A DNA stretch of 64,000 bases, from contig NW_027362767.1 of assembly GCF_046119375.1 (NCBI RefSeq), positions 415,214,001-415,278,000 of the forward strand, given 5' to 3'. A model generated the notes under the pieces. It worked only from the letters and a program-made list of their open reading frames with translations, was not told the origin of the DNA and did no database searches. Source of the stretch: Phyllobates terribilis. Taxonomy: Eukaryota. Positions 1-64,000 of the stretch are shown piece by piece. Positions within the stretch are counted from its first letter, which is position 1. Every line of letters begins with the position of its first letter. Both the position numbers and the translations under genes were made by a program.

Positions 1-574
1 CATACTTCTGCCCCATTAACCTCTAGCGTTGGGCGATTGCCGCCATATTGTGGACAGAATCTGAATGGTGAATTTTTAAGTCATATGGCGTAAATGATTT
101 CCTTAAGTTTTCTGTAATTTTCCATACTTGCCAACCCAGCCGTAAAAAGGAGAGGCCTACCAAGAAAATCTTGGCAAATCTCACAGATCTTAAGCCCTGG
201 CGCCTTGGGGAGGCGGGGACAGAGGTAGAGTGGGCGGAGACTGGGTGTGGCTTGGCTACAAAAGCGCTAACCTGCACCACAACACTCCGCCTCCACCAGA
301 TGCCCACTTGTGAAAGTTGTCGGGATAAGCCTACGTTCACCTTCATCTTCTGTATTACAGCTACAATAAATCTGCACTCTTAGACAAGATTGTATCCCCG
401 AGCTGCATTCATAAAGAAATTCCCCAGAATTACCTACAGGTTCAGTGTCATCTGTACAGAGCTTCAAAGTTTAGTCTTTAAAATGAGCTCTGTACAGAGA
501 AAACTGTCCCCTGAATTACAGGAGCTCAGCTGTTAGCAACCTGGCTGACTGACGCACTCTTGACTGTTTTCAGT

Positions 575-890
575 AACAACCAGCAGAATAGTGAGTGCAG
601 CTCTGGAGTATAATACAGGATGTAACTCAGGATCAGTAATGTAATGTATGTACACAGTGACTGCACCAGCAGAATAGTGAGTGCAGCTCTGGAGTATAAT
701 ACAGGATGTAACTCAGGATCAGTAATGTAATGTATGTACACAGTGACTGCACGAGCAGAATAGTGAGTGCAGCTCTGGGGTATAATACAGGATGTAACTC
801 AGGATCAGTACAGGATCAGTAATGTAATGTATGTACACAGTGACTGCACCAGCAGAATAGTGAGTGCAGCTCTGGAGTATAATACAGGAT
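575..890. repeat. About 100-bp tandem satellite (about 3 units), anuran type
   Basis: Repeating unit gcagaatagtgagtgcagctctggagtataatacaggatgtaactcaggatcagtaatgtaatgtatgtacacagtgactgcacca. The same family occurs inverted at 38350-38660. Confidence 0.85.
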
Positions 891-1480
891 GTTTTGCGAA
901 GGGTCGAGGTGTCTCTTCTTGCTGTGGCCGGGGTTGGATTATCAGTACAGTAATACACAGTGGTGTAGACACAGGGGGTGTTTGCATGTTTCCCCAATAC
1001 TACTCATAAGCAATCGCAAGCTTGCAGACGGCAATAAACTACTTTGGCTCTTGCTGCTGTACTGTGGTAGTAGTCCGGGCGTAAGACTGGCTCTTCCTAA
1101 CCTTTGGTAAAGGGCGGCCATCCTTGTGCCTTACAAAAAAAACTGCACAGTGCACTTTTTTTTGCCGAATTTGAAAAAAATAGAAAAATTTAGTTTTTGC
1201 GAAGTAACTCAGCAAAGTACAGCAGGAGCTTAGGTGGGGCTGGTAAGTGGTGCACCCTGGGTGCTAGGAGTCAGGGGGTCACCAGCTGATTGGGCACAGC
1301 ACTGCCAAGGAAGGTGCCCTAAATCTTAAACAGAACTAGTGAGGAAACTTTGGCCATTACTGATCAATTATGAATCCGGTTGAGTGGACAGGACATAATA
1401 GAGTACAGAAGAGAACTAGGGCATGTCTACTCAGCCGTGAGGTTGGAATCTGTCTGACCTACTGTACGTCTCTTCATCAG

Positions 1481-4400
1481 ATACCCAAAGTTGGCTGCCA
1501 AAAACCCAGAATCCAACACCGCTGGACTTGATGTTTTTGCCAAATTCTCCGCCTACATCAAGAATCCCAACCCGAGTCAGAACCAAAGTAAGTGCAAAAT
1601 GCCGGAAGACCCGGGCGCTGGTAACCTGCACCCAAAAGCCTGTAATACAGGGGCGAATCCTAAATGGAGGGTGCACATACCATGGCGGCAGCTCCATCCC
1701 CGGAGAGGGGGCAATGGGGTTCGGCTGGATGCATTCCGTCTCCATACATCCTGCAGTGGTGGGACTAAACCACATTACCATGAAATTAGGCATATGAACC
1801 TTTTTTTCATTTTTTTTCTTTTTAATAACTGTATTGTCCTTTTTTTAATTGCAGGAATAATAAGTAAAATTATATTTTTTTCTATGTTCTTATAGTTTGA
1901 ATCAAGTGGAAAAAAAATAACAAAAATGACTGGTGGGAGTTTATTTTTACTATTCTGGATTTTCTTTTTTCTTAAATATTTTATTATGCTGCTATTTTAT
2001 ATTTACTTTTGCATATTTTCCTTATATATTTTATTATGCTTGTATATCTTATTTTATTTAATTATATATTTGTGTGTGTAATACACACTGCTCAAAAAAA
2101 TAAAGGGAACACTTAAACAACCGAATATAACTCCAAGTAAATCAAACTTCTGTGAAATCAAACTGTCCACTTAGGAAGCAACACTGATTGACAATCAATT
2201 TCACATGCTGTTGTGCAAATGGAATAGACAATAGATGGAAATTATTGGCAATTATCAATACACATTCAATAAAGGAGTGGTTCTGCAGGTGGGGACCACA
2301 GACCACATCTCAGTACCAATGCTTTCTGGCTGATGTTTTGGTCTCTTTTGAATGTTGGTTGTGCTTTCACACTCGTGGTAGCATGAGACGGACTCTACAA
2401 CCCACAGAAGTTGTTCAGGTAGTGCAGCTCATCCAGGATGCCACATCAATGCGAGCTGTGGCAAGAAGGTTTGCTGTGTCTGTCAGCGTAGTGTCCAGAG
2501 GCTGGAGGCACTACCAGGAGACAGGCCAGTACACCAGGAGACGTGGAGGGGGCTGTAGGAGGGCAACAAACCAGCAGCAGGACCACTACCTCCGCCTTTG
2601 TGCAAGGAGGAACATGAGGAGCACTGGCGCCCTGTGCTCTTCAAAGATGAAAGCAGGTTCACACTGAGCACATGTGACAGAGTATGGAGACGCCGTGGAG
2701 AGCGATCTGCTGCCTGCAACATTCTTCAGCATGACCGGTTTGGCAGTGGGTCAGTAATGGTGTGGGGTGGCATTTCTTTGGAGGGCCACCCAGCCCTCCA
2801 TGCGCTCGCCAGAGGTAGCCTTACTGCCATTAGGCACCGAGATGAGATCCTCAGACCCCTTGTGAGACCATATGCTGGTGCGGTTGGCCCCGGGTTCCTC
2901 CTAATGCAGGACAATGCCAGACCTCATGTGGCTGGAGTGTGTCAGCAGTTCCTGCAAGATGAAGGTATTGAAGCTATGAACTGGCCGCCCGTTCCCCAGA
3001 CCTGAATCCGACTGAGCACATCTGGGACATCATGTCTCGCTCCATCCACCAACGTCACGTTGCACCACAGGCTGTTTGCATAATATATATAATATACAGG
3101 GTGGTCCAAAAGTAGGTGGACAGAAAATAATAACATTTATTTTGATTTATATATAAAATTATATTTACTAACACAAGCATAACATTGACAATTACATTTT
3201 ATTCTGAACAATAATACAAAAGCCCTTAAATTTTATCAACGCAGGTGCTCAAACTGTTTTCAATTACAATTTGCACAGCTTTGAAGTCGCCTCTTACGCT
3301 TTGACAAACTTTTTTGCACAAGTCTCTTTGGGTATTAATTTCTTGAATTTCTTGAAATGCATCTCTTATGTAATTTTTCAAATCACTGACCCTTTTTGGT
3401 TTTCGACTATAAACTTTGTCCTTGAGTACTCCCCAAAAGAAAAAATCCATTGGGGTCAAGTCTGGTGAACGTGCCGGCCAATCAAGTGGGCCTCTTCAGC
3501 CAATCCATTTATTAGGAAATGTTTCATCAAGATACTCGCGGGCTACTCTTGAATAATGTGGAGGGGCTCCATCTTGTTGGAAATAAAGGTCATTTGAATT
3601 AGGCTGTTACTGTAACTGGAGAACAACTTGATTCATTAGAATTTCGAGATACTTATCTCCTGTGACTGTTCCATAACCTTCATAACCTTATTACACTTTC
3701 TGTCCACCTACTTTTGGACCACCCTGTATATAAAAAAATAAAGGGAACACTGAAATAACACATCCTAGATCTGAATGAATGAAATATTCTCATTGAATAC
3801 TTTGTTCTGTACAAAGTTGAATGTGCTGACGACAAAATCACACAAAAATCATCAATGGAAATCACATTTATTAACCAATGGAGGCCTGGATTTGGAGTCA
3901 CCCCCAACATTAAAGTGGAAAAACACACTACAGGCTGATCCAAGTTTGATGTAATGTCCTTAAAACAAGTCAAAATGAGGCTCAGTATTGTGTGTGGCCT
4001 CCACGTGCTTGTATGACCTCCCTACAACGCCTGGCCATGCTCCTGATGAGGTTGCGGATGGTCTCCTGTGGGATCTCCTCCCAGACCTGGACTAAAGCAT
4101 CCGCCAACTCCTGGACAGTCTGTGGTGCAACGTGATGTTGGTGGATGGAGCGAGACATGATGTCCCAGATGTGGTCAATCGGATTCAGGTCTGGGGAATG
4201 GGCGGGCCAGTCCATCGCTTCAATGCCTTCATCTTGCAGGAACTGCTGACACACTCCAGCCACATGAGGTCTGGCATTGTCCTGTATTAGGAGGAACCCA
4301 GGGCCAACCGCACCAGCATATGGTCTCACAAGGGGTCTGAGGATCTCATCTCGGTACCTAATGACAGTCAGGCTTCCTCTGGCGAGCACATGGAGGGCTG

Positions 4401-7400
4401 TGCGGCCCTCCAAAGAAATGCCACCCCACACCATTACTGACCCACTGCCAAACCGGTCATGCTGAAGGATGTTGCAGGCAGCAGATCGCTCTCCACGGCG
4501 TCTCCATACTCTGTCACATGTGCTCAGTGTGAACCTGCTTTCATCTGTGAAGAGCACAGGGCGCCAGTGCTCCTCATGTTCCTCCTTGCACAAAGACGGA
4601 GGTAGTGGTCCTGCTGCTGGGTTGTTGCCCTCCTACGGCCCCCTCCACGTCTCCTGGTGTATTGACCTGTCTCCTGGTAGTGCCTCCAGCCTCTGGACAC
4701 TACGCTGACAGACAAAGCAAACCTTCTTGCCACAGCTCACACTGATGTGCCATCCTGGATGACCTGCACTACCTGAACAACTTCTGTGGGTTGTAGAGTC
4801 TGTCTCATGTTACCACGAGTGTGAAGGCACAACCAACATTCAAAAGTGACCAAAACATCAGCCAGAAAGCATTGGTACTGAGATGTGGTCTGTGGTCCCC
4901 ACCTGCAGAATCACTCCTTTATTGAGGGTGTCTATATAATTGCCAATAATTTCCATCTATTGTCTATTCCATTTGCACAACAGCATGTGAAATTGATTGT
5001 CAATCAGTGTTGCTTCCTAAGTGGACAGTTTGATTTCACAGAAGTTTGATTTACTTGGAGTTATATTCTGTTTAAGTGTTCCTTTTATTTTTTGAGCAGT
5101 GTGTGTGTGTGTGTGTGTGTGTGTGCAATTTACAGCATACTTATAAACATTAATACAAATATTTAAGAAGAAAAAATCCAGAATAATAAAAATAAACTCC
5201 CAACAGTCAGTCATTCTTTATTTTTAGTATTTTTTTTTCCCACCTGATCTTAATATATACTTACCTTGTAATGTCTTCACATCTGGTTCCGTCCAGATGT
5301 GTCCGGATCCCAGAATTCCAAGCGGCAGAAGTTCGTTAACTGCCATATTGGAAACTTCTGGTGGTATCAGCCTCTTGCGCGGTACCACCAGCGGAACACC
5401 GTCGCGAACACGCCGCCGTCGGGAACAGCCGAATGATTCACTGACCGCCGCCATCTTTGTACAGGAGGAGCGCATGTGCAGTTTTAATGTGACGCCTCTA
5501 TCTGCCTGCAAAAAGATGGCGGCGGTTTGATTTACTGCGCCTGTGCGTATTCCGTGCAGGCGCAGTGAATCATTCGGCTCATCCCGGCGGCAGATGCGCG
5601 ACTTGTCTACAGGCAGAGGAAGCCGGGCACATTAACTGCTCATGCGCGAAAACGCGGAGTGCATGCGCAGTTAATTTTTGAACTGCGTCACACAACGCCA
5701 GTGTTTGACAGATGCAGTGACACACCGGCAGCCTCAGTCGGTGAACATAAGAATCAAATACATCAGTAAAAATTAGAATGAAATGAATAGGTGAAAATTA
5801 TAAATAAAAGAAGAAAAAAATAAACAGCGTGTGACGGACCTAAAAAAAAACATGTTACAGTGTGTCACGGACCTAAAAAGCACCTTTGTCATAAATTTTT
5901 CCATGTTAATAAAATGTTACCTTTACTTACTTTGCTTTCATTTTAATACTGGGGGAGGGGTGAGTGCACATAGGAAAGAGGACACACAGGGGGGAGACAG
6001 CTCAAACGAGAGACCACATGAGGGGAGAAGACAGCACAAGGGTGGAGAGAGAGAGCAGACAAGGGGGAGAGCACATGGGGCACACAGGTCAAAGAGAGCA
6101 CAGACAGGAGAAGACAGCAGATGGGGGAGACAGACAGAGCACAGTGGGGAAGAGAGACAGCACAGGGGGGAGACAGCTCAAACGGGACAGCACATGAGGG
6201 GAGAACACAGCACAGGAAGGAGAGAGACAACAGACAAGGGGGAGAGCACATGGGGTAGACAGGTCAAAGAAGAGATCACATGAGAGGAGAAGACAGCAGA
6301 TAGGGGAGAGAGAGAGTGGATAGGTGGGTGAGCACATGGGGGGGAGAGATTCTCAGCGCTGCAAAGCCTGCCCCCATCGTGACTTTACCGCCTCCATCTT
6401 GTTCAAAATATAAGAACCTGGAAAAAAATGTCTTTACTTCTTCTTGCAATTAAAGGACAATACAGCTATAAAGATATTAAAGGTTCATAAGACTAAAAGA
6501 GTTAAAACTTCATTTTAAGGCTGTATTTAAAAGGTCTATATACTTTACTGATCAATTGTATGTATTACCCCTGTGTTCGCAAGCACAAGAAAAAATATAT
6601 GTATGTGTGTATACATGCCTGCATACATACAAACATCTACAGCGCGGTAGAGTCCTGTTCCCGTCTTGTCCGGCGGCTGCCTGGCTGCTTCCCCATCCCT
6701 TATGCAGCCATGTTAGAGATGAGATCCATCATTCATGGTCTCCTTATATAGACAGGAGAGTATTTTTCCTATGGCGCCACCTCTCCTTCTATGGCCTGAT
6801 GCAGTAGTAGTCCTCAGCAGTCCGGGAAGGGGAAAGCTTCGCTTTTTGGCTTGTCGTCTGGAGGCCCCGTCGCTATCAGTCACAGCCACAGCTTCCTCCC
6901 TCCGCCAGCACTTGCTGACTGCACATGATTTCCGCGGTTTGGGTTGTACATGAGGTCATATCTCGCTCCAGGGAGTTTCCTCAGTTGCAGAAGCATCAAG
7001 AAGAGACACAAGGCTTTGGCCTGCAAGTCTTGATGAAAAATCAGCAGAGCTGCAGTGTAAAGCATGAGGGACAGAGCAGCAACCTGAGCTTTAGATGAGA
7101 AAGGAGACTTCTTCAGACTAGTTACTGACTGTATAGTGTCCTAGGTGTCAGTAAGTGACTGACTTTGCTGTATACTCTCGGCTCCTTCCGTATGTCGGCA
7201 CTTATCTGTATACTGTCCTGGTGTAACCCGGCTCTTCTGTTCCCCCAGCTCTGGAGAAAGGCCTCCTGAAGGCTCTGCAGATTCTGGACTCCTACCTGAA
7301 CACTCCCCTCCCGGAAGAAATCGATGAGAACTGCGCCGAGGACGAGACCGTGTCTCGCCGCAAGTTTCTGGATGGAGACGAGCTGACGCTAGCAGACTGC

Positions 7401-8476
7401 AACCTCCTCCCTAAGCTGCACATAGTACAGGTGAGAGGCGCCCAGAGGCTTCCAGGATGTTCTGTGATATGGACCCGGGGAAGCAGAGCTGCAGGATAAA
7501 GCATGGTGGCGCGGGAGGGCAGCGGTATTCAGAATAGAGAGGTGGTGCGTCTCAGATTCCCTTTTTTAGCTTAGACTACCAGATAGCTAAAGTACAGTCA
7601 GTGAAGAATAGAGCTGAAAGCCGACAAAAATGGTAAGAATAAAAACATCTGTGAGCACTGACTAAAATATGATGCGGCTCCTGCAACCCTCATTGTGTGC
7701 AGTATTGGAGATAAAAAAAAAAAAAATGCAGCTCCATCCCCCTCCTCCCTTTTTTGCCAGTTGATATGAAATATGTCTTTCTAATCCCTCAAATGGCACC
7801 TCTCGCCCCCTCCCTGCCTGCTGGGTCCCTGAAATGGCACCTCTCGCCCCCTCCCTGCCCGCTGGGTCCCTGAAATGGCACCTCTCGCCCGCTCCCTGCC
7901 TGCTTGGGCCCCTGACATGGCGCCTGTCGCCCGCTCCCTGCCTGCTGGGCCCTGACATGGCGCCTCTCGCCCCCTCCCTGTGTGCGGGTCCCTGAAATGG
8001 CGCCTCTCGCCCCCTCCCTGTGTGCGGCTCACTGACATGGCGCCTCTCGCCTGCTCCCTCGCTCCCTGCCTGCTGGACCCCTGACATGGCGCCTCTCGCC
8101 CGCTCCCTGCCTGCGGCGTCCCTGACATGGCATCTCTCACCCACTCCCTGCCTGCGGCGTCCCTGACATGGCACCTCTCGCCCTCTCCCTGCCTGCTGGG
8201 TCTCTGACATGGCACCTCTCGCCCGCTCCCTGTCTGCGTGTCCCTGACATGGCACCTCTCGCCCGCTCCCTGCGGCTCCCAGAAATCTCACGTCTCGCCC
8301 CTCTTTTTCTGCAGGTGGTCTGTGAGAAGTATCGAGGCTTTAAGGTCCCAGAAGAGTTCAGTGGAATCCATCGCTACCTGACAAATGCCTACAAGCGGGA
8401 AGAATTTGTTAGCACGTGCCCGGCCAAAGTTGAAATTGAACTTGCATATGCCCAGGTGGCTAGACCCCTCAAGTAA
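1481..8476 (+). CDS. clic1: Chloride intracellular channel 1, last three coding exons (5' exons lie outside the window)
   Basis: Exons 1481-1587 ([35 protein letters not shown]), 7249-7430 ([60 protein letters not shown]) and 8315-8476 ([53 protein letters not shown]). All junctions are AG/GT with phases 2-1-0. AATAAA at 8607-8612. The sequence matches CLIC1 and the gene is syntenic with ddah2. Confidence 0.93.
2086..3070 (+). mobile_element. Tc1-like DNA transposon, internally deleted and 3'-truncated
   Basis: TIR cactgctcaaaaaaataaagggaacact at 2086. Transposase fragments [27 protein letters not shown] and MQDNARPH. Confidence 0.9.
3097..3726 (-). mobile_element. DD41D (rosa/Visitor-type) Tc1/mariner deletion derivative
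   Basis: About 30-bp perfect TIRs (cagggtggtccaaaagtaggtggacagaaa) flanked by TA. The minus strand encodes [50 protein letters not shown], with 41 residues between the second and third catalytic Asp. Confidence 0.85.
3733..5101 (-). mobile_element. Tc1-like DNA transposon (DD34E), same deletion derivative as 2086-3070, inverted
   Basis: ORF 3982-4593 contains [16 protein letters not shown] and SPDLNPID. TIRs at both ends. Shares the same internal deletion junction ([13 protein letters not shown]) as the + copy. Confidence 0.9.
5950..6345. repeat. GA-rich degenerate minisatellite in a clic1 intron
   Basis: Repeated gagagacagcacaggggggagacag / gagcacatgggg motifs. Confidence 0.7.
7790..8280. 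repeat. GC-rich 35-40-bp minisatellite in the last clic1 intron
   Basis: About 12 units of ccctgacatggcgcctctcgcccgctccctgcctgctggg, ending just upstream of the 8315 acceptor. Confidence 0.85.
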
Positions 8477-11141
8477 CAAGACCGCTCTTCAAGAGAAAGA
8501 GGAACTCCTCCTATTTAAACTCCTTGTCATAAAAAGAAAATACAAAAAATAGCTTATGTTCCTTTAAGGAGGACAGAGCATTGATTGGCCTGTCCGACCG
8601 CCACTTAATAAATCTAAGCACCTCCTCATCTAACTGGAGGCACTATTAAAATAGGTCAGGACCAGTGTAGTTCCTATAGTCTGCCTCTAGGTGGCAGTGT
8701 ATAGGGTAAATTGCTTGTGCCTCTTATACCATGTAGAGAAAGGAGATGTTTCTGCTGTGCCTTAAAGAAGACCTGTCACCAAGTCTAAAGTGGGCAGATT
8801 TTGCTTCCTTTTTATTTACGCTGCTCCCCTGAGTATTACGGTTTGTTTTTTTTTGTATGGACCTTTTTCTAGTACTAATGACTCACAGGATCCTTGGAGG
8901 CGTACCCTAAATGAGCCACGCCTCCTTAGTAAAGATCAATGAAAAGTATCACCAGATAAGATGCCCATAATTCTGGAACTGTATAGCGGATTTAAAAAAA
9001 TAAGTAAAAATGGACTAATCAGGAGAGCCAGAGGGAATAAAACAAGAGCAAAATCTGCTCACTTTTGGCCAAGTGACAGGTCCTCTCTTTACAGCTAATT
9101 TTTCTTTCTTTTTTTTTCTTTTTTTTTTTTACAGTTTGTGGTCCAACAATATTATGTATGATGGTTTTTTTTTCTAATCGATGCCAATGTTCCACTAGAT
9201 GGGCTGAGACAATCAAAATATACAATTCTTGCTACCTCTTCCTGGAAGAGCTTTCCATAATGTACAGCAGTCCATATAGGCAAAAAAAAAAAACTTTATA
9301 AGGACTATTGGATTATATACGGAGGTCGGTCACATCCACCACAAGTGCCTGATTTATACCCTCCGGCTGTAAATATGATGAGGACGAGGGACCAGTATTA
9401 CATAGGGGACCCCAAATGTATATTTACTGATATAAAATTTCCCCCCCCCTTTTTTTTTTTTTTTTAAATACCTGCTTAAAAGGGTTGTCCCATAAACAGA
9501 TATGTATGATCTTTGTGGGTCTGGCTGCTGAGGATCCCGTCCACCCCCAAGGAGCCCAAAGTCCATTTTGTGAATGGAGCTTGTGAGCATGTGTGACCAC
9601 CACTCCGATTAGTTGCACATACCCACTTTGGCTCCATTCACACAATGGATTTTGTGACCCCACCCCCTCAATCCGTGTGTTCGTTAGGGGATCCCAGAAA
9701 TTTGAGCCCAAGGAGTGACTTTTTACCCATCTGTAGAAAAGATGATAAATATATGATCTTTATGGGTCAACTCCATTAAATAGAGGGTGTGTGGGACATT
9801 TAAAGCCACTCGTCTATCAATCGGAGCAAAGGCAAATTCCAGAAGTGTGGAGGAGTTGACATGTCTAGTGACTGCCCATTGATTTTAATAGGAATGGTGT
9901 AATACTTCATTTCTCCTGCGGTAGTGCTGTAGGTAAATGGAACACTTACTGCCAGGTTCCAGCAGCGATCACCGGTGATCACTGGTGGTGCCGGCAGTGG
10001 AAAGCTCTGTGATTAGCTTATCAGAGGAACCTTGTAACAAAAAGTTATTTATCCGAAATGGAGGACTACCTTTTAGATGACGGGACCCTTGAATATAACG
10101 GGTCTGTGAGGAGTATATTTCTTACGATATTAAGAATTCCATGTAGTTCTGTAATCGCATATCTGAATCCAGAAGGGTTTGATGATAGGTGGAGGACCTC
10201 TTTTTCCAGTTCACCGCACTTCCACTTATGTCCCTATGTGACTTCACAGGGGCCCTCAAGGATCTAGGCACAAAACCTGCCATTTATAGACTTTTTTTTT
10301 GTTGTATATTTCTAATGTTAAGATGCCTTTTTGTTATTTGATTAACACACATGACCCCCTTACCTACCCCTCTAATAGCAGACGCTGACCTTTTTAGTTT
10401 TGATCAGCAGATGACAATGTCGCCCCCCTAGAGTCTAACTTTTTTGTTTATTGCAATAGTTTGGCTAGGACTCATTCTAACTTTATAAACCCAAAATAGA
10501 AGTTGTATATTTAATATTATTACAAAAAAAACAGCCTGAATATTCACATTTATATTAAAAACCAAACCTGAAAACCTTATCTTGGAGTGGTCTCTATGTC
10601 TGTTAGGAACAAAAAACAAACCCTTGTCTACTTTCTATACAAAGGCCAGAGAGGTAATGGTGGTTGAGTTAGATTAGAGGGGAAACATTTTTTTTTTCTC
10701 CAATACAGCGCCACTCTTGTCTACAGGCTTAGTCTGGTATTGCAGCTTGGATTGATTTACTTTAATATGATACTAGATAATATGATAATACTAGACAGGA
10801 GTGGTAGTCATCTGTTTTTTTGCTGTCCTGTAATTTCTATGGCCCCATAGACTTACACGGATGATTTTTCATTCATCACTTGGATTAAAAAATGTGGTGT
10901 TTTTTTTGTTTGTTTTTTTACTGTACAGTTTTTAAAAAAAAAAAAATAGACGTGAGCATCTGCATAAACTATCATGGGTCCGTGCTATGACCGTAAAAAA
11001 AAAAGTGAACGTCTGAATGAGGCCTACAGCAGAAAAGAGTCTCAGCAATATCCACTTCACCATACAGCTGGAGGATTTTATGGGAATGGAGGGAGGGGGT
11101 GAAGACTTATGCAAAGCACAACAAAAGTCATAGACAACATA

Positions 11142-12724
11142 CCGTTGCTTGTGAAAGTATTCCTCCCCTTGGCATTTTTTGTGTTTTGCTGCCTCACAAC
11201 CTGAAGTTTCACTATTTTTTTTTTTTTATTATTTTATTTAAAAAATTTTTTTGAGGGTTTGCATCACTTCATGTAAAAAAACATGCCTACAACTGTGGAG
11301 ATTTGGTTTTCTTTTTATTTTGAACAGCAATCTTTAAGTCTGACCACAGATTCTCTGTTGGATTAAGATCTGGGCTGTGACTAGACCACACCAAAACATT
11401 TACACGTTTCCCCAAAAATTACTCGAGTGTTGCTTTAGCAGTATTCTTCGGGTCATTGTCTTGTTGGAAGGAGAAACCTCCATCACAGTCTCAAATCACT
11501 GACAGACTGAAAAAGGTTTGCTCAAGAATATCCCTGTGTTTAGCACCATCCATCTTCCCCTCAACTTGGACCATTTTCCCTCTCTGCTGCCGAAAAACAT
11601 CCCCACAGCATGATGATGCTGCCACCACCATGTTTCACTGTGTGGATGGTGTTATGAGCTATGTTAGTTTGGCGCCAGACATACCTTTTACCTTCGTGGT
11701 GAAAAAGTTCAATTTTGGTCACATCTGACCACAGCACCTTCCTCCATACATTTGAGGAGTCTCCCACATATTTTTTGGAAAACTCAAAACAAGCCTTACA
11801 ATTTTTTTTGTGTAAGTAAAGGCTTTTTCCTGCCCACTCTTCCATAAAGGCCACCTCTATGTACGGCTTATTGTGGTCGTATGGACAGATACTCCAGTCT
11901 GTGCTTGGGGACTCTGCAGCTCCATCATCGTTACCTTTTTGGTCTCTGTGCTGCCTCTCTGATTAATGCCCTCCTTGCCCGGCTGAGAGTTTTGGTGGGC
12001 GCCCTCTTTTGGCTGGTTTGTTGTGGTACCATGTTCTTTCCATTTGATAATAAGGGATTTGATGGTGCTCCGGGGATCATCACAGATTGGGATATTTTTT
12101 TATAACCCAGCCCTGACTTGTGCTTCTCCACAACGTTGTCCCTGACTTGTTTGGAGATCTTCTTGGTCTTCATGGTGTTTGGAGATCTCCTTGGTCTTCA
12201 TGGTGTTTTGGAGATCTCCTTGGTCTTCGTGCTGTTTGGAGATCTCCTTGGTCTTCGTGGTGTTTGGAGATCTCCTTGGTCTTCGTGGTGTTTGCAGATC
12301 TCCTTGGTCTTCGTGGTGTTTGGAGATCTCCTTGGTCTTCGTGGTGTTGCAGCCTCCGTGTCCTTTCAGAAAAAGTAAAGTGTATATACTGACAGACATG
12401 TGACACTTAGATTACACACAGGGGAACGTCCTGTCACTAAACGTGTGACTTACGAAGGGAATTTCTGGCACCAGAATTTTCTAGAGGCTTCAAGGCAAAA
12501 GGGGTGAATACATAAGCACATCACGATTATTATTATTTTTTTTTTATTATTATTTGAGCCCATAAGTTTAATTTATCCCTATATTTTTCTCACTTCACCA
12601 ACTTAAACTATTTAGTGCTGATGCATCACACACAAATCAGATCACAAAAATATTTAACCACAGGTTGTAATGTAACAAAATAGGTAAAAAGCCAAGGGGG
12701 TGTGAATACTTTTGCATGTCCCTG
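11142..12724 (-). mobile_element. Degenerate Tc1-like transposon
   Basis: Imperfect TIRs (aaagtattc...ccccttggc) flanked by TA. Transposase fragments MKTKKISKQVRDNVVEKHKSGLGYKKIS and KVLWSDVTKIELF...TVKHGGGSI. Confidence 0.85.
12153..12349. repeat. 28-bp tandem repeat (7 units) covering the Tc1 transposase start codon
   Basis: Unit ggagatctccttggtcttcgtggtgttt, i.e. the reverse complement of aaacacca(t/c)gaagaccaaggagatctcc. Confidence 0.9.
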
Positions 12725-13571
12725 TAAGTAAATGCTAGTATTCAGTGATCCTGGGAGACTTCACCTATAATTGGGTTGTGAACTTGTTGGATCTCAAGAA
12801 ATGGGAGCATGTCTAGCCAAAGGATGCGAGATGATAATAGGGCGATTATGGCTTTTGGGTGGCGTTACTCTCCGGCACGGGAGGCTTTGAGGTTCTCCAT
12901 CTCCATCTAGCAGAACCCTGTGAACATGTCGCTGTGCGCTCCGTATACCGGAGATACAGTCTAGTGAGGTGTGTATACAAATTATACCAACATGCATATA
13001 TGTACAAATATACTGTATGTTTGTGTAATATATAATATAATATATATATTTTTATACACTTGCTGCAATATACAAAATTACACAGCTGTAGCAGAGTTGA
13101 GTTTGTCGTGTAATGCTGTTATTGCATAGATAGTCTTTTCTTTGCCTAGGCATCTCCTTGCACCCCCCCCCCGGGGCACTTACAGGGATCACATTTCATA
13201 ATGCAGGCGGCAGAACTGCTTATTGTGACATTGTCCTAGCAGCTACTGGCTGCTGCCACTAGGAGGAGCTCTTTCCATATACCTCATAGCTGTATACATC
13301 CATTTGCAGACAGCTCCCTCTAGTGGCGGTTGGTGGTCGTTTTAAAAAAAAAATAATAATAATTAACCAGAACGTTAGCTCATTAAATAAAAACAATGCT
13401 CAAATTTAAGAGGACTTTTTCTGGAGTAACCTCCTGTTTATTGATCGTCAGCATACTTGTCACATTTTCTATTCCTAATGACTTCTTATTCTCTGTATGG
13501 AGCAGTAATTATATAAATATATTGGGTATATAATAGAATAGTGGGTGCAGGTCAGTGCTCGGACCCTCACG

Positions 13572-16020
13572 TTAGTGGTATGACAGGAGGAGCAGTAGTA
13601 GTGCCGGTATGAGGGCGATGCTTGGGGATGATCTGGACCCCTGGCCAGAGTTGCAGAGGTCGGTGTCGCAGCAGGTATTGTGATAGGTCACGTTGACTCC
13701 CAGGGTGCTCTTCTCACCACTGATCCCACACAGACTGGTCACAGCGCAGCTCATCTCATGCAAGATAAATGGAAAGTTTTCTGTGGGAGAAAAGGGAGTG
13801 TCACTGTACAGAGGTTTCCATACTGCAATTGCCACACTCACCACAAGGGGGCTCTATACACCAGGCTTGGTAAATGTAAAGAGGAGACTGGCACCTGTCA
13901 AAAAAACAAACACCTTAGCTGTAATGCCCACAGTGACCACCAGGGGGCTGCACTTACTTGTTTTGCCGGAGGCTGTGGAGTACAGGCATCTCTCTTTGGG
14001 AGGACATTTCACTGGGAATTTAATACAGTCCATTGGGGAAAGGGTTGGAAAGAGGCAGGTGTAGCATCGCAGTCCGTGCCCTGTAGGGTTAAGCGCAGCG
14101 TTACTCCTCGGTGTCGCGGTTATGTCTGCTAGCCGCGCACAACTCTGCTTGGGCTTTAATGAATGTTTTGCAAAGTGAGACGTCCATTGCATAACCGCGT
14201 GTAATCAGGTTTCTATTTTCAGAGTCGCTTCCAGAAAAGTGGAGTTAACCATTAACCCCTTAAAGAGACTGTGTCGTCAGAAAATGACTTGTGGTTTATA
14301 ATGTAAAATGTATTTTTTTAAGGTGTTTTTTTTTTTCTATTTTACTTTTCAATTATCTAAAAAAAATATATTCAAATCTTTACATTTTTTACACAAACCA
14401 CCAGGCCTTATACCAGACTTGTACTGTGCTGCAGTCTACTTATCACAGATAGGATTATAATCTACTATATAGAGTAGACGTCACAGCTCACCTTCTCCTC
14501 CTGTACAATGACTGATAACACCTCTATATACAGTAGATAACACAGGATCCACCATTCACAATAGGTGATATCACAGCTCACCTCCTCCTCCTGTACAATG
14601 ACTGATAACACCTCTATATACAGTAGAGGACACATGATCCACCATTCACAATAGGTGATGTCACAGCTCACCTCCTCCTCCTGTACAATGACTGATAACA
14701 CCTCTATATACAATAGATAACACAGGATCCACCATTCACAATAGGTGATGTCACAGCTCACCTCCTCCTCCTCCTCCTGTACAATGACTGATAATACCTC
14801 TATATACAGTAGATAACACAGGATCCACCATTCACAATATATGATATCACAGCTCACCTTCTCCTCCTGTACAATGACTGATAACACCTCTATGTACAGT
14901 AGAGGACACAGGATCCACCGTTCACAATAAGGGATGATACAATAGCCCTATTACGTCTATGTGACCTAAAAGAGCATTTGACCAATGGTAATTTTAGTGA
15001 CACTGCCGCTTTTAAAACAAATCTGCTACTTGCCATAAATGTGTATTATTTTCCCGGTGTAAATGCCGCTGTTCTCCTGAATCCGGCGATGTTTTTCTTT
15101 TGTTCCTGCGTCTCTCCGTTCCTCATTATTCCAGGAATATAAATGTAATATTTTTAGCCAACTAGGCATAGTCCATAAGAAGACCCAGTTGAGGACCACA
15201 CCCACTTGGCTAACAAAACTAGATTTATATACATGGAAGAAGAGGACATATCTCAGGAACGGAGAGGCGCAGGAACAAAAGAAAAACATCTCTGGATTCA
15301 GGAGAACAGCGGCGTTTACACCAGGTAAAAAAAAATGACATATTGATAGAAGTGACAGGTCCACTTTACAGAGTTCCTGATACTCCTAAATGTGCACTTA
15401 GGCCGACCCTTGTGTCTCCAGGTCCTGAGATACCTACACTGTAGATACAGGCAGACGTATAGTATGGGAAGGAGGGGGCCGCAGCTTTTATTACTTCATA
15501 TCATGGAATGCCACAGTCTTTTCTAGGTTACGACTAATCACGATACCCGAGCTGCAGCAACTATTGGACCGTAATTCAGAACTGGATTCCATTCATTCCT
15601 ATGAGATGAGACGTCACAAGTCTATGTGTGTCTCAAGCTTAGAGGGATTGTGTGAGATCTGAGAAAAGGCTCTGCTGTCATTTTCTGATATGGCGCCACT
15701 CTTGTCCATAGGTTGTGTCTGGTATTGCAGCATTATTATTATAACAGGCTCTTAAAGCCAAGCATAGCTGGTGGGGAACATCTCGTGGCCATATTGCCCT
15801 TGTCTGTATTTACTGAAGATACAGAGCTATTTTTTTTTTCCCCAATTGAATAAGATCTGAACATACAAGGTGATTGTTGCAGTAAATATAGGGCTCCATG
15901 ATCAAGTCCATATCACAGTCCTTCTAAAACGTCCTCCCGCTAAAGTTCAATATATACCATTCTATTCTTACCACTTTGTATGAGGGAAGCTAAGGTCATT
16001 GCGACAATGAAGATCTTCAT
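13572..16020 (-). CDS. Ly6/uPAR (three-finger) GPI-anchored protein, 126 aa
   Basis: Exons 16020-15972 (MKIFIVAMTLASLIQS, signal peptide), 14080-13958 (GHGLRCYTCLFPTLSPMDCIKFPVKCPPKERCLYSTASGKT) and 13780-13572 (...SCAVTSLCG...TCCDTDLCN followed by a hydrophobic GPI tail). Ten Cys, CCxxxxCN motif, phase 1/1 introns. Poly(A) signal at 13437-13442. Confidence 0.9.
14500..14935. repeat. About 90-bp tandem satellite (about 5 units) in Ly6 intron 1
   Basis: Unit acaatgactgataacacctctatatacagtagataacacaggatccaccattcacaataggtgatgtcacagctcacctcctcctcctgt. Confidence 0.85.
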
Positions 16021-16065
16021 GGTTGATCCCTTCCTTGTGTGCCGCCTGTATCCCATGGCCGTCCC

Positions 16066-16071
16066 TTTATA
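16066..16071 (-). promoter_or_regulatory. Candidate TATA box of the Ly6 gene
   Basis: TATAAA on the minus strand about 50 bp upstream of the ATG at 16020. Confidence 0.5.
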
Positions 16072-18227
16072 TCTGTTTCCTTCTCCTTTATTACAAACCT
16101 CCTTCTTCTAATTAACTATAATTTCATTTATTTCCCTGGTTCTACGCCAGAATCATGGAACATAGAGGTGACGAGGATCTGGTGGTGGTGGTTTCTTAAA
16201 GAGATATTCCACCATTAAAATTTAAAAAGGTTGCCCTGGCGACCTGATGTAAACAGTGAAAAAGAGCCATTAACAGTACAACTCTGTCGCCGAAAGATTC
16301 TACTGAAGTGAATGGGAGCTGAGCGACCTGCACAGTGAACTGGGCTGCCCATTGTGTGCGTCTGGCCGCTGCTCTTACTGTTCTCCTCAATAATCTGCAA
16401 ATTAAAAAATACTTCCAATAGTCTGGCACAATCCTGACACCTCCAGTCATATCATTTTTTTTAGGTTTGCAATCCCAAAGGATTTCCATGGTGGTCGGAG
16501 TAAAATTCTTTTGGATCTACCAGAAAGTCATCATCAGGAACTTGGGATTGACCTTCAAGCTTCTTCAAAGGTGAAATTGAGATGGGGCTTGGTCCTAAGT
16601 GACCTATAATTATGGGCCCACCACAAGGTCCTATGGTGGAGAAGCCCATCAACCATCATATTCTTCAATCCACATCTTCAACCTTCATATTCTTCAACCC
16701 TGAGCATTATATGATCAGAGGCCCAATTCAGTATTGCATTTGGGCCTTTTTTTTTTTTTTGCTTACTTTTTTATGTTTTTTGCTCTTTTTATTCTTTTTT
16801 TTTTTTCTTTTTATGGGGTTTTTTTGCCCATTTTATTCTTGTTTTTTTTATTTAGCAATTTTTTAACCTCAAACATGGGTTCTTAATGTTTGTTATTGTA
16901 GGATGAGTTTGAGGTTTCTAGATAGTTTTGACTGATTCATACTTTAAAAAAAACAAAAAACTTGGCACATTTTTGAAGAAATATACTCCATTCTCTCCCC
17001 TCAGAGTAATCTTTTCCCTGGCTGAATTTTTTTTTTCTTGGGGGAGGGGGGAGGCAATTTTTGCATCAGAACATGTGACTTTTCATGCTAAAAAAATCAA
17101 AGCCAAAAATAAAGAGCATTTTCGATTTTGCAAAATTTCGTGATCCGTATTGAAGAATTTGATGCAGAAAATGGCACTGAATAGCAGGAGACAAACAAAG
17201 GTGATAGAAGATAAACCTGTAAATTATGAATCAAGCCCCAAATTTTAGACCTTCAAGATGCAAATTGTCTCTTCAAAGGAAGAGGACTAGAACTCTAGTG
17301 CCACCCATGGAGACCTTCAAGATGAATGTTGGTCTCTCTCCTAGGGATGTTTTATTACATCTGAAAGGTGGAGCTGGTCCTTGAGGACCATGAGGGTCAT
17401 ATGTATGAGCGGGATATGTCAGAAACCTCTCTAGAAAGTTCTGTAACATCCCAACCATGGATGATCATGTATGGACCAGGCACAGGACTATGGACATTGC
17501 TCTTCTTCCTGCCCCGCACCGCATCTTCCCCAAGAGTAACACCTAGGAACTAACTTTTAGACATATATTAATAAGTCGGAACATCTGCTCGGACATTTTA
17601 CTAAATTCCAATGAACCCTTTTAAGAATTTTCTAGCTTCAATGGAGAACATGACCCATGTCTAATCTCTGACAGTACCTGATACCCCATGGAGATGGAGC
17701 ACTAGGAGGGTTGGGGGCTTTATGACAGATGGCCTGTGATACTCTGGAAGGATAATAAGCCGCTGTGTTCAGGCCGCACATCGCTCCTCAGTGACTCACA
17801 ATAACTGTGTGTGGACATCCTCGTGATTATCACAAGGAATGGGACCTCCCATTATAAGAAGCGCGGAGGGGGCAGGGATGCCGTCTCACACTGACTCTTT
17901 GTCCGGTGATTCTGCTTCTTATCTATTCATTTTTTTTTTCTTAAGAAATTGGGGAGGATTTTAGGACATTGGGCAATGAGGTGAATAGAGGATGGCTCCT
18001 TGGCAATGATATAAATGAAGTCCCTTTCAGGAGCTTCTTGACACCAGCACTCTATCTAGTGCATTTACCACTTTTTTTTCGTTGGAACAACCTTACAGAT
18101 CACATTCCTTTGAAAAAAAAAATTAAAATGGGCAAAAGAGCAAAATCCGAGGGCCACATAACAACTGCAGGCTCTGCTTTCATACGGTGTATGGTCTTGG
18201 AAATGAAGGTGCCTCTTACTTCTGCAC

Positions 18228-18985
18228 TGGTGAGAGGTGCTGCTGACATGGCATCTGACTGCTGCTTACCAGGTATCCTGAACGGCCAACAGGTATCGTG
18301 CACAACCAGCAAGTATTGTGCCAGGCCAACAGTCGTCGTTCCATGCCAACAGGCATCATGTCGGGCAAGCAGGCGTCGTGCGGGGCCAACAGGTATTGGG
18401 CACAACCAGCATGTAATATGCCAGTCCAGCAGGTGTTGTACACGGCCAACAGGCGTTGAGCAAGGTCAGCAGGTATTGTACACAGCCAACAGGCATCGTG
18501 CACAACCAGCAGGTATTGTGGACGGCCAGCAGGTATTGTACACAGCCAACAGGCATCGTGCCGAGCCAACAGGCATCGTGCACAACCGGCAAGTATTGTG
18601 CACGGCCAACAGGCATCGTGCCAGGCCAACAAGCATCGTGCACAACCAGCAGGTATCGTGCACGGCCAGCAGGTATCGTGCAAGGCCAGCAAGTATTGTG
18701 GACAGCCAGCAGGTATCGTGCACGGCCAGCTGGTATCGTGCAAGGCCAGCAAGTATTGTGGACAACCAGCAAGTATCGTGCACAACCTGCAAGTATTGTG
18801 CAAGGCCAGCAGGTATCGCGCACAACCAGCAAGTATTGTGGACTGCCAGCATGTATCGTGCACAGCCAGTGTCCTGAAAGGCCAGCAGGCATCCTGCACC
18901 ATCCTATTTTTAAGAGTAGGAAGCATGCACGATACCTGGTAAGCAGCTGACAGAACATCAGCAGCGCCTCTAACCACCTGATGCC
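18228..18985. repeat. 20-bp-unit minisatellite bounded by about 55-bp inverted repeats (foldback/MITE-like)
   Basis: Units gtatcgtgcacggccagcag. The left end ...gctgcttaccaggtatc is mirrored by gatacctggtaagcagc at about 18930-18947. Confidence 0.7.
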
Positions 18986-19638
18986 TGCTTGCACGTTGCA
19001 GTCACACTTCACCCACACAAGCTGCATTCACAAAGGTGCGTAACTTTTTTTTTTTTGCAATCATGGTAGAGCCGCTACATTTGGGAAAATCGTGGCAAAA
19101 CTGTTTTGGCTGCAATTACGGGGGAAAAGAAAAACACAACCCAGCCGCAGCATGTGAACCAGTGTAAATCTTGCGCCCTGGATATCAATCCTACCAGGTT
19201 GACATCTGCTTCTTTTTTTTTCACTCCTTGATTCTAATGTCTATCTATGTACCCGAGATCAGAGAAGCTGAGCCGGTCTGTGGACATGGACCCATATGAA
19301 TGAATACATCGCCGTAGACTGTGTTGGTGCTATACAAACAATGCACGATCGCTACATCCTGGGAGACTTTTTACAATGATTTCCATTCTTAATTCCACCC
19401 CCCTCCCGTCATCTGCATTTCATTAGGTGCAATAATTAGTAAAGCTGACGGCAGAGACATGTGATAGCATTTTATTTCATTCACTGACGGATGAAGAACA
19501 TACAAGTGATTCTGTAGAGCGTGTGTGTGAATAGGTCGGACCCCCGCTGACACTGACTCCTTTTACTGAACCATCAGTGTTAATTTGTAGGAACGAGGAA
19601 CGACCCTTTTAGCTTCGCGGCTCCTTCCTGGCATTGAT

Positions 19639-20341
19639 CTAATCGTCTCCCACCACCTCGTTTGTCATCGCTCCACTTGGCTTTATTCCATCCTTGTCCT
19701 TCTTCCCTTTCTTTCCTCTTTTGCCACCACACTGACACCTCTGCACCCACATAACCTGGCGGGTGACCTTCCGGTTGAGTTGGGAACACCGAAATAACAC
19801 CGGGCGCGTCTCGCTCAGTGAAGGTGTGCACAAACGTCCATCTGAGCAAAGGCCACAGAATTTGGGAAGTAAGGGGCGGCTTGACAGACAGTCACGGAAA
19901 CGGAGATGTGACGGGTGGGACCAGCGCATGACATGGCTGCAGACGTTGTTTGCCTTCAGGACCTGCCGGAAAAACAAGAGGATAGAAATAATAGAAACCA
20001 GTATAATTCACAGCCTAAAGCTCGGCCACATAGCAGATGTGTCTGATATCACTGAGCGGGGGCCGGCCCCGGGGTTATGCGAGTCTTTGGCTTACAGTCT
20101 CGGTAGCCCCTCTTCGCTTTCAATTTTTTCTCCAACTTTTTCTATTTGCATCAGGACTTGTTTTTCTATTTGTGGTACGAGCTACAGTTATTATCATTAC
20201 TATTTTTGGGGTCCGATTTCTTTTTATTCAATTTTTTCCGGCGAGGAGGAAAAGTGGCATCAAAAAACAGCAATTCTGCATTTTCAATGTTTTGGCATTC
20301 ACCGTATATGAAAAATATTATATTTTATTAGTTCAGACACC

Positions 20342-20395
<54 letters not shown>

Positions 20396-23300
20396 TCCAG
20401 GAAAATATATGAACTTTTATATTTAACTTTTCATCTTCTTGGTCCCCTAAGGGAACTTTAAATCACATATACAATACATAATAATATTGTAATAATTGCA
20501 GTTTATTGTACAACTACCTTTCTCCTATGAAGCCCAGTCACAGGTATGCAGTCACTGGAGCCTTCGGTAGGCCCCTGTTTGCCATTAAAACGCCATTAAC
20601 TCCCAATAATTTTGTTGCCCCACCTCCCCCCGCAAATATTATCCCAATGCCAATCTCTTAAATGCCACTGTCACAATTGAAAACAGGATCTTCCTACAAT
20701 CAAAGCAGTTAGACTCAGGTGCCAGCTGTATAATACTGCCGGCACCCTCCCCTTATGGAGAGGGCTACACTCCGGAGCCCCCTCCGCACATGCAGTGCAT
20801 ACATAGAGTCTAGGCCGAATGGCTTTTCGCTTCACACATTGGGCCCCGGCACTTGCCCCAAGTTTTCTTGTGACCCTCTTCTATTCTTACCGTGTAGTTG
20901 GCGCTGGGGTATTGGCCCTTGCAGGGTCTGATCATACAGATCCTCTTCTCAGCTTTAGGGATACAAGTTTCCTTCTCGTAGATTATTCGCACCGAGTTCC
21001 CAAATCCACATGTGCGGGAACATGGTGTCCACTCAGTATCTGGTTGGCAGTGGAGAGGTTCTTCCGGCGGTTCCTCATCCTGTTCTGGATCTGCGGAACA
21101 TAATGAATATGAGATGTTGCATAACCTTTGCTTATTGCTGGATGGAGAATGAGGTAACCAAGGATCTGTCAGTGAACTTCTTCTAACAGGAAAGTTTATA
21201 ACCCTTATCTTTGTTCTTCTGAGCTCCTCTCAGCCAATTTAGGACCTAATGGTTCAGCTCAACTTTCACGTGGTCAGAAATCAGCTGTGATCAGAAGGAA
21301 GATGAGAGGTATAAACACTTCTGTCAGAATGAGCTCACTAATAGATTCTCAGTTAACTCATTCTGCAGCCAACAATAGACAGTGTGACACAGAGTCTATA
21401 GGAGGAAAATGGTGCAACATTTTTTAATTGTTCCCATTTGCAAAAATTATTTTTAGCCAAAAATACATCCATCTAATAAAAATAAAATGCCTTTAAGGGG
21501 GTCCAATTTTTTTTATAAAAGTTGTCCAGGATTAGAAATACAGGTCTGTCTCGGATACTTTTAAAGCCATGGGCCATAGAAAAGGTTTTGCATTTATAGC
21601 ATAAGACTGCCCAATCAAGTAACTCCTAGAAGACTTACAGGGACTTGTACATACTTGGAGGGCACTTTGCTGACCTCCTTTTCAAAAGTTTGGGGTAAGA
21701 TGGATATTTAGGGAGCACAGATGTACTAACTAATTCATAGAACCGATTCCTTACGCCATCCATCTTATTATTTATTTATATAGCGCCATTGATCTTATGG
21801 GCGGTCACTTGTCACTCGGACGTTCTTGCACCATCGCGTGTCTCCTCTGCCACCACCACCCACATATCTATTCCGACCCCCGTATTAAGCTCCGCACTCA
21901 GATCTATCTCACCACCTGAATCAGCGGCGTCTCTTCTGGTCCTGATATTTGCCTCCTCATCCGTAGACTTATCTTCTAGAGTTGGGTAGACATTACTGGG
22001 TTCAGTTGAGTCTTCAAGCCCACTTGACTCCTCCAGACATCTCCACTGGGCACAGCACTGACCTGGAACTATGAGAACAGTCCGTATGTTAATGAACGTC
22101 CTTACAATGGCCGAAGTATGAAATGTGGAGAACCCAAACAAACCCCCTGATCATAAGATCGTCACAAAGGGTTGCACAGGATTCAGAAAAACATGGCGGC
22201 TTTCTTCTAAAAATGGGACCAAACCTGTCAATGGGTTGTGTCTGGTACCACAGCTCATAAACAGGAGAATTCAGCTCACCCTTGATGGAAACTAATACAA
22301 GTTTCTGGTGTGGAGAAGCCCAGAGTCTCGTTTCTGCCTGACGTTGGTTATGATTGTGAAGAAGGTGAATCCAGCTTCAATCCATAAAATGTAAATCCAA
22401 AGCCGAGTTTAAGAACGCAGCAGTCGTTCGAAACGCGTCCGGTTTCACCTCCTTGCACCCTCATCCCCAATCATGACTATGTCTAGGCATATTTCATTGA
22501 TACCATGTTCACTTTTAATCATGAAATAAAGGATTTAAATTTTATGGATTGAAGCTGAACTCTAGTTCTTCACAAGCATACCACAGCTCGTCCCCATTGA
22601 AGTGAATAGGGCTGACCTGATATTCCATATACAACCTATGCACAGGTGCAGCAGTTTTTGGAAAAAAAAGATTTAACAAATTTTTAGAATCCCATGGCAT
22701 AAAAGCAGAGAGCATGGGAAAGGAGATTACATGGGTTATGCAAAAGGAGAAAGAAGAAACAACGCCACGCTTGCTTATAGACTAAGTCTGGTATTGCAGC
22801 TCATCTATTTTAGAGTGAACTGATATAAGTTGCAATACCCGACACAGCCTATGAGTAAGAGGGGCGCTGTTTCTGGAACAAATATGTTTTGAACTTTTGT
22901 AAACATAGTCCTGCCGCCCCTATATGCCTCCTATACCCGTCTATATGCCATATATGCCCTTACCAGTCACTAATCGCATTTCTTTGCAGTTGGGGTTGGT
23001 GGGTTTCTCCAGTGGGGGGCACAGAGGGACACAGCGGATATTTCCATTCTCACATTTGCAGTAACTTTCACAGTCCAGCTCAAACTCTTGTCCATGGAGA
23101 ATCTCATTGCTGTTGTGGAGACAAGATTGTCGCCCATGATGGACTAAAAAAGGGGTGAAAAACAAATTATCGGTCAGTTCCACTTTGCTGTTCATAAAAT
23201 AAGTTTTTTGAGCTTTTTTTTTTTCTTTAACCCCTGAAGGTAAAAAAAAGAAAAAAAAAGCACATGTCACATCTGATGGAATCTGCTCCAAACTAAACAC

Positions 23301-24568
23301 TGTCAAATCTAAGAGGGGATGTCCAGTTTTAAGTTACAAGTCTACAGTCGCTTTACTCTTTAGAGACTGCTAAAAATAAATAGGAAAACACTTAAGAAAA
23401 AAAAATTTCCCTAAACTTTTCAAAACCACTTTAGGAAAAGAAAAAACTTCCCCAAAAAAATCAGAGAGTTTCCTGAAGCAGTTTTCTGGGGAAGAACCGA
23501 ACACAAAGGGAGAAATTTTTTATTATTTATTTTGCTTTTTTTTTTTTTGTGAAAGTTCATCTTTTAGTCATTTTTAATTTATGATGGCTTTTTGCAACAT
23601 TTTTACACTAGTTATTTCAGTCCTGACCATATTTTGGGTTGACCCGACAATGTGGACGTAGATTTTATTATCCAGATGTTCTCAGCTAATTCATCATTTG
23701 TGAAAATTTTGCCCCAATGGTAAAAAATTCTAATTTTTAATTTGCCTAATTGAAAATTGATGGGCAACTTTTTAAAACTTATCGAAGGGATTATACAACT
23801 TTTCACTCTTAAGGGCACAAAATGACTGCAAAACAGGAAAAAAAAGTATCTTAATTTGTGCCAAATTTATCAAACATTGTGCGTGAATTTTGATGCATCT
23901 GGAGCAAAGTCCACTAACAAAAACACAATTAATGAATCAGGGCCAATATATATTAAAAAGTTTCAAAACTATTCATTATATAGTTAATAGGCTTATTTAT
24001 TTAAAAGACATTCTGTCAGCACAAAATGACTGTTCAAACCAAGCACAGGCGCTTAGTGCACCCTTGGTGTGGCCAAACAGTTCAATGCACCTCTAGGACC
24101 ACACTCATCTCTGATATGGGGGCACTTCACTTAAAGCTGCAGAACAGCATCGTCTAGCCTAATTGTTGAGGTGACCAACTCATTGAATGTGGTAGAAGAA
24201 GATAATATGACAAACCCTTGCAGACTCCTTTCCGTACGCTTGGGTCTTCCTGATAGTCGCAGATCAGATTTCTAGTAGCATCACACGGTCTAAGCCCATC
24301 ACATTCAGAGCCAAGGCCTCGGACACAAACTGTGCACCTGCAACCGCAAGAGTCCAGCACCGGAGCAGCTCCTGGGGGACATGTAGGGACTTCCGAGCAC
24401 TCACAAGTTAGAGGACATCCCTTAAGGACAAGAAACAAGAATATACATTAGTACATATAGAGTAATGCAGAATTAATGGATCACAGAGAAAAAAAATCCT
24501 ACCAGTCTCTTGCCTAATGTACATGTCACACATAATAACATCAAGGCAAATTCAATATATGAGGCCAT
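19639..24568 (-). CDS. Divergent CCN-family matricellular protein (IGFBP-VWC-TSP1-CT), 376 aa, 6 exons
   Basis: Exons 24568-24503 (signal MASYIEFALMLLCVTCTLGKRL), 24420-24216 (IGFBP, 12 Cys), 23143-22964 and 22068-21913 (VWC, 10 Cys, plus hinge), 21090-20891 (TSP1, EWTPCSRTCG, 6 Cys) and 19962-19639 (cystine knot, FCGLCSDGR...FRC...RCQC). Phases 0,1,1,1,0 are consistent, with no stops. Poly(A) signal at 19471-19476. Confidence 0.88.
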
Positions 24569-26971
24569 TTCCAAGCATTAGCAGAGACGTCTGCAAGGAA
24601 TCCCACAAGAAGCTGCCACTCTATATACATCAACATGGCCTCCTGCCATTGGCCAGACGAATACTATTTACACCAAGAATAGGATGCCTGTGTCGGGAGA
24701 TAATGGCGCGGATATGAGATAGGAAGGAAGGGTGATAGTCACGTCTTATTTTCAGAAGTTCTAGTACTTAAAGATGAAGTTATTATTAAGCATTTCTGCT
24801 CCCCTTTTCCGATAATAAGCCAAGTACAGGGTGTCCTACTGTTTAGAACCCCATCGATCAATTGCAATCTGAAGAAAAACCTGACAGCAAAGTGTTCCCT
24901 CCCTCTGCAGCTCCCCCGCAGGGGTAATGAAGCATTACACGATGCAAAATCATTTTGACTCCCCTACACTGTTATTTACTTGATGTCCAATTCACCATAT
25001 TCAGTCAAGTCAATGGCGGCGATTTCGCAGTGAAATCGCCCTAGAATTGGTCTTGCTGTGGATTTTACCGCAATGCGAATTCGTTGCGGACATTTCCGCA
25101 TGATGTGCACAGCACATGCGGATTTGCATTGCAGTAAATGGCAGACCTATTACAAGCGATTTTAATGCGTTTTCGCAGCGAAAATACGATGCAAAAACAC
25201 ATTAAAATCGCTTAGTGTGCACATAGCCTCTATATGACTGCTCGTTCTCACTGCCAGCACTGGAGAATCCTCACAGAGCGCAGAGTGACTGCAGACTTTC
25301 GTGATAAATCTGGACAATCCCTTTAAGTATATCCATGAGCTTTGATTTGTACTATACTCAGCATGGTGGCTCAGTGGTTAGCACTGCAGACTTGCAACAC
25401 TGGGGTCCTGGGTTGAAATCCCACCAAGGACAACATCTGCAAGGAGATTGTATGTTCTCCCCGTGTTTGTGTGGGTTTCCTCCAGGTTCTCTGGTTTACT
25501 CCCACACTCTGGGATATTAAAAGGGTTTTTCTATGGACATTAAAAAGTTTTGATAGAGAATTTAAATTGTGAGTCCCAATGGGGACAGTGCCGATAATGT
25601 CTGTAAAGCGCTGTGGAATTAATTATATAAGTGAGCAAAATAAATAAAAATAATACCATAGTATTGCATTAAAACGTACAAACGATTGCAGAGTCAAATC
25701 TCCACTGGGTGCAAATAAGTAGAAAAGTTTTTACAAATATAAAAATTTCAAATCACATCCGTTTTTCCAGTTACAAAATAAAAAAAATTACTAAAATAAA
25801 AAATAAACATATTCAGAATCACTACATCTGTAAAAGTCCAATCTATGGAAATGTATAGTTATATAACCCCTAAGGTAAGGCCCTGGCAGCGCTCAATCAA
25901 AGGAAAAATAAAAAAAGTTATGGATCTCGGAAAATTGTAACAAAAGCAAATTTTATTACATTTTTTTTTACAAAGTCCATGATTATTAAAAGCCACCAGA
26001 ATAATAAAAATAAAACCTGTACAAGTCTGAAATTGCTGTAATCCTACTGACCTGAAAAATTATGGCTCTTGGAAGAAGGGGAGGAAAAAGACAAAAGCGC
26101 AAAAATGGAAAATGGGGTTGATCACTAGTTTGTAATAATCCATAGTGAGTAATACTGGAGAAAGGTGCCACTCCTATAGGCCAGGTTCAGACGGGCGTAT
26201 GCAAAGCCGACCATTTTTCCTCCAGAAAAAATAAACAAAATAAGCAATTTTTCATTCATATTGTCATCCATATGTCCATTTTTCACATCTGTATGTTTTT
26301 TTTACATCCATATCCTGTTTTTACTGAGTAATTTAATAAATAATAAAAGGCCAAATACAGTTTCCCATGTTAATAATTGTAACGGGTCTGTGCAAAATGC
26401 ATGACATATGGTTGGTAACCTGTTTCATATGGTTGGTAACCCGTTTCATATGGTTGGTAACCCGTTTTTTTAATCCCGAATTTAGGGATTGTCTGTTTTT
26501 CATCCGTACGGCATCCAGTTTTGTATTTGGTTTTATATTATTTCTTAAATTGTTTATGTAAAAGTCATAAGCCGCACAAAGGTAAAAAACAGCCATATGG
26601 ATTGCGTAATGATGACAATATGGATGAAAAACAGACGATTTTGCATAGATTTGGCATTATATTGGGTGAGTCGAAGATCAAAGTCATGTAGACTGCGATT
26701 TTTTACAACGCAGACCATTGGTCCATGTGTAAAAAAAAATGTATGTGAACACTTGCGTTGGTCAGTGTGCTCTCCGTATGCTACGCATTCCGCGTATGCT
26801 CAGCACACTGACAGATTATACACTCATCTGATCGAGCGCTAATACTGGGATTCCTGCACCTCTGATATATAAATAACCGTTCATAGGATTCCCCTTCATC
26901 ACATTGTGCATTATTCTCTATATATGGAGTCATCCGCACAGTACAGCTTCTGTTCCTCTAATTATATATAT

Positions 26972-27029
<58 letters not shown>

Positions 27030-27527
27030 GGTATATATATATTCACATACATACATATATAATGCACACACATATATACCGTATATAATATATTATAATA
27101 CACATTACATATACATTATATATAGTATATATGAGAATATTCTGACACACGGAGGCATAAGACATATGGAGCAAAGCTGTAAAATATGACTATAAAATCT
27201 AATGATATTTCATAGACTGACCCCATTTAGAAGCATTTCCCTTGTTTATTAATATACAACCACAAAGGAAAAAAAAAACATTATAATGGAAAGTGCAGCC
27301 TCCCTTTTATAAAGGTCACGGGAAATCATCTGGTATATACAGATAATAAGGCATCATGTGTACACACCACTATGGGAGTATACGGATAGGTCTATGGACG
27401 GCGTATTACAAGTTTTCTGTTGGATATTTTGTGTAATGAAGGGTTCAGGTGTCCCTTATATATGGGACTCTTCTCCGCTAGAGGCAATTATTGGGGCAAA
27501 TTTATTAAAAAAGGGCATCTGTCTGCT

Positions 27528-27614
27528 GCCCATAGCAACCAATCACAGCGCAGCTTTCATTTTAACAGAGCTATTTTAAAAATGAAAGCTGAGCTCTGAT
27601 TGGTTGCTATGGGC
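27528..27614. mobile_element. Short palindromic MITE-like hairpin
   Basis: gcccatagcaaccaatca...gctttcatttt / aaaatgaaagc...tgattggttgctatgggc forms a near-perfect inverted repeat. Confidence 0.6.
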
Positions 27615-30600
27615 AACATAGTTTTGGTCAATGAGGCCTACAATGTTTCTAGGACAGAATAGCTCCATAATCTGATGGAATACAGCTCTGAATGAAACGC
27701 AGCGATACAGTAAATGTCCCAAGTACGTCTATAGGTGGCTACAGGGGTTGCAGACGGAGCCCAGGAACTGAAGATAAGGGGGGCTTATAGGGTCCCTTTG
27801 GCTCCTGTGCACCAGCTTGCTCTGATCACTGCTTTTTAACCATTTAAATGATATTGTCAATCACTGAAAGCAGCAATTAAATAGTTGTTTGCACAAGTAC
27901 CGGCGCCAATTGATTGTTATGGCTGTCGGGGGCCTGCTGAAAGCCCCCAGAACTGCCATCTTGGCTCCCTCTATGAAGACCAGCCCGTGGGGACTGTCAT
28001 TTTCTCTATATACTACAGCACTATAGTATTTTGGTTTATAGTATAAGCGATCAAATGATCACATGTTCAAGGGATTAAATGATCATTTGAATATTAATCA
28101 GTACATTTTTCAAAAATATTAAATATAAAAGTTGAAATCAACCCCTCTTTCCCATCTATAAAACAAAGAAATAATTAAAAAAAATAGATAAACATTTGGT
28201 ACCATCATGCCCATAAAAGACCAATCTACCAAATATTAAATAATATAATCTGTCAAAAAAAAAATTATGCCAGAATTGCCTTTTATTTTTAGTGGCTCGA
28301 ACTGCCTAGAGAAAATGCAATAAAAATGGATCAAAACGACATGTACCCGAAGACGGTACCAATGAAAAAACGTAAACTTATCATGCAATAATCAAGACCT
28401 CATACAACTTCACTGAAAAAATAAAAAAAAAGTTACAGCTCTCAGAAAATAGAGGCACATAGAAATTTTATTTTTCCACAAAAAGATCTGAATTCTTTTA
28501 GACATTAAAAATTAGGAAAAAAAATATGTAAAAATTGTACAAGTTTGGTATCTCCATCATCGCAATAACCCGGAGAAGTATATCATTTTTACTACACAAC
28601 GAATGCAATAAAAGTAAAATTAAAATAAAACAATGGTTGAATTGTAGGGGGTCTTTACCATTTCTCCACACAACTTTTTTCTAATTTTTCAACATGTTAT
28701 ATGGCAAAGTGGTTGGTGTCATTCAACACCGCAACTCATGCCACAAAAAAAAAATAAAGCCGTAAAATGGTTATGCAAAAAAAAAAGCTAAAAGTTATGG
28801 CTCTTTGAAAGTGGGGAAAAAAAAAAAAAAAAAAAGTGCAAAAATGAAAAATGACCATAGAGAAGACCCTTGGGGATGTGTATGGCCATGCAGCGTCCTT
28901 ACAGAAAACCCTGAGCAAGAAGGAAAGTTGTGGGGCATCTTGAATAAAGTAGCCTAACATATACTGTACTTTCAGATGATGTAAAACCCAGCAACCTGCT
29001 CCGCTCATGCAGCTCCTATTGAGCAAGAATTAACCATAGACTAATGCAGATGTGTTTAGTAATTGAGGGGTTAATTATAATCACCCCCTCCCTAATTACA
29101 GACCAAGTAGGTTATAAAGTTAATGAGCAGAGTTGCTCCTGTGTGGAGCTCTGTGAATGGTAAGGGCTTTGTGTTTGCTGGGTAGGACCTGAGCAGAGGG
29201 GGATTGTTTGGTGGGTCACAATGGCTGTGAAACTGAGGCCTAATGTGGATGATGAGCATTACTTGTTGAGATGTGCTGTATATGTGGTATAATAATGAAT
29301 ACTGGGGTTTGAGAGCGCAAAAATAAGAAATATGGCATGGGCTTATGTCACAAAGTAGTTAGGAGCCATAGATGGTACTGAATGTAGGGGCAGTTCACAC
29401 TGAAAGGGGAAAGACTTGGTACTTAAAGTGGTTTTCCCATGAATGGAAGTTCATTTTAGTCAATGAACAATGGATGTGTTTTAAATAAAATGTTCCTGTG
29501 CTGAGATAATCTTCTAAATGTGCCCCTGCTGTGTCTGACTGTGCAGGGACATGGTCTGATCATACCACAGCTCCTGGGCGGGGGGGAAGTATACAGACAT
29601 TACAGCAGAGGATCACAGCTGATTCTTTTTGTTTGTTTAAAAACAGGTAGGGAAATGTTTTACCTAACAATCAGCTGTGATTCCCCCCCCCCCCCCATTT
29701 TGTTGCCACAAAATTGCAATAACGGGCGATCAAAACATCGGATCTACCCCAAAATGTTATCAATAAAAACGTCAGCCCGGCGTGCAAAAAAGAAGCCCTC
29801 ACCCAGCCCCAGATCCTGAAAAATGGAGATGCTACAGGTCTTGGAAAATGGTGCTATTTTTTTTTTTTTTTTTTTTACCAAATCTTGGAATTTTTTTTTC
29901 ACCACTTAAGTATAAAAGAACCTATACATTTTTGGTGTCTATGAACTCGTAATGACCTGTAGAATAAGAATGGCAGGTCAGTTTTAGCATTCAGTGAATG
30001 TGGTAAAAAAATAAATAAATAAACTGTGGTATTGCACTTTTTTTGCAATTTTACCGCACTTGGATTTTTTTTCCCGTACATGATATGCTAAAACTAGTAA
30101 TGGCGTTGAAAACTACAACTCATCCTGCAAAAAATAAGCCCTCACATGGCCATATTGACCAAACAATAAAAAAGCTATGGCTCTGTGAACAAAAAACGAA
30201 AAAGCAAAAATGACAAAACCCAAGGTTGTGAAAGGGTTAAGCATTGTATGTGTATAGGGAAAGGAGGGGGATAAATGGGGTGTGCTGAGAGGGGTGTGCA
30301 TACAGGTGTACTGTGTGTGTAACTTAAAGCTCGTGGGCCCCAATGCAAAATTCCCGAAGGGACCCTCAACTATGGTGGGTCTTTACTAGCATTGGTCTCT
30401 TCGCCCTTTGGTTCTTCTCTGGCACCAGGGCCCGGTGTGACCGCAGCCCTTGCCCCAGGCTACATGTGAGACACATTGGAGTCTGTGCTGATTTCCCTCC
30501 TATTTCCAGTGAGTGCTGCTCTGGGAGGAGGAGGAGGAGGGAGCCAGAGCTGCTGAAGGGAGGGATGGAGAGACAGGGGAGGGATAAAGGGGGAGCAGCA

Positions 30601-31875
30601 GGGACGATCTGGGCTGGGTGACCACCAGCTTTCTGCGGTTTGGGGACAAGGACTTGTCACGTGTTTGGACTCTTGTCCTCCCTGTGGTGAGTGCCCCTTC
30701 CCTCCCTGTACTCTGGCCCTGCTGCACCTCACCCTGTCCCCCCTCCTCCCTGCTGTCACAGCCCCTCAGCCCTGCTGCCTGTCACCCCCTGCACACAGTC
30801 CCTGTCCTGCTCCCATCCCCTCGGTCCCTGCAGTCTCTGCTGGAGGTGACCATCTTGTGTCTGGTGGGGTCTCTATCCTGTGACTTCATGTTCAATGCAT
30901 GCTTTCTCCCACCCCTCCCTTCTTTCTCGCCATCCCCTTTAAAATTCACTTATGTACCCCATAAGGGGTTAAAAATAAGACCAGCCCGATGCAATCCCTA
31001 ATATCCTTGTGATCCAGTGGGTCCGAGACTTGCAATAACTGTGGTGGGACCACCCGTATCTATTGTTATATTGTCATTATGAGCCTCCGGAAGACGCGGC
31101 AGCTGTTTTAGAAGTCTGTAATAATCCTGTAACCCTTGGCTTGCCACGTTGTATGGCCTTGATTATCCTTTGTAGTTCTGGGAGGTGCACTGTGATGGCC
31201 AAGGGTTACATTGTGTGTACCCCAATACATCTTGCAGGTTAATTAGGTGCCATGACTTGTTGGAAGGGTATTTCATGTAACCCTATCAGCGGTCAATGGG
31301 TTAAGAGTCCAAAAGAGTATACAATGGTTTACTTAACCCAACGAAGTTCAGAAGGGGGGTCCGGAGCAGGTTCAGCATAAGCTTGGGGTGGCAGAGATGA
31401 CTTGGCCATTAGAGGAACACTCACTGGCTCCTCAGGGTGGTGCCCGGGCACAACAAGGCCGAGAGGTCTGGTATTTCTAATATTTGCCACTTGCTCGGAT
31501 CCAAGGTCCGGTCTGTCATCTATAGCTGCTTCTATCATGGCGCTGGAATGTCCCGGGGGCTTTGCTGTTCCCCAGAGGCTTTTATCACCTCTTAAGTTTT
31601 GGTACCAAATTTAGCCGTTCGGCTGCTCGGACCATGCATTCTGTTTATTGTCCTCCGCCTGGAGACCGCTGGGTGTTTGTGTCAATGTATACGTTTCTGG
31701 TCATTGCTGTCATTCCTTCTTGTAGGATGTGAAGTCAGGAAGGAAACAAGAGGACGAGAGGAACTCATCCACGCAGGAGACCGAGGGAGGAAAACCAACG
31801 GCAACCACAGAAGAAAGGGCTGAAGGAGAGGTCTTTTGGCAATCCCCTACTTGGGGCTTAAAAAAAAATCTAAAA

Positions 31876-34549
<2,674 letters not shown>

Positions 34550-36871
34550 GTCGTCAGCCCGCTGGTCATATAGGGGGCAGCCTCCCCTCTTATATCGTCA
34601 TACAGCAAACATATCCGTCTCTGGTTTACTGGTCTCATACATATTACACCGACGCGCGCCGCCTGTAGCACTGTGTGCTTCTACATATCTAGGAACAGTC
34701 CAAGGCTGCCTGTAGTTATCTGGAATTTATATAGATTTTTTTTTTTTCATTTCTTCCTATAGATGACAGGACATGGACATGCCCGCCTGGAATTGCTGAA
34801 TCCGGTTATTGTGGGATGTCGACTCTTTAGTGGCTTATATAGTTCATAAATAAACATTCCAGCAAAAAATACACCCATATCAGAACATTGGAGGCTTTTT
34901 CAGGGCCTGGTTTTTGGATGAAACAATTTTTTTTTTATTTTTTTTTTCCTCTACCAGTATCTAGCTCAAGCCTACATCGCTGTAATGTCTTATATGACCA
35001 CTAGATGGTGCTTACAAGCACCTGAAGAATGCAATATACTCTATGGTTAGAACTGTTGGTATTTCTAAGGTCTAAAACAAATCTGATTAATAGTCCCAGC
35101 TGTGATGGAGGAGAATATGGTTTAATTGCCACAATGTCTGTTTTTTTTCAGTACATTGTCCAGGGTTGTTAAGCACATTCTCAGCAATGAGTCTGTCCCT
35201 GTTTGTGGGTTTCTAGGTTTCCATTTCATAGTTAAATTAGACTTTTTTCAGTGTTTAATTCACTTTTTTTCTAGAATTTTTGCTCTTTAGATTTATTATT
35301 TTTTTTTTTTCAGATGGGAACACCTTAAAGCAGTTTACATAGCATTGTAGTAATACTATGGTTTATATAAAGGGAATTAGTTTTTCTTTTTTTCTGGTGC
35401 AAAGTAGTACTCCTGTGTCCTTTATATTCGATCAACTACCCATAGTATGATTCAATGTATATTTGCCCCCTAAACATCGTGGTGGATATATTTATTTATT
35501 TTTTTCTTTTGAGGTGGTGCAAAAAAAATTAACTTTACATCATGCCCCTAACTATTCCTAAACTTTTTTTTTTTTTTTTTTTTTATTTTGCTTAATACCA
35601 TCTCTTCCATCCTTAATTGTTTTTTTTTTTTTTTGTTTTTTTTTTCCTGCAGCTGTAGTCACAGGTTTAAGAACACTACTCTAAAGCAATGCACGTTGTG
35701 CAGCAATCAGCCAGTTGACCACTAGGGGGCGATGCACCTATTCTGACTGTCGTTCACCACTTGTCTTGACACTTCTTCATCTTGAATGTAACAATTGTGA
35801 TTGTCAGCAGCACATCCCGCCTGTCGGATCTTGGCTGGCGATCTGCCGATTTTTGCCTTTTGGTGCTATTTTTTGCTTGGATGGAGGTATTGGGAAGAGT
35901 TTACCCCTGTGGTTTGAGCAAGTGATTGATGTGTTTCACTTGTTAAATGCATTTTCTGTCCCTTTAACAGTCAGTTGGAGAACTTGTACCTTGTCAACCT
36001 CTGTTCTCTCATCTAATATGCTGGAAACTGATTTTTTTTTTTTTTTTGTTTTTTAACACTTTTGAATTTATAAATAAACTGCTTCAAGACAATGACCTGT
36101 CTGATACATTTCTTCTAACATACTGGGGAACGGATGGCGTGAAATATCACTTCATAGTAGTTGGTGTATGCTTACAGAAAATTAATGTACAAGGCAAAGT
36201 CACGGACTCTGATTCATCAAGATTGGTGATTTTTCTCACGGTCTTGATAAGGGAGCGTGTAGGAGTCAAAAGCTCCTGATTCATTAAGTAGCACACCAAC
36301 ATCTGACAAGTGGCGTGCACCTCACCTGAAATTTTACTCTTCTGCCTGGAGTGAGGTCTTGCTTGACGTTGTCACCTTTTGGGTTTTGGAGTTGGTAGAT
36401 CTCGTCTGTTGGTTCTAAAGGCAACAATATCTGCCTCTTTAATTGCACTTTCCAGAGTCATTTCTCTCCAGTGACCTTTTTAGTTCCAATGATCTTCTTT
36501 TTAAGAGACTCAAAAGTTGAACAAATCTTTTGTAAAAATAAGAATTTTCCTTTTTTTGGGAAAGTCTAATGGCACTTTTGGTGTGGGCACTTCTCATGTC
36601 CAATAAACGGTTTACGGTGGACTTTAGAAGTGTCTCTCCAAACTATTAATACATCTTAAAATGAATGTCTGGGGTCATTTTATTTATCTTTGGACATGTG
36701 ATCAGCAAAAAAAAAAAAAACTTTCCCAATCTCATCAAGCCAAATGGATGTTGGCAAGGGTTGGGGCAACAGCTGTCCCCATCACAGTTCCACATCTGCT
36801 GATGGTAACGGCCATCAAGGAGGAAGTAGTTATGATTTTAATCTAAATCGTAATAAGGAAAGTACAAATAG

Positions 36872-38092
36872 TGTCAGGGATTCACAGTGACGACACCAGG
36901 GAGATCACGCAATATCCCACCGCTGCCATCATTCAGGATTGAGCAGGAGTTAGTGCGCACACGATCCCGATTACTTGCTACATGGGTATCAGCAAGTGCA
37001 CGTATGGCGTACACACCTCCGTATTCCAACGCATGGAATGTGTATACGCCCCAGTACGGTCACTGCCAGCTTCACGATAACCCACTTGTTCACTGCCACC
37101 ACCGACCAAATTTGAGCTACAATACAGGCCTGGTTGGACGTCTGCTTTCTGGCAGCGTATGGCTTCGGGGGAGGGAACGATTACAGAACAAAAGAAACAA
37201 GACTATTAAATTTTATATTTAATCCAAAAGGGAGGCAGTGTTCATGAAAAATATACAAAAGGTGACATAGTACAGAATATACAGTTACACAACATAGGTT
37301 GAGAGAAGAACTTGCTATAAAGATCGCAGAGATGATTCCGTATAGTTAGAGGGAAGCACTCCTATGACCGTTCAGCAAAAGTGACCTGTGTTACATATCG
37401 AGATGTACTTCCAACAGGAGTCCTGACCCACCTTCGGCTGGGTCTTTTATGTCAAAGGGGGAGACCTGCCCACACACCCCCTGTGATGAGCTCATGTGGG
37501 CTGCGCTCCAGCCTTCATATTTTTATTAGAATCTCTAACTTCTGGGATAACGTATCACTGGTTGATCACAGAAGCTTGCAAGTGATGCCATATTTTCCAT
37601 TATGAATTTACCTTTCTTTAGAGACCACAACTGACATAGCTGCGGTCTGTTATTCTATACTTTTTGCATTATCGCTCATCGGACGGGCTCACAGCCATGG
37701 AAGATTATGTATATTGTTCCTTAGCTGACCCTGACACTAAAAATATGGGCCCCATTATCTGAGGTATAGAACTCTAGATATTCCCTACTTCGCGTCGGTG
37801 CTGGACAGACTGTAGCTTTCTGTTGAATTCTTTTGAAGCCCGGGACTATTTCTCTCTCACCTAGGTGTAGATTTATCGCAAGCCTGTGCCACTGGAAAAT
37901 ACTCGCATGTTAATTGGGTTAGCAGTTCCCTTTGTGTTAGCATTTGCCTACTAGGCATTTCTCCTGTGTGTGTGCGCTAATTTGCATACAGACAGCTCTG
38001 TAGATTGTCAGCTCTGCTACTCTGACAAACAGTATATAGGAGGGGGAGTGAGAAGTTTCAGGGGGAGAGACAAATCCTTAATATTTTTGACA
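36872..38092. mobile_element. Possible solo LTR (ERV-like)
   Basis: About 1.2-kb block starting TGTCA and ending TGACA, non-coding and compositionally distinct from its flanks. No clear TSD found. Confidence 0.3.
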
Positions 38093-38349
38093 GTATGCAT
38101 ACTGTTAGTCATAGTCTCAAGATAAGAAAAATAGCTACTTAGCCTCTCCTTGTTTTATAATGGTGTGTATAGACGGTGTAGATCACAAGCTGCAAAAAAT
38201 TCATGTTTCAAGGTGCTTCCCTTAGATATTTCAAGAATTTGCATGCAAGTGGAAGATATTTAAAGAATTTGCAAGTGGAAATAGGGTATATTTATTCACT
38301 TTTTTTTTTTTTCCCCTTTGTGCCTTTTATTCTTACACCATAGATTACT

Positions 38350-38660
38350 GAACCTGAGTTACATCCTGTATTATTCTCCAGAGCTGCACTCACTATTCTG
38401 CTGGTGCAGTCACTGTGTACATACATTACAGTACTGATCCTGAGTTACATCCTGTATTATACTCCAGAGCTGCACTCACTATTCTGCTGGTGCAGTCACT
38501 GTGTACATACATTACATTACTGATCCTGTACTGATCCTGAGTTACATCCTGTATTATTCTCCAGAGCTGCACTCACTATTCTGCTGGTGCAGTCACTGTG
38601 TACATACAGTACTGATCCTGAGTTACATCCTGTATTATACTCCGGAGCTGCGCTCACTCC
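38350..38660. repeat. About 100-bp tandem satellite, inverted copy of the 575-890 family
   Basis: gagttacatcctgtattatactccagagctgcactcactattctgctggtgcagtcactgtgtacatacattacattactgatcct repeated about 3 times. Confidence 0.85.
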
Positions 38661-38988
38661 ATTAGCTGAAGGTGATAAGGTAAGCAATGTGGCTGTACAT
38701 TTTGGAAAGGGCGATTACAGCAGCATTACACAATCAAAAAAAACAACTTAGAAAGCAAGATTGAGATTCCCCATGAACTTGTTTGATATTTTTCTAAAAC
38801 TGGAGATAAGCGTCATACATGCATCGAGTGCATCGCTGATCCCCACAGGAAACATAAGGATCGGATATGCCAATAGGAAACTCTCTCCGGCAGAGGATGA
38901 TTGTAGGGTCTTCAACATGATAAAAAGGAAATCCTGAAAACTCCTTCCTCCCAGGAGTTCTCCACGTTTACCGCCATTCCTTTTGCTG

Positions 38989-41900
38989 TCACATGATATT
39001 TGCATATATCGTATTAAGACTCCTGGAAGCTTTTCTAGAAGGATCCCAGATGATTTCCAGCTCCACATAAGAAACTTCTGTGTCCTAGAAAAATTAGCAC
39101 AATTAAATATCAGTATGTCATTCCCTGTATCTCCAGAAGGGGGCGATGCTGGAGCAGTTGATACTCACTGTCTCCACTTTAGGAATACTTAGGTCGGGGC
39201 CAAGATTTTCTGTGAGCGGGAAGTTGTCTCCTCTCACTCCGTCTGTACAAAGAAAAAAATGGAGGGTTCACATACTTAAAGATCCAAAAAGTCTACCTGT
39301 TCCATTTATTCTGCTACTTTGCTCTTGGAAACAGTCAGCAGTTTGGCTCCCAACCTGACATGTGACTGTTATTTGAGCACCCACAATGCACTGCTCTGAT
39401 ACAACAGGAAACCAGCAGAATTGTGAATGTATCTTAAGCTATAACCAGAGAAGACATCATGTAAGGCGAAACATAGTCACAGAAACTAAGTGAACCCCTT
39501 ATAGGAAATATTTCAGTCTTACCTTTGTGATGTTGATGGGGAACGGATTTTCGTCTTCTAAAAGAAATAAAAAAAAAAAAAAATGTAAAAAAATTCATAA
39601 AATGATGGTTTCAGTATCGGAAAAATAATATTTATTAACCCCTTTTGTGCACTTGCACTTTTTCATTTTTGCTCTCTCGATTTGTTTTTTTCTTTTCTCC
39701 CCCTTCTTCCAAAAGCCATAACTTTATTTATCCATCAACACGAGGGCTTGTTTGTTTTTTTTTGCGGGACGGTCCTTACTAGTTATATGGTTAAAATTAT
39801 GTGCTAAAAAAACGGAAAAAAATCCAAATGGTGTGAAAGGGTGGATAAAAATACATATAGATATATATATTTATATACACACACATTATTTTTTTTCGCC
39901 ACTTTAAAAAAATTCAGAATTTTGAAAAAAATAAAAATGGCAATTCCGACTTTTTGTTTTATTGTTGTTTTTTTTCTCTCTGGCGTTTAACGTATGGTAT
40001 AAATAATTTCTTTGTTAGGTTTCAACTTTTACAGACCAATGCAGCAATACCGGATGTTTATTTTTCAAGCTTCTCGACCCATATGTCATATGAAAGAGGA
40101 CTCCGCGTGTATCGCCACAAGAGTTGGCTTCCTCAGGAGCGATACGCATGGGTCCCTTTTCCCATACAGTGCTTTTTTTATGAGCCAAATTTGCCGGGTG
40201 ACTCTGTGGTTAGCAATCAATCAGTATACAGGTGCTGCCCGCTCCATTGTTTCTTCTATATATTGCAATACTCAAGTTTAAAGTGAAAAATTTACAATTC
40301 CAGGCTTTGCTTCAAAGGAGGACTGAGATGGCAGTGATGGAAGCCTTCAGTAGATCCCTCCTGCTTTCCTCCATGGTAACCCATCTACTACCCTCAGTCT
40401 CATGGTGGGGGGGATGATGAGAGCTGCTGTGCGGGTACACTGGCAACCAATCCTTTTAAGGCCTGTTCACATGCTGCATTTTGGCTTTTGCAGATTTGAA
40501 CCATTTCATATTTTTTTTCTCTGAAATCTGCAGTATGTAAATTCTTTCTGTGTTTTTGCAGCATTTTTCACCCATTTAAATGGATGGGGAAAAATTGCAT
40601 AAAATTGCATCACAAAATGCCGCAAAATTGATCATATTTTATGCAGCACTTTTCCTAACAACGCTCTGGTTTTTGTAGAAGAAAAGTCTCCTGCAAATAC
40701 TAAACATACCCTTAAAGTGGTTGTTCAGGTTTGGCATGAAAGTCTGCAGTCCCTGTGTGAATCCTCACATCGTGCTGTCAGGATTCATTGGTGCCTACGT
40801 CGGGAGCAGGCGGTCACGTGACCCCAGATATGCATACTTTTGGCCACATTCCGACTAGACGTGCGCAGCCTCGCTCAATACAAGTGAATTGTATGAGGCT
40901 GCTCACTTCTAGTCGGAATGTGGCCAGAAGAATGTATGAAACTGGCTGTATGCATGAAACTATCATGAGCTCCCCCCTAGTGGTGGCTGCATGCAGTCAG
41001 AATGATATCATTGATCAATTTCCTTCTTTCTTGCAGAGAGCTCATTTACATACTTTTTTTCCCATAGGGAATTGCCAGAAAAACTCCAGACACATCTGCT
41101 CTTTGTTAAGGGAAGTCAGACAAAGCTAAGAAAACGTCAGAAATGGGATGGGTATCTGTTAAAGAAACAGTTCAATAAATTTTTAAGGAGTTGTCCACTT
41201 CAGGGGACATATTTTTGTTTACTTAAATGCAGCAAGCAGAGATCTAGAGAGACACACGACTCTCTGTATTTCAGACTTATTGATGTCACCCCCTACCTGC
41301 TTCGCTTCCTTATACAGATGCCCGATGTGACCGATATCACGAGGATGAGAAGTAGAAGCGCCGCAGTCGCGATGGTCAGCAGGATTGTGGTGGACACCGC
41401 GGAGGGAGGGACCGAGATTTCGTCTTACATATGAGCAAAGAAACAATTTGTAAATGATGACTGTAATACAGGCCTGAGACTTAGGGGGCAGCACTGGGAC
41501 AAAAGATTACTAGGAAAATAGAGTGTAAGCTCTGCGGGAGAGAAAGGAGGGATATGTGAGAATAGATGAGCTCATACCTCCTATACCAGTCCCACATTCT
41601 TGCCCAGTGCCCACCAGTCTATGCCACCCCCTACCTACCTGCGTCTTCCTTCTTCTCTTCTTCCTGTGCAGGTGCGGGGGGTCCCAGGTAATACTCCTCC
41701 CTGAGTTTGGGGAACTCCCGCACCTTACATCTCCACAGGCCAGTGTGGTTCTTCTTGTTTTCCAATGGGTACAGTATCCTCTGAGCCGATATCTGGCTGA
41801 AGCGGGCGAGTTTTCCATTCCTCGTGAGGGTGAAGGTGAAATTTTGCTGAGGATAAGCTTTCATGTCCAGGCAGAGGAGACACTGCAGGGTGGGGGTCTT

Positions 41901-42169
41901 ATGTCCAATCAGGAAAGACAGAGAGAGGTAAGGAGACGAAGAAAGCAGGCAACCTAAAGAAATGGGAATGGCTGAATTATTCCCTGACAACAAGCAGAGA
42001 TCTTGAACGTATTGAGGCTTAGAAAGTTACAGAATTTGTCATTATACTCTGCTCAGAGCAGCCATTATCAATGTATATATACCGCGCCGTCCACCTCACC
42101 TTCCATGATGCAGGGCACCACAAGGACCAGTGCCAAAATGACCCGAAAATCCATCCCGTCCCGGTTCAT
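38989..42169 (-). CDS. mpig6b: G6b-B-like inhibitory Ig receptor (Ig-TM-ITIM-ITSM), 238 aa
   Basis: Exons 42169-42100 (signal MNRDGMDFRVILALVLVVPCIME), 41953-41639 (Ig, LQC...GLWRC), 41423-41297 (TM, ILLTIATAALLLLILVISV), 39557-39523, 39242-39169 and 39084-38989 (VSYVEL ITIM, TIYANI ITSM). Phases 1,1,2,1,0 are consistent. Convergent with ddah2, as in human. Confidence 0.72.
40456..40715. mobile_element. TTAA-flanked MITE (T2/Kolobok-like), in a mpig6b intron
   Basis: ttaaggcctgttcacatg ... aaacatacccttaa, with imperfect TIRs between TTAA sites. Many similar elements elsewhere are not listed. Confidence 0.4.
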
Positions 42170-42234
42170 CTTTCCCGTCTGTTCTTCAATTTTTCTGTTT
42201 ATTATCATCCATCACTTTGTTTTAGAACCCAACA

Positions 42235-43030
42235 GCCAGTCACTGTGTCTATACCACCTGTGTGCCAGTCACTGTGTCTATACCACCTGTGTGCCAGTCA
42301 CTGTGTCTATACCACCTGTGTGCCGGTCACTGTGTCTATACCACCTGTGTGCCGGTCATTGTGTCTATACCACCTGTGTGCCGGTCACTGTGTCTATACC
42401 ACCTGTGTGCCAGTCACTGTGTCTATACCACCTGTGTGCCAGTCACTGTGTCTATACCACCTGTGTGCCAGTCACTGTGTCTATACCACCTGTGTGCCGG
42501 TCACTGTGTCTATACCACCTGTGCGCCGGTCACTGTGGCTTTACCACCTGTCTGTTAGTCTCTTTATAGCACTTATGTACCAGCTACTAATTCTCTACTA
42601 ACTATAGTTCACAATACTTGTGTGCCAGCCACTGTATTTATGCCACCTGAGCCTTTGTCTCTTTTCTACCTATTTGGACATTACTTTCTACATCTGTCTG
42701 CCAGTCTCTGTGTCTGTACCTTCTGTGTGTCAGTCTCTGTGTCTGTACTTTCTTTGTGCCAGTCTCTGTGTCTGTACTTGCTGTGTGCCAGTCTGTGTCT
42801 GTACCTCCTGTGTGCCAGTCTCTGTGTCTGTACCTCCTGTGTGCTAGTCTCTGTGTCTGTACCTGCTATGTGCCAGTCTCTGTGCCTGTACTTCCTGTGT
42901 GCCAGTCTCTGTGTCTGTACCCCCTGTGTCCCAGTCACTGTGTCTGTACTTCCTGTATGCCAGTCTCTGTGTCTGTACCTCCTGTGTGCCAGTCTCAGTG
43001 TCTGTACCTCCTGTGTGCCAGTCTGTCTGC
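42235..43030. repeat. Two related 29-bp minisatellite arrays upstream of the mpig6b ATG
   Basis: ccagtcactgtgtctataccacctgtgtg (about 10 units, 42235-42550) and ccagtctctgtgtctgtacctcctgtgtg (about 11 units, 42690-43030). Confidence 0.9.
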
Positions 43031-43284
43031 ATATGAGGGGGCCTCAGTGTCAGTCTGTCCACTTCTTTCACTCTAATCAGAAGGAGATGAGGAAGTGAAG
43101 CTTTATCTGCAACAGGCAGACTCCACATGTTATATCCCTCATCTCTGGGGGATGCCAGCCCGGCTATACATGGGTATAAACCAAAAAACAGAGGAAAGAG
43201 CGGAAACATCCAGAATGACTCATCATTACTTCTTATAACAAGAAGATTATCTGTAAACATAGAATAATGCACAGCCACATGTAC

Positions 43285-43450
43285 ATATGGGCAGTAATAT
43301 AGCAGTTATATTCTTGTATATAGGGGACAGTATTATAGTAGTTATATTCTTGTACACAGGGGGCAGTATTATAGTAGCTATATTCTTGTACATAGGGGGC
43401 AGTATTATAGTAGCTATATTCTTGTACATAGGGGCAGTATTATAGTATGG
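43285..43450. repeat. 36-bp anuran satellite
   Basis: gggggcagtattatagtagttatattcttgtacata, about 5 units. Confidence 0.8.
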
Positions 43451-43831
43451 CAGGGGCATGCTCTCCTCCTCCACCACCCTGTGAACATGGAGGGCGTGCC
43501 ACCCATGTTCTCCACGGTAACGGGTGTAGGCTACTCTGTCTCCGGGGTACTTGGCTGCAGCCGGAGCAGAAGCTGCTTGTGGACGGCCAGTGTCAGCGAC
43601 ACCAGAAGTCAGGGGCATGTCCTCCGCGCTTGCCTTCCGCACATCAAGCGCATACCACCCCCTCTTTCCAGAGTATTGTGGTAACCAGGCCGCTCCTGGG
43701 ATGCATGGCATAGACTGTGGCACTATGTGGGCTGCGGCAGCACCAGCTGTTGGAGCTTCGCCTAAGTTGGGCATCTTTCTCCCCCCCTAGTTCACCCTTG
43801 CTGGGGTAGGACTCACCGCTCCAGATGCTTA
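43447..43831 (-). pseudogene. Degraded older cold-shock-domain ORF remnant (element Z), target of the 43832-53360 insertion
   Basis: Encodes SGKRGWYALDVRK and YPGDRVAYTRYRGEHGWHALHVHRV, homologous to YPGDYVTFTHHKGERGWYALQVYRV of the 49016-50290 ORF. The sequence resumes at 53365 after the CTTA TSD. Confidence 0.65.
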
Positions 43832-45632
43832 TGACGCGCCCCCTGGGCCGTGGGGTACTCGGTGCCGGGCCGGTCGTTGCTAGGGGAGATGTCACAGTGG
43901 CGGTGACCCGGTCCGTGACCTAGGGCGGTCAATAAAAGGGGTTATTTACAGGGGATTTATAGTTTTTATATAATGTTCGTGACGCCACCTGTGGTATGCG
44001 GCTATATGGAGCCGCCGCTGCGGAGCAGGTCCTCTGGAGCTGGTGTGAATGCAGCAGAGTTGGTTTAGCGCTCCACGGGTAGAGCTTAGATCCAGGGCAG
44101 TGTAGATGTTGCTGTTATGGTGTAGTGCAGAGGATGGTGCAGATAATGATCACAGAGACAGTAAGGTGCAGTTCTCAGGCTTTACTCACGGTTTCTTAGA
44201 CTTCCAGTTACCAGTACTAGAGTAACTTCCCACGGCGTTCTGTGCTTACTCAGGGAGGGGTTCAGCAAACTCCCAGGTCTCTCTGGAGTACGTAACGGGG
44301 ATTCTTTATGTGTGTTCCTTCTGGTCGTCTCCCTGCACCTCACACCCAGTGTCTCAGGCCAGTGGCCGCGGACCTTGCCGGGCGACGTCTTCTCTGTCCC
44401 CTGGGTCCTCTATGGCCACCTTTCTGGTGATTAGATGTGGCTTGCGGCTGAAGTACCTGAAATACTGCAGCCTCCGGTTTCCTAGTTGAGGCTTAAAGAA
44501 CTCTGCTAGTTTAGGGACCGGTCCCCTCTGTGCGACCTGACCCCTCCACCTCCTGGCAGATTCGGGCGTACGGGTGGCCTCCAGCACTACCCGTACCTCT
44601 GGGGTCCCTTCCACGTTCATGGAGCCTTTCTCCTGCTCCTCTCTTCAGTATTGGGCCTCTCTGGCTAGGCCCTCCTCCTCCTGAGCAGAGCTCCTACAGA
44701 GCTCCTGCTCCCTCTACTTCTCCTCTCAGACTGCTCTGTCCTTTCAAGATGGCTTCTCTATTTATATCACTTCTTTCAATACTCCCCTGATTTACTTCCT
44801 CCACCCACACCCACTACATGGTTCCCATTACTTTGGTTCCCCACACTCCAACCAGGGACAGGACTCAGCAGGAAGCAACGCATCTTGCCCTTCCTGCTGG
44901 TCTGGAGTAGTGTAGTGTTGGATGCAGGTGTTAGGGTCCAGGGCAGTACTCCTTCCTTACCTGAGTGTGAGATACCACACCTCTGGGTGAGATGCAGTAC
45001 CTCTGTTGTGACTGAACCCACAGGGGCGCCACATACCCCCCTGGTAAAACACAGCACGTCCGCGGGCTGGAACAGAGTAAAAACACAGTTTAGAATGCAT
45101 CCACATAGAATATGATAACCAAAACTTTTCTTCCCTTTATGGGAGGCACATTTTCTTAAACGTTACAGGTTTCCTTAGCATATCAAACATTATGAAAGCA
45201 TTTTCAATAACATTCTTCACATATAAAACATTTTTATCACTCTTCAAGTAAGTTCAGCAAACAGATCTGTAACCAGGTGTCCATCTCAGTGGATAAGGTG
45301 CAACATGAACAACATGAGGGACTCGTCCGCAAACCCTCAACGTAGACCCTGGGCGTGGCTACAGGGCATAGATGATCCAGGTGTTGGACCACGTCTTTGG
45401 CCACGCCAAACGGGTTTTTGTTCTGAGGTCAGTCTTGTTGTATAAAACCAATAAGGGGCACTTTAAGAAGTGCAACTATTTACAGTAAAGTTTCTCAGTT
45501 ATTCACCGTCCATAACCTTAATGTCTCTATACCCTTACTTTATGGACATAAAAACAAATAAATTTTTTAAACTTGCAGTGTCTCTGCTGTACCCTTCCGG
45601 GTAACTATATACAGTCCTTTTAAACAAATTGT

Positions 45633-46534
45633 TCAACAGTGGGGCTCCCTCTGGTGGAACTCTTGGTTTCTGCAGGCTGACCCAGCCAGATCATCAGCCT
45701 CGTACTGTGGGGGCATGTCCTTTCTCTCCTTCACCACTCTGTATACCTGGAGGGCATACCACCCGCGCTCTCCCTTGTGGGTAAAGGTGACACGGTCACC
45801 GGGCTAGAGGTCTCGGCCGGGATGCCCATGTTGGAGATGGGGCTCGACGTCCCGCCGATTTACAAAGACGTCCCGATCCGTCTGCGGCTCTCTGACAAAG
45901 CCCCACCCAGCGTCCAGGTCGAACTTCACCACTATCCCCTCCAGACGGGGACTAGGTGTGGTTGATCTCGCCTTGTGGGCCCGGGTTTTGGCTGCCATGT
46001 TCCGGGCCTCCATGTGCTCCCACCACACCTGCCGGTCATGACGCTCCTTCTCCAACTGCAGGAGCTCCCGTCTGCAGTACTCCTCCCTCCTGAGGGCCTG
46101 GGTCTGGGTCTCCCACGGGAACCCCATGAGGTCCCCATCCCGGTTGTCCCACCGAAACTCCTCTCCTCCTAGGCAGGTAACCGGGGGTGCAGGTGTGGGC
46201 GTCAGGGGGAGTCCCTGCTGGTCTTCAAATTTGGCGGACCAGTCGTAGACGGGGCTTCCGTACACCCACTCAGGTGCGGGGGCAGGTGGCTCCGGTAGGG
46301 GGCCTAGGAGTAGGTCGGCGGAGCAGCGTGCCCGGGATTGGAGGCTCTGCCAGGGGGCCCAGGAGCAGGTCAGCACTCTCAGCGCCCGGGACAGGGAGTC
46401 TCCTCTTACCTGCTCCCACAGTGCCTTCCTCTGCCTCATGGCTCTGTTCAGGCTCCTCCGGGGCTGGGGCGCTGCTGGTGGACTGCAGCGCTGGCTGCTG
46501 CCGGGTCACGATCTTCCCCAGCAGCTCCTCCTTC
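45633..46534 (-). pseudogene. Second, 5'-truncated copy of the cold-shock-domain ORF
   Basis: RLEGIVVKFDLDAGWGFVREPQTDRDVFVNRRDVEPHL...GRDL*PGDRVTFTHKGERGWYALQVYRV, with a nonsense codon at 45804 and a frameshift upstream. Confidence 0.85.
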
Positions 46535-47312
46535 TGACGCGCCCCTTGGGCCGTAGGGTACTCGATGCCGGGCCGGTTGTTGCTAGGAGAGATGTCACAG
46601 TGGCGGTGACTCTTCTGTGTGTTCTCCCTCTCTGGCCGTCTCCCTGCACCTCACACCTAGTGTCCCAAACCAGTAACCGCGGGCCTTGTCGGTCGACATC
46701 TGTTCCGTCCCCTGGATCCTCTATGGCTACCTTCTTGGTGAGACTGATATGGACTGTTGGCTGCAGGACTTGAAATACTGCAGCCTCCGGTTTCTAGTTT
46801 GAGACCGGTCCCCTTTGTGCGGCCTGATCCATCCACCTCCTGGTAGATTCGGGCGTACGGGTGGCCTCCAGCACTGCCCGTACCCCTGGGGTCCCTTCCT
46901 CGTTCCTGGAGCCTTCCTTCTGCTCCTCTCCTTCTCAGTCTTGGGTCTTTCTGCTAGGCCCTCCTCCTGAGCAGAGCTCCTGCAGAGCTCCTGCTCCCTC
47001 TACTTCTCACTAACTGAACTGTCTTCTCTGCTTGACCCAAGATGGTTCCCTCTTTTATATCACTTCCTTTCCTGTGCTCCCCTGAACTACATCCTCCACC
47101 CACACCCACTACATGGTTCCACTCTTCAGCTAGGGACCAGGGATTGTGCTCTCCCTTAGGAGCAATATCGCCCTGCCCCCACTGAAGTGGAATGTGTTGG
47201 ATGCAGGTGTTAGGGTCCCGGGCCGTACTCCTTCCTTACCTGAGAGTGAGATACCACACATCTGGGTGAGATGCAGTACCTCTGTGGCGACCGAACCCTC
47301 AGGGGCGCCATA
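46535..47312 (-). mobile_element. Internally deleted LTR of a sister subfamily, between the two CSD ORF copies
   Basis: Same termini (tgacgcgcccc...ggggcgcca) but a diverged internal sequence matching 47327-48465. Confidence 0.8.
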
Positions 47313-47326
47313 TAGTAAAACACAGC

Positions 47327-48465
47327 TGTGGCGCCCCTGAGGGTTCGGTCGCCACAGAGGTACTGCATCTCACCCAGAGGTGTGATATCTCACTCTCAGG
47401 TAAGGAAGGAGTACAGCTCGGGACCCTAACACCTGCATCCAACACATACCCACAGTGGGGGTAGGGCGAGATTGCTCCTAAGGAAGAGCACAGTCCCGGG
47501 TCCCTAGCTGTGGGGACGGACTATGTAGTGGGTGTGGGTGGAGGAAGTAGCTTAGGGGAGCACATGGAAGGAAGGTATAAATAGAGAAGCCATCTTGTTT
47601 AGTGAGTTCAGATCAGATCAGAACAGTGAGAACAGTCTACAGTGAGAGGAGAGGAGGCAGGAAGGGCTCCAGGAACGGAAGAAGGGACCCCAGGGTACGG
47701 GCAGTGCTGGAGGCCACCCGTACCCCTGAATCTACCAGGAGGTGGAGGGGTCAGGCCTCACAAAGGGGACCGGTCCCTCAACTAGCAGAGCACTTTATGT
47801 CTTAACTAGAAACCGGAGGCTGTAGTATTTCAAGTCCTGCAGCCAACAGTCCATATCAGTCTCACCAAGAAGGTAGCTATAGAGGACCCAGGGGACAGAA
47901 CAGACGTCGCCCGACAAGGCCCGCAGGTACCGGATTGGGACACTAGGCATGAGGTGCAGGGAGACGGCCAGAGAGAGGACATAGAAGGGGGTCCTGTTAA
48001 GTACTCCGGAGATATCTGAGGGTGGACTGAACCCCTCCCTGAGTAAGCGCAGCATGACGAGGGAAGTTACATTGGTGCCTGTAACACTGACTGCAATAAC
48101 CGTGAGTAAAGACCCTGAGGACTGCACTTCATTGTCTCAGTGATTATTGCTGCGCCATCAAACCCTGCACTACAACGCCCAGCACAACCTACAACATCTA
48201 CACTGCCCTGGAGCTAAGCTCTACCTGTGGAGAGCCACACCAACCCTGCTGCACTAACAACCGCTCCAGAGGTTCTGCACAGCAGCGGCGGCTCCACATA
48301 GCCGCATACCACAGGTGGCGTCACGAACTTTGTATATAAATCCCCTGTAAATAATCCCCTTTTATTGACCACCCTGGGTCACGGACGGGGTCACCGCCAC
48401 TGTGACATATCCCCCAGGATCTACCGGCCCAGCACTGGGTACCCCACGGCCAAGGGGGTGCATCA
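47327..48465 (+). mobile_element. Solo LTR of the same superfamily, inverted insertion
   Basis: TGTGGCGCC...GCATCA with 4-bp TSD CAGC (47323-47326 and 48466-48469). TATAAATA at 47576. Confidence 0.88.
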
Positions 48466-49015
48466 CAGCACGTCCACGGGCTGGAACAGAGCAAAACATA
48501 TTTTAAAGACATGCAAAATTTTTGAATGCATTCGCATATAAGATTATAAACATAACAGTTCTTCCCTTTATGGGAGGCACATTTCTTGAACGTTACATTT
48601 GTTTTATCAAACATCATAAAAGCACTTTTAATACCATGTTCCTTTTTACATAAAACATTTGTAGCAGGTTACAGTACGGGTGTCCATTCTCTTTAACAAG
48701 GTGCTACTTGGTGAACATGAGGGACCCGCCCGAAAACCCTCAACGTAGGCCCTGGGCGTGGCTGCAGGGCATGGATGATTCCGGTGCTGGACCACATCTT
48801 CGGCCACGCCAAACGGGTTTTTGTTCTGAGGTCAGCTTTGTATGTATAAAACCAATAAGGGGCACTTTAAGAAGTGCAACTATGTACAACGGAAAGTTTT
48901 GGTTATTCACTGTCCATAACCTGACAGTCCTTTTACCTTTACCGGGTATTTATGCAAACACAAACTTTTCAACTTTTTAAACTTGCAGTGTCACTGCTGT
49001 ACCCTTTCCAGGTAA

Positions 49016-50290
49016 CTATAGACAGTTTCTGTAAAACAGACAGTTTAACAGTGGGGCTCCCTCCGGGGGAAACTCCTGGTTTCTACAGGCTGACCCAGCC
49101 GGGTCTTCAGCCTCGTACTGCGGGGGCATGTCTCTCCTCCCCTTCGCCACTCGGTATACCTGGAGGGCATACCACCCGCGCTCGCCCTTGTGGTGGGTAA
49201 ATGTGACATAGTCACCGGGATAAAGGTCTCGGCCGGCGTGCCCCTGTTGGAGGTGGGGCTCTACCTCCCGCCAGTTGACGAACACGTCCCGATCAGTTTG
49301 CGGCTCTCTCACAAAGCCCCACCCACCATCCAGATCAAATTTTACGACTATCCCCTCCAGACGGGGACTTGACGTAGTGGACCTGGCTTTGCGGGCCCAG
49401 ATTTTGGCCACCATGTTCCGGGCCTCCATTTGTTCCCACCGCACCTGCCGGTCATGACGCTCCTTCTCCATCTGCAGGAGCTCCCGTCTACAGTACTCCT
49501 CCCTCCGGAGGGCCTGGGTCTGCGTCTCCCACGGGAACCCCATGAGGTCTCCCTCCCAGTTGTCCCACTGGAACTCCTCTCCCTCCTGGCAGGTAACCAG
49601 GGGTGCAGGTGTCAAAGGGGGTCCTTGCTGGTCTTCATAATTGGCAGACCAGTCGTAGGCGGGGCTTCCATATACCCACTCGGGTGCGGGGGCTGGTGGC
49701 TCCGGTAGGGGGCCCAGGAGCAGGTCGGCGAAGCAGGCGCCTGGGACGGGAGATTCCACCAGGAGACCGGGGAGCAGATCGGCAGAGCAGGCGCCCGGGA
49801 TCAGAGGTTCCGCCAGGGGACCCAGGAGTAGGTCGGTGGAGCAGGCGCCCAGAATGGGAGGTTCTGCCAAGGGACCCAGGAGCAGATTGGCAGAGCAGGC
49901 GCCCGGGATCGGAGGTTCTGCCAGGGAGCCCAGGAGCAGGTCAGCACTCTCAGCGCCCAGGACAGGGAGTCTCTTATTACGTGCTCCCGCGGCCGCGCTT
50001 GTGCCGTCCTTTGCCTCCTGGCTCTGTTCAGGCTCCTCCGGGGCTGGGACGCTGCTGGTGAAGTGCAGCGCTGGCTGCGGCCGGATCACAAGCTTCTCCA
50101 GCAGCTCCTTCTTCCAGCCGGCGATGGCATCCTGCTGGGCCCTATCCATCCTCCGGCCTAGCTCCTGGATTTCAGCCTGGAAGAACTCGGTATCTTCCAG
50201 GGATAGCTCTGCCATTGCCTCTTCCAGGGTGAGAAGCGTTGTTGATCGCTGCAGGCCTTGGACGGGAGCTTGCTCCTGACTCTCCTCCAT
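49016..50290 (-). CDS. Retroelement-encoded protein: coiled coil, Pro-rich 18-aa repeats, cold-shock domain (about 424 aa)
   Basis: Open from MEESQEQ to the stop. C-terminal GIVVKFDLDGGWGFVREPQTDRDVFVN...LYPGDYVTFTHHKGERGWYALQV aligns to a CSD (RNP1 GWGFV, RNP2 VFV), followed by PPQY. Confidence 0.75.
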   Translation of the reverse strand: MEESQEQAPVQGLQRSTTLLTLEEAMAELSLEDTEFFQAEIQELGRRMDRAQQDAIAGWKKELLEKLVIRPQPALHFTSSVPAPEEPEQSQEAKDGTSAAAGARNKRLPVLGAESADLLLGSLAEPPIPGACSANLLLGPLAEPPILGACSTDLLLGPLAEPLIPGACSADLLPGLLVESPVPGACFADLLLGPLPEPPAPAPEWVYGSPAYDWSANYEDQQGPPLTPAPLVTCQEGEEFQWDNWEGDLMGFPWETQTQALRREEYCRRELLQMEKERHDRQVRWEQMEARNMVAKIWARKARSTTSSPRLEGIVVKFDLDGGWGFVREPQTDRDVFVNWREVEPHLQQGHAGRDLYPGDYVTFTHHKGERGWYALQVYRVAKGRRDMPPQYEAEDPAGSACRNQEFPPEGAPLLNCLFYRNCL

Positions 50291-50446
50291 ATCGCCTGCC
50301 AGGTGCGGTCTGTCTAGATTGCTGGAGACCCCACCCTGTCTCCCAGTTTTCTCCTCTCCTCTCCCCTTTCGGGGGCGGTTCCATGGCAGCTTGCTGTCAG
50401 ACACACCTTGGGGCAGCCCCCCCAGCTTTATGGACACATCCACATA

Positions 50447-52076
50447 CAGTACAGACCAAAAGTTTGGACACACCTTCTCATTGAAAGGTTTTTCTGTATT
50501 TTCATGATTATGAAAATTGTACATTCACACTGAATGCATCAAAACTATGAATTAACACATGTGGAATTATATACTTAACAAAAAAGTGTGAAACAACTGA
50601 AAATATGTTTTAGATTCTAGGTTCTTCAAAGTAGCCACCTTTTGCTTTAATGACTGCTTTGCACACTCTTGGCATTCTCTTGATGAGCATCAAGAGGTAG
50701 TCACCGGAAATGGTCTTCCAACAATCTTGAAGGAGTTCCCAGAGATGCTTATCACTTGTTGGCCCTTTTGCCTTCACTCTGCGGTCCAGCTCACCCCAAA
50801 CCATCTCGATTGGGTTCAGGTCTGGTGACTGTGGAGGCCAGGTCATCTGGGGTAGCACCCCATCAATTTCCTTCTTGGTCAAATAGCCCTTACACAGCCT
50901 GGAGGTGTGTTTGGGGTCATTGTCCTGTTGAAAAATAAATGATGGTGCAACTAAACGCAAACCGGATGGAATAGCATGCCGCTGCAAGATGCTGTGGTAG
51001 TCATGCTGGTTCAGTATGCCTTCAATTTTGAATAAATCCCAAATAGAGTCACCAGCAAAGCACCCCCACACCATCACACCTCCTCCTCCATGCTTCACGG
51101 TGGGAACCAGGCATGTAGGGTCCATCCGTTCACCTTTTCTGTTTCGCACAAAGACACGGTGGTTGGAACCAAAGATCTCAAACTTGGACTCATCAGACCA
51201 AAGCACAGATTTCCACTGGTCTAATGTCCATTCCTTGTGTTCTTTAGCCTAAACAAGTCTCTTCTGCTTGTTGCCTGTCCTTAGCAGTGGTTTCCTAGCA
51301 GCTATTTTACCATAAAGACCTGCTGCACAAAGTCTCCTCTTAACAATTGTTGAAGAGATGTGTCTGCTGCTAGAACTCTGTGTGGCATTGACCTGGTCTC
51401 TAATCTGAGCTGCTGTTAACCTGCGATTTCTGAGGCTGGTGACTCGGATAAACTTATCCTCAGAAGCAGAAGTGACTCTTGGTCTTCCTTTCCTTGGGCA
51501 GTCCTCATATGAGCCAGTTTCTTTGTAGCGCTTGATGGTTTTTGCAACTGCACTTGGGGACGCTTTCAAAGTTTTCCCAATTTTTCGGACTGACTGACCT
51601 TCATTTCTTAAAATAATGATGGCCACTCGTTTTTCTTTACTTAGCTGATTTTTTCTTGCAATAATACAAATTCTAACAGTCTATTCAGTAGGACTATCAG
51701 CTGTGTATCCACCAGACTTTTGCACAACACAACTGATGGTCCCAACCCCATTTATAATGCAAGAAATCCCACTTATTAAACCTGACAGGGCACACCTGTG
51801 AAGTGAAAACCATTTCCGGTGACAATCTCTTGAAGCTCATCAAGAGAATGCCAAGAGTGTGCAAAGCAGTCATCAAAGCAAAAGGTGGCTACTTTGAAGA
51901 ACCTAGAATATAAGACATATTTTCAGTTGTTTCACACTTTTTTGTTAAGTATATAATTCCACATGTGTTAATTCATAGTTTTGATGCCTTCAGTGTGAAT
52001 GTACAATTTTCATAGTCATGAAAATACAGAAAAATCTTTAAATGAGAAGGTGTGTCCAAACTTTTGGTCTGTACTG
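50447..52076 (-). mobile_element. Near-intact Tc1 (DD34E) transposon with long TIRs, inserted in the LTR element leader
   Basis: TA TSD and about 270-bp TIRs starting cagtacagaccaaaagtttggacac. The transposase at 51626-50610 is in one frame with a single stop at 51249 ([23 protein letters not shown]). Confidence 0.92.
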
Positions 52077-52268
52077 TACATGGTCACTGCTGCTCGGGGC
52101 AGGCCTCTCTTTTGGCGCCATTCTGGAACCCGGCCCATGATGGGAGGTGGTTTCTTGTTGTCTTTGGTCTAGCACATAATGGCGCCCGTTCTTCTGGGGC
52201 GGGTGCCACATTCAGTATAGAACACAGTCTCTAGGCGCACAATACCCGGTGATAACGGGTGGGTTCAT

Positions 52269-52286
52269 ATCCTGTTCGTGACGCCA
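52269..52286 (-). promoter_or_regulatory. Primer-binding site complementary to tRNA-Ser(CGA)
   Basis: TGGCGTCACGAACAGGAT, a few bp after the 5' LTR, is complementary to the tRNA 3' end ...ATCCTGTTCGTGACG-CCA (recalled as vertebrate Ser-CGA). Confidence 0.75.
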
Positions 52287-53499
52287 AAGTTGACCCGCCC
52301 CCTGGGCCGTGGGGTACCCGGTGCCGGGCTATATGGAGCCGCCGCTGCGATGCAGGTCCTCTGAAGCTGGTGTGAATGCAGCAGAGTTGGTTTAGCTCTC
52401 CACAGGTAGAGCTTAGCTCCAGGGCAGTGTAGATGTTGCTGTTATGGTGTAGTGCAGAGGATTGCGCAGATAATGATCACAGAGACAGTGAGGTGCAGTC
52501 CTCAGGCTTTACTCACGGTTTCTTAGACTTCCAGTTACCAGTACTAGAGTAACTTCCCACGTCGTTCTGTGCTTACTCAGGGAGGGGTTCAGCAAACTCC
52601 CAGGTCTCTCCGGAGTATGTAACGGGACCCCCTTCTGTGTGTTCCTTCTGGCCATCTCCCTGCACCTCACACCCAGTGTCTCAGGCCAGTGGCCGCGGAC
52701 CTTGCCAGGCGACGACTTCTCTGTCCCATGGGTCCTCTATGGCCACCTTTCTGGTGATTAGATGTGGCTTGCGGCTGCAGTACCTGAAATACTGCAGCCT
52801 CCGGTTTCCTAGTTGAGGCTTAAACAACTCTGCTAGTTTAGGGACTGATCCCCTCTGTGCGACCTGACCCCTCCACCTCCTGGCAGATTCGGGCGTACGG
52901 GTGGCCTCCAGCACTACCCGTACCCCTGGGGTCCCTTCCATGTTCCTGGAGCCTTTCTCCTGCTCCTCTCTTCAGTCTTGGGCCTCTCTGGCTAGGCCCT
53001 CCTCCTTCTGAGCAGAGCTCCTACCGAGTACTTGCTCCCTCTACTTCTCCTCTCAGACTGCTTTGTCCTTTCAAGATGGCTTCTCTATTTATATCACTTC
53101 TTTCAATGCTCCCCTGATTTACTTCCTCCACCCACACCCACTACATGGTTCCCCCTACTTTGGTTCCCCCCACTCCAACCAGGGACAGGACTCAGCAGGA
53201 AGCAACGCATCTTACCCTTCCTGCTGGTCTGGAGCAGTGTAGTGTTGGATGCAGGTGTTAGGGTCCCGAGCAGTACTCCTTCCTTACCTGAGAGTGAGAT
53301 ACCACACCTCTGGATGAGATGCAGTACCTCTGTGGCGACTGAACCCGCAGGGGCGCCACACTTACTGTATGTTGTCGCTCCTTGCACAGCCTGTCACCGA
53401 GACTGCAGGTCTCTGTACAGCTGCACTCTTGCTGCACAGCTTCTCCCACTGGTGTTGTATTCACAGAGGTGTAGGTCCACTGGAGCTGATGGTGACGCC

Positions 53500-54539
53500 G
53501 CAGAGTTGGTTCAGCTCTCCACGGGCAGGGCTAAGCTCCAGGGCATTATATGATGAATTGTGTTGGTAGATGTTGCTGGTGCTGTGTAGTGCAGGGCTGG
53601 TAATGGTGCAGCAATTATTAAAGGACACAGTGGGGTGCAGTCTTCAGGTTTTACTCACAGTTGTTCAAGACTTCAGGTTACAGTTACCGGTGTGTAACCG
53701 CCCATGTCGTCCTGTGTCCTCCGGGGTAGGGGTCCAGCAAACCCTCAGGTATCTCAGGAGCACTTGCACGGGACCCCGTTCTATGTACCTTTCCTGGCCG
53801 TCTCACTGCGCTGGCTCTCGCCCTCCTGCCCTGCGCCTCACAATCAGTGTCCCAAGCCAGTGGCCTTGGACCTTGTTGGGCGACGTGCTCTCAGTCCCCT
53901 GGATGCTATGCGGCCACCTTTTCGGTGATGTAATTGTGGATTTTGGCTGCAACACCTTGAAAATGCAGCAGCCGCCGGTTGTCTAGCTGAGCCTGGTTGT
54001 TCTCCACTAGTTTTGGGGCCGGTCCCCTTCTGCGGCCTGATCCCTCCATGTCAGCGTGGATTCGGGCGCACAGGTGGCATCCGCACTCACCGTGCCCCTG
54101 GGATCCCCTCTGTCTTTCTCTTGGAGCCCTTCTCACTGCTCCTCTCTTCTTTCTTTCCTTCTCCTGGGCCTCTCTCACTGGGCCCAACTCCTCTCTCAAC
54201 TCCCTTGAGCAGAGCTCCTCCTGAGCTCCTGCTCTGAACTCTCACTCTGACTGAACTCTCTCTAGAACCTTCTACCATCTCTTTTATACTGCTATGCTCT
54301 GTGCTCCATTGAACTGCTTCCTCCAAACCACCTCCTCTACCTAGTTCCACCCTTCAGCTAGGAACCAGGGACTGTGCTCTTCCTTAGGAGCAATCTTGCC
54401 CTTCCCTATTGAAGTGGAGTGTATTGGATGTGGGTGTGTGGGTCCCGGGTAGTACTCCTTCCTTACCCGAGAGTGGGGTACCACACCTCTGGGTGAGATG
54501 CAGTACCTCTGTGGCAACTGGATCTGCAGGGGCGCCACA
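53500..54539 (-). mobile_element. Older LTR of a third subfamily (5' part of element Z)
   Basis: Ends in ggggcgccaca and shares the gagatgcagtacctctgtggc and gggtcc...agtactccttccttacc blocks with the other LTRs, but is more diverged. Confidence 0.7.
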
Positions 54540-56376
54540 TATATGCTGCCTCCCCCCCTCAATCCATGTATATATGCTGCCTCCCCCCACCAATCTATGT
54601 GTATATGCTGCCTCTCCCCCACAAATCCATGTATATATGCTGCCTCCCCCCACCAATCTATGTGTATATGCTGCCTCCCCCCCCCAATCTATGTATATAT
54701 GCTTCCTTCCCCCCTCAATCCATGTATATATGCTGCCTTCCGCCCCCAATCCATGTGTATATGCTGCCACCCCTCAATTCATGTGTATATGCTGCCTCCC
54801 CAATCCATGTATATATGCTGCCCTCCCCCAATCCATGTATATATGCTGCCCTCCTCCAATCCATGTGTATATGCTGCCTTCCGCCCCCCCCAATCCATGT
54901 GTATGTGATGCCTTCCCCCCTCAATCCATGTATATATGCTGCCTTCCACCCCATTCCATGTATAAATGCTGCCTTCCCCCAATCTATGTATATATGCTGC
55001 CCTCCCCATCAATCCATGTATATATGCTTCCTTACCCCCTCAATCCATGTATATATGTTGCCTTCCCTCCCTCAATCCATGTATATATACTGCCCCCCCA
55101 ATCCATGTATATATGCAGCCTGCCCCTCCAATCGATGTATATATGCTGCCCTCCTCAATCCATGTATATATGCTGCTTTCCCCCCAATCCATGTATATAT
55201 GCTGCCTTTCCTCCCCTTAATCCATGTATATATGCTGACTTCCCCCCACCAATCCATGTATATATGCTGCCTTCTGCCCCCCCAGTCCATGAATATATGC
55301 TGCCTTCCGCCCCCCATCCATGTATATATGCTGCCTTCCGCCCCCCCATCCATGTATATATGCTGCCTCCCCCCCAGTCCATGTATAGGTGCTGCCTCCC
55401 CCCCAATCCATGTATATATACTGCCTTCTGCCGCCCCCAGTCTATGTATATATGCTGCCTCCCCCCCAATCCAAGTGTATATGCTGCCTTCCGCCCCCAC
55501 CAGTCCATGTATATATGCTGCCTTCCGCCCCCCCATCCATGTATATATGCTGCCTCCCCCCAGTCCATGTATAGGTGCTGCCTCCCCCCCAATCCATGTA
55601 TATATACTGCCTTCCGCCCGCCCCCAGTCCATGTATATATGCTGCCTCCCCCCCAATCCATGTATATATGCTGCCTTCTACCCCCACCAGTCCATGTATA
55701 TATGCTGCCTTCCGCCCCCCCATCCATGTATATATGCTGCCTCCCCCCCAGTCCATGTATATGTGCTGCTTCCCCGCAATCCATGTATGTATGCTGCCTT
55801 GCCCCCCTCAATCCATGTATATATGCTGCCTTCCACCCCCAATCCATGTATATATGCTGCCTTTCCCCCCTCAATCCATGTATATATGCTGCCTCCCCCA
55901 ATCCATGTACATATGCTGCCTTCCGCCCCCCCCAATCCATGTATATATGCTGCCCCCCCAATCCATGTATATATGCTGCCCCCCTCAATTCATGTGTATA
56001 TACTGCCTTTCTCCCTCAATCCATGTATATATGCTGCCTCCCCCCCAATCCATGTATATATGCTGCCCTCCCCAATCCATGTATATATGCTGCCTCCCCC
56101 CCAATCCATGTATATATGCTTCCCTCCACAATCCTTGTATATATGCTGCCTCCCCCCCAATCCATGTATATATGCTGCCCTCCCCAATCCATGTATATAT
56201 GCTGCCTTCCCCCCAATCCATGGATATATGCTGCCTTCCCCCCCAATCCATGTATATATGCTGACTTCCACCTCCCCCAATCCATGTATATATGCTGCCC
56301 TCCTCCAATCCATGTATATATGCTGCCTCCCCCCCAGTCCATGTATATGTGCTGCCTCCCCCAATCCATGTATATG
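54540..56376. repeat. About 1.8-kb minisatellite with 25-30-bp units
   Basis: Unit ccaatccatgtatatatgctgcctccc with variable C-tracts. Confidence 0.95.
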
Positions 56377-58520
56377 TGTCACCCAGGGGGATATAGGAGA
56401 CTCGGTACCCGGGCCCTTTTCCTTGTTTAGGAGGTCACGGCAGTCGGCTCCCGGGCCCGTACTCTCGGTCTCTCTTTAAAAAGGGGTTTTAGTGTATAGT
56501 TTGTCTCGTGACGCCACCTGTGGTTTCCGTTAATGGTTACCGGCGCTGCTGCAGACCTCCGGGGGGTGATGGGATGGCAGCTGGGATGTTTCTGCTCCCC
56601 ACAGGCGGAGCGGGCCCCCGGGGCAGTGTAGGTGCAAATGGTGGTGATGCTGGGGCTTGCAGTGCAGGAGAGATGGCGCAGCAGGAGTAACTGACAGAGA
56701 CAGGGGATTCACTTCAGTACCTTTACTGGTGCGGATGTCAGGTACGGTCCAGGGTACTCAGTAGGAAGGGTGCACTTCAGGACTTCTCCCCAGTGAGCGG
56801 GTATAAGGCCTCCTGGTTTCTTGAGACTGTTGCGGTTGTCTTACCTCCATCCTTACTAATCAGGCAGGTTTTACTGTTGTCAAATCTGGAGTTTAGCACA
56901 GTGTAGGGCTCTCTTTCCCACTGGTCATCGAGCTTGTGACCTCTTCTTTTCCGCTTTAGCACTATCTCTCCAGGTGCCAAGGGTTCTGCTGGTGCATGTT
57001 TTTTATACTGCTTTACCTGTCTTTCCCTCAACTTGTTTAGTCTGTCTTCGACACAGGCCTGTACCTTCCTGTACTGCTCTTGCCGACTTGTGTCCCAATC
57101 TTCAGTGGACGTACCTGCAGCAGGTTCTACCACTCCGTGCTCCAGGTCCATGGGCAATTTTCCAGGTCTTGCTCTCATGAGGTACGCTGGGGTACAGTTT
57201 GTAGAACTCATGGGTATGTGGTTATACAGGTCCACTAGGTCAGGTAGCTTTTCTGGCCACTGGTTCCTTTCTTCCAAGGGTAGGGTTTTCAACAGGTCTA
57301 TAACGATGTTGTTCATTTTCTCGCACATGCCGTTGGTTTGCGGATGATATGGCGTTGTTCGGATCTTCTTGCATCCATACAGGTGGCAGAATTCCTTGAA
57401 TAGCTCAGCTTTGAAAGCAGGACCTTGATCTGTGAGCACCTTTTCCGGATATCCATGGGGCCTGCAGAAGTAGACTTGGAACGTTCTTGCCGCAGTTTCT
57501 GCTGTCAGGTCCTTGACAGGGGCTACCACCAGGAACCGGGAATAGTGATCCACCATGGTCAGGGCATAGGAGTAGCCTGATCTGCTGGGTGACAGTTTGA
57601 CGTGATCTAGAGCGACAATCTCCAGGGGTTGGGTTGTTTTGATGGACTGCAAGGGTGTTTTCTGGCTGCCGTAGTCTTTTCTTCTAAGGCTACAGGGCCC
57701 ACAATTCCGGCACCACCTCTCTATGGAACTCCGCATTCCAACCCAATAGAATCGGTCCTTCAACAAGGTTTCCAGCTTCTTCCAGCCAAAGTGACCTGCT
57801 TGGTCGTGGTAGGCCTCTAACACCATCTGGATATCCATCCTTGGTACAACAATCTGCCTCACCAATACATGGTCTTGGGATTGACATACCTTCTGCACAG
57901 CTTCTCTCTGTAGATGAACAGCTGGCTTCTCTCATTCCACAGGTTTTTAACTTGTGGGGGAGCATCCTTCTCCAGGTGAGAACCTTCTTGGGTTATCAGT
58001 CTTTTGATGAGGCTGACAACCGGGTCACTGTCCTGGGTCTCCTTCCAGCTGTGATGAGGTAGAGGGTTTGGCGTCCTACCATGACATCTTCTGGAGGCGT
58101 GTTGCTCGTGGACCACTCCGCTTCTGTGGAAGGCAGGTAATTCAACTTCTTCTAGGTTATCCACTTCATCCTCGGTGTCTGACTGGTGGGGCATCCTTGA
58201 CAGGACATCGGCATTGGTGTTCTTGTGACCTGCCTGGTACTTGATTGTGAATTGATAATTCGACAACCTAGCCACCCAACGCTGTTCCATGGCTCCCAAC
58301 CTGGCTGTCTCCAGGTGTGTCAAGCGATTATTGTCGGTAAAGGCTGTGAATTTAGTTGAGGCTAGGTAATGCTTGAATCTTTCGGTGATAGCCCAGACCA
58401 AGGCCAGGAACTCCAGCTTGAAGGAACTGTAATTCTCAGGGTTCCTCTCAGTAGGGCGAAGCTTCCTACTGGCATACGCAATTACCTTTTCTCTGCCATT
58501 TTGCTTCTGGTACAACACAG

Positions 58521-61068
58521 TGTTAGAACCCTCCTGTTAGTTTTTTCTATCTTGTGTTTTGCGGTCACGTGACCATCTGCCTATATATTCCAGCTCCGCC
58601 CTTCTGGCTTTGCTGCACTTCAGTGTTGTTTGACTGTTTTGCTAGCCTGGTGCTTCGGTGCCTATCTCTGTCAGTTTGCTTGGTCCTCTGGGACCTCTAG
58701 TACGTTTTGTAAGTTTGTCTTCTTCTACAACAATTTCTGTTTAGGAGGTGTCCCATTTTTGTCCCAGTCCTTAGTTCTTTTAGGGACCCCTCCCTTTATT
58801 CTATAGGTCTTCGTTCAGACTAGCCAAGGACGAAGGCGGGTCTGTTCACTAGGAACAGGCAGCCCGCTACATCGTAGGGATTCAGATTAGTCTTACTGTA
58901 GGGACAGCTTTCCCCTATCTTTCCTTAGTACTTGTTGCAGATCAAAACAGTAAGTCCAGCCCAAAAAACTTAAGGGAAGAAATTCGGGGATCAGTATGGT
59001 TTCCGTCCAGGATTTGGTTCAATGCCTGCAGGGATTGTCTCTGGAGGTGGCCGAGCTTCAGCAACACGTGAGTGACGCGCCCAGGGGATGGGGACGACTC
59101 GGCGCCCAGGCCTTGTTGTTGGTTTTGGGGGATGCCACGGTGGCCGGTTCCCGGGCCGTACCCTGGGGTCACTCTTAAAAAGGGAAGGAATGATGGGGGA
59201 AAGGTGTATGGGATAGGGAAAGTCCGTAACTCCACCTGTGGTGTCTGGTGAGGATCACCAGCGCTGCTAAAGTCCTCTGAGGCCGGTGGTCAGGCAGCTT
59301 AGTTGGTGCGACTCCCAACAGGTGGAGTGGGGCCTCAGGGCAGCGTAGAAGGGATGCAGGACAGAGGGGACCCAGCCGGGTCAGAGGAAGAATAGGCACA
59401 CTCACAACAGTTCACTTCACTACCTTTACTGGTGGTGTTTCAGGCACGATCCAGGCCACTGTAGGGTGAAGGTGCATATCGGGACTCTCCCCAGTGAGCG
59501 GGTGTGGGGCCTCCTGTTTCTTGCCTTTTCCTGATAAGTTTATGACCTGCCTGAAGCTAGGCCTAACTTGGTCTCTGTCTTGCATCGGCTGACCTGGTGG
59601 TAGGGCCTTCTGTTGGAGATCACACTCCCTGGTCTCTTGGGCCTCAGTGACTCCTGACCCTGGTATGACAGTCAGCTTTTGGTGTTCCTGGGACATATAG
59701 TTCACCAGGGGTTCCGGTAGTTTCTGCTGGTCGTAGAGATCCCTGCAGACACGAACCCGGTGTCCGTTATATGAACTTGGGGTGAGCTGGCTAAGCTCCT
59801 CTGCCCCCTATGTAGCTCGCTTACTCAACTTGCCTTTGGCCGTGCTCGGGGCCCTCACTAGGCTTCACACTGGCAGTAGGCCTCGCTACTCTTCACCACT
59901 CTTACGGCGTCGGCACGCCTTGGGCTCACTAACTGAGCTCTCTGAGTCTGTACTGACCTGAATACCTCTCTGGCTGCAGCAGACTGTAGACTGCATACTC
60001 CAGGCTGTAGATTCCAGACTAGACTCTCACCCAGACTGAACTGCCTAGCTCCACCTTCCCTTTTTATATCCCTATCCGGGCTCCCTCTGGTGGTCTGAGG
60101 TGGAAGGTGGAGGTGTGTGAATGCTAAGAGGGCCTCTTGTGGAGGAATCCGTCCATGCACCCCTCTAGGATCTGTAGCACCAATGCGCAGCAGGGCGCCA
60201 CATGAGTAGATGTCCTGGAGCGCATTTTGTCGAACCCAAGGTAGGACTGCCTGATGTTTTTTATGGTAAACAGCAAGATTTTTTTTCCTTTAAAAATGCT
60301 TGTTTGTTATATTTTCGTTTGAGACCAAGATCCTCTGGGAATGAATCACAGCGCATTGGTTTTATTATGTCACTTTTGCGCAAAGAACCACAGGGTTGGG
60401 CCTTTTCTCTCCAGCCTAATGATCCGTGTTTAAGTTCTGTGGAAGAATTTTTTTCTGCTATGGGGCTACTATATGACGATCCTGATCGAATCTCATCTGC
60501 TGAATCAGAACTTAGACGTTTGAATCAGGGGTCATATGATGTCTCTGCTCCTAGGCTTGTTAAAGCTTTCCACAGGAGGTTTCCGGATAGGCCAGGGCCT
60601 GGAGGATCCGGAGGATCCTCATAAAAGAGGGGTACTGTTAGAACCCTCCTGTTAGTTTTTTCTATCTTGTGTTTTGCGGTCACGTGACCATCTGCCTATA
60701 TATTCCAGCTCCGCCCTTCTGGCTTTGCTGGACTTCAGTGTTGTTTGACTCTTTTGCTAGCCTGGTGCTTCGGTGCCTATCTCTGTCAGTTTGCTTGGTC
60801 CTCTGGGACCTCTAGTACTTTTTGTCACTTTGTCTTTTGTGTTCTACAACAATTTCTGTTTAGGAGGTGTCCCATTTTTGTCCCAGTCCTTAGTTCTTTC
60901 AGGGACCCCTCCCTTTATTCTATAGGTCTTCGTTCAGACTAGCCGAGGACGAAGGCTGGTCTGTTCACTAGGAACAGGCAGTCCGCTACATCGTAGGGAT
61001 TCAGCTTAGTCTTACTGTAGGGACAGCTTTCCCCTATCTTTCCTTAGTACTTGTTGCAGATCATAACA
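58521..61068 (+). mobile_element. Sushi-type chromovirus deletion derivative nested in the Gypsy RNase H region
   Basis: LTRs 58521-58949 and 60636-61068, with 5-bp TSD CACAG. Gag MVSVQDLVQCLQGLSLEVAEL...EPKVGLPDVFYG is fused to the integrase/chromodomain tail APRLVKAFHRRFPDRP. PPT aaagaggggtac. Confidence 0.88.
59073..60202 (-). mobile_element. Solo LTR nested in the chromovirus gag
   Basis: tgacgcgccc...gggcgccaca with 4-bp TSD TGAG (59069-59072 and 60203-60206). The gag frame rejoins across the insertion. Confidence 0.88.
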
Positions 61069-63335
61069 CACAGCTCCCAGTTCTCGTTGCTGGCGTCGGT
61101 GTACAACAGGAAAGGCTGGCTGTAGTCAGGGTAAGCCAGGATTTCTTCACCGGTTAGGACTTCCTTCTTTGATGCAAAAGACTCAGTCTGCTCTTTGCCC
61201 CACTGGAATGGGGGACTTTTTCCTCTTTTGGACTGTCCTACCAGGAGATCTTGTAGTGGTGCTACCTTTTTGGTATAGTCCTTTATGACTCCTGTAGTAC
61301 CCGACCAGTCCCAGGAATTGCCGTACTTCTTTGATGTTTCTCAGTTCAGGCCACTTCTGGATGGCAGTGACCTTCTCCGGGTCTGGTGCTACTCCCTCTG
61401 AGCTGACTACGTGTTCCAGGTACTGAACATTCTGTTTGAGCAGGTGGTACTTGGAAGGTTTTAGTTTCATCCCATACCGGGACAATGCTTCAAATACCTT
61501 CGCCAGGTGCTTCAGATGGTCTTTATACGTCCTTGAGTACACGATAATGTCATCCAGGTACAGCAGCACTGTCTCAAAGTTCCGGTGTCCCAAGCAACAC
61601 TCCATCAACCTCTGGAACGATCCGGGTGCGTTGCAGAGTCCAAACGGCATGCTGTTGAATTCGCACAGTCCCATCGGGGTGGTGAAGGCTGTCTTCTCCC
61701 GGTCTTCCTCAGCAACAGAGACTTGCCAGTACCCGCTAGTGAGATCCAATGTAGAGAAGTAATTGGCAGATTTTAGTGCAGCCAGGGATTCCTCTATACG
61801 GGGCAAAGGGTATGCATCTTGATGTGTTATTCGATTAATTTGTCTATAATCTACACACATCCTCATGCTACAGTCCTTCTTTCTGACCAGGACCAGGGGA
61901 GCTGCCCAGGGAATACAGCTATCCCTTACGACCCCTGCCTTTTTTATGTCATGCAACATTTCCTTGGCTTTTTGGTAATGTGCTGGTGGTATGGGTCTGT
62001 AACGCTCTTTAATGGGTGGATGGTTACCGGTGGGTATGTGGTGTTGTACCCCTTTAACCCTTCCAAAATCAAGTGGGTGCTTACTAAACACTTGTTCATA
62101 TTCCTGAACCACTCTGTAAACATCGTGTTTCTGATGGACAGGAGTGGCGTCAGTCCCAACATGGAGCTGTTGACACCAATCCTCCAGCTGAGCTTCGGAG
62201 TCATTGTCCTCCACTGTATCTGGTGGGGTCAAGGATACCACTGTGTGTATGGCATCATTATTCACAGTTTACAATCTGGCAACAGTGGCGTATCTTGGCA
62301 ATTTGACTTCCTCCTCCCCACAATTTAGGAGACGTACAGGTACCCTCCCATTGCGTACATCAACTACCCCTCTAGCAGTTAGGAGTGTAGGTCTGTGCTC
62401 TGAGCTAATAGGCTCCACTACCGCCTGGTAGTTCTGTCCCTTGAGACCTATTGCTGCCCTACACCAAATCAGCATTTCACTCATTGGGGGAATCACAATG
62501 GGTATCGGGTCTGTCACCCGTACATTACCAATCTCACCACCTGTTAGCTTTACCTGTTGCTGGTACAGGAGGGCTCGAATTTCTTTCTAGAGCACCTTCC
62601 TCTGCCCTGGTTTGGCAGTGTCAGCAATCTGTTGAAGTAAAAACAACACTTCTCCCAGTTACCAACAATATTTGTACCAAGTATCATATACGGATTGGTA
62701 TCACCAGGGTTAGATTCTATAACAATTAGTCCTTGGTCCTTTAGTTCCACTCTCTCCACCTTCACTGTCACGTCTTTAACCCCTACTAGGTTAAGAGGAA
62801 GGCCGTTAGAGGCATACACAGAGAGGTTCGGGTGGAGTTCATCTATGGACCAGTACCTTTTGTAGAGGATATCAGGTATGATGGTTACCTGTGAGCCGGT
62901 GTCCAGTAATGCAGGTGTTGCTATGCCGTCCAGCACGATGGACAGGAAAGGTCTTCCTCCTACAAACCGGTCGTGCCAGCTTGATGGGCCTGGTTGATTT
63001 ACTCCTGGGTGTCGACCCCTTGGCCCCAGGGTTTGCCCGTTTAAAGGACAGTTCCGCACGGTATTGCCGGCCTTGTGGCAACGGTAGCAGATGAATTCTC
63101 CTGGAGGGCGACGTTTGTCGTTGATCCACCCACGGGGTGGTGTTGTCCTCCTACGGGGTGGCGTTGTCCTCTTTCTTCTCCTCATCCAGGGGACATCCTC
63201 AGGACTGTCGGCGAGTAGGATCCTTCCTTCCGGCTCAGGCTCCGTCTGTAGCTGCAGGGTGCTCAGGACAGTGGCCAGGGTTTTACTTAGCTGATGCACT
63301 TCAGAGCGCAGGCTGTCCAGCTCACTAGGGGGCAC

Positions 63336-64000
63336 TGTGACGCCCAGCTGCGCTTGGTATCACAGATCCTAGAAGGGTGTATTGATGGATTCCTCCACAA
63401 GAGGCCCCTATAGCCATTCACACATCTCCACCTTCCACCTCAGACCACCAGAGGGAGCCCGTTAGGGATAGATAAATAGGGAAGGTGGAGCCAGGCAGCG
63501 GTCAGAGTCTAGTTAGAGTCAGAGTCTGGTGTAGCAGTGAGTCCAGTGCAGTCTGAGAAGAGTTACCCCAGAGGACAAAAGCCTGTTCCAGCTCCTGCAA
63601 TTGCTATCCTGCAGTGGAGCTTATTCAGATCAAGACTCCGGGTAGCTCAGAGAGGTGAGCTTTAGGTGTGCCGGCGCCATAAGATCGGTGAAGCGCGGCA
63701 AGCTGCCATTAGTGTGAGTAGCCTAGTGAGGGCCCGAGTAGGCCGAAGGCGAGTGGAGAGTAAGTACATAGGGGGCAGAGGAGCTTAACTAGCTCACCCC
63801 GAAGAATTTACCGGACACCGGGTCCGAAGCTTACCGGGATCTCTATGACCCAGTAAGATATAACCGGAATCCCTGGAGAACTACAAGTCCCAGGATCGCT
63901 AAAGTGCTGATACGTAACAGAGCCGGGAGACACATAGGCCCCGCAAGCTGAGGAGCGTGTACTCCAAGAGAAGGCCCTACCACAAGGTCAGCCAGCGCAG
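63336..64000 (+). mobile_element. LTR of the 59073-60202 family inserted into the Gypsy gag, truncated by the window end
   Basis: tgtgacgcccagctgcgcttggtatcacagatcctagaaggg matches the reverse complement of 60160-60202. Confidence 0.8.

Follow-up and report, generated by a model that had tools for sequence, protein, structure and literature searches.

How can an LTR element that carries neither gag nor pol, and whose only gene encodes a cold-shock domain (CSD) protein, be maintained in a vertebrate genome? This question is raised by a block at positions 43832-53360 of the window, by which we mean the whole 64,000-nucleotide stretch of Phyllobates terribilis DNA that was analysed. To our knowledge, non-autonomous LTR elements have been taken either to be non-coding or to retain gag alone. 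A first-pass annotation of the window had described the block as one insertion, delimited by paired LTRs, a CTTA target site duplication (TSD), a tRNA primer binding site (PBS) and a polypurine tract (PPT), and had assigned it to a non-autonomous Gypsy-related family that has captured and kept a CSD gene.

We find that the block is a composite of two nested members of one family (Table 1). Copy B lies within the ORF of copy A and has lost its 5′ LTR; the LTR pair, the TSD and the leader belong to copy A and the open ORF to copy B. The open ORF resembles those of B-type copies elsewhere, and the outer LTRs and the first part of the leader resemble A-type copies. The outer LTRs are 95.0% identical over 1070 aligned bases. 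In 5/5 other copies of the receiving element the two flanks of the CTTA duplication adjoin, and the block is therefore a single insertion, as first described; two independent LTR insertions are ruled out by the same contiguity. The PBS matches over 18 nt a genomic tRNA-Ser(CGA) gene (at L306) at its 3′ end with CCA added, and a G-rich PPT adjoins the 3′ LTR of copy A, so that both of these signals were also correctly recognised. The internal length needs revision. With the Tc1 and the inner LTRs removed it is ~3.7 kb and not ~2.2 kb in the window block, because a second, broken copy of the ORF and 3′UTR is present at 45034-46534; the shorter figure does hold for ordinary copies elsewhere.

Table 1. 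Features of the nested insertion, with positions in the window, and relatives in other frogs.
Feature	Positions	Strand	Basis
Receiving element: derivative present in many copies, with a short frame in which a gag-like start is fused to two CSD tails; leader and LTR resume at 53365-54541	43451-43827	-	
Left TSD, CTTA	43828-43831	.	Sequence; flanks contiguous in other host-element copies
3′ LTR of copy A, TG..CA in element sense; TATAAA at 44766, AGTAAA at 44186	43832-45033	-	
Second PBS-like stretch within U5, 13 nt; found also in gag-pol relatives	43975-43987	-	
PPT and 3′UTR of copy A; ~270 bases 76-79% alike gag-pol family A and one family-B copy	45034-45640	-	
Broken CSD ORF of copy A; starts at about codon 60, frameshift and stop	45640-46534	-	
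3′ LTR of nested copy B; internal deletion, 77% to outer LTRs, CA end joined into ORF of copy A	46535-47310	-	
Solo LTR belonging to the same group but inversely oriented, with TSD CAGC, within 3′UTR of copy B	47327-48465	+	
3′UTR of copy B; remainder at 47311-47326	48466-49015	-	
ORF of copy B, 424 codons: helix, Pro-rich linker with 54-bp repeats, helix, CSD, short tail	49016-50290	-	
Cold-shock domain, aa 312-380	49151-49357	-	Pfam, fold, selection
Charged helix preceding CSD, aa 257-302, under selection	49385-49522	-	
N-terminal helix, aa 31-68, under selection	50087-50200	-	
5′ leader, ~350 bases, interrupted by Tc1; PBS-proximal part is the best-conserved non-coding stretch	50291-52268	-	
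Tc1/mariner DNA transposon at a TA in the leader	50447-52076	-	TIRs, DDE_3 match, ends
PBS for tRNA-Ser(CGA)	52269-52286	-	
5′ LTR of copy A; 132-base U5 deletion relative to 3′ LTR	52291-53360	-	
Right TSD, CTTA	53361-53364	.	
Relatives in other frogs, known as proteins: P0001-P0005, P0055, P0040, P0092			

Genome-wide, the family follows the plan LTR, tRNA-Ser PBS, leader, CSD ORF, 3′UTR, LTR, over ~4.6 kb and with 4-bp TSDs. An LTR pair is present in 36/40 ten-kb loci, and 15 of the 40 protein-picked loci have both ends called and a perfect 4-bp TSD. Gag or pol was found between the LTRs at none of the 40 ten-kb loci; nine did contain matches, every one outside the LTR pair, and identical queries matched 30/30 pol loci. 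As a check on the bias that comes from choosing copies by protein score, a second sample was picked by leader. Here 18/20 lead into the CSD ORF and 0/20 into gag, and a perfect 4-bp TSD is present in five of the six loci with both ends called. The family is of high copy number, with at least hundreds of copies per subfamily (the leader of the window's type alone has at least 469 exact matches). The CSD-only plan recurs in a second, young element whose LTR is unrelated, and 553 junctions of this second LTR lineage were counted. With TG..CA LTR pairs, TSDs, PBS and PPT and neither gag nor pol, the family belongs with the non-autonomous LTR retrotransposons.

The identification of the product as a CSD protein was upheld by HMMER, with a PF00313 match to the window ORF at E 1.8e-7 (31.3 bits against a Pfam cut-off of 27). 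Seven of eight other long frames also score above the curated cut-off. A word-index protein search with the whole ORF gave no match, whereas the full HMMER library search did. Computationally, the domain folds as a five-strand OB barrel whose best matches are CspA, YBX2 and YBX1, and the loop is Y-box-like in length, as had been suggested; the ESM Atlas returned bacterial cold-shock clusters only, below 0.9, which we regard as a lead. W324 and F337 of RNP1/RNP2 are invariant in 31 copies. The domain retains W324, F326 and F337, but the β1 Trp is replaced by Lys and the RNP2 His by Asn or Thr. In CspA and YBX1 these two residues stack on RNA, and with both changed the ligand may differ from that of CspA or YBX1. 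Of the remaining features claimed for the protein, the Pro-rich repeats are present in a linker predicted to be disordered; the N-terminal coiled coil survives as a predicted long helix, not as a coiled coil as such, and the helix at aa 257-302 is likewise a prediction. A homodimer prediction for aa 236-390 scored 0.01 against a mark of 0.32. Pfam identified no gag family in the window ORF or the eight long frames, and tblastn against 20 gag-pol loci gave no match of the CSD-element ORF to helper gag; the N-terminal helix could nevertheless have a remote gag origin. A start upstream of the ATG at 50290 was considered and rejected. In many copies the open frame extends into the leader, but dN/dS is 0.72 over the 147 bases that precede the ATG, and conservation in the initial leader part covers all three codon positions. 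We therefore read the leader as an RNA signal and place the start at position 50290.

The CSD is under strong purifying selection. Because 19 of the first 30 matches form one duplicated cluster, these were dropped before the tree and codon model, L007 being kept; the codon model then gave a dN/dS of 0.16 over 62 protein-picked copies. In the leader-picked sample the value for the CSD is 0.10 in frame compared with 1.47 and 2.67 off frame, with 0.24-0.29 in the helices, 0.69 in the linker and 0.6-1.2 in the UTRs and LTR. This repetition rules out bias from protein-score picking, and CpG decay is ruled out as the source of the low value, which is unchanged without CpG codons. The signal sits between subfamilies, where synonymous sites are saturated.

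Which elements could supply the missing enzymes? PBS, U5, leader and 3′UTR are common to the CSD family and gag-pol Gypsy families, which have the order PR-RT-RH-INT with a dUTPase-like stretch after PR, whereas the CSD element has no pol. The combination of LTR end and PBS occurs 1933 times, and the first 30 occurrences lead to gag (13), CSD-ORF sequence (12) or neither (5). For subfamilies with the other tRNA-Ser PBS, gag-pol counterparts with matching leaders exist. The U3/R of the CSD-family LTR matched none of the gag-pol families found. Architecture, selection and the shared cis signals bear out the earlier assignment to a Gypsy-related, non-autonomous family with a retained CSD gene. 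The first-pass annotation had further proposed that gag-pol is borrowed from elements such as the one at 56-63 kb, with related LTRs. This relationship is confined to the termini and ~130-190 U5 bases at ~70% and does not extend to the remainder of the LTR. Moreover, the 56-63 kb element is itself broken, and its family (A) is just one of several with the same PBS, the U5 of family B being closer (80-88%). Hybrids also occur, namely a family-A leader with a CSD tail (L231) and a family with a gag start and CSD tail, as expected if helper and passenger RNAs are co-packaged. Taken together, the shared PBS, U5, leader and 3′UTR and the hybrids suggest mobilisation by Gypsy helper proteins.

We therefore favour, with a probability of roughly 0.55, a reading in which this enzyme-less family encodes a CSD protein that would bind its own RNA and aid it in riding in the particles of related, enzyme-bearing elements. 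The LTR transcript would be translated and the CSD would bind single-stranded RNA, preferably the mRNA that encodes it; we infer this preference because selection on a gene of a multi-copy, dispersed element is most simply accounted for by a benefit to the encoding copy. The helices would contact a partner, either helper Gag or the protein itself; helper reverse transcriptase would prime on tRNA-Ser and helper integrase would insert the copy. Host YB-1 is described as supporting HIV, MLV and MMTV production via the RNA (PMC6040738). Masking of the oocyte type appears less likely than a cis role on the element's own RNA, because the long Y-box C-terminal tail is missing and two canonical RNA-stacking residues are lost. 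More tentatively, hyloid frogs may harbour satellite retroelements as a class: LTR elements without gag-pol, built on two or more unrelated LTR backbones, whose single product would be a captured, Y-box-derived RNA-binding protein that loads the RNA of its element into helper Gypsy capsids; swaps of PBS, leader and U5 would move such an element from helper to helper.

It is possible, with considerably lower probability, that the protein serves as a trans-acting accessory or counter-defence factor, shielding retroelement RNA of helper and passenger alike from germline silencing or decay, and is selected because its source copies are active in those cells in which their daughter copies are active too. 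Derivatives with a truncated CSD have spread as well (all 150 scored matches have the gag-start/CSD-tail frame), and thus the protein is either dispensable in cis or partly shared in trans. Repeated capture of CSDs by bird ERVs, adaptive in the authors' view (PMC12287698), and abundant Gypsy RNA in poison-frog ova (PMC6278860) would also fit. However, selection persists across many subfamilies whose synonymous sites are saturated, and a pure shared good would probably be eroded by free riders. Moreover, among the gag-pol copies examined there is none that has acquired the intact gene.

An unlikely alternative origin is that the family is a deleted remnant of an autonomous Gypsy element that carried the CSD as an extra gene, the parent residing in unsampled copies or other frogs and the CSD-only form being secondary. 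A CSD ORF was found at 0/30 integrase 3′ ends, in 0/20 ten-kb family-A loci (14 of which overlap the 30 integrase loci) and in 0/18 PBS-picked gag-pol loci, two of which contain a nested CSD element that has an LTR or PBS of its own; the gag-pol copies read were the best-scoring or first-listed ones of this genome, which leaves the remnant reading some room. The family does share the ~270 bases of 3′UTR with gag-pol family A, and extra ORFs between pol and the 3′ LTR are described as common in plant LTR elements (PMC11963269, PMC7264820). In every subfamily and in the second LTR lineage, however, the ORF lies directly behind the leader, in the usual place of gag. None of the three findings that the first-pass annotation had named as contrary to its proposal (lack of a CSD, an ORF known only as ORF3 of gag-pol elements, independent LTRs) arose.

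Slightly more improbable still is that selection on the frog maintains the ORF, the copies forming a co-opted, multi-copy family of RNA-binding genes that possibly masks maternal mRNA. Copies are dispersed and often broken (23/62 have a stop in the region examined), and a selection signal that sits between subfamilies is expected for selection during transposition. The protein also ends ~35-45 residues past the CSD (a 44-residue tail in the window copy), and the basic/acidic repeats of the Y-box C-terminal domain (PMC6040738) are absent there. Such co-option would have a precedent in zebrafish BHIKHARI Gag (PMC13269885) and would suit the public gene models that cover copies in four frog genera and the open frames of 710-820 codons in many young copies. 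Lastly, that the frame is merely a long translated stretch stabilising the RNA, with an inert protein, would suit the near-neutral linker of highly variable length, but this very improbable reading is largely refuted by the leader-picked selection result and by barrel residues conserved among copies ~45% identical.

A host Y-box gene is the likely source of the CSD gene. Relatives at the protein level are known from three poison-frog genera and from Bufo, and P0001 strongly resembles a young subfamily in G000. P0040, from Bufo, gives a gap-free alignment to YBX2/YBX1 that scores 35-38 bits, compared with 26 for CspA, and points to a Y-box donor. For the window's lineage the profile gives Y-box a small lead (27.5 against 24.9 bits for CspA), whereas with the single sequence CspA ranks first. 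A tree unites all frog element CSDs with modest support (85/87 over 75 columns, without an intact Y-box row); CSDE1 was rejected as donor, its domains falling apart from the element CSDs. YBX1/YBX2 (FRGY2) share the fold and loop length and, among solved structures, match the family profile and the Bufo relative best. The frog CSD differs from them in its ~27-30% identity, altered RNA-binding face, lack of introns and multi-copy state, and lies near the C-terminus behind two helices with no long C-terminal domain.

The earlier statement that no vertebrate LTR family of this organisation is known stands for the CSD-only, gag-pol-less plan and not for CSD capture, which is in print for birds: 46 ERVs carry PF00313 of cellular origin through several captures, which the authors regard as convergent and perhaps adaptive (He et al. 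2025, PMC12287698). The bird elements are retroviruses, identified by their RT, to which the CSD has been added at positions that vary, whereas the frog family is Gypsy-related, lacks gag, pol and env and has the CSD protein as its only gene. In addition, the frog family has at least hundreds of copies per subfamily, and selection on it has been measured. Our literature search, which also missed PMC12287698 and excluded Repbase/Dfam, gave no account of a gag-pol-less family retaining a CSD gene alone. After the bird ERVs, the frog family adds a second vertebrate example of LTR elements capturing a CSD, which suggests a recurring benefit; its novelty is the organisation, not the capture itself.

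By definition, TRIM and LARD elements, Cassandra, Helenus and Ajax are non-coding and mobilised in trans. The frog family resembles them in its LTRs, PBS, PPT and TSD, in lacking gag and pol and, presumably, in trans mobilisation (PMC10886601). TRIM/LARD-type elements encode no protein, however, and the selected ORF places the frog family outside them. The Xenopus elements 1A11 and Xretpos have a single gag ORF and no pol. Both are named in PMC3337140. Gag-only elements such as BHIKHARI (PMC13269885), MaLR and plant TR-GAG likewise have a single conserved ORF behind the leader and no pol, whereas the frog ORF has no Pfam gag or helper-gag match and the part of it that folds is a CSD of host type. 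Maize Bs1 and other gene-transducing LTR elements also hold host coding sequence (PMC7264820). In contrast to Bs1, the frog capture is old, spans many subfamilies and two LTR backbones and is under element-level purifying selection. Soybean SNARE, which Du et al. are said to have described in 2010, is reportedly an autonomous/non-autonomous pair with LTR swapping. Its passengers likewise share and exchange terminal signals with helpers, but this is a plant Copia system with no CSD gene.

A passenger with a host-derived CSD gene at a dN/dS of ~0.1 suggests that an enzyme-less element can still profit from its own protein, and makes testable how passenger and helper RNAs compete for packaging and survive germline surveillance. 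Some copies of the element pass for host genes, and repeat surveys of frog genomes that rely on pol would overlook such elements. The CSD matches in this genome are mostly element copies (20 of the 30 top loci), some of them annotated as host genes.

The first-pass annotation had proposed a single LTR insertion with a tRNA primer-binding site (PBS), and both claims hold: CTTA stands on either side of the block, whose flanks are contiguous in 5/5 other copies of the recipient repeat, and the PBS matches the 3′ end of a tRNA-Ser(CGA) gene. ARAGORN called this gene in one of six loci fetched from 20 pattern matches; four others of the six end in CCA and resemble element junctions. Over 1070 aligned bases the outer LTRs share 95.0% identity (K2P 0.051). 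The interior had been given as ~2.2 kb with one ORF. After subtraction of the Tc1, the inverted solo LTR and the middle LTR, ~3.7 kb actually remain, because the ORF and 3′UTR are present twice. In a comparison with 25 other copies, L103-type copies are closest (93–95%) to the outer LTRs, the broken ORF and the first part of the leader. L102 and L108 (87–95%) instead resemble the middle LTR and the open ORF, from its first codons on, with its 3′UTR. These different affinities, together with an LTR ending inside an ORF, argue that one family member (copy B) probably inserted into the ORF of another (copy A), and a later leader crossover may have removed the 5′ LTR of B. A 13-nt PBS-like stretch at 43975-43987, within U5 directly after CCACAGG and common to passenger and helper LTRs, may mark an older LTR end.

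Features of the window insertion, its neighbours and a second CSD element
Feature	Position	Strand	Remarks
Window element	43832-53360	minus	LTR pair, CTTA
PBS	52269-52286	minus	match to 3′ end of tRNA-Ser(CGA) gene
Tc1	50447-52076		within window element
Middle LTR	46535-47310		CA end falls exactly inside second ORF
Solo LTR	47327-48465	inverted	TSD CAGC
Recipient element	43451-43827 and 53365-54541		own multi-copy family; CSD-type LTR and 3′UTR
Broken gag-pol copy, family A	56379-63335		dUTPase-like stretch between protease and RT
Second element	L285, L287-L301, L303 (e.g. L298:2751-7389)		LTR 1.03 kb, unrelated to window family's

The 424-codon ORF had been assigned a cold-shock domain (CSD), and Pfam CSD indeed matches aa 312–380 above cut-off. 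An AlphaFold2 model built on an alignment of 31 copies (mean pLDDT 74) predicts a long helix and a five-strand barrel, the top Foldseek matches of which are CspA, YBX2 and YBX1; the full-length predicted model has an extra helix (aa 31–68) and a disordered linker. W324 and F337, aromatics of RNP1 and RNP2, do not vary among the copies; other residues take the place of the beta-1 Trp and RNP2 His seen in CspA and YBX1. The protein is predicted to fold like a Y-box CSD but lacks the C-terminal domain, the long Y-box tail being absent.

A first look at the 10.6 Gb genome gave 40,117 candidates with the C-terminal half of the ORF, a figure that is not a copy number. The plan LTR-leader-ORF-3′UTR-LTR recurs in 24 of the top 29 non-self loci (20 of the 29 from one duplicated cluster), and searches with the related public models P0002 and P0003 found further subfamilies of identical plan at 45–65% identity. 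Of forty ten-kb loci sampled from different subfamilies, 36 have an LTR pair and 15 have both ends bounded by a perfect 4-bp TSD (4.4–5.1 kb, LTR identity 87–99%). Gag/pol matches occur in 9/40, every one outside the LTR pair, in keeping with the gag- and pol-less organisation first proposed. A second sample, which avoids protein-based picking, was drawn from 469 exact PBS-plus-leader matches by taking one in five of the first 100 on the list (n = 20); 18 run on into the ORF, 12 of them as far as the CSD, and 0/20 into gag. About twenty near-identical copies at 60–130 kb intervals (contigs C3:689.8-691.7 Mb, C721 and C2211) probably reflect one large duplication, tandem or segmental. The window's lineage also includes a very young subfamily (L324-L329, L337), with dozens of equal-scoring copies and open frames of 710–816 codons, which resembles public model P0001.

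Exact matches to the LTR end plus PBS number 1933 in the genome (control 0). The first 30 occurrences lead into gag of two families (13), CSD-ORF sequence (12), an interrupted CSD-type leader (2) or a family-A leader without ORF (3), family A being the gag-pol Gypsy family with a copy at 56-63 kb of the window. With both family A and another gag-pol family, B, the window element has ~50–65 bases of leader (72–81%) in common; it shares ~270 bases of 3′UTR (76%) with A and 280–370 bases of U5 (80–88%) with B, and its U3/R matches neither. For CSD subfamilies whose PBS is of the other tRNA-Ser type, gag-pol elements with corresponding leaders exist (L192, L196). Hybrids also occur. Locus L231 has a family-A leader fused to a CSD tail. 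In the recipient element, a repeat with many copies, a 112-codon frame runs from a gag-like start into two CSD tails; at the DNA level this gag start matches family B weakly (69% in 1/5 copies). Such shared signals and hybrids are consistent with co-packaging and template switching, short of proof. The family-A copy in the window carries nested insertions at 58521-61068 and is missing the stretch that runs from the end of integrase into U5.

In leader-picked copies, dN/dS of the CSD is 0.10 in frame, with or without CpG codons, versus 1.47 and 2.67 off frame; helices give 0.24–0.29, the linker 0.69, and UTRs and LTR 0.6–1.2, all descriptive values from non-independent pairs. A codon model of 62 mostly protein-picked copies gave 0.16, synonymous sites being saturated between distant subfamilies. 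Stops are present in 23 of the 62; copies therefore mostly decay once inserted, and it is replicating lineages that give the signal.

The family is a pol-less transposing element with a selected CSD protein and shared cis signals. The first-pass annotation is partly confirmed in its observation and partly supported in its interpretation. We infer, at a probability of about 0.55, that the protein binds the RNA encoding it, and that the bound RNA would survive better or be better loaded into helper particles. A benefit in cis best explains selection on a dispersed multi-copy gene, and a role through RNA is suggested because host YB-1 aids several retroviruses through their RNA (PMC6040738). Against this, truncated derivatives spread too and two RNA-stacking residues are changed. 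That the protein instead acts in trans, or as a counter-defence factor, is possible but considerably less probable. The existence of an unsampled autonomous parent is improbable: the CSD protein matched 0/30 integrase 3′ ends and 0/20 ten-kb loci of the family-A type (14 of these 20 overlap the integrase set). Among 20 loci examined over the 10 kb that follow a PBS, 18 proved to be gag-pol, and CSD-ORF sequence appeared in two of these 18, both times as a nested element with its own LTR or PBS. The CSD as ORF3 of a complete gag-pol element was thus absent from the loci read in this genome. Host co-option of the ORF is slightly less probable still, given its dispersal and the stops.

The family behaves like passenger LTR elements; it differs from TRIM/LARD in coding for a protein and from gag-only elements in lacking gag. 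The claim that no such vertebrate family had been described stands in part. CSD capture is known from 46 bird ERVs, identified via RT (PMC12287698), whereas the window family is without gag-pol. Searches of the open literature, including the accessible text of frog repeat papers PMC12822217 and PMC6278860 but not Repbase, Dfam or most subscription journals, turned up no description of an LTR family with a CSD gene alone and no gag-pol.

A HMMER search of 1.84 billion proteins returned 83 matches; the five best and P0055 come from Phyllobates, Ranitomeya and Anomaloglossus, and P0040 from Bufo. Searching the genome with P0040 found a second element of ~4.6 kb with the other tRNA-Ser PBS type and one long CSD frame. 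Its flanking repeat is present in 16 of 17 loci (94–99.9% identity), with no gag/pol between repeats in the 17; its CSD dN/dS is 0.23 in frame and 1.5–1.8 off frame, and its exact LTR-PBS junction occurs 553 times. No helper for it was found. In a 75-column tree, a branch with support 85/87 separates the 26 frog element-type CSDs, without exception, from the CSDE1-like and microbial rows. P0040 aligns ungapped with YBX2 and YBX1 at 35–38 bits (CspA 26), and the family profile ranks Y-box first by a narrow margin. The CSD would most likely have been captured once, long ago, from a Y-box gene, a reading drawn from sequence likeness rather than from a tree.

Three more CSD types that lack introns and are related to those of the elements lie at L284:4826-5608, L286:4636-6186, L302 and L320; at L284, L286 and L302 the analysis called no LTR pair on the flanks. 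Loci L310-L315 (C1:734.44 Mb) hold an intronless, partly duplicated retrocopy, which from its sequence pattern we take to be CSDE1 (UNR)-like, and L330 looks like a decayed Y-box pseudogene. In public gene models P0090 and P0091, one of them named R3H and coiled-coil domain-containing protein 1, element CSD sequence is fused to other domains, probably through annotation artefacts or exonisation. Within the window, exon-like stretches adjoining the insertion (41300-42150, minus strand) may belong to a host membrane-protein gene. An element with 879-base inverted repeats occupies 2119-5072, and two minisatellite arrays lie at 42127-43092 and 54540-56378.

Follow-up and report, generated by a model that had tools for sequence, protein, structure and literature searches.

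Past purifying selection on a cold-shock-domain gene carried by non-autonomous LTR elements of the poison frog Phyllobates terribilis

Nested LTR elements with a single gene

The window analyzed here, a stretch of 64,000 nucleotides (64 kb) from the genome of Phyllobates terribilis, holds 3 pieces that encode a cold-shock domain (CSD), and the two main copies, A and B, both lie inside nested, non-autonomous LTR elements of the Ty3/Gypsy type (Table 1). The plan of these elements comprises LTRs of ~1.2 kb, a primer site, 4-bp target duplications, and an internal region of ~2.2 kb (the length after discounting a Tc1 insertion and a solo LTR) with one sense ORF that starts ~350 nt past the primer site. 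Paired TG...CA LTRs, a duplicated target site, a primer-binding site (PBS), a purine tract (AGGGGGG ahead of LTR3), and the lack of gag-pol mark them as non-autonomous LTR retrotransposons. Neither a gag capsid nor pol was found in the internal region, and the CSD is the sole Pfam domain of the long ORF. We take the primer-site-like 18-mer to match tRNA-Ser(CGA); a literature search for this motif gave no match.

The outer LTRs, LTR1 and LTR3, are 95% identical, with 4.9% substitutions over 1034 nt (51 of 1034), and LTR2 interrupts the ORF of copy A. The Tc1/mariner insertion, whose transposase matches Pfam DDE_3 at 1e-9, is a passenger unrelated to the element. Beyond the outer element, the two CSD halves of an older relic match the family profile with E 6e-8 (43555-43475) and E 0.07 (43675-43634), and LTR4 probably belongs with this relic. 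A broken autonomous Ty3/Gypsy element nearby has the Pfam domains RVT_1, rve, Integrase_H2C2, and Asp_protease_2. The element LTRs have ends similar to those of the neighboring Ty3-type LTR and match pieces of it locally at 68-71% over ~130-190 nt; the neighboring type is a candidate class of helper. An Rfam scan gave only sub-threshold miRNA hairpin matches, on the head-to-head LTRs. Contigs at 80-100% likeness numbered 4097 and 3440 in the DNA runs X1 and X4, whose depth does not equal copy number; runs X9 and X10 gave 40 and 45, and since their RNA nature is a guess, these have no bearing on expression. Among the sequencing runs listed with matches, none was marked as RNA.

Table 1. Features of the nested elements and their surroundings (positions in the 64-kb window)
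Feature	Position	Strand	Remarks
Relic of older related CSD element	43475..43675	-	just beyond outer element; two C-terminal CSD halves
Outer target-site duplication CTTA, left copy	43828..43831	.	
LTR3, 3' LTR of outer element	43832..45033	-	1202 nt, TG...CA
Copy A internal region	45034..46534	-	5'-truncated frameshifted ORF, 3' non-coding region, G-rich tract before LTR3
CSD of copy A	45735..45943	-	broken; family profile 162 bits
LTR2, shortened 3' LTR of copy B	46535..47312	-	13-15% from LTR1 and LTR3
Solo LTR, same family, at copy B 3' end	47327..48465	+	opposite orientation; target duplication CAGC
Copy B 3' non-coding internal region	48466..49015	-	more conserved box at 48712-48891
Copy B ORF	49016..50287	-	423 codons, open
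CSD of copy B	49148..49360	-	Pfam PF00313, fold model, Foldseek
Tc1/mariner insertion in 5' leader	50447..52076	-	~270-nt inverted repeats, TA duplication, broken DDE transposase
Primer-binding-site-like 18-mer	52269..52286	-	TGG start, 4 nt beyond LTR1
LTR1, 5' LTR of outer element	52291..53360	-	TG...CA; deletion near 3' end, hence shorter than LTR3
Outer target-site duplication CTTA, right copy	53361..53364	.	
LTR4, older truncated LTR, same type	53470..54541	-	~22% from LTR1 and LTR3
Broken autonomous Ty3/Gypsy gag-pol	56777..63359	-	nested inserts; zinc knuckle, protease, RT, integrase

The encoded protein and its relatives

The copy B protein consists of N-terminal helices (~17-67), a disordered Pro-rich linker with 54-nt repeats in its coding sequence, a long helix (~256-304), the CSD, and an acidic tail. 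Its CSD scores 31.3 bits against Pfam PF00313 (cut-off 27) and is modeled as five strands in an OB fold (mean pLDDT 86), for which Foldseek returned CspA, YBX1, and YBX2, with 27-30% identity to the YBX CSD structures. The best PDB profile matches are likewise YBX1 and YBX2 (41.9 bits), with CspA at 38.4. NCBIfam gave sub-cut-off Csp models only, a viral fold library gave generic CSD proteins at 19-24% identity, and the ESM Atlas held no usable match for the whole protein. For the C-terminal part, the ESM Atlas listed bacterial CSD clusters at 0.84-0.85, which we note as a lead only.

The GWGF and VFV cores are kept, but all 12 family members that include the region have replaced both the tryptophan of the Y-box/Csp motif KWF and the histidine of VFVH. 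The two residues have a stacking role, and their loss may alter or weaken RNA binding. A CCHC zinc knuckle is absent from 13 of 13 family proteins, and the protein model contains no capsid-sized fold. A gag origin of the N-terminal helix was considered and rejected, given that its likeness to a nearby gag coil was reached by 27 of 500 shuffles and is not significant.

Four poison-frog species supply ten relatives and a toad supplies one, and together with one further member they form a CSD clade. Across three frog families, the relatives share 31-67% identity on long branches; conservation among the poison-frog and toad proteins is highest in the CSD, whose last strand has a conserved G-W-Y-A, and the Phyllobates relative P0001 starts with an N-terminal stretch similar to that of copy B. 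The relatives too are predicted to lie inside LTR elements, and frog gene models named "uncharacterized", "CSD domain-containing", or "Y-box-like" are probably element-derived. In the CSD tree, the family is a branch of its own (95/94); the tree, which included only 3 Y-box-like rows, did not recover a joint clade with Y-box proteins, although the AU test does not reject one (p 0.092). None of 36 pattern matches in JGI metagenomes was confirmed, and all 11 matches of a short-protein profile search are generic Csp-like proteins, none of them from a frog.

Constraint on the ORF and decay of its copies

The first-pass annotation had counted, by hand, about 20 synonymous and about 7 non-synonymous differences between the two CSD copies over about 70 codons. 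Global alignment of 45943-45735 with 49360-49147 and a codon count (71 codons, reduced to 68 for comparison by 2 gapped codons and a stop codon in copy A) gave exactly 20 and 7. Mismatches are distributed 4/2/22 over the three codon positions, dN is 0.048, dS 0.50, and dN/dS 0.10 (kappa 2; bootstrap CI 0.02-0.25), with a binomial p of 1e-7 to 9e-7 for the synonymous excess. The interval excludes 1, the value that the annotation had named as overturning its reading, and we agree that passive decay does not explain this excess. CpG decay alone, its second stated ground for refutation, failed as a cause: neutral models with kappa 1-4 and CpG rates of x1-x20 expect 23-31% synonymous changes and put the probability of at least 20 of 28 at <= 1e-5, and without all 7 CpG-context differences the count is still 16 vs 5 (p 4e-6). 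RNP1 and RNP2 had been described as unchanged, which holds for their identical GWGFV and DVFV cores but not for the residue before GWGF and one just after DVFV. Among six frames over 49736-49060, copy B is free of stops in the ORF frame alone; a dN/dS of 0.20 is also obtained in the antisense frame that shares third positions, but this frame contains 3 and 5 stops.

Constraint is not specific to the CSD but covers the long helix, the CSD, and the tail, i.e., the C-terminal half of the ORF. The 221 C-terminal codons have a dN/dS of 0.16 (CI 0.10-0.26), and both the 125 codons upstream of the CSD (26 synonymous/19 non-synonymous) and the 27-codon tail after it (8/4) are constrained. No constraint is seen in an N-terminal stretch of 64 codons (3 synonymous/16 non-synonymous, dS 0.055, dN/dS 2.3, CI 0.83-8.7); dS, 0.41 on the C-terminal side of the repeats, drops to 0.055 on their N-terminal side, and this stretch has a different history from the rest of the ORF. 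The internal non-coding region, suggested earlier as a neutral control, cannot serve as one, being constrained itself (15.8% divergence vs 31% at synonymous sites, Fisher p 2e-5). Copies A and B diverge by 9% in the 3' box at 48712-48891 and by 19-20% on both of its flanks; no stable RNA fold was found for the box (z 0.2).

Copy A is a pseudogene, a point absent from the first-pass annotation. Its CSD contains a premature stop codon at 45806-45804 and, near 45783, a gap of 3 nt; upstream, near 46327, a deletion of 161 nt shifts the frame, and the tail has a gap of 1 nt. Some replacements are nearly private to copy B, which is the outlier at 3 of the 7 replacement sites in the X1/X4 contigs (in X1, at 85-99% of depth). 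Another two of the 7 sites fall within one CpG. The decay rate between LTR1 and LTR3 (51 of 1034), borrowed for copy B, predicts 7.4 replacements in 150 sites, equal to the 7 observed, so that post-insertion decay could supply all of them and selection acted on the element lineage rather than on these copies. The ORF variants among those listed (40 of 250) comprise 16 synonymous and 17 non-synonymous changes, split into 3/8 near-private to copy B and 13/9 for the rest at a cut-off of 0.88 that was picked after viewing the variant list. Purifying selection is past and lineage-level, while individual inserted copies decay, a result that rests on one copy pair and a partial variant list. The proposal that the protein was needed while the subfamilies diverged is supported in this sense. 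The annotation's word "cargo" undersells an ORF that is the element's only gene.

Possible roles of the protein and comparison with known systems

Purifying selection on retroelement ORFs is ordinary; the unusual part is a CSD as the sole gene of an element that is unable to copy itself. We found neither a CSD encoded by an LTR element in the open-access literature (a Repbase or Dfam entry may exist) nor an account there of a non-autonomous LTR element of this kind whose ORF is under constraint, and "cold shock" is absent from the main text of the frog genome or transposable-element papers covered.

At a probability of roughly 0.55, our preferred reading is that the element encodes an RNA chaperone predicted to help its RNA to hitch-hike on autonomous Ty3 machinery. 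In germ-line cells, a Y-box-like RNA-binding protein would coat the RNA of its own element and stabilize or remodel it, and its helices may oligomerize or recruit partners. The coated RNA would be a stronger competitor when autonomous Ty3 particles, which would recognize the LTR ends and the primer site, package and reverse-transcribe RNA. Master copies would come under selection at each transcription; if the protein raised the spread of its own encoding copy, this points to action in cis, which we infer from the selection signal alone. YB-1 is reported to stabilize HIV RNA and to support the production of MLV and MMTV (PMC6040738), L1 RNPs to contain YBX1 and CSDA (PMC3753637), and Gypsy RNA to be abundant in Oophaga ova (PMC6278860). 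Since Y-box proteins serve retroviral RNA as host cofactors and occur in L1 particles, an element with its own version would be a natural experiment on RNA coating as a limiting step of germ-line retrotransposition. Only tentatively do we extend this reading to a hyloid-frog lineage of non-autonomous LTR elements, spanning dendrobatids, aromobatids, and toads, whose sole gene has remained a single captured cold-shock protein. As a stand-alone Y-box-like chaperone, this protein would mask and deliver its element's RNA in the oocyte, which would thereby out-compete autonomous Ty3 RNA for Ty3 particles. If true, the element would parasitize a parasite, equipped with an RNP protein of its own, and would add to the large Ty3 load of poison-frog genomes.

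Selection could also have acted elsewhere, on an accessory gene of an autonomous Ty3 family from which the elements in the window descend as deletion derivatives that inherited the ORF, a scenario that we consider unlikely yet worth weighing. Extra ORFs are known in LTR retrotransposons, as described for rotifers (PMC5408684), contig depth over the 3' box at 48712-48891 is far above ORF depth, so other element types may share the box, and the neighboring pol is truncated at its 3' end, where a downstream ORF is thus possible. However, the ORF begins ~350 nt past the primer site and has gag/pol remnants on neither flank, the 3' layout is common to both subfamilies, and none of 11 longer profile matches has an RT or integrase domain, a search that a separate ORF would escape.

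Somewhat less probable again is a role in counter-defence or host manipulation, in which an altered Y-box mimic, acting mostly in trans, would shield element RNA from small-RNA silencing or compete with oocyte Y-box proteins. The long branches and 31-67% identity among relatives, the two replaced aromatic positions, the conserved G-W-Y-A of the last strand, and the reported masking of mRNA by FRGY2 in Xenopus oocytes (PMC1477856) would fit such a factor, but selection on the CSD is purifying rather than diversifying, and a purely trans benefit would be shared with cheaters and be harder to maintain in a non-autonomous family.

Selection by the host on a domesticated gene, or on a host gene amplified through LTR elements, is improbable: although relatives are annotated as genes in NCBI, including a "Y-box-binding protein 2-A-like" of Bufo bufo, of the two copies, A is a pseudogene and B has replacements private to it, the divergence of the ORF is accompanied by that of the LTRs and the 3' region, the CSD tree does not group the family with Y-box rows, and 4 of the 10 poison-frog relatives are gene models fused to unrelated domains, as expected of scattered element pieces. 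The GC-rich region and the antisense dN/dS might have pointed to an artefact, whether from CpG decay, transition bias, the alignment, or another frame under selection. This is refuted by the codon counts, the CpG models, and the frame comparison with antisense stops in both copies, and no such excess appears when the N-terminal stretch is analyzed in this way.

Non-autonomous LTR elements are classed as LARD or TRIM types and as the single-ORF MaLR type. The frog element resembles those mobilized by Ty3/Gypsy elements in its TG...CA LTRs, primer site, G-rich tract, 4-bp duplication, lack of pol, solo LTRs, and LTR ends like those of the nearby Ty3 element. Unlike LARD, TRIM, and MaLR elements, it keeps an ORF of 423 codons under purifying selection that ends in a CSD and has neither capsid fold nor zinc knuckle. 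With the Y-box proteins YBX1 and YBX2/FRGY2 and with CspA, the protein shares the CSD fold and the GWGF and VFV cores, and its long loop of 20 residues is of Y-box length (the pig Y-box row has 19, whereas most of the single-domain Csp-like rows have 11-17); it differs by an identity of only ~30%, by the replaced tryptophan and histidine, and by the long helix ahead of the domain. L1 ORF1p joins a coiled coil to an RNA-binding domain, and non-LTR ORF1 esterases carry an enzyme domain. The frog protein is comparable as an element-encoded helical region with a nucleic-acid-binding domain that plausibly builds RNPs, by analogy only and with no homology claimed, as both domain and element class differ. 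Also comparable are LTR retrotransposons of bdelloid rotifers with a GDSL esterase or DEDDy exonuclease as ORF3, likewise cellular-type domains thought to aid the replication cycle (PMC5408684). ORF3 supplements gag-pol there and is reported to show no significant departure from neutrality within the genome (PMC5408684), whereas the frog element has no gene besides its CSD ORF, which is under clear constraint.

Two nested LTR elements with a single gene

The structure of the two elements is set out in the Table. A CTTA duplication bounds the block, and its outer LTRs, LTR1 and LTR3, differ at 51/1034 sites. LTR2 diverges by 13-15% from each of them and interrupts the copy A ORF, so copy B represents another subfamily, nested inside the first. 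The 5' LTR of copy B is missing and would have been lost by recombination. Once two insertions are discounted, the internal region measures ~2.2 kb, in which no gag or pol was found.

Table. Features of the block and of the remaining window
Feature	Position	Strand	Remarks
LTR1	53360-52291	-	5' end of block
18-nt primer-site-like sequence	after LTR1	-	followed by leader
Tc1 element	50447-52076		interrupts leader
Copy B ORF	50287-49016	-	open, 423 codons; followed by 3' non-coding region
Solo LTR	47327-48465		inserted backwards; CAGC duplicated
LTR2	47312-46535	-	
Copy A	46534-45034	-	truncated; G-rich tract at end
LTR3	45033-43832	-	
Older CSD relic	43475-43675		third CSD piece
Broken Ty3/Gypsy gag-pol	56777-63359		LTR ends similar
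879-nt inverted repeat pair (95%) and several minisatellites (units 90, 20, 29 and ~28-31 nt), joint list	2119-5072, 14401-15031, 18230-18929, 42127-43092, 54540-56380		elsewhere in window

The relic holds two C-terminal CSD halves in tandem, ~120 nt apart, which suggests a family with a duplicated segment. In copy B, a 54-nt tandem repeat (49698-49967) encodes a Pro-rich unit of 18 residues; most of these units are gone from copy A, out of frame. The primer-site-like motif recurs inside three LTRs, ~150 nt from the 3' end: at 43975-43987 in LTR3, at 48316-48326 in the solo LTR and at 56506-56516 in what is left of an LTR of the adjacent Ty3 element. It may mark either an ancient extension of the LTR or a further signal for priming or pairing. 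Head to head, LTR2 and the solo LTR form a 122-nt inverted repeat (47189-47450; 96%, 18-nt loop), a possible source of double-stranded RNA whose miRNA-precursor matches are all sub-threshold. The 20 kb at 43400-64000 contain at least 8 nested LTRs or fragments of LTRs, all related and several of them inside elements of the same type. The region may be a hotspot of self-insertion or a graveyard where recombination is low. Within the Ty3 pol, a 430-nt repeat pair (58521-58949 and 60636-61068, 96% alike) flanks an insertion that contains a solo LTR (60202-59074) and is probably another small LTR element.

Purifying selection at the level of the lineage

The first-pass annotation had put the differences between the two CSDs at ~20 synonymous against ~7 non-synonymous and read them as purifying selection on a transposon cargo gene. 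Global alignment of the internal regions and a codon count gave exactly 20 and 7 in 68 comparable codons (71 aligned, 2 of them gapped and 1 a stop in copy A, whose CSD spans 45943-45735), with mismatches distributed 4/2/22 over codon positions and a pairwise dN/dS of 0.10 (bootstrap interval 0.02-0.25). CpG decay alone fails as an explanation: neutral models, run with a transition bias of as much as 4 and CpG mutating up to 20-fold faster, expect at most 31% synonymous differences (P <= 1e-5), and 16 synonymous and 5 replacement differences still remain without the 7 CpG-context sites. The ORF frame is the sole open one among six in copy B; an antisense frame with common third positions mirrors the ratio, yet has stops in both copies. 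The feature is real and its reading correct in outline; we refine it to selection on the lineage. Selection is in general expected on retroelement ORFs. The CSD gene of copy A is itself broken by previously unmentioned lesions, namely a CSD stop (45806-45804), a 3-nt gap, an upstream frameshifting deletion of 161 nt and, in the tail, a gap of 1 nt.

Across the C-terminal 221 codons, 54 synonymous and 31 non-synonymous differences give a dN/dS of 0.16 (CI 0.10-0.26). The N-terminal 64 codons common to both copies (3 and 16, respectively; dS 0.055 vs 0.41, Fisher p 3e-5) are without sign of constraint and have a more recent common history; given this and the drop in dS, one of the copies is probably a mosaic. 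Decay of both copies at the LTR1/LTR3 rate, borrowed for copy B, would alone account for 7.4 replacements in the CSD, so that the master copies may have diverged almost entirely at synonymous sites. Contigs placed on 48640-49697 (4097 and 3440, from two DNA runs of two studies) agree in part with this: at 3 of the 7 replacement sites it is copy B that deviates (85%, 97% and 99% of depth in run X1), and another two sit in one CpG. Among the 40 variants listed of 250, 33 fall in the ORF (16 synonymous, 17 non-synonymous); 3 and 8 of these, respectively, are near-private and 13 and 9 are not, at a share split of 0.88 picked post hoc.

The flanking internal non-coding region, proposed earlier as a neutral control, proved unfit on its 3' side, since its divergence (82/521 sites) lies below that of synonymous sites (p 2e-5); it exceeds that of CSD replacement sites (p 2e-4). 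A box within it (48712-48891) diverges by 9% vs 19-20% alongside, and its summed contig depth, which does not equal copy number, is far above that of the ORF in both runs. No stable fold was found in this box, a candidate cis signal common to other families.

Protein fold and relatives

The CSD is the sole domain found by Pfam (31.3 bits), and its fold is apparent in an AlphaFold model (mean pLDDT 86) in which a long helix precedes a barrel of five strands; Foldseek matches this model to CspA, YBX1 and YBX2. In a model of the whole protein, helices also appear at the N terminus, along with a long linker predicted at low confidence, and there is no capsid-like domain; a CCHC knuckle occurs in 0/13 family members. 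Likeness of the N-terminal helix to a nearby gag coil was not significant (27/500 shuffles). The GWGF and VFV cores are retained. Two residues that stack on RNA in Y-box and Csp proteins, the tryptophan of KWF and the histidine of VFVH, are replaced in all 12 members in which this stretch is present. G-W-Y-A is frequent in the final strand.

An unfiltered search returned 61 matches, and all 5 at E <= 1e-10 are poison-frog proteins. Judged by its relatives, the element probably has a frog as host. The family comprises 10 members from Phyllobates terribilis, Ranitomeya variabilis, R. imitator and Anomaloglossus baeobatrachus, together with P0031 of Bufo bufo, which is annotated as 'Y-box-binding protein 2-A-like', and the Logan protein P0052. 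RT and integrase were absent from all 11 of the longer matches of a profile search. The relatives are probably element-borne. Four relatives are gene models fused to unrelated domains. Public frog models (P0001, P0064, P0065, P0066, P0031) join the ORF to unrelated domains (such as R3H coiled-coil protein 1 and MADF) or call it Y-box-like, and are probably annotation chimeras, with exonisation as the alternative.

In a CSD tree of 33 rows (12 family or Y-box-like and 21 other; partial P0001, P0005, P0065 and P0066 excluded), the 9 rows of the family cluster on a single branch (95/94); their joint clade with the 3 Y-box-like rows was neither recovered nor rejected (AU p 0.092). The toad and Logan P0052 rows attach weakly (87/56) in a 76-row tree. 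Profile scores, like the length of the loop, incline towards Y-box; the Foldseek ranking inclines towards CspA.

A possible role for the protein and known systems

A gene retained by an element unable to copy itself must, we infer, have aided the copies encoding it, most simply if the protein bound their RNA. It would then be a self-serving RNA chaperone, a reading to which we give a probability of about 0.55. HIV RNA is stabilised by YB-1, which also promotes the production of MLV and MMTV (PMC6040738); YBX1 and CSDA are recovered together with L1 RNPs (PMC3753637); and ova of Oophaga are rich in Gypsy transcripts (PMC6278860). That the ORF is instead an accessory gene of an unseen autonomous family seems unlikely, and counter-defence acting in trans slightly more so. 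Selection by the host is highly improbable.

Literature searches (titles and abstract openings, open-access) found no CSD as the sole gene of a non-autonomous LTR element, nor did the main text consulted of frog genome and TE papers (PMC6278860, 10.1101/2023.11.06.565769, PMC12822217). LTR retrotransposons that capture extra ORFs are already known (PMC5408684).
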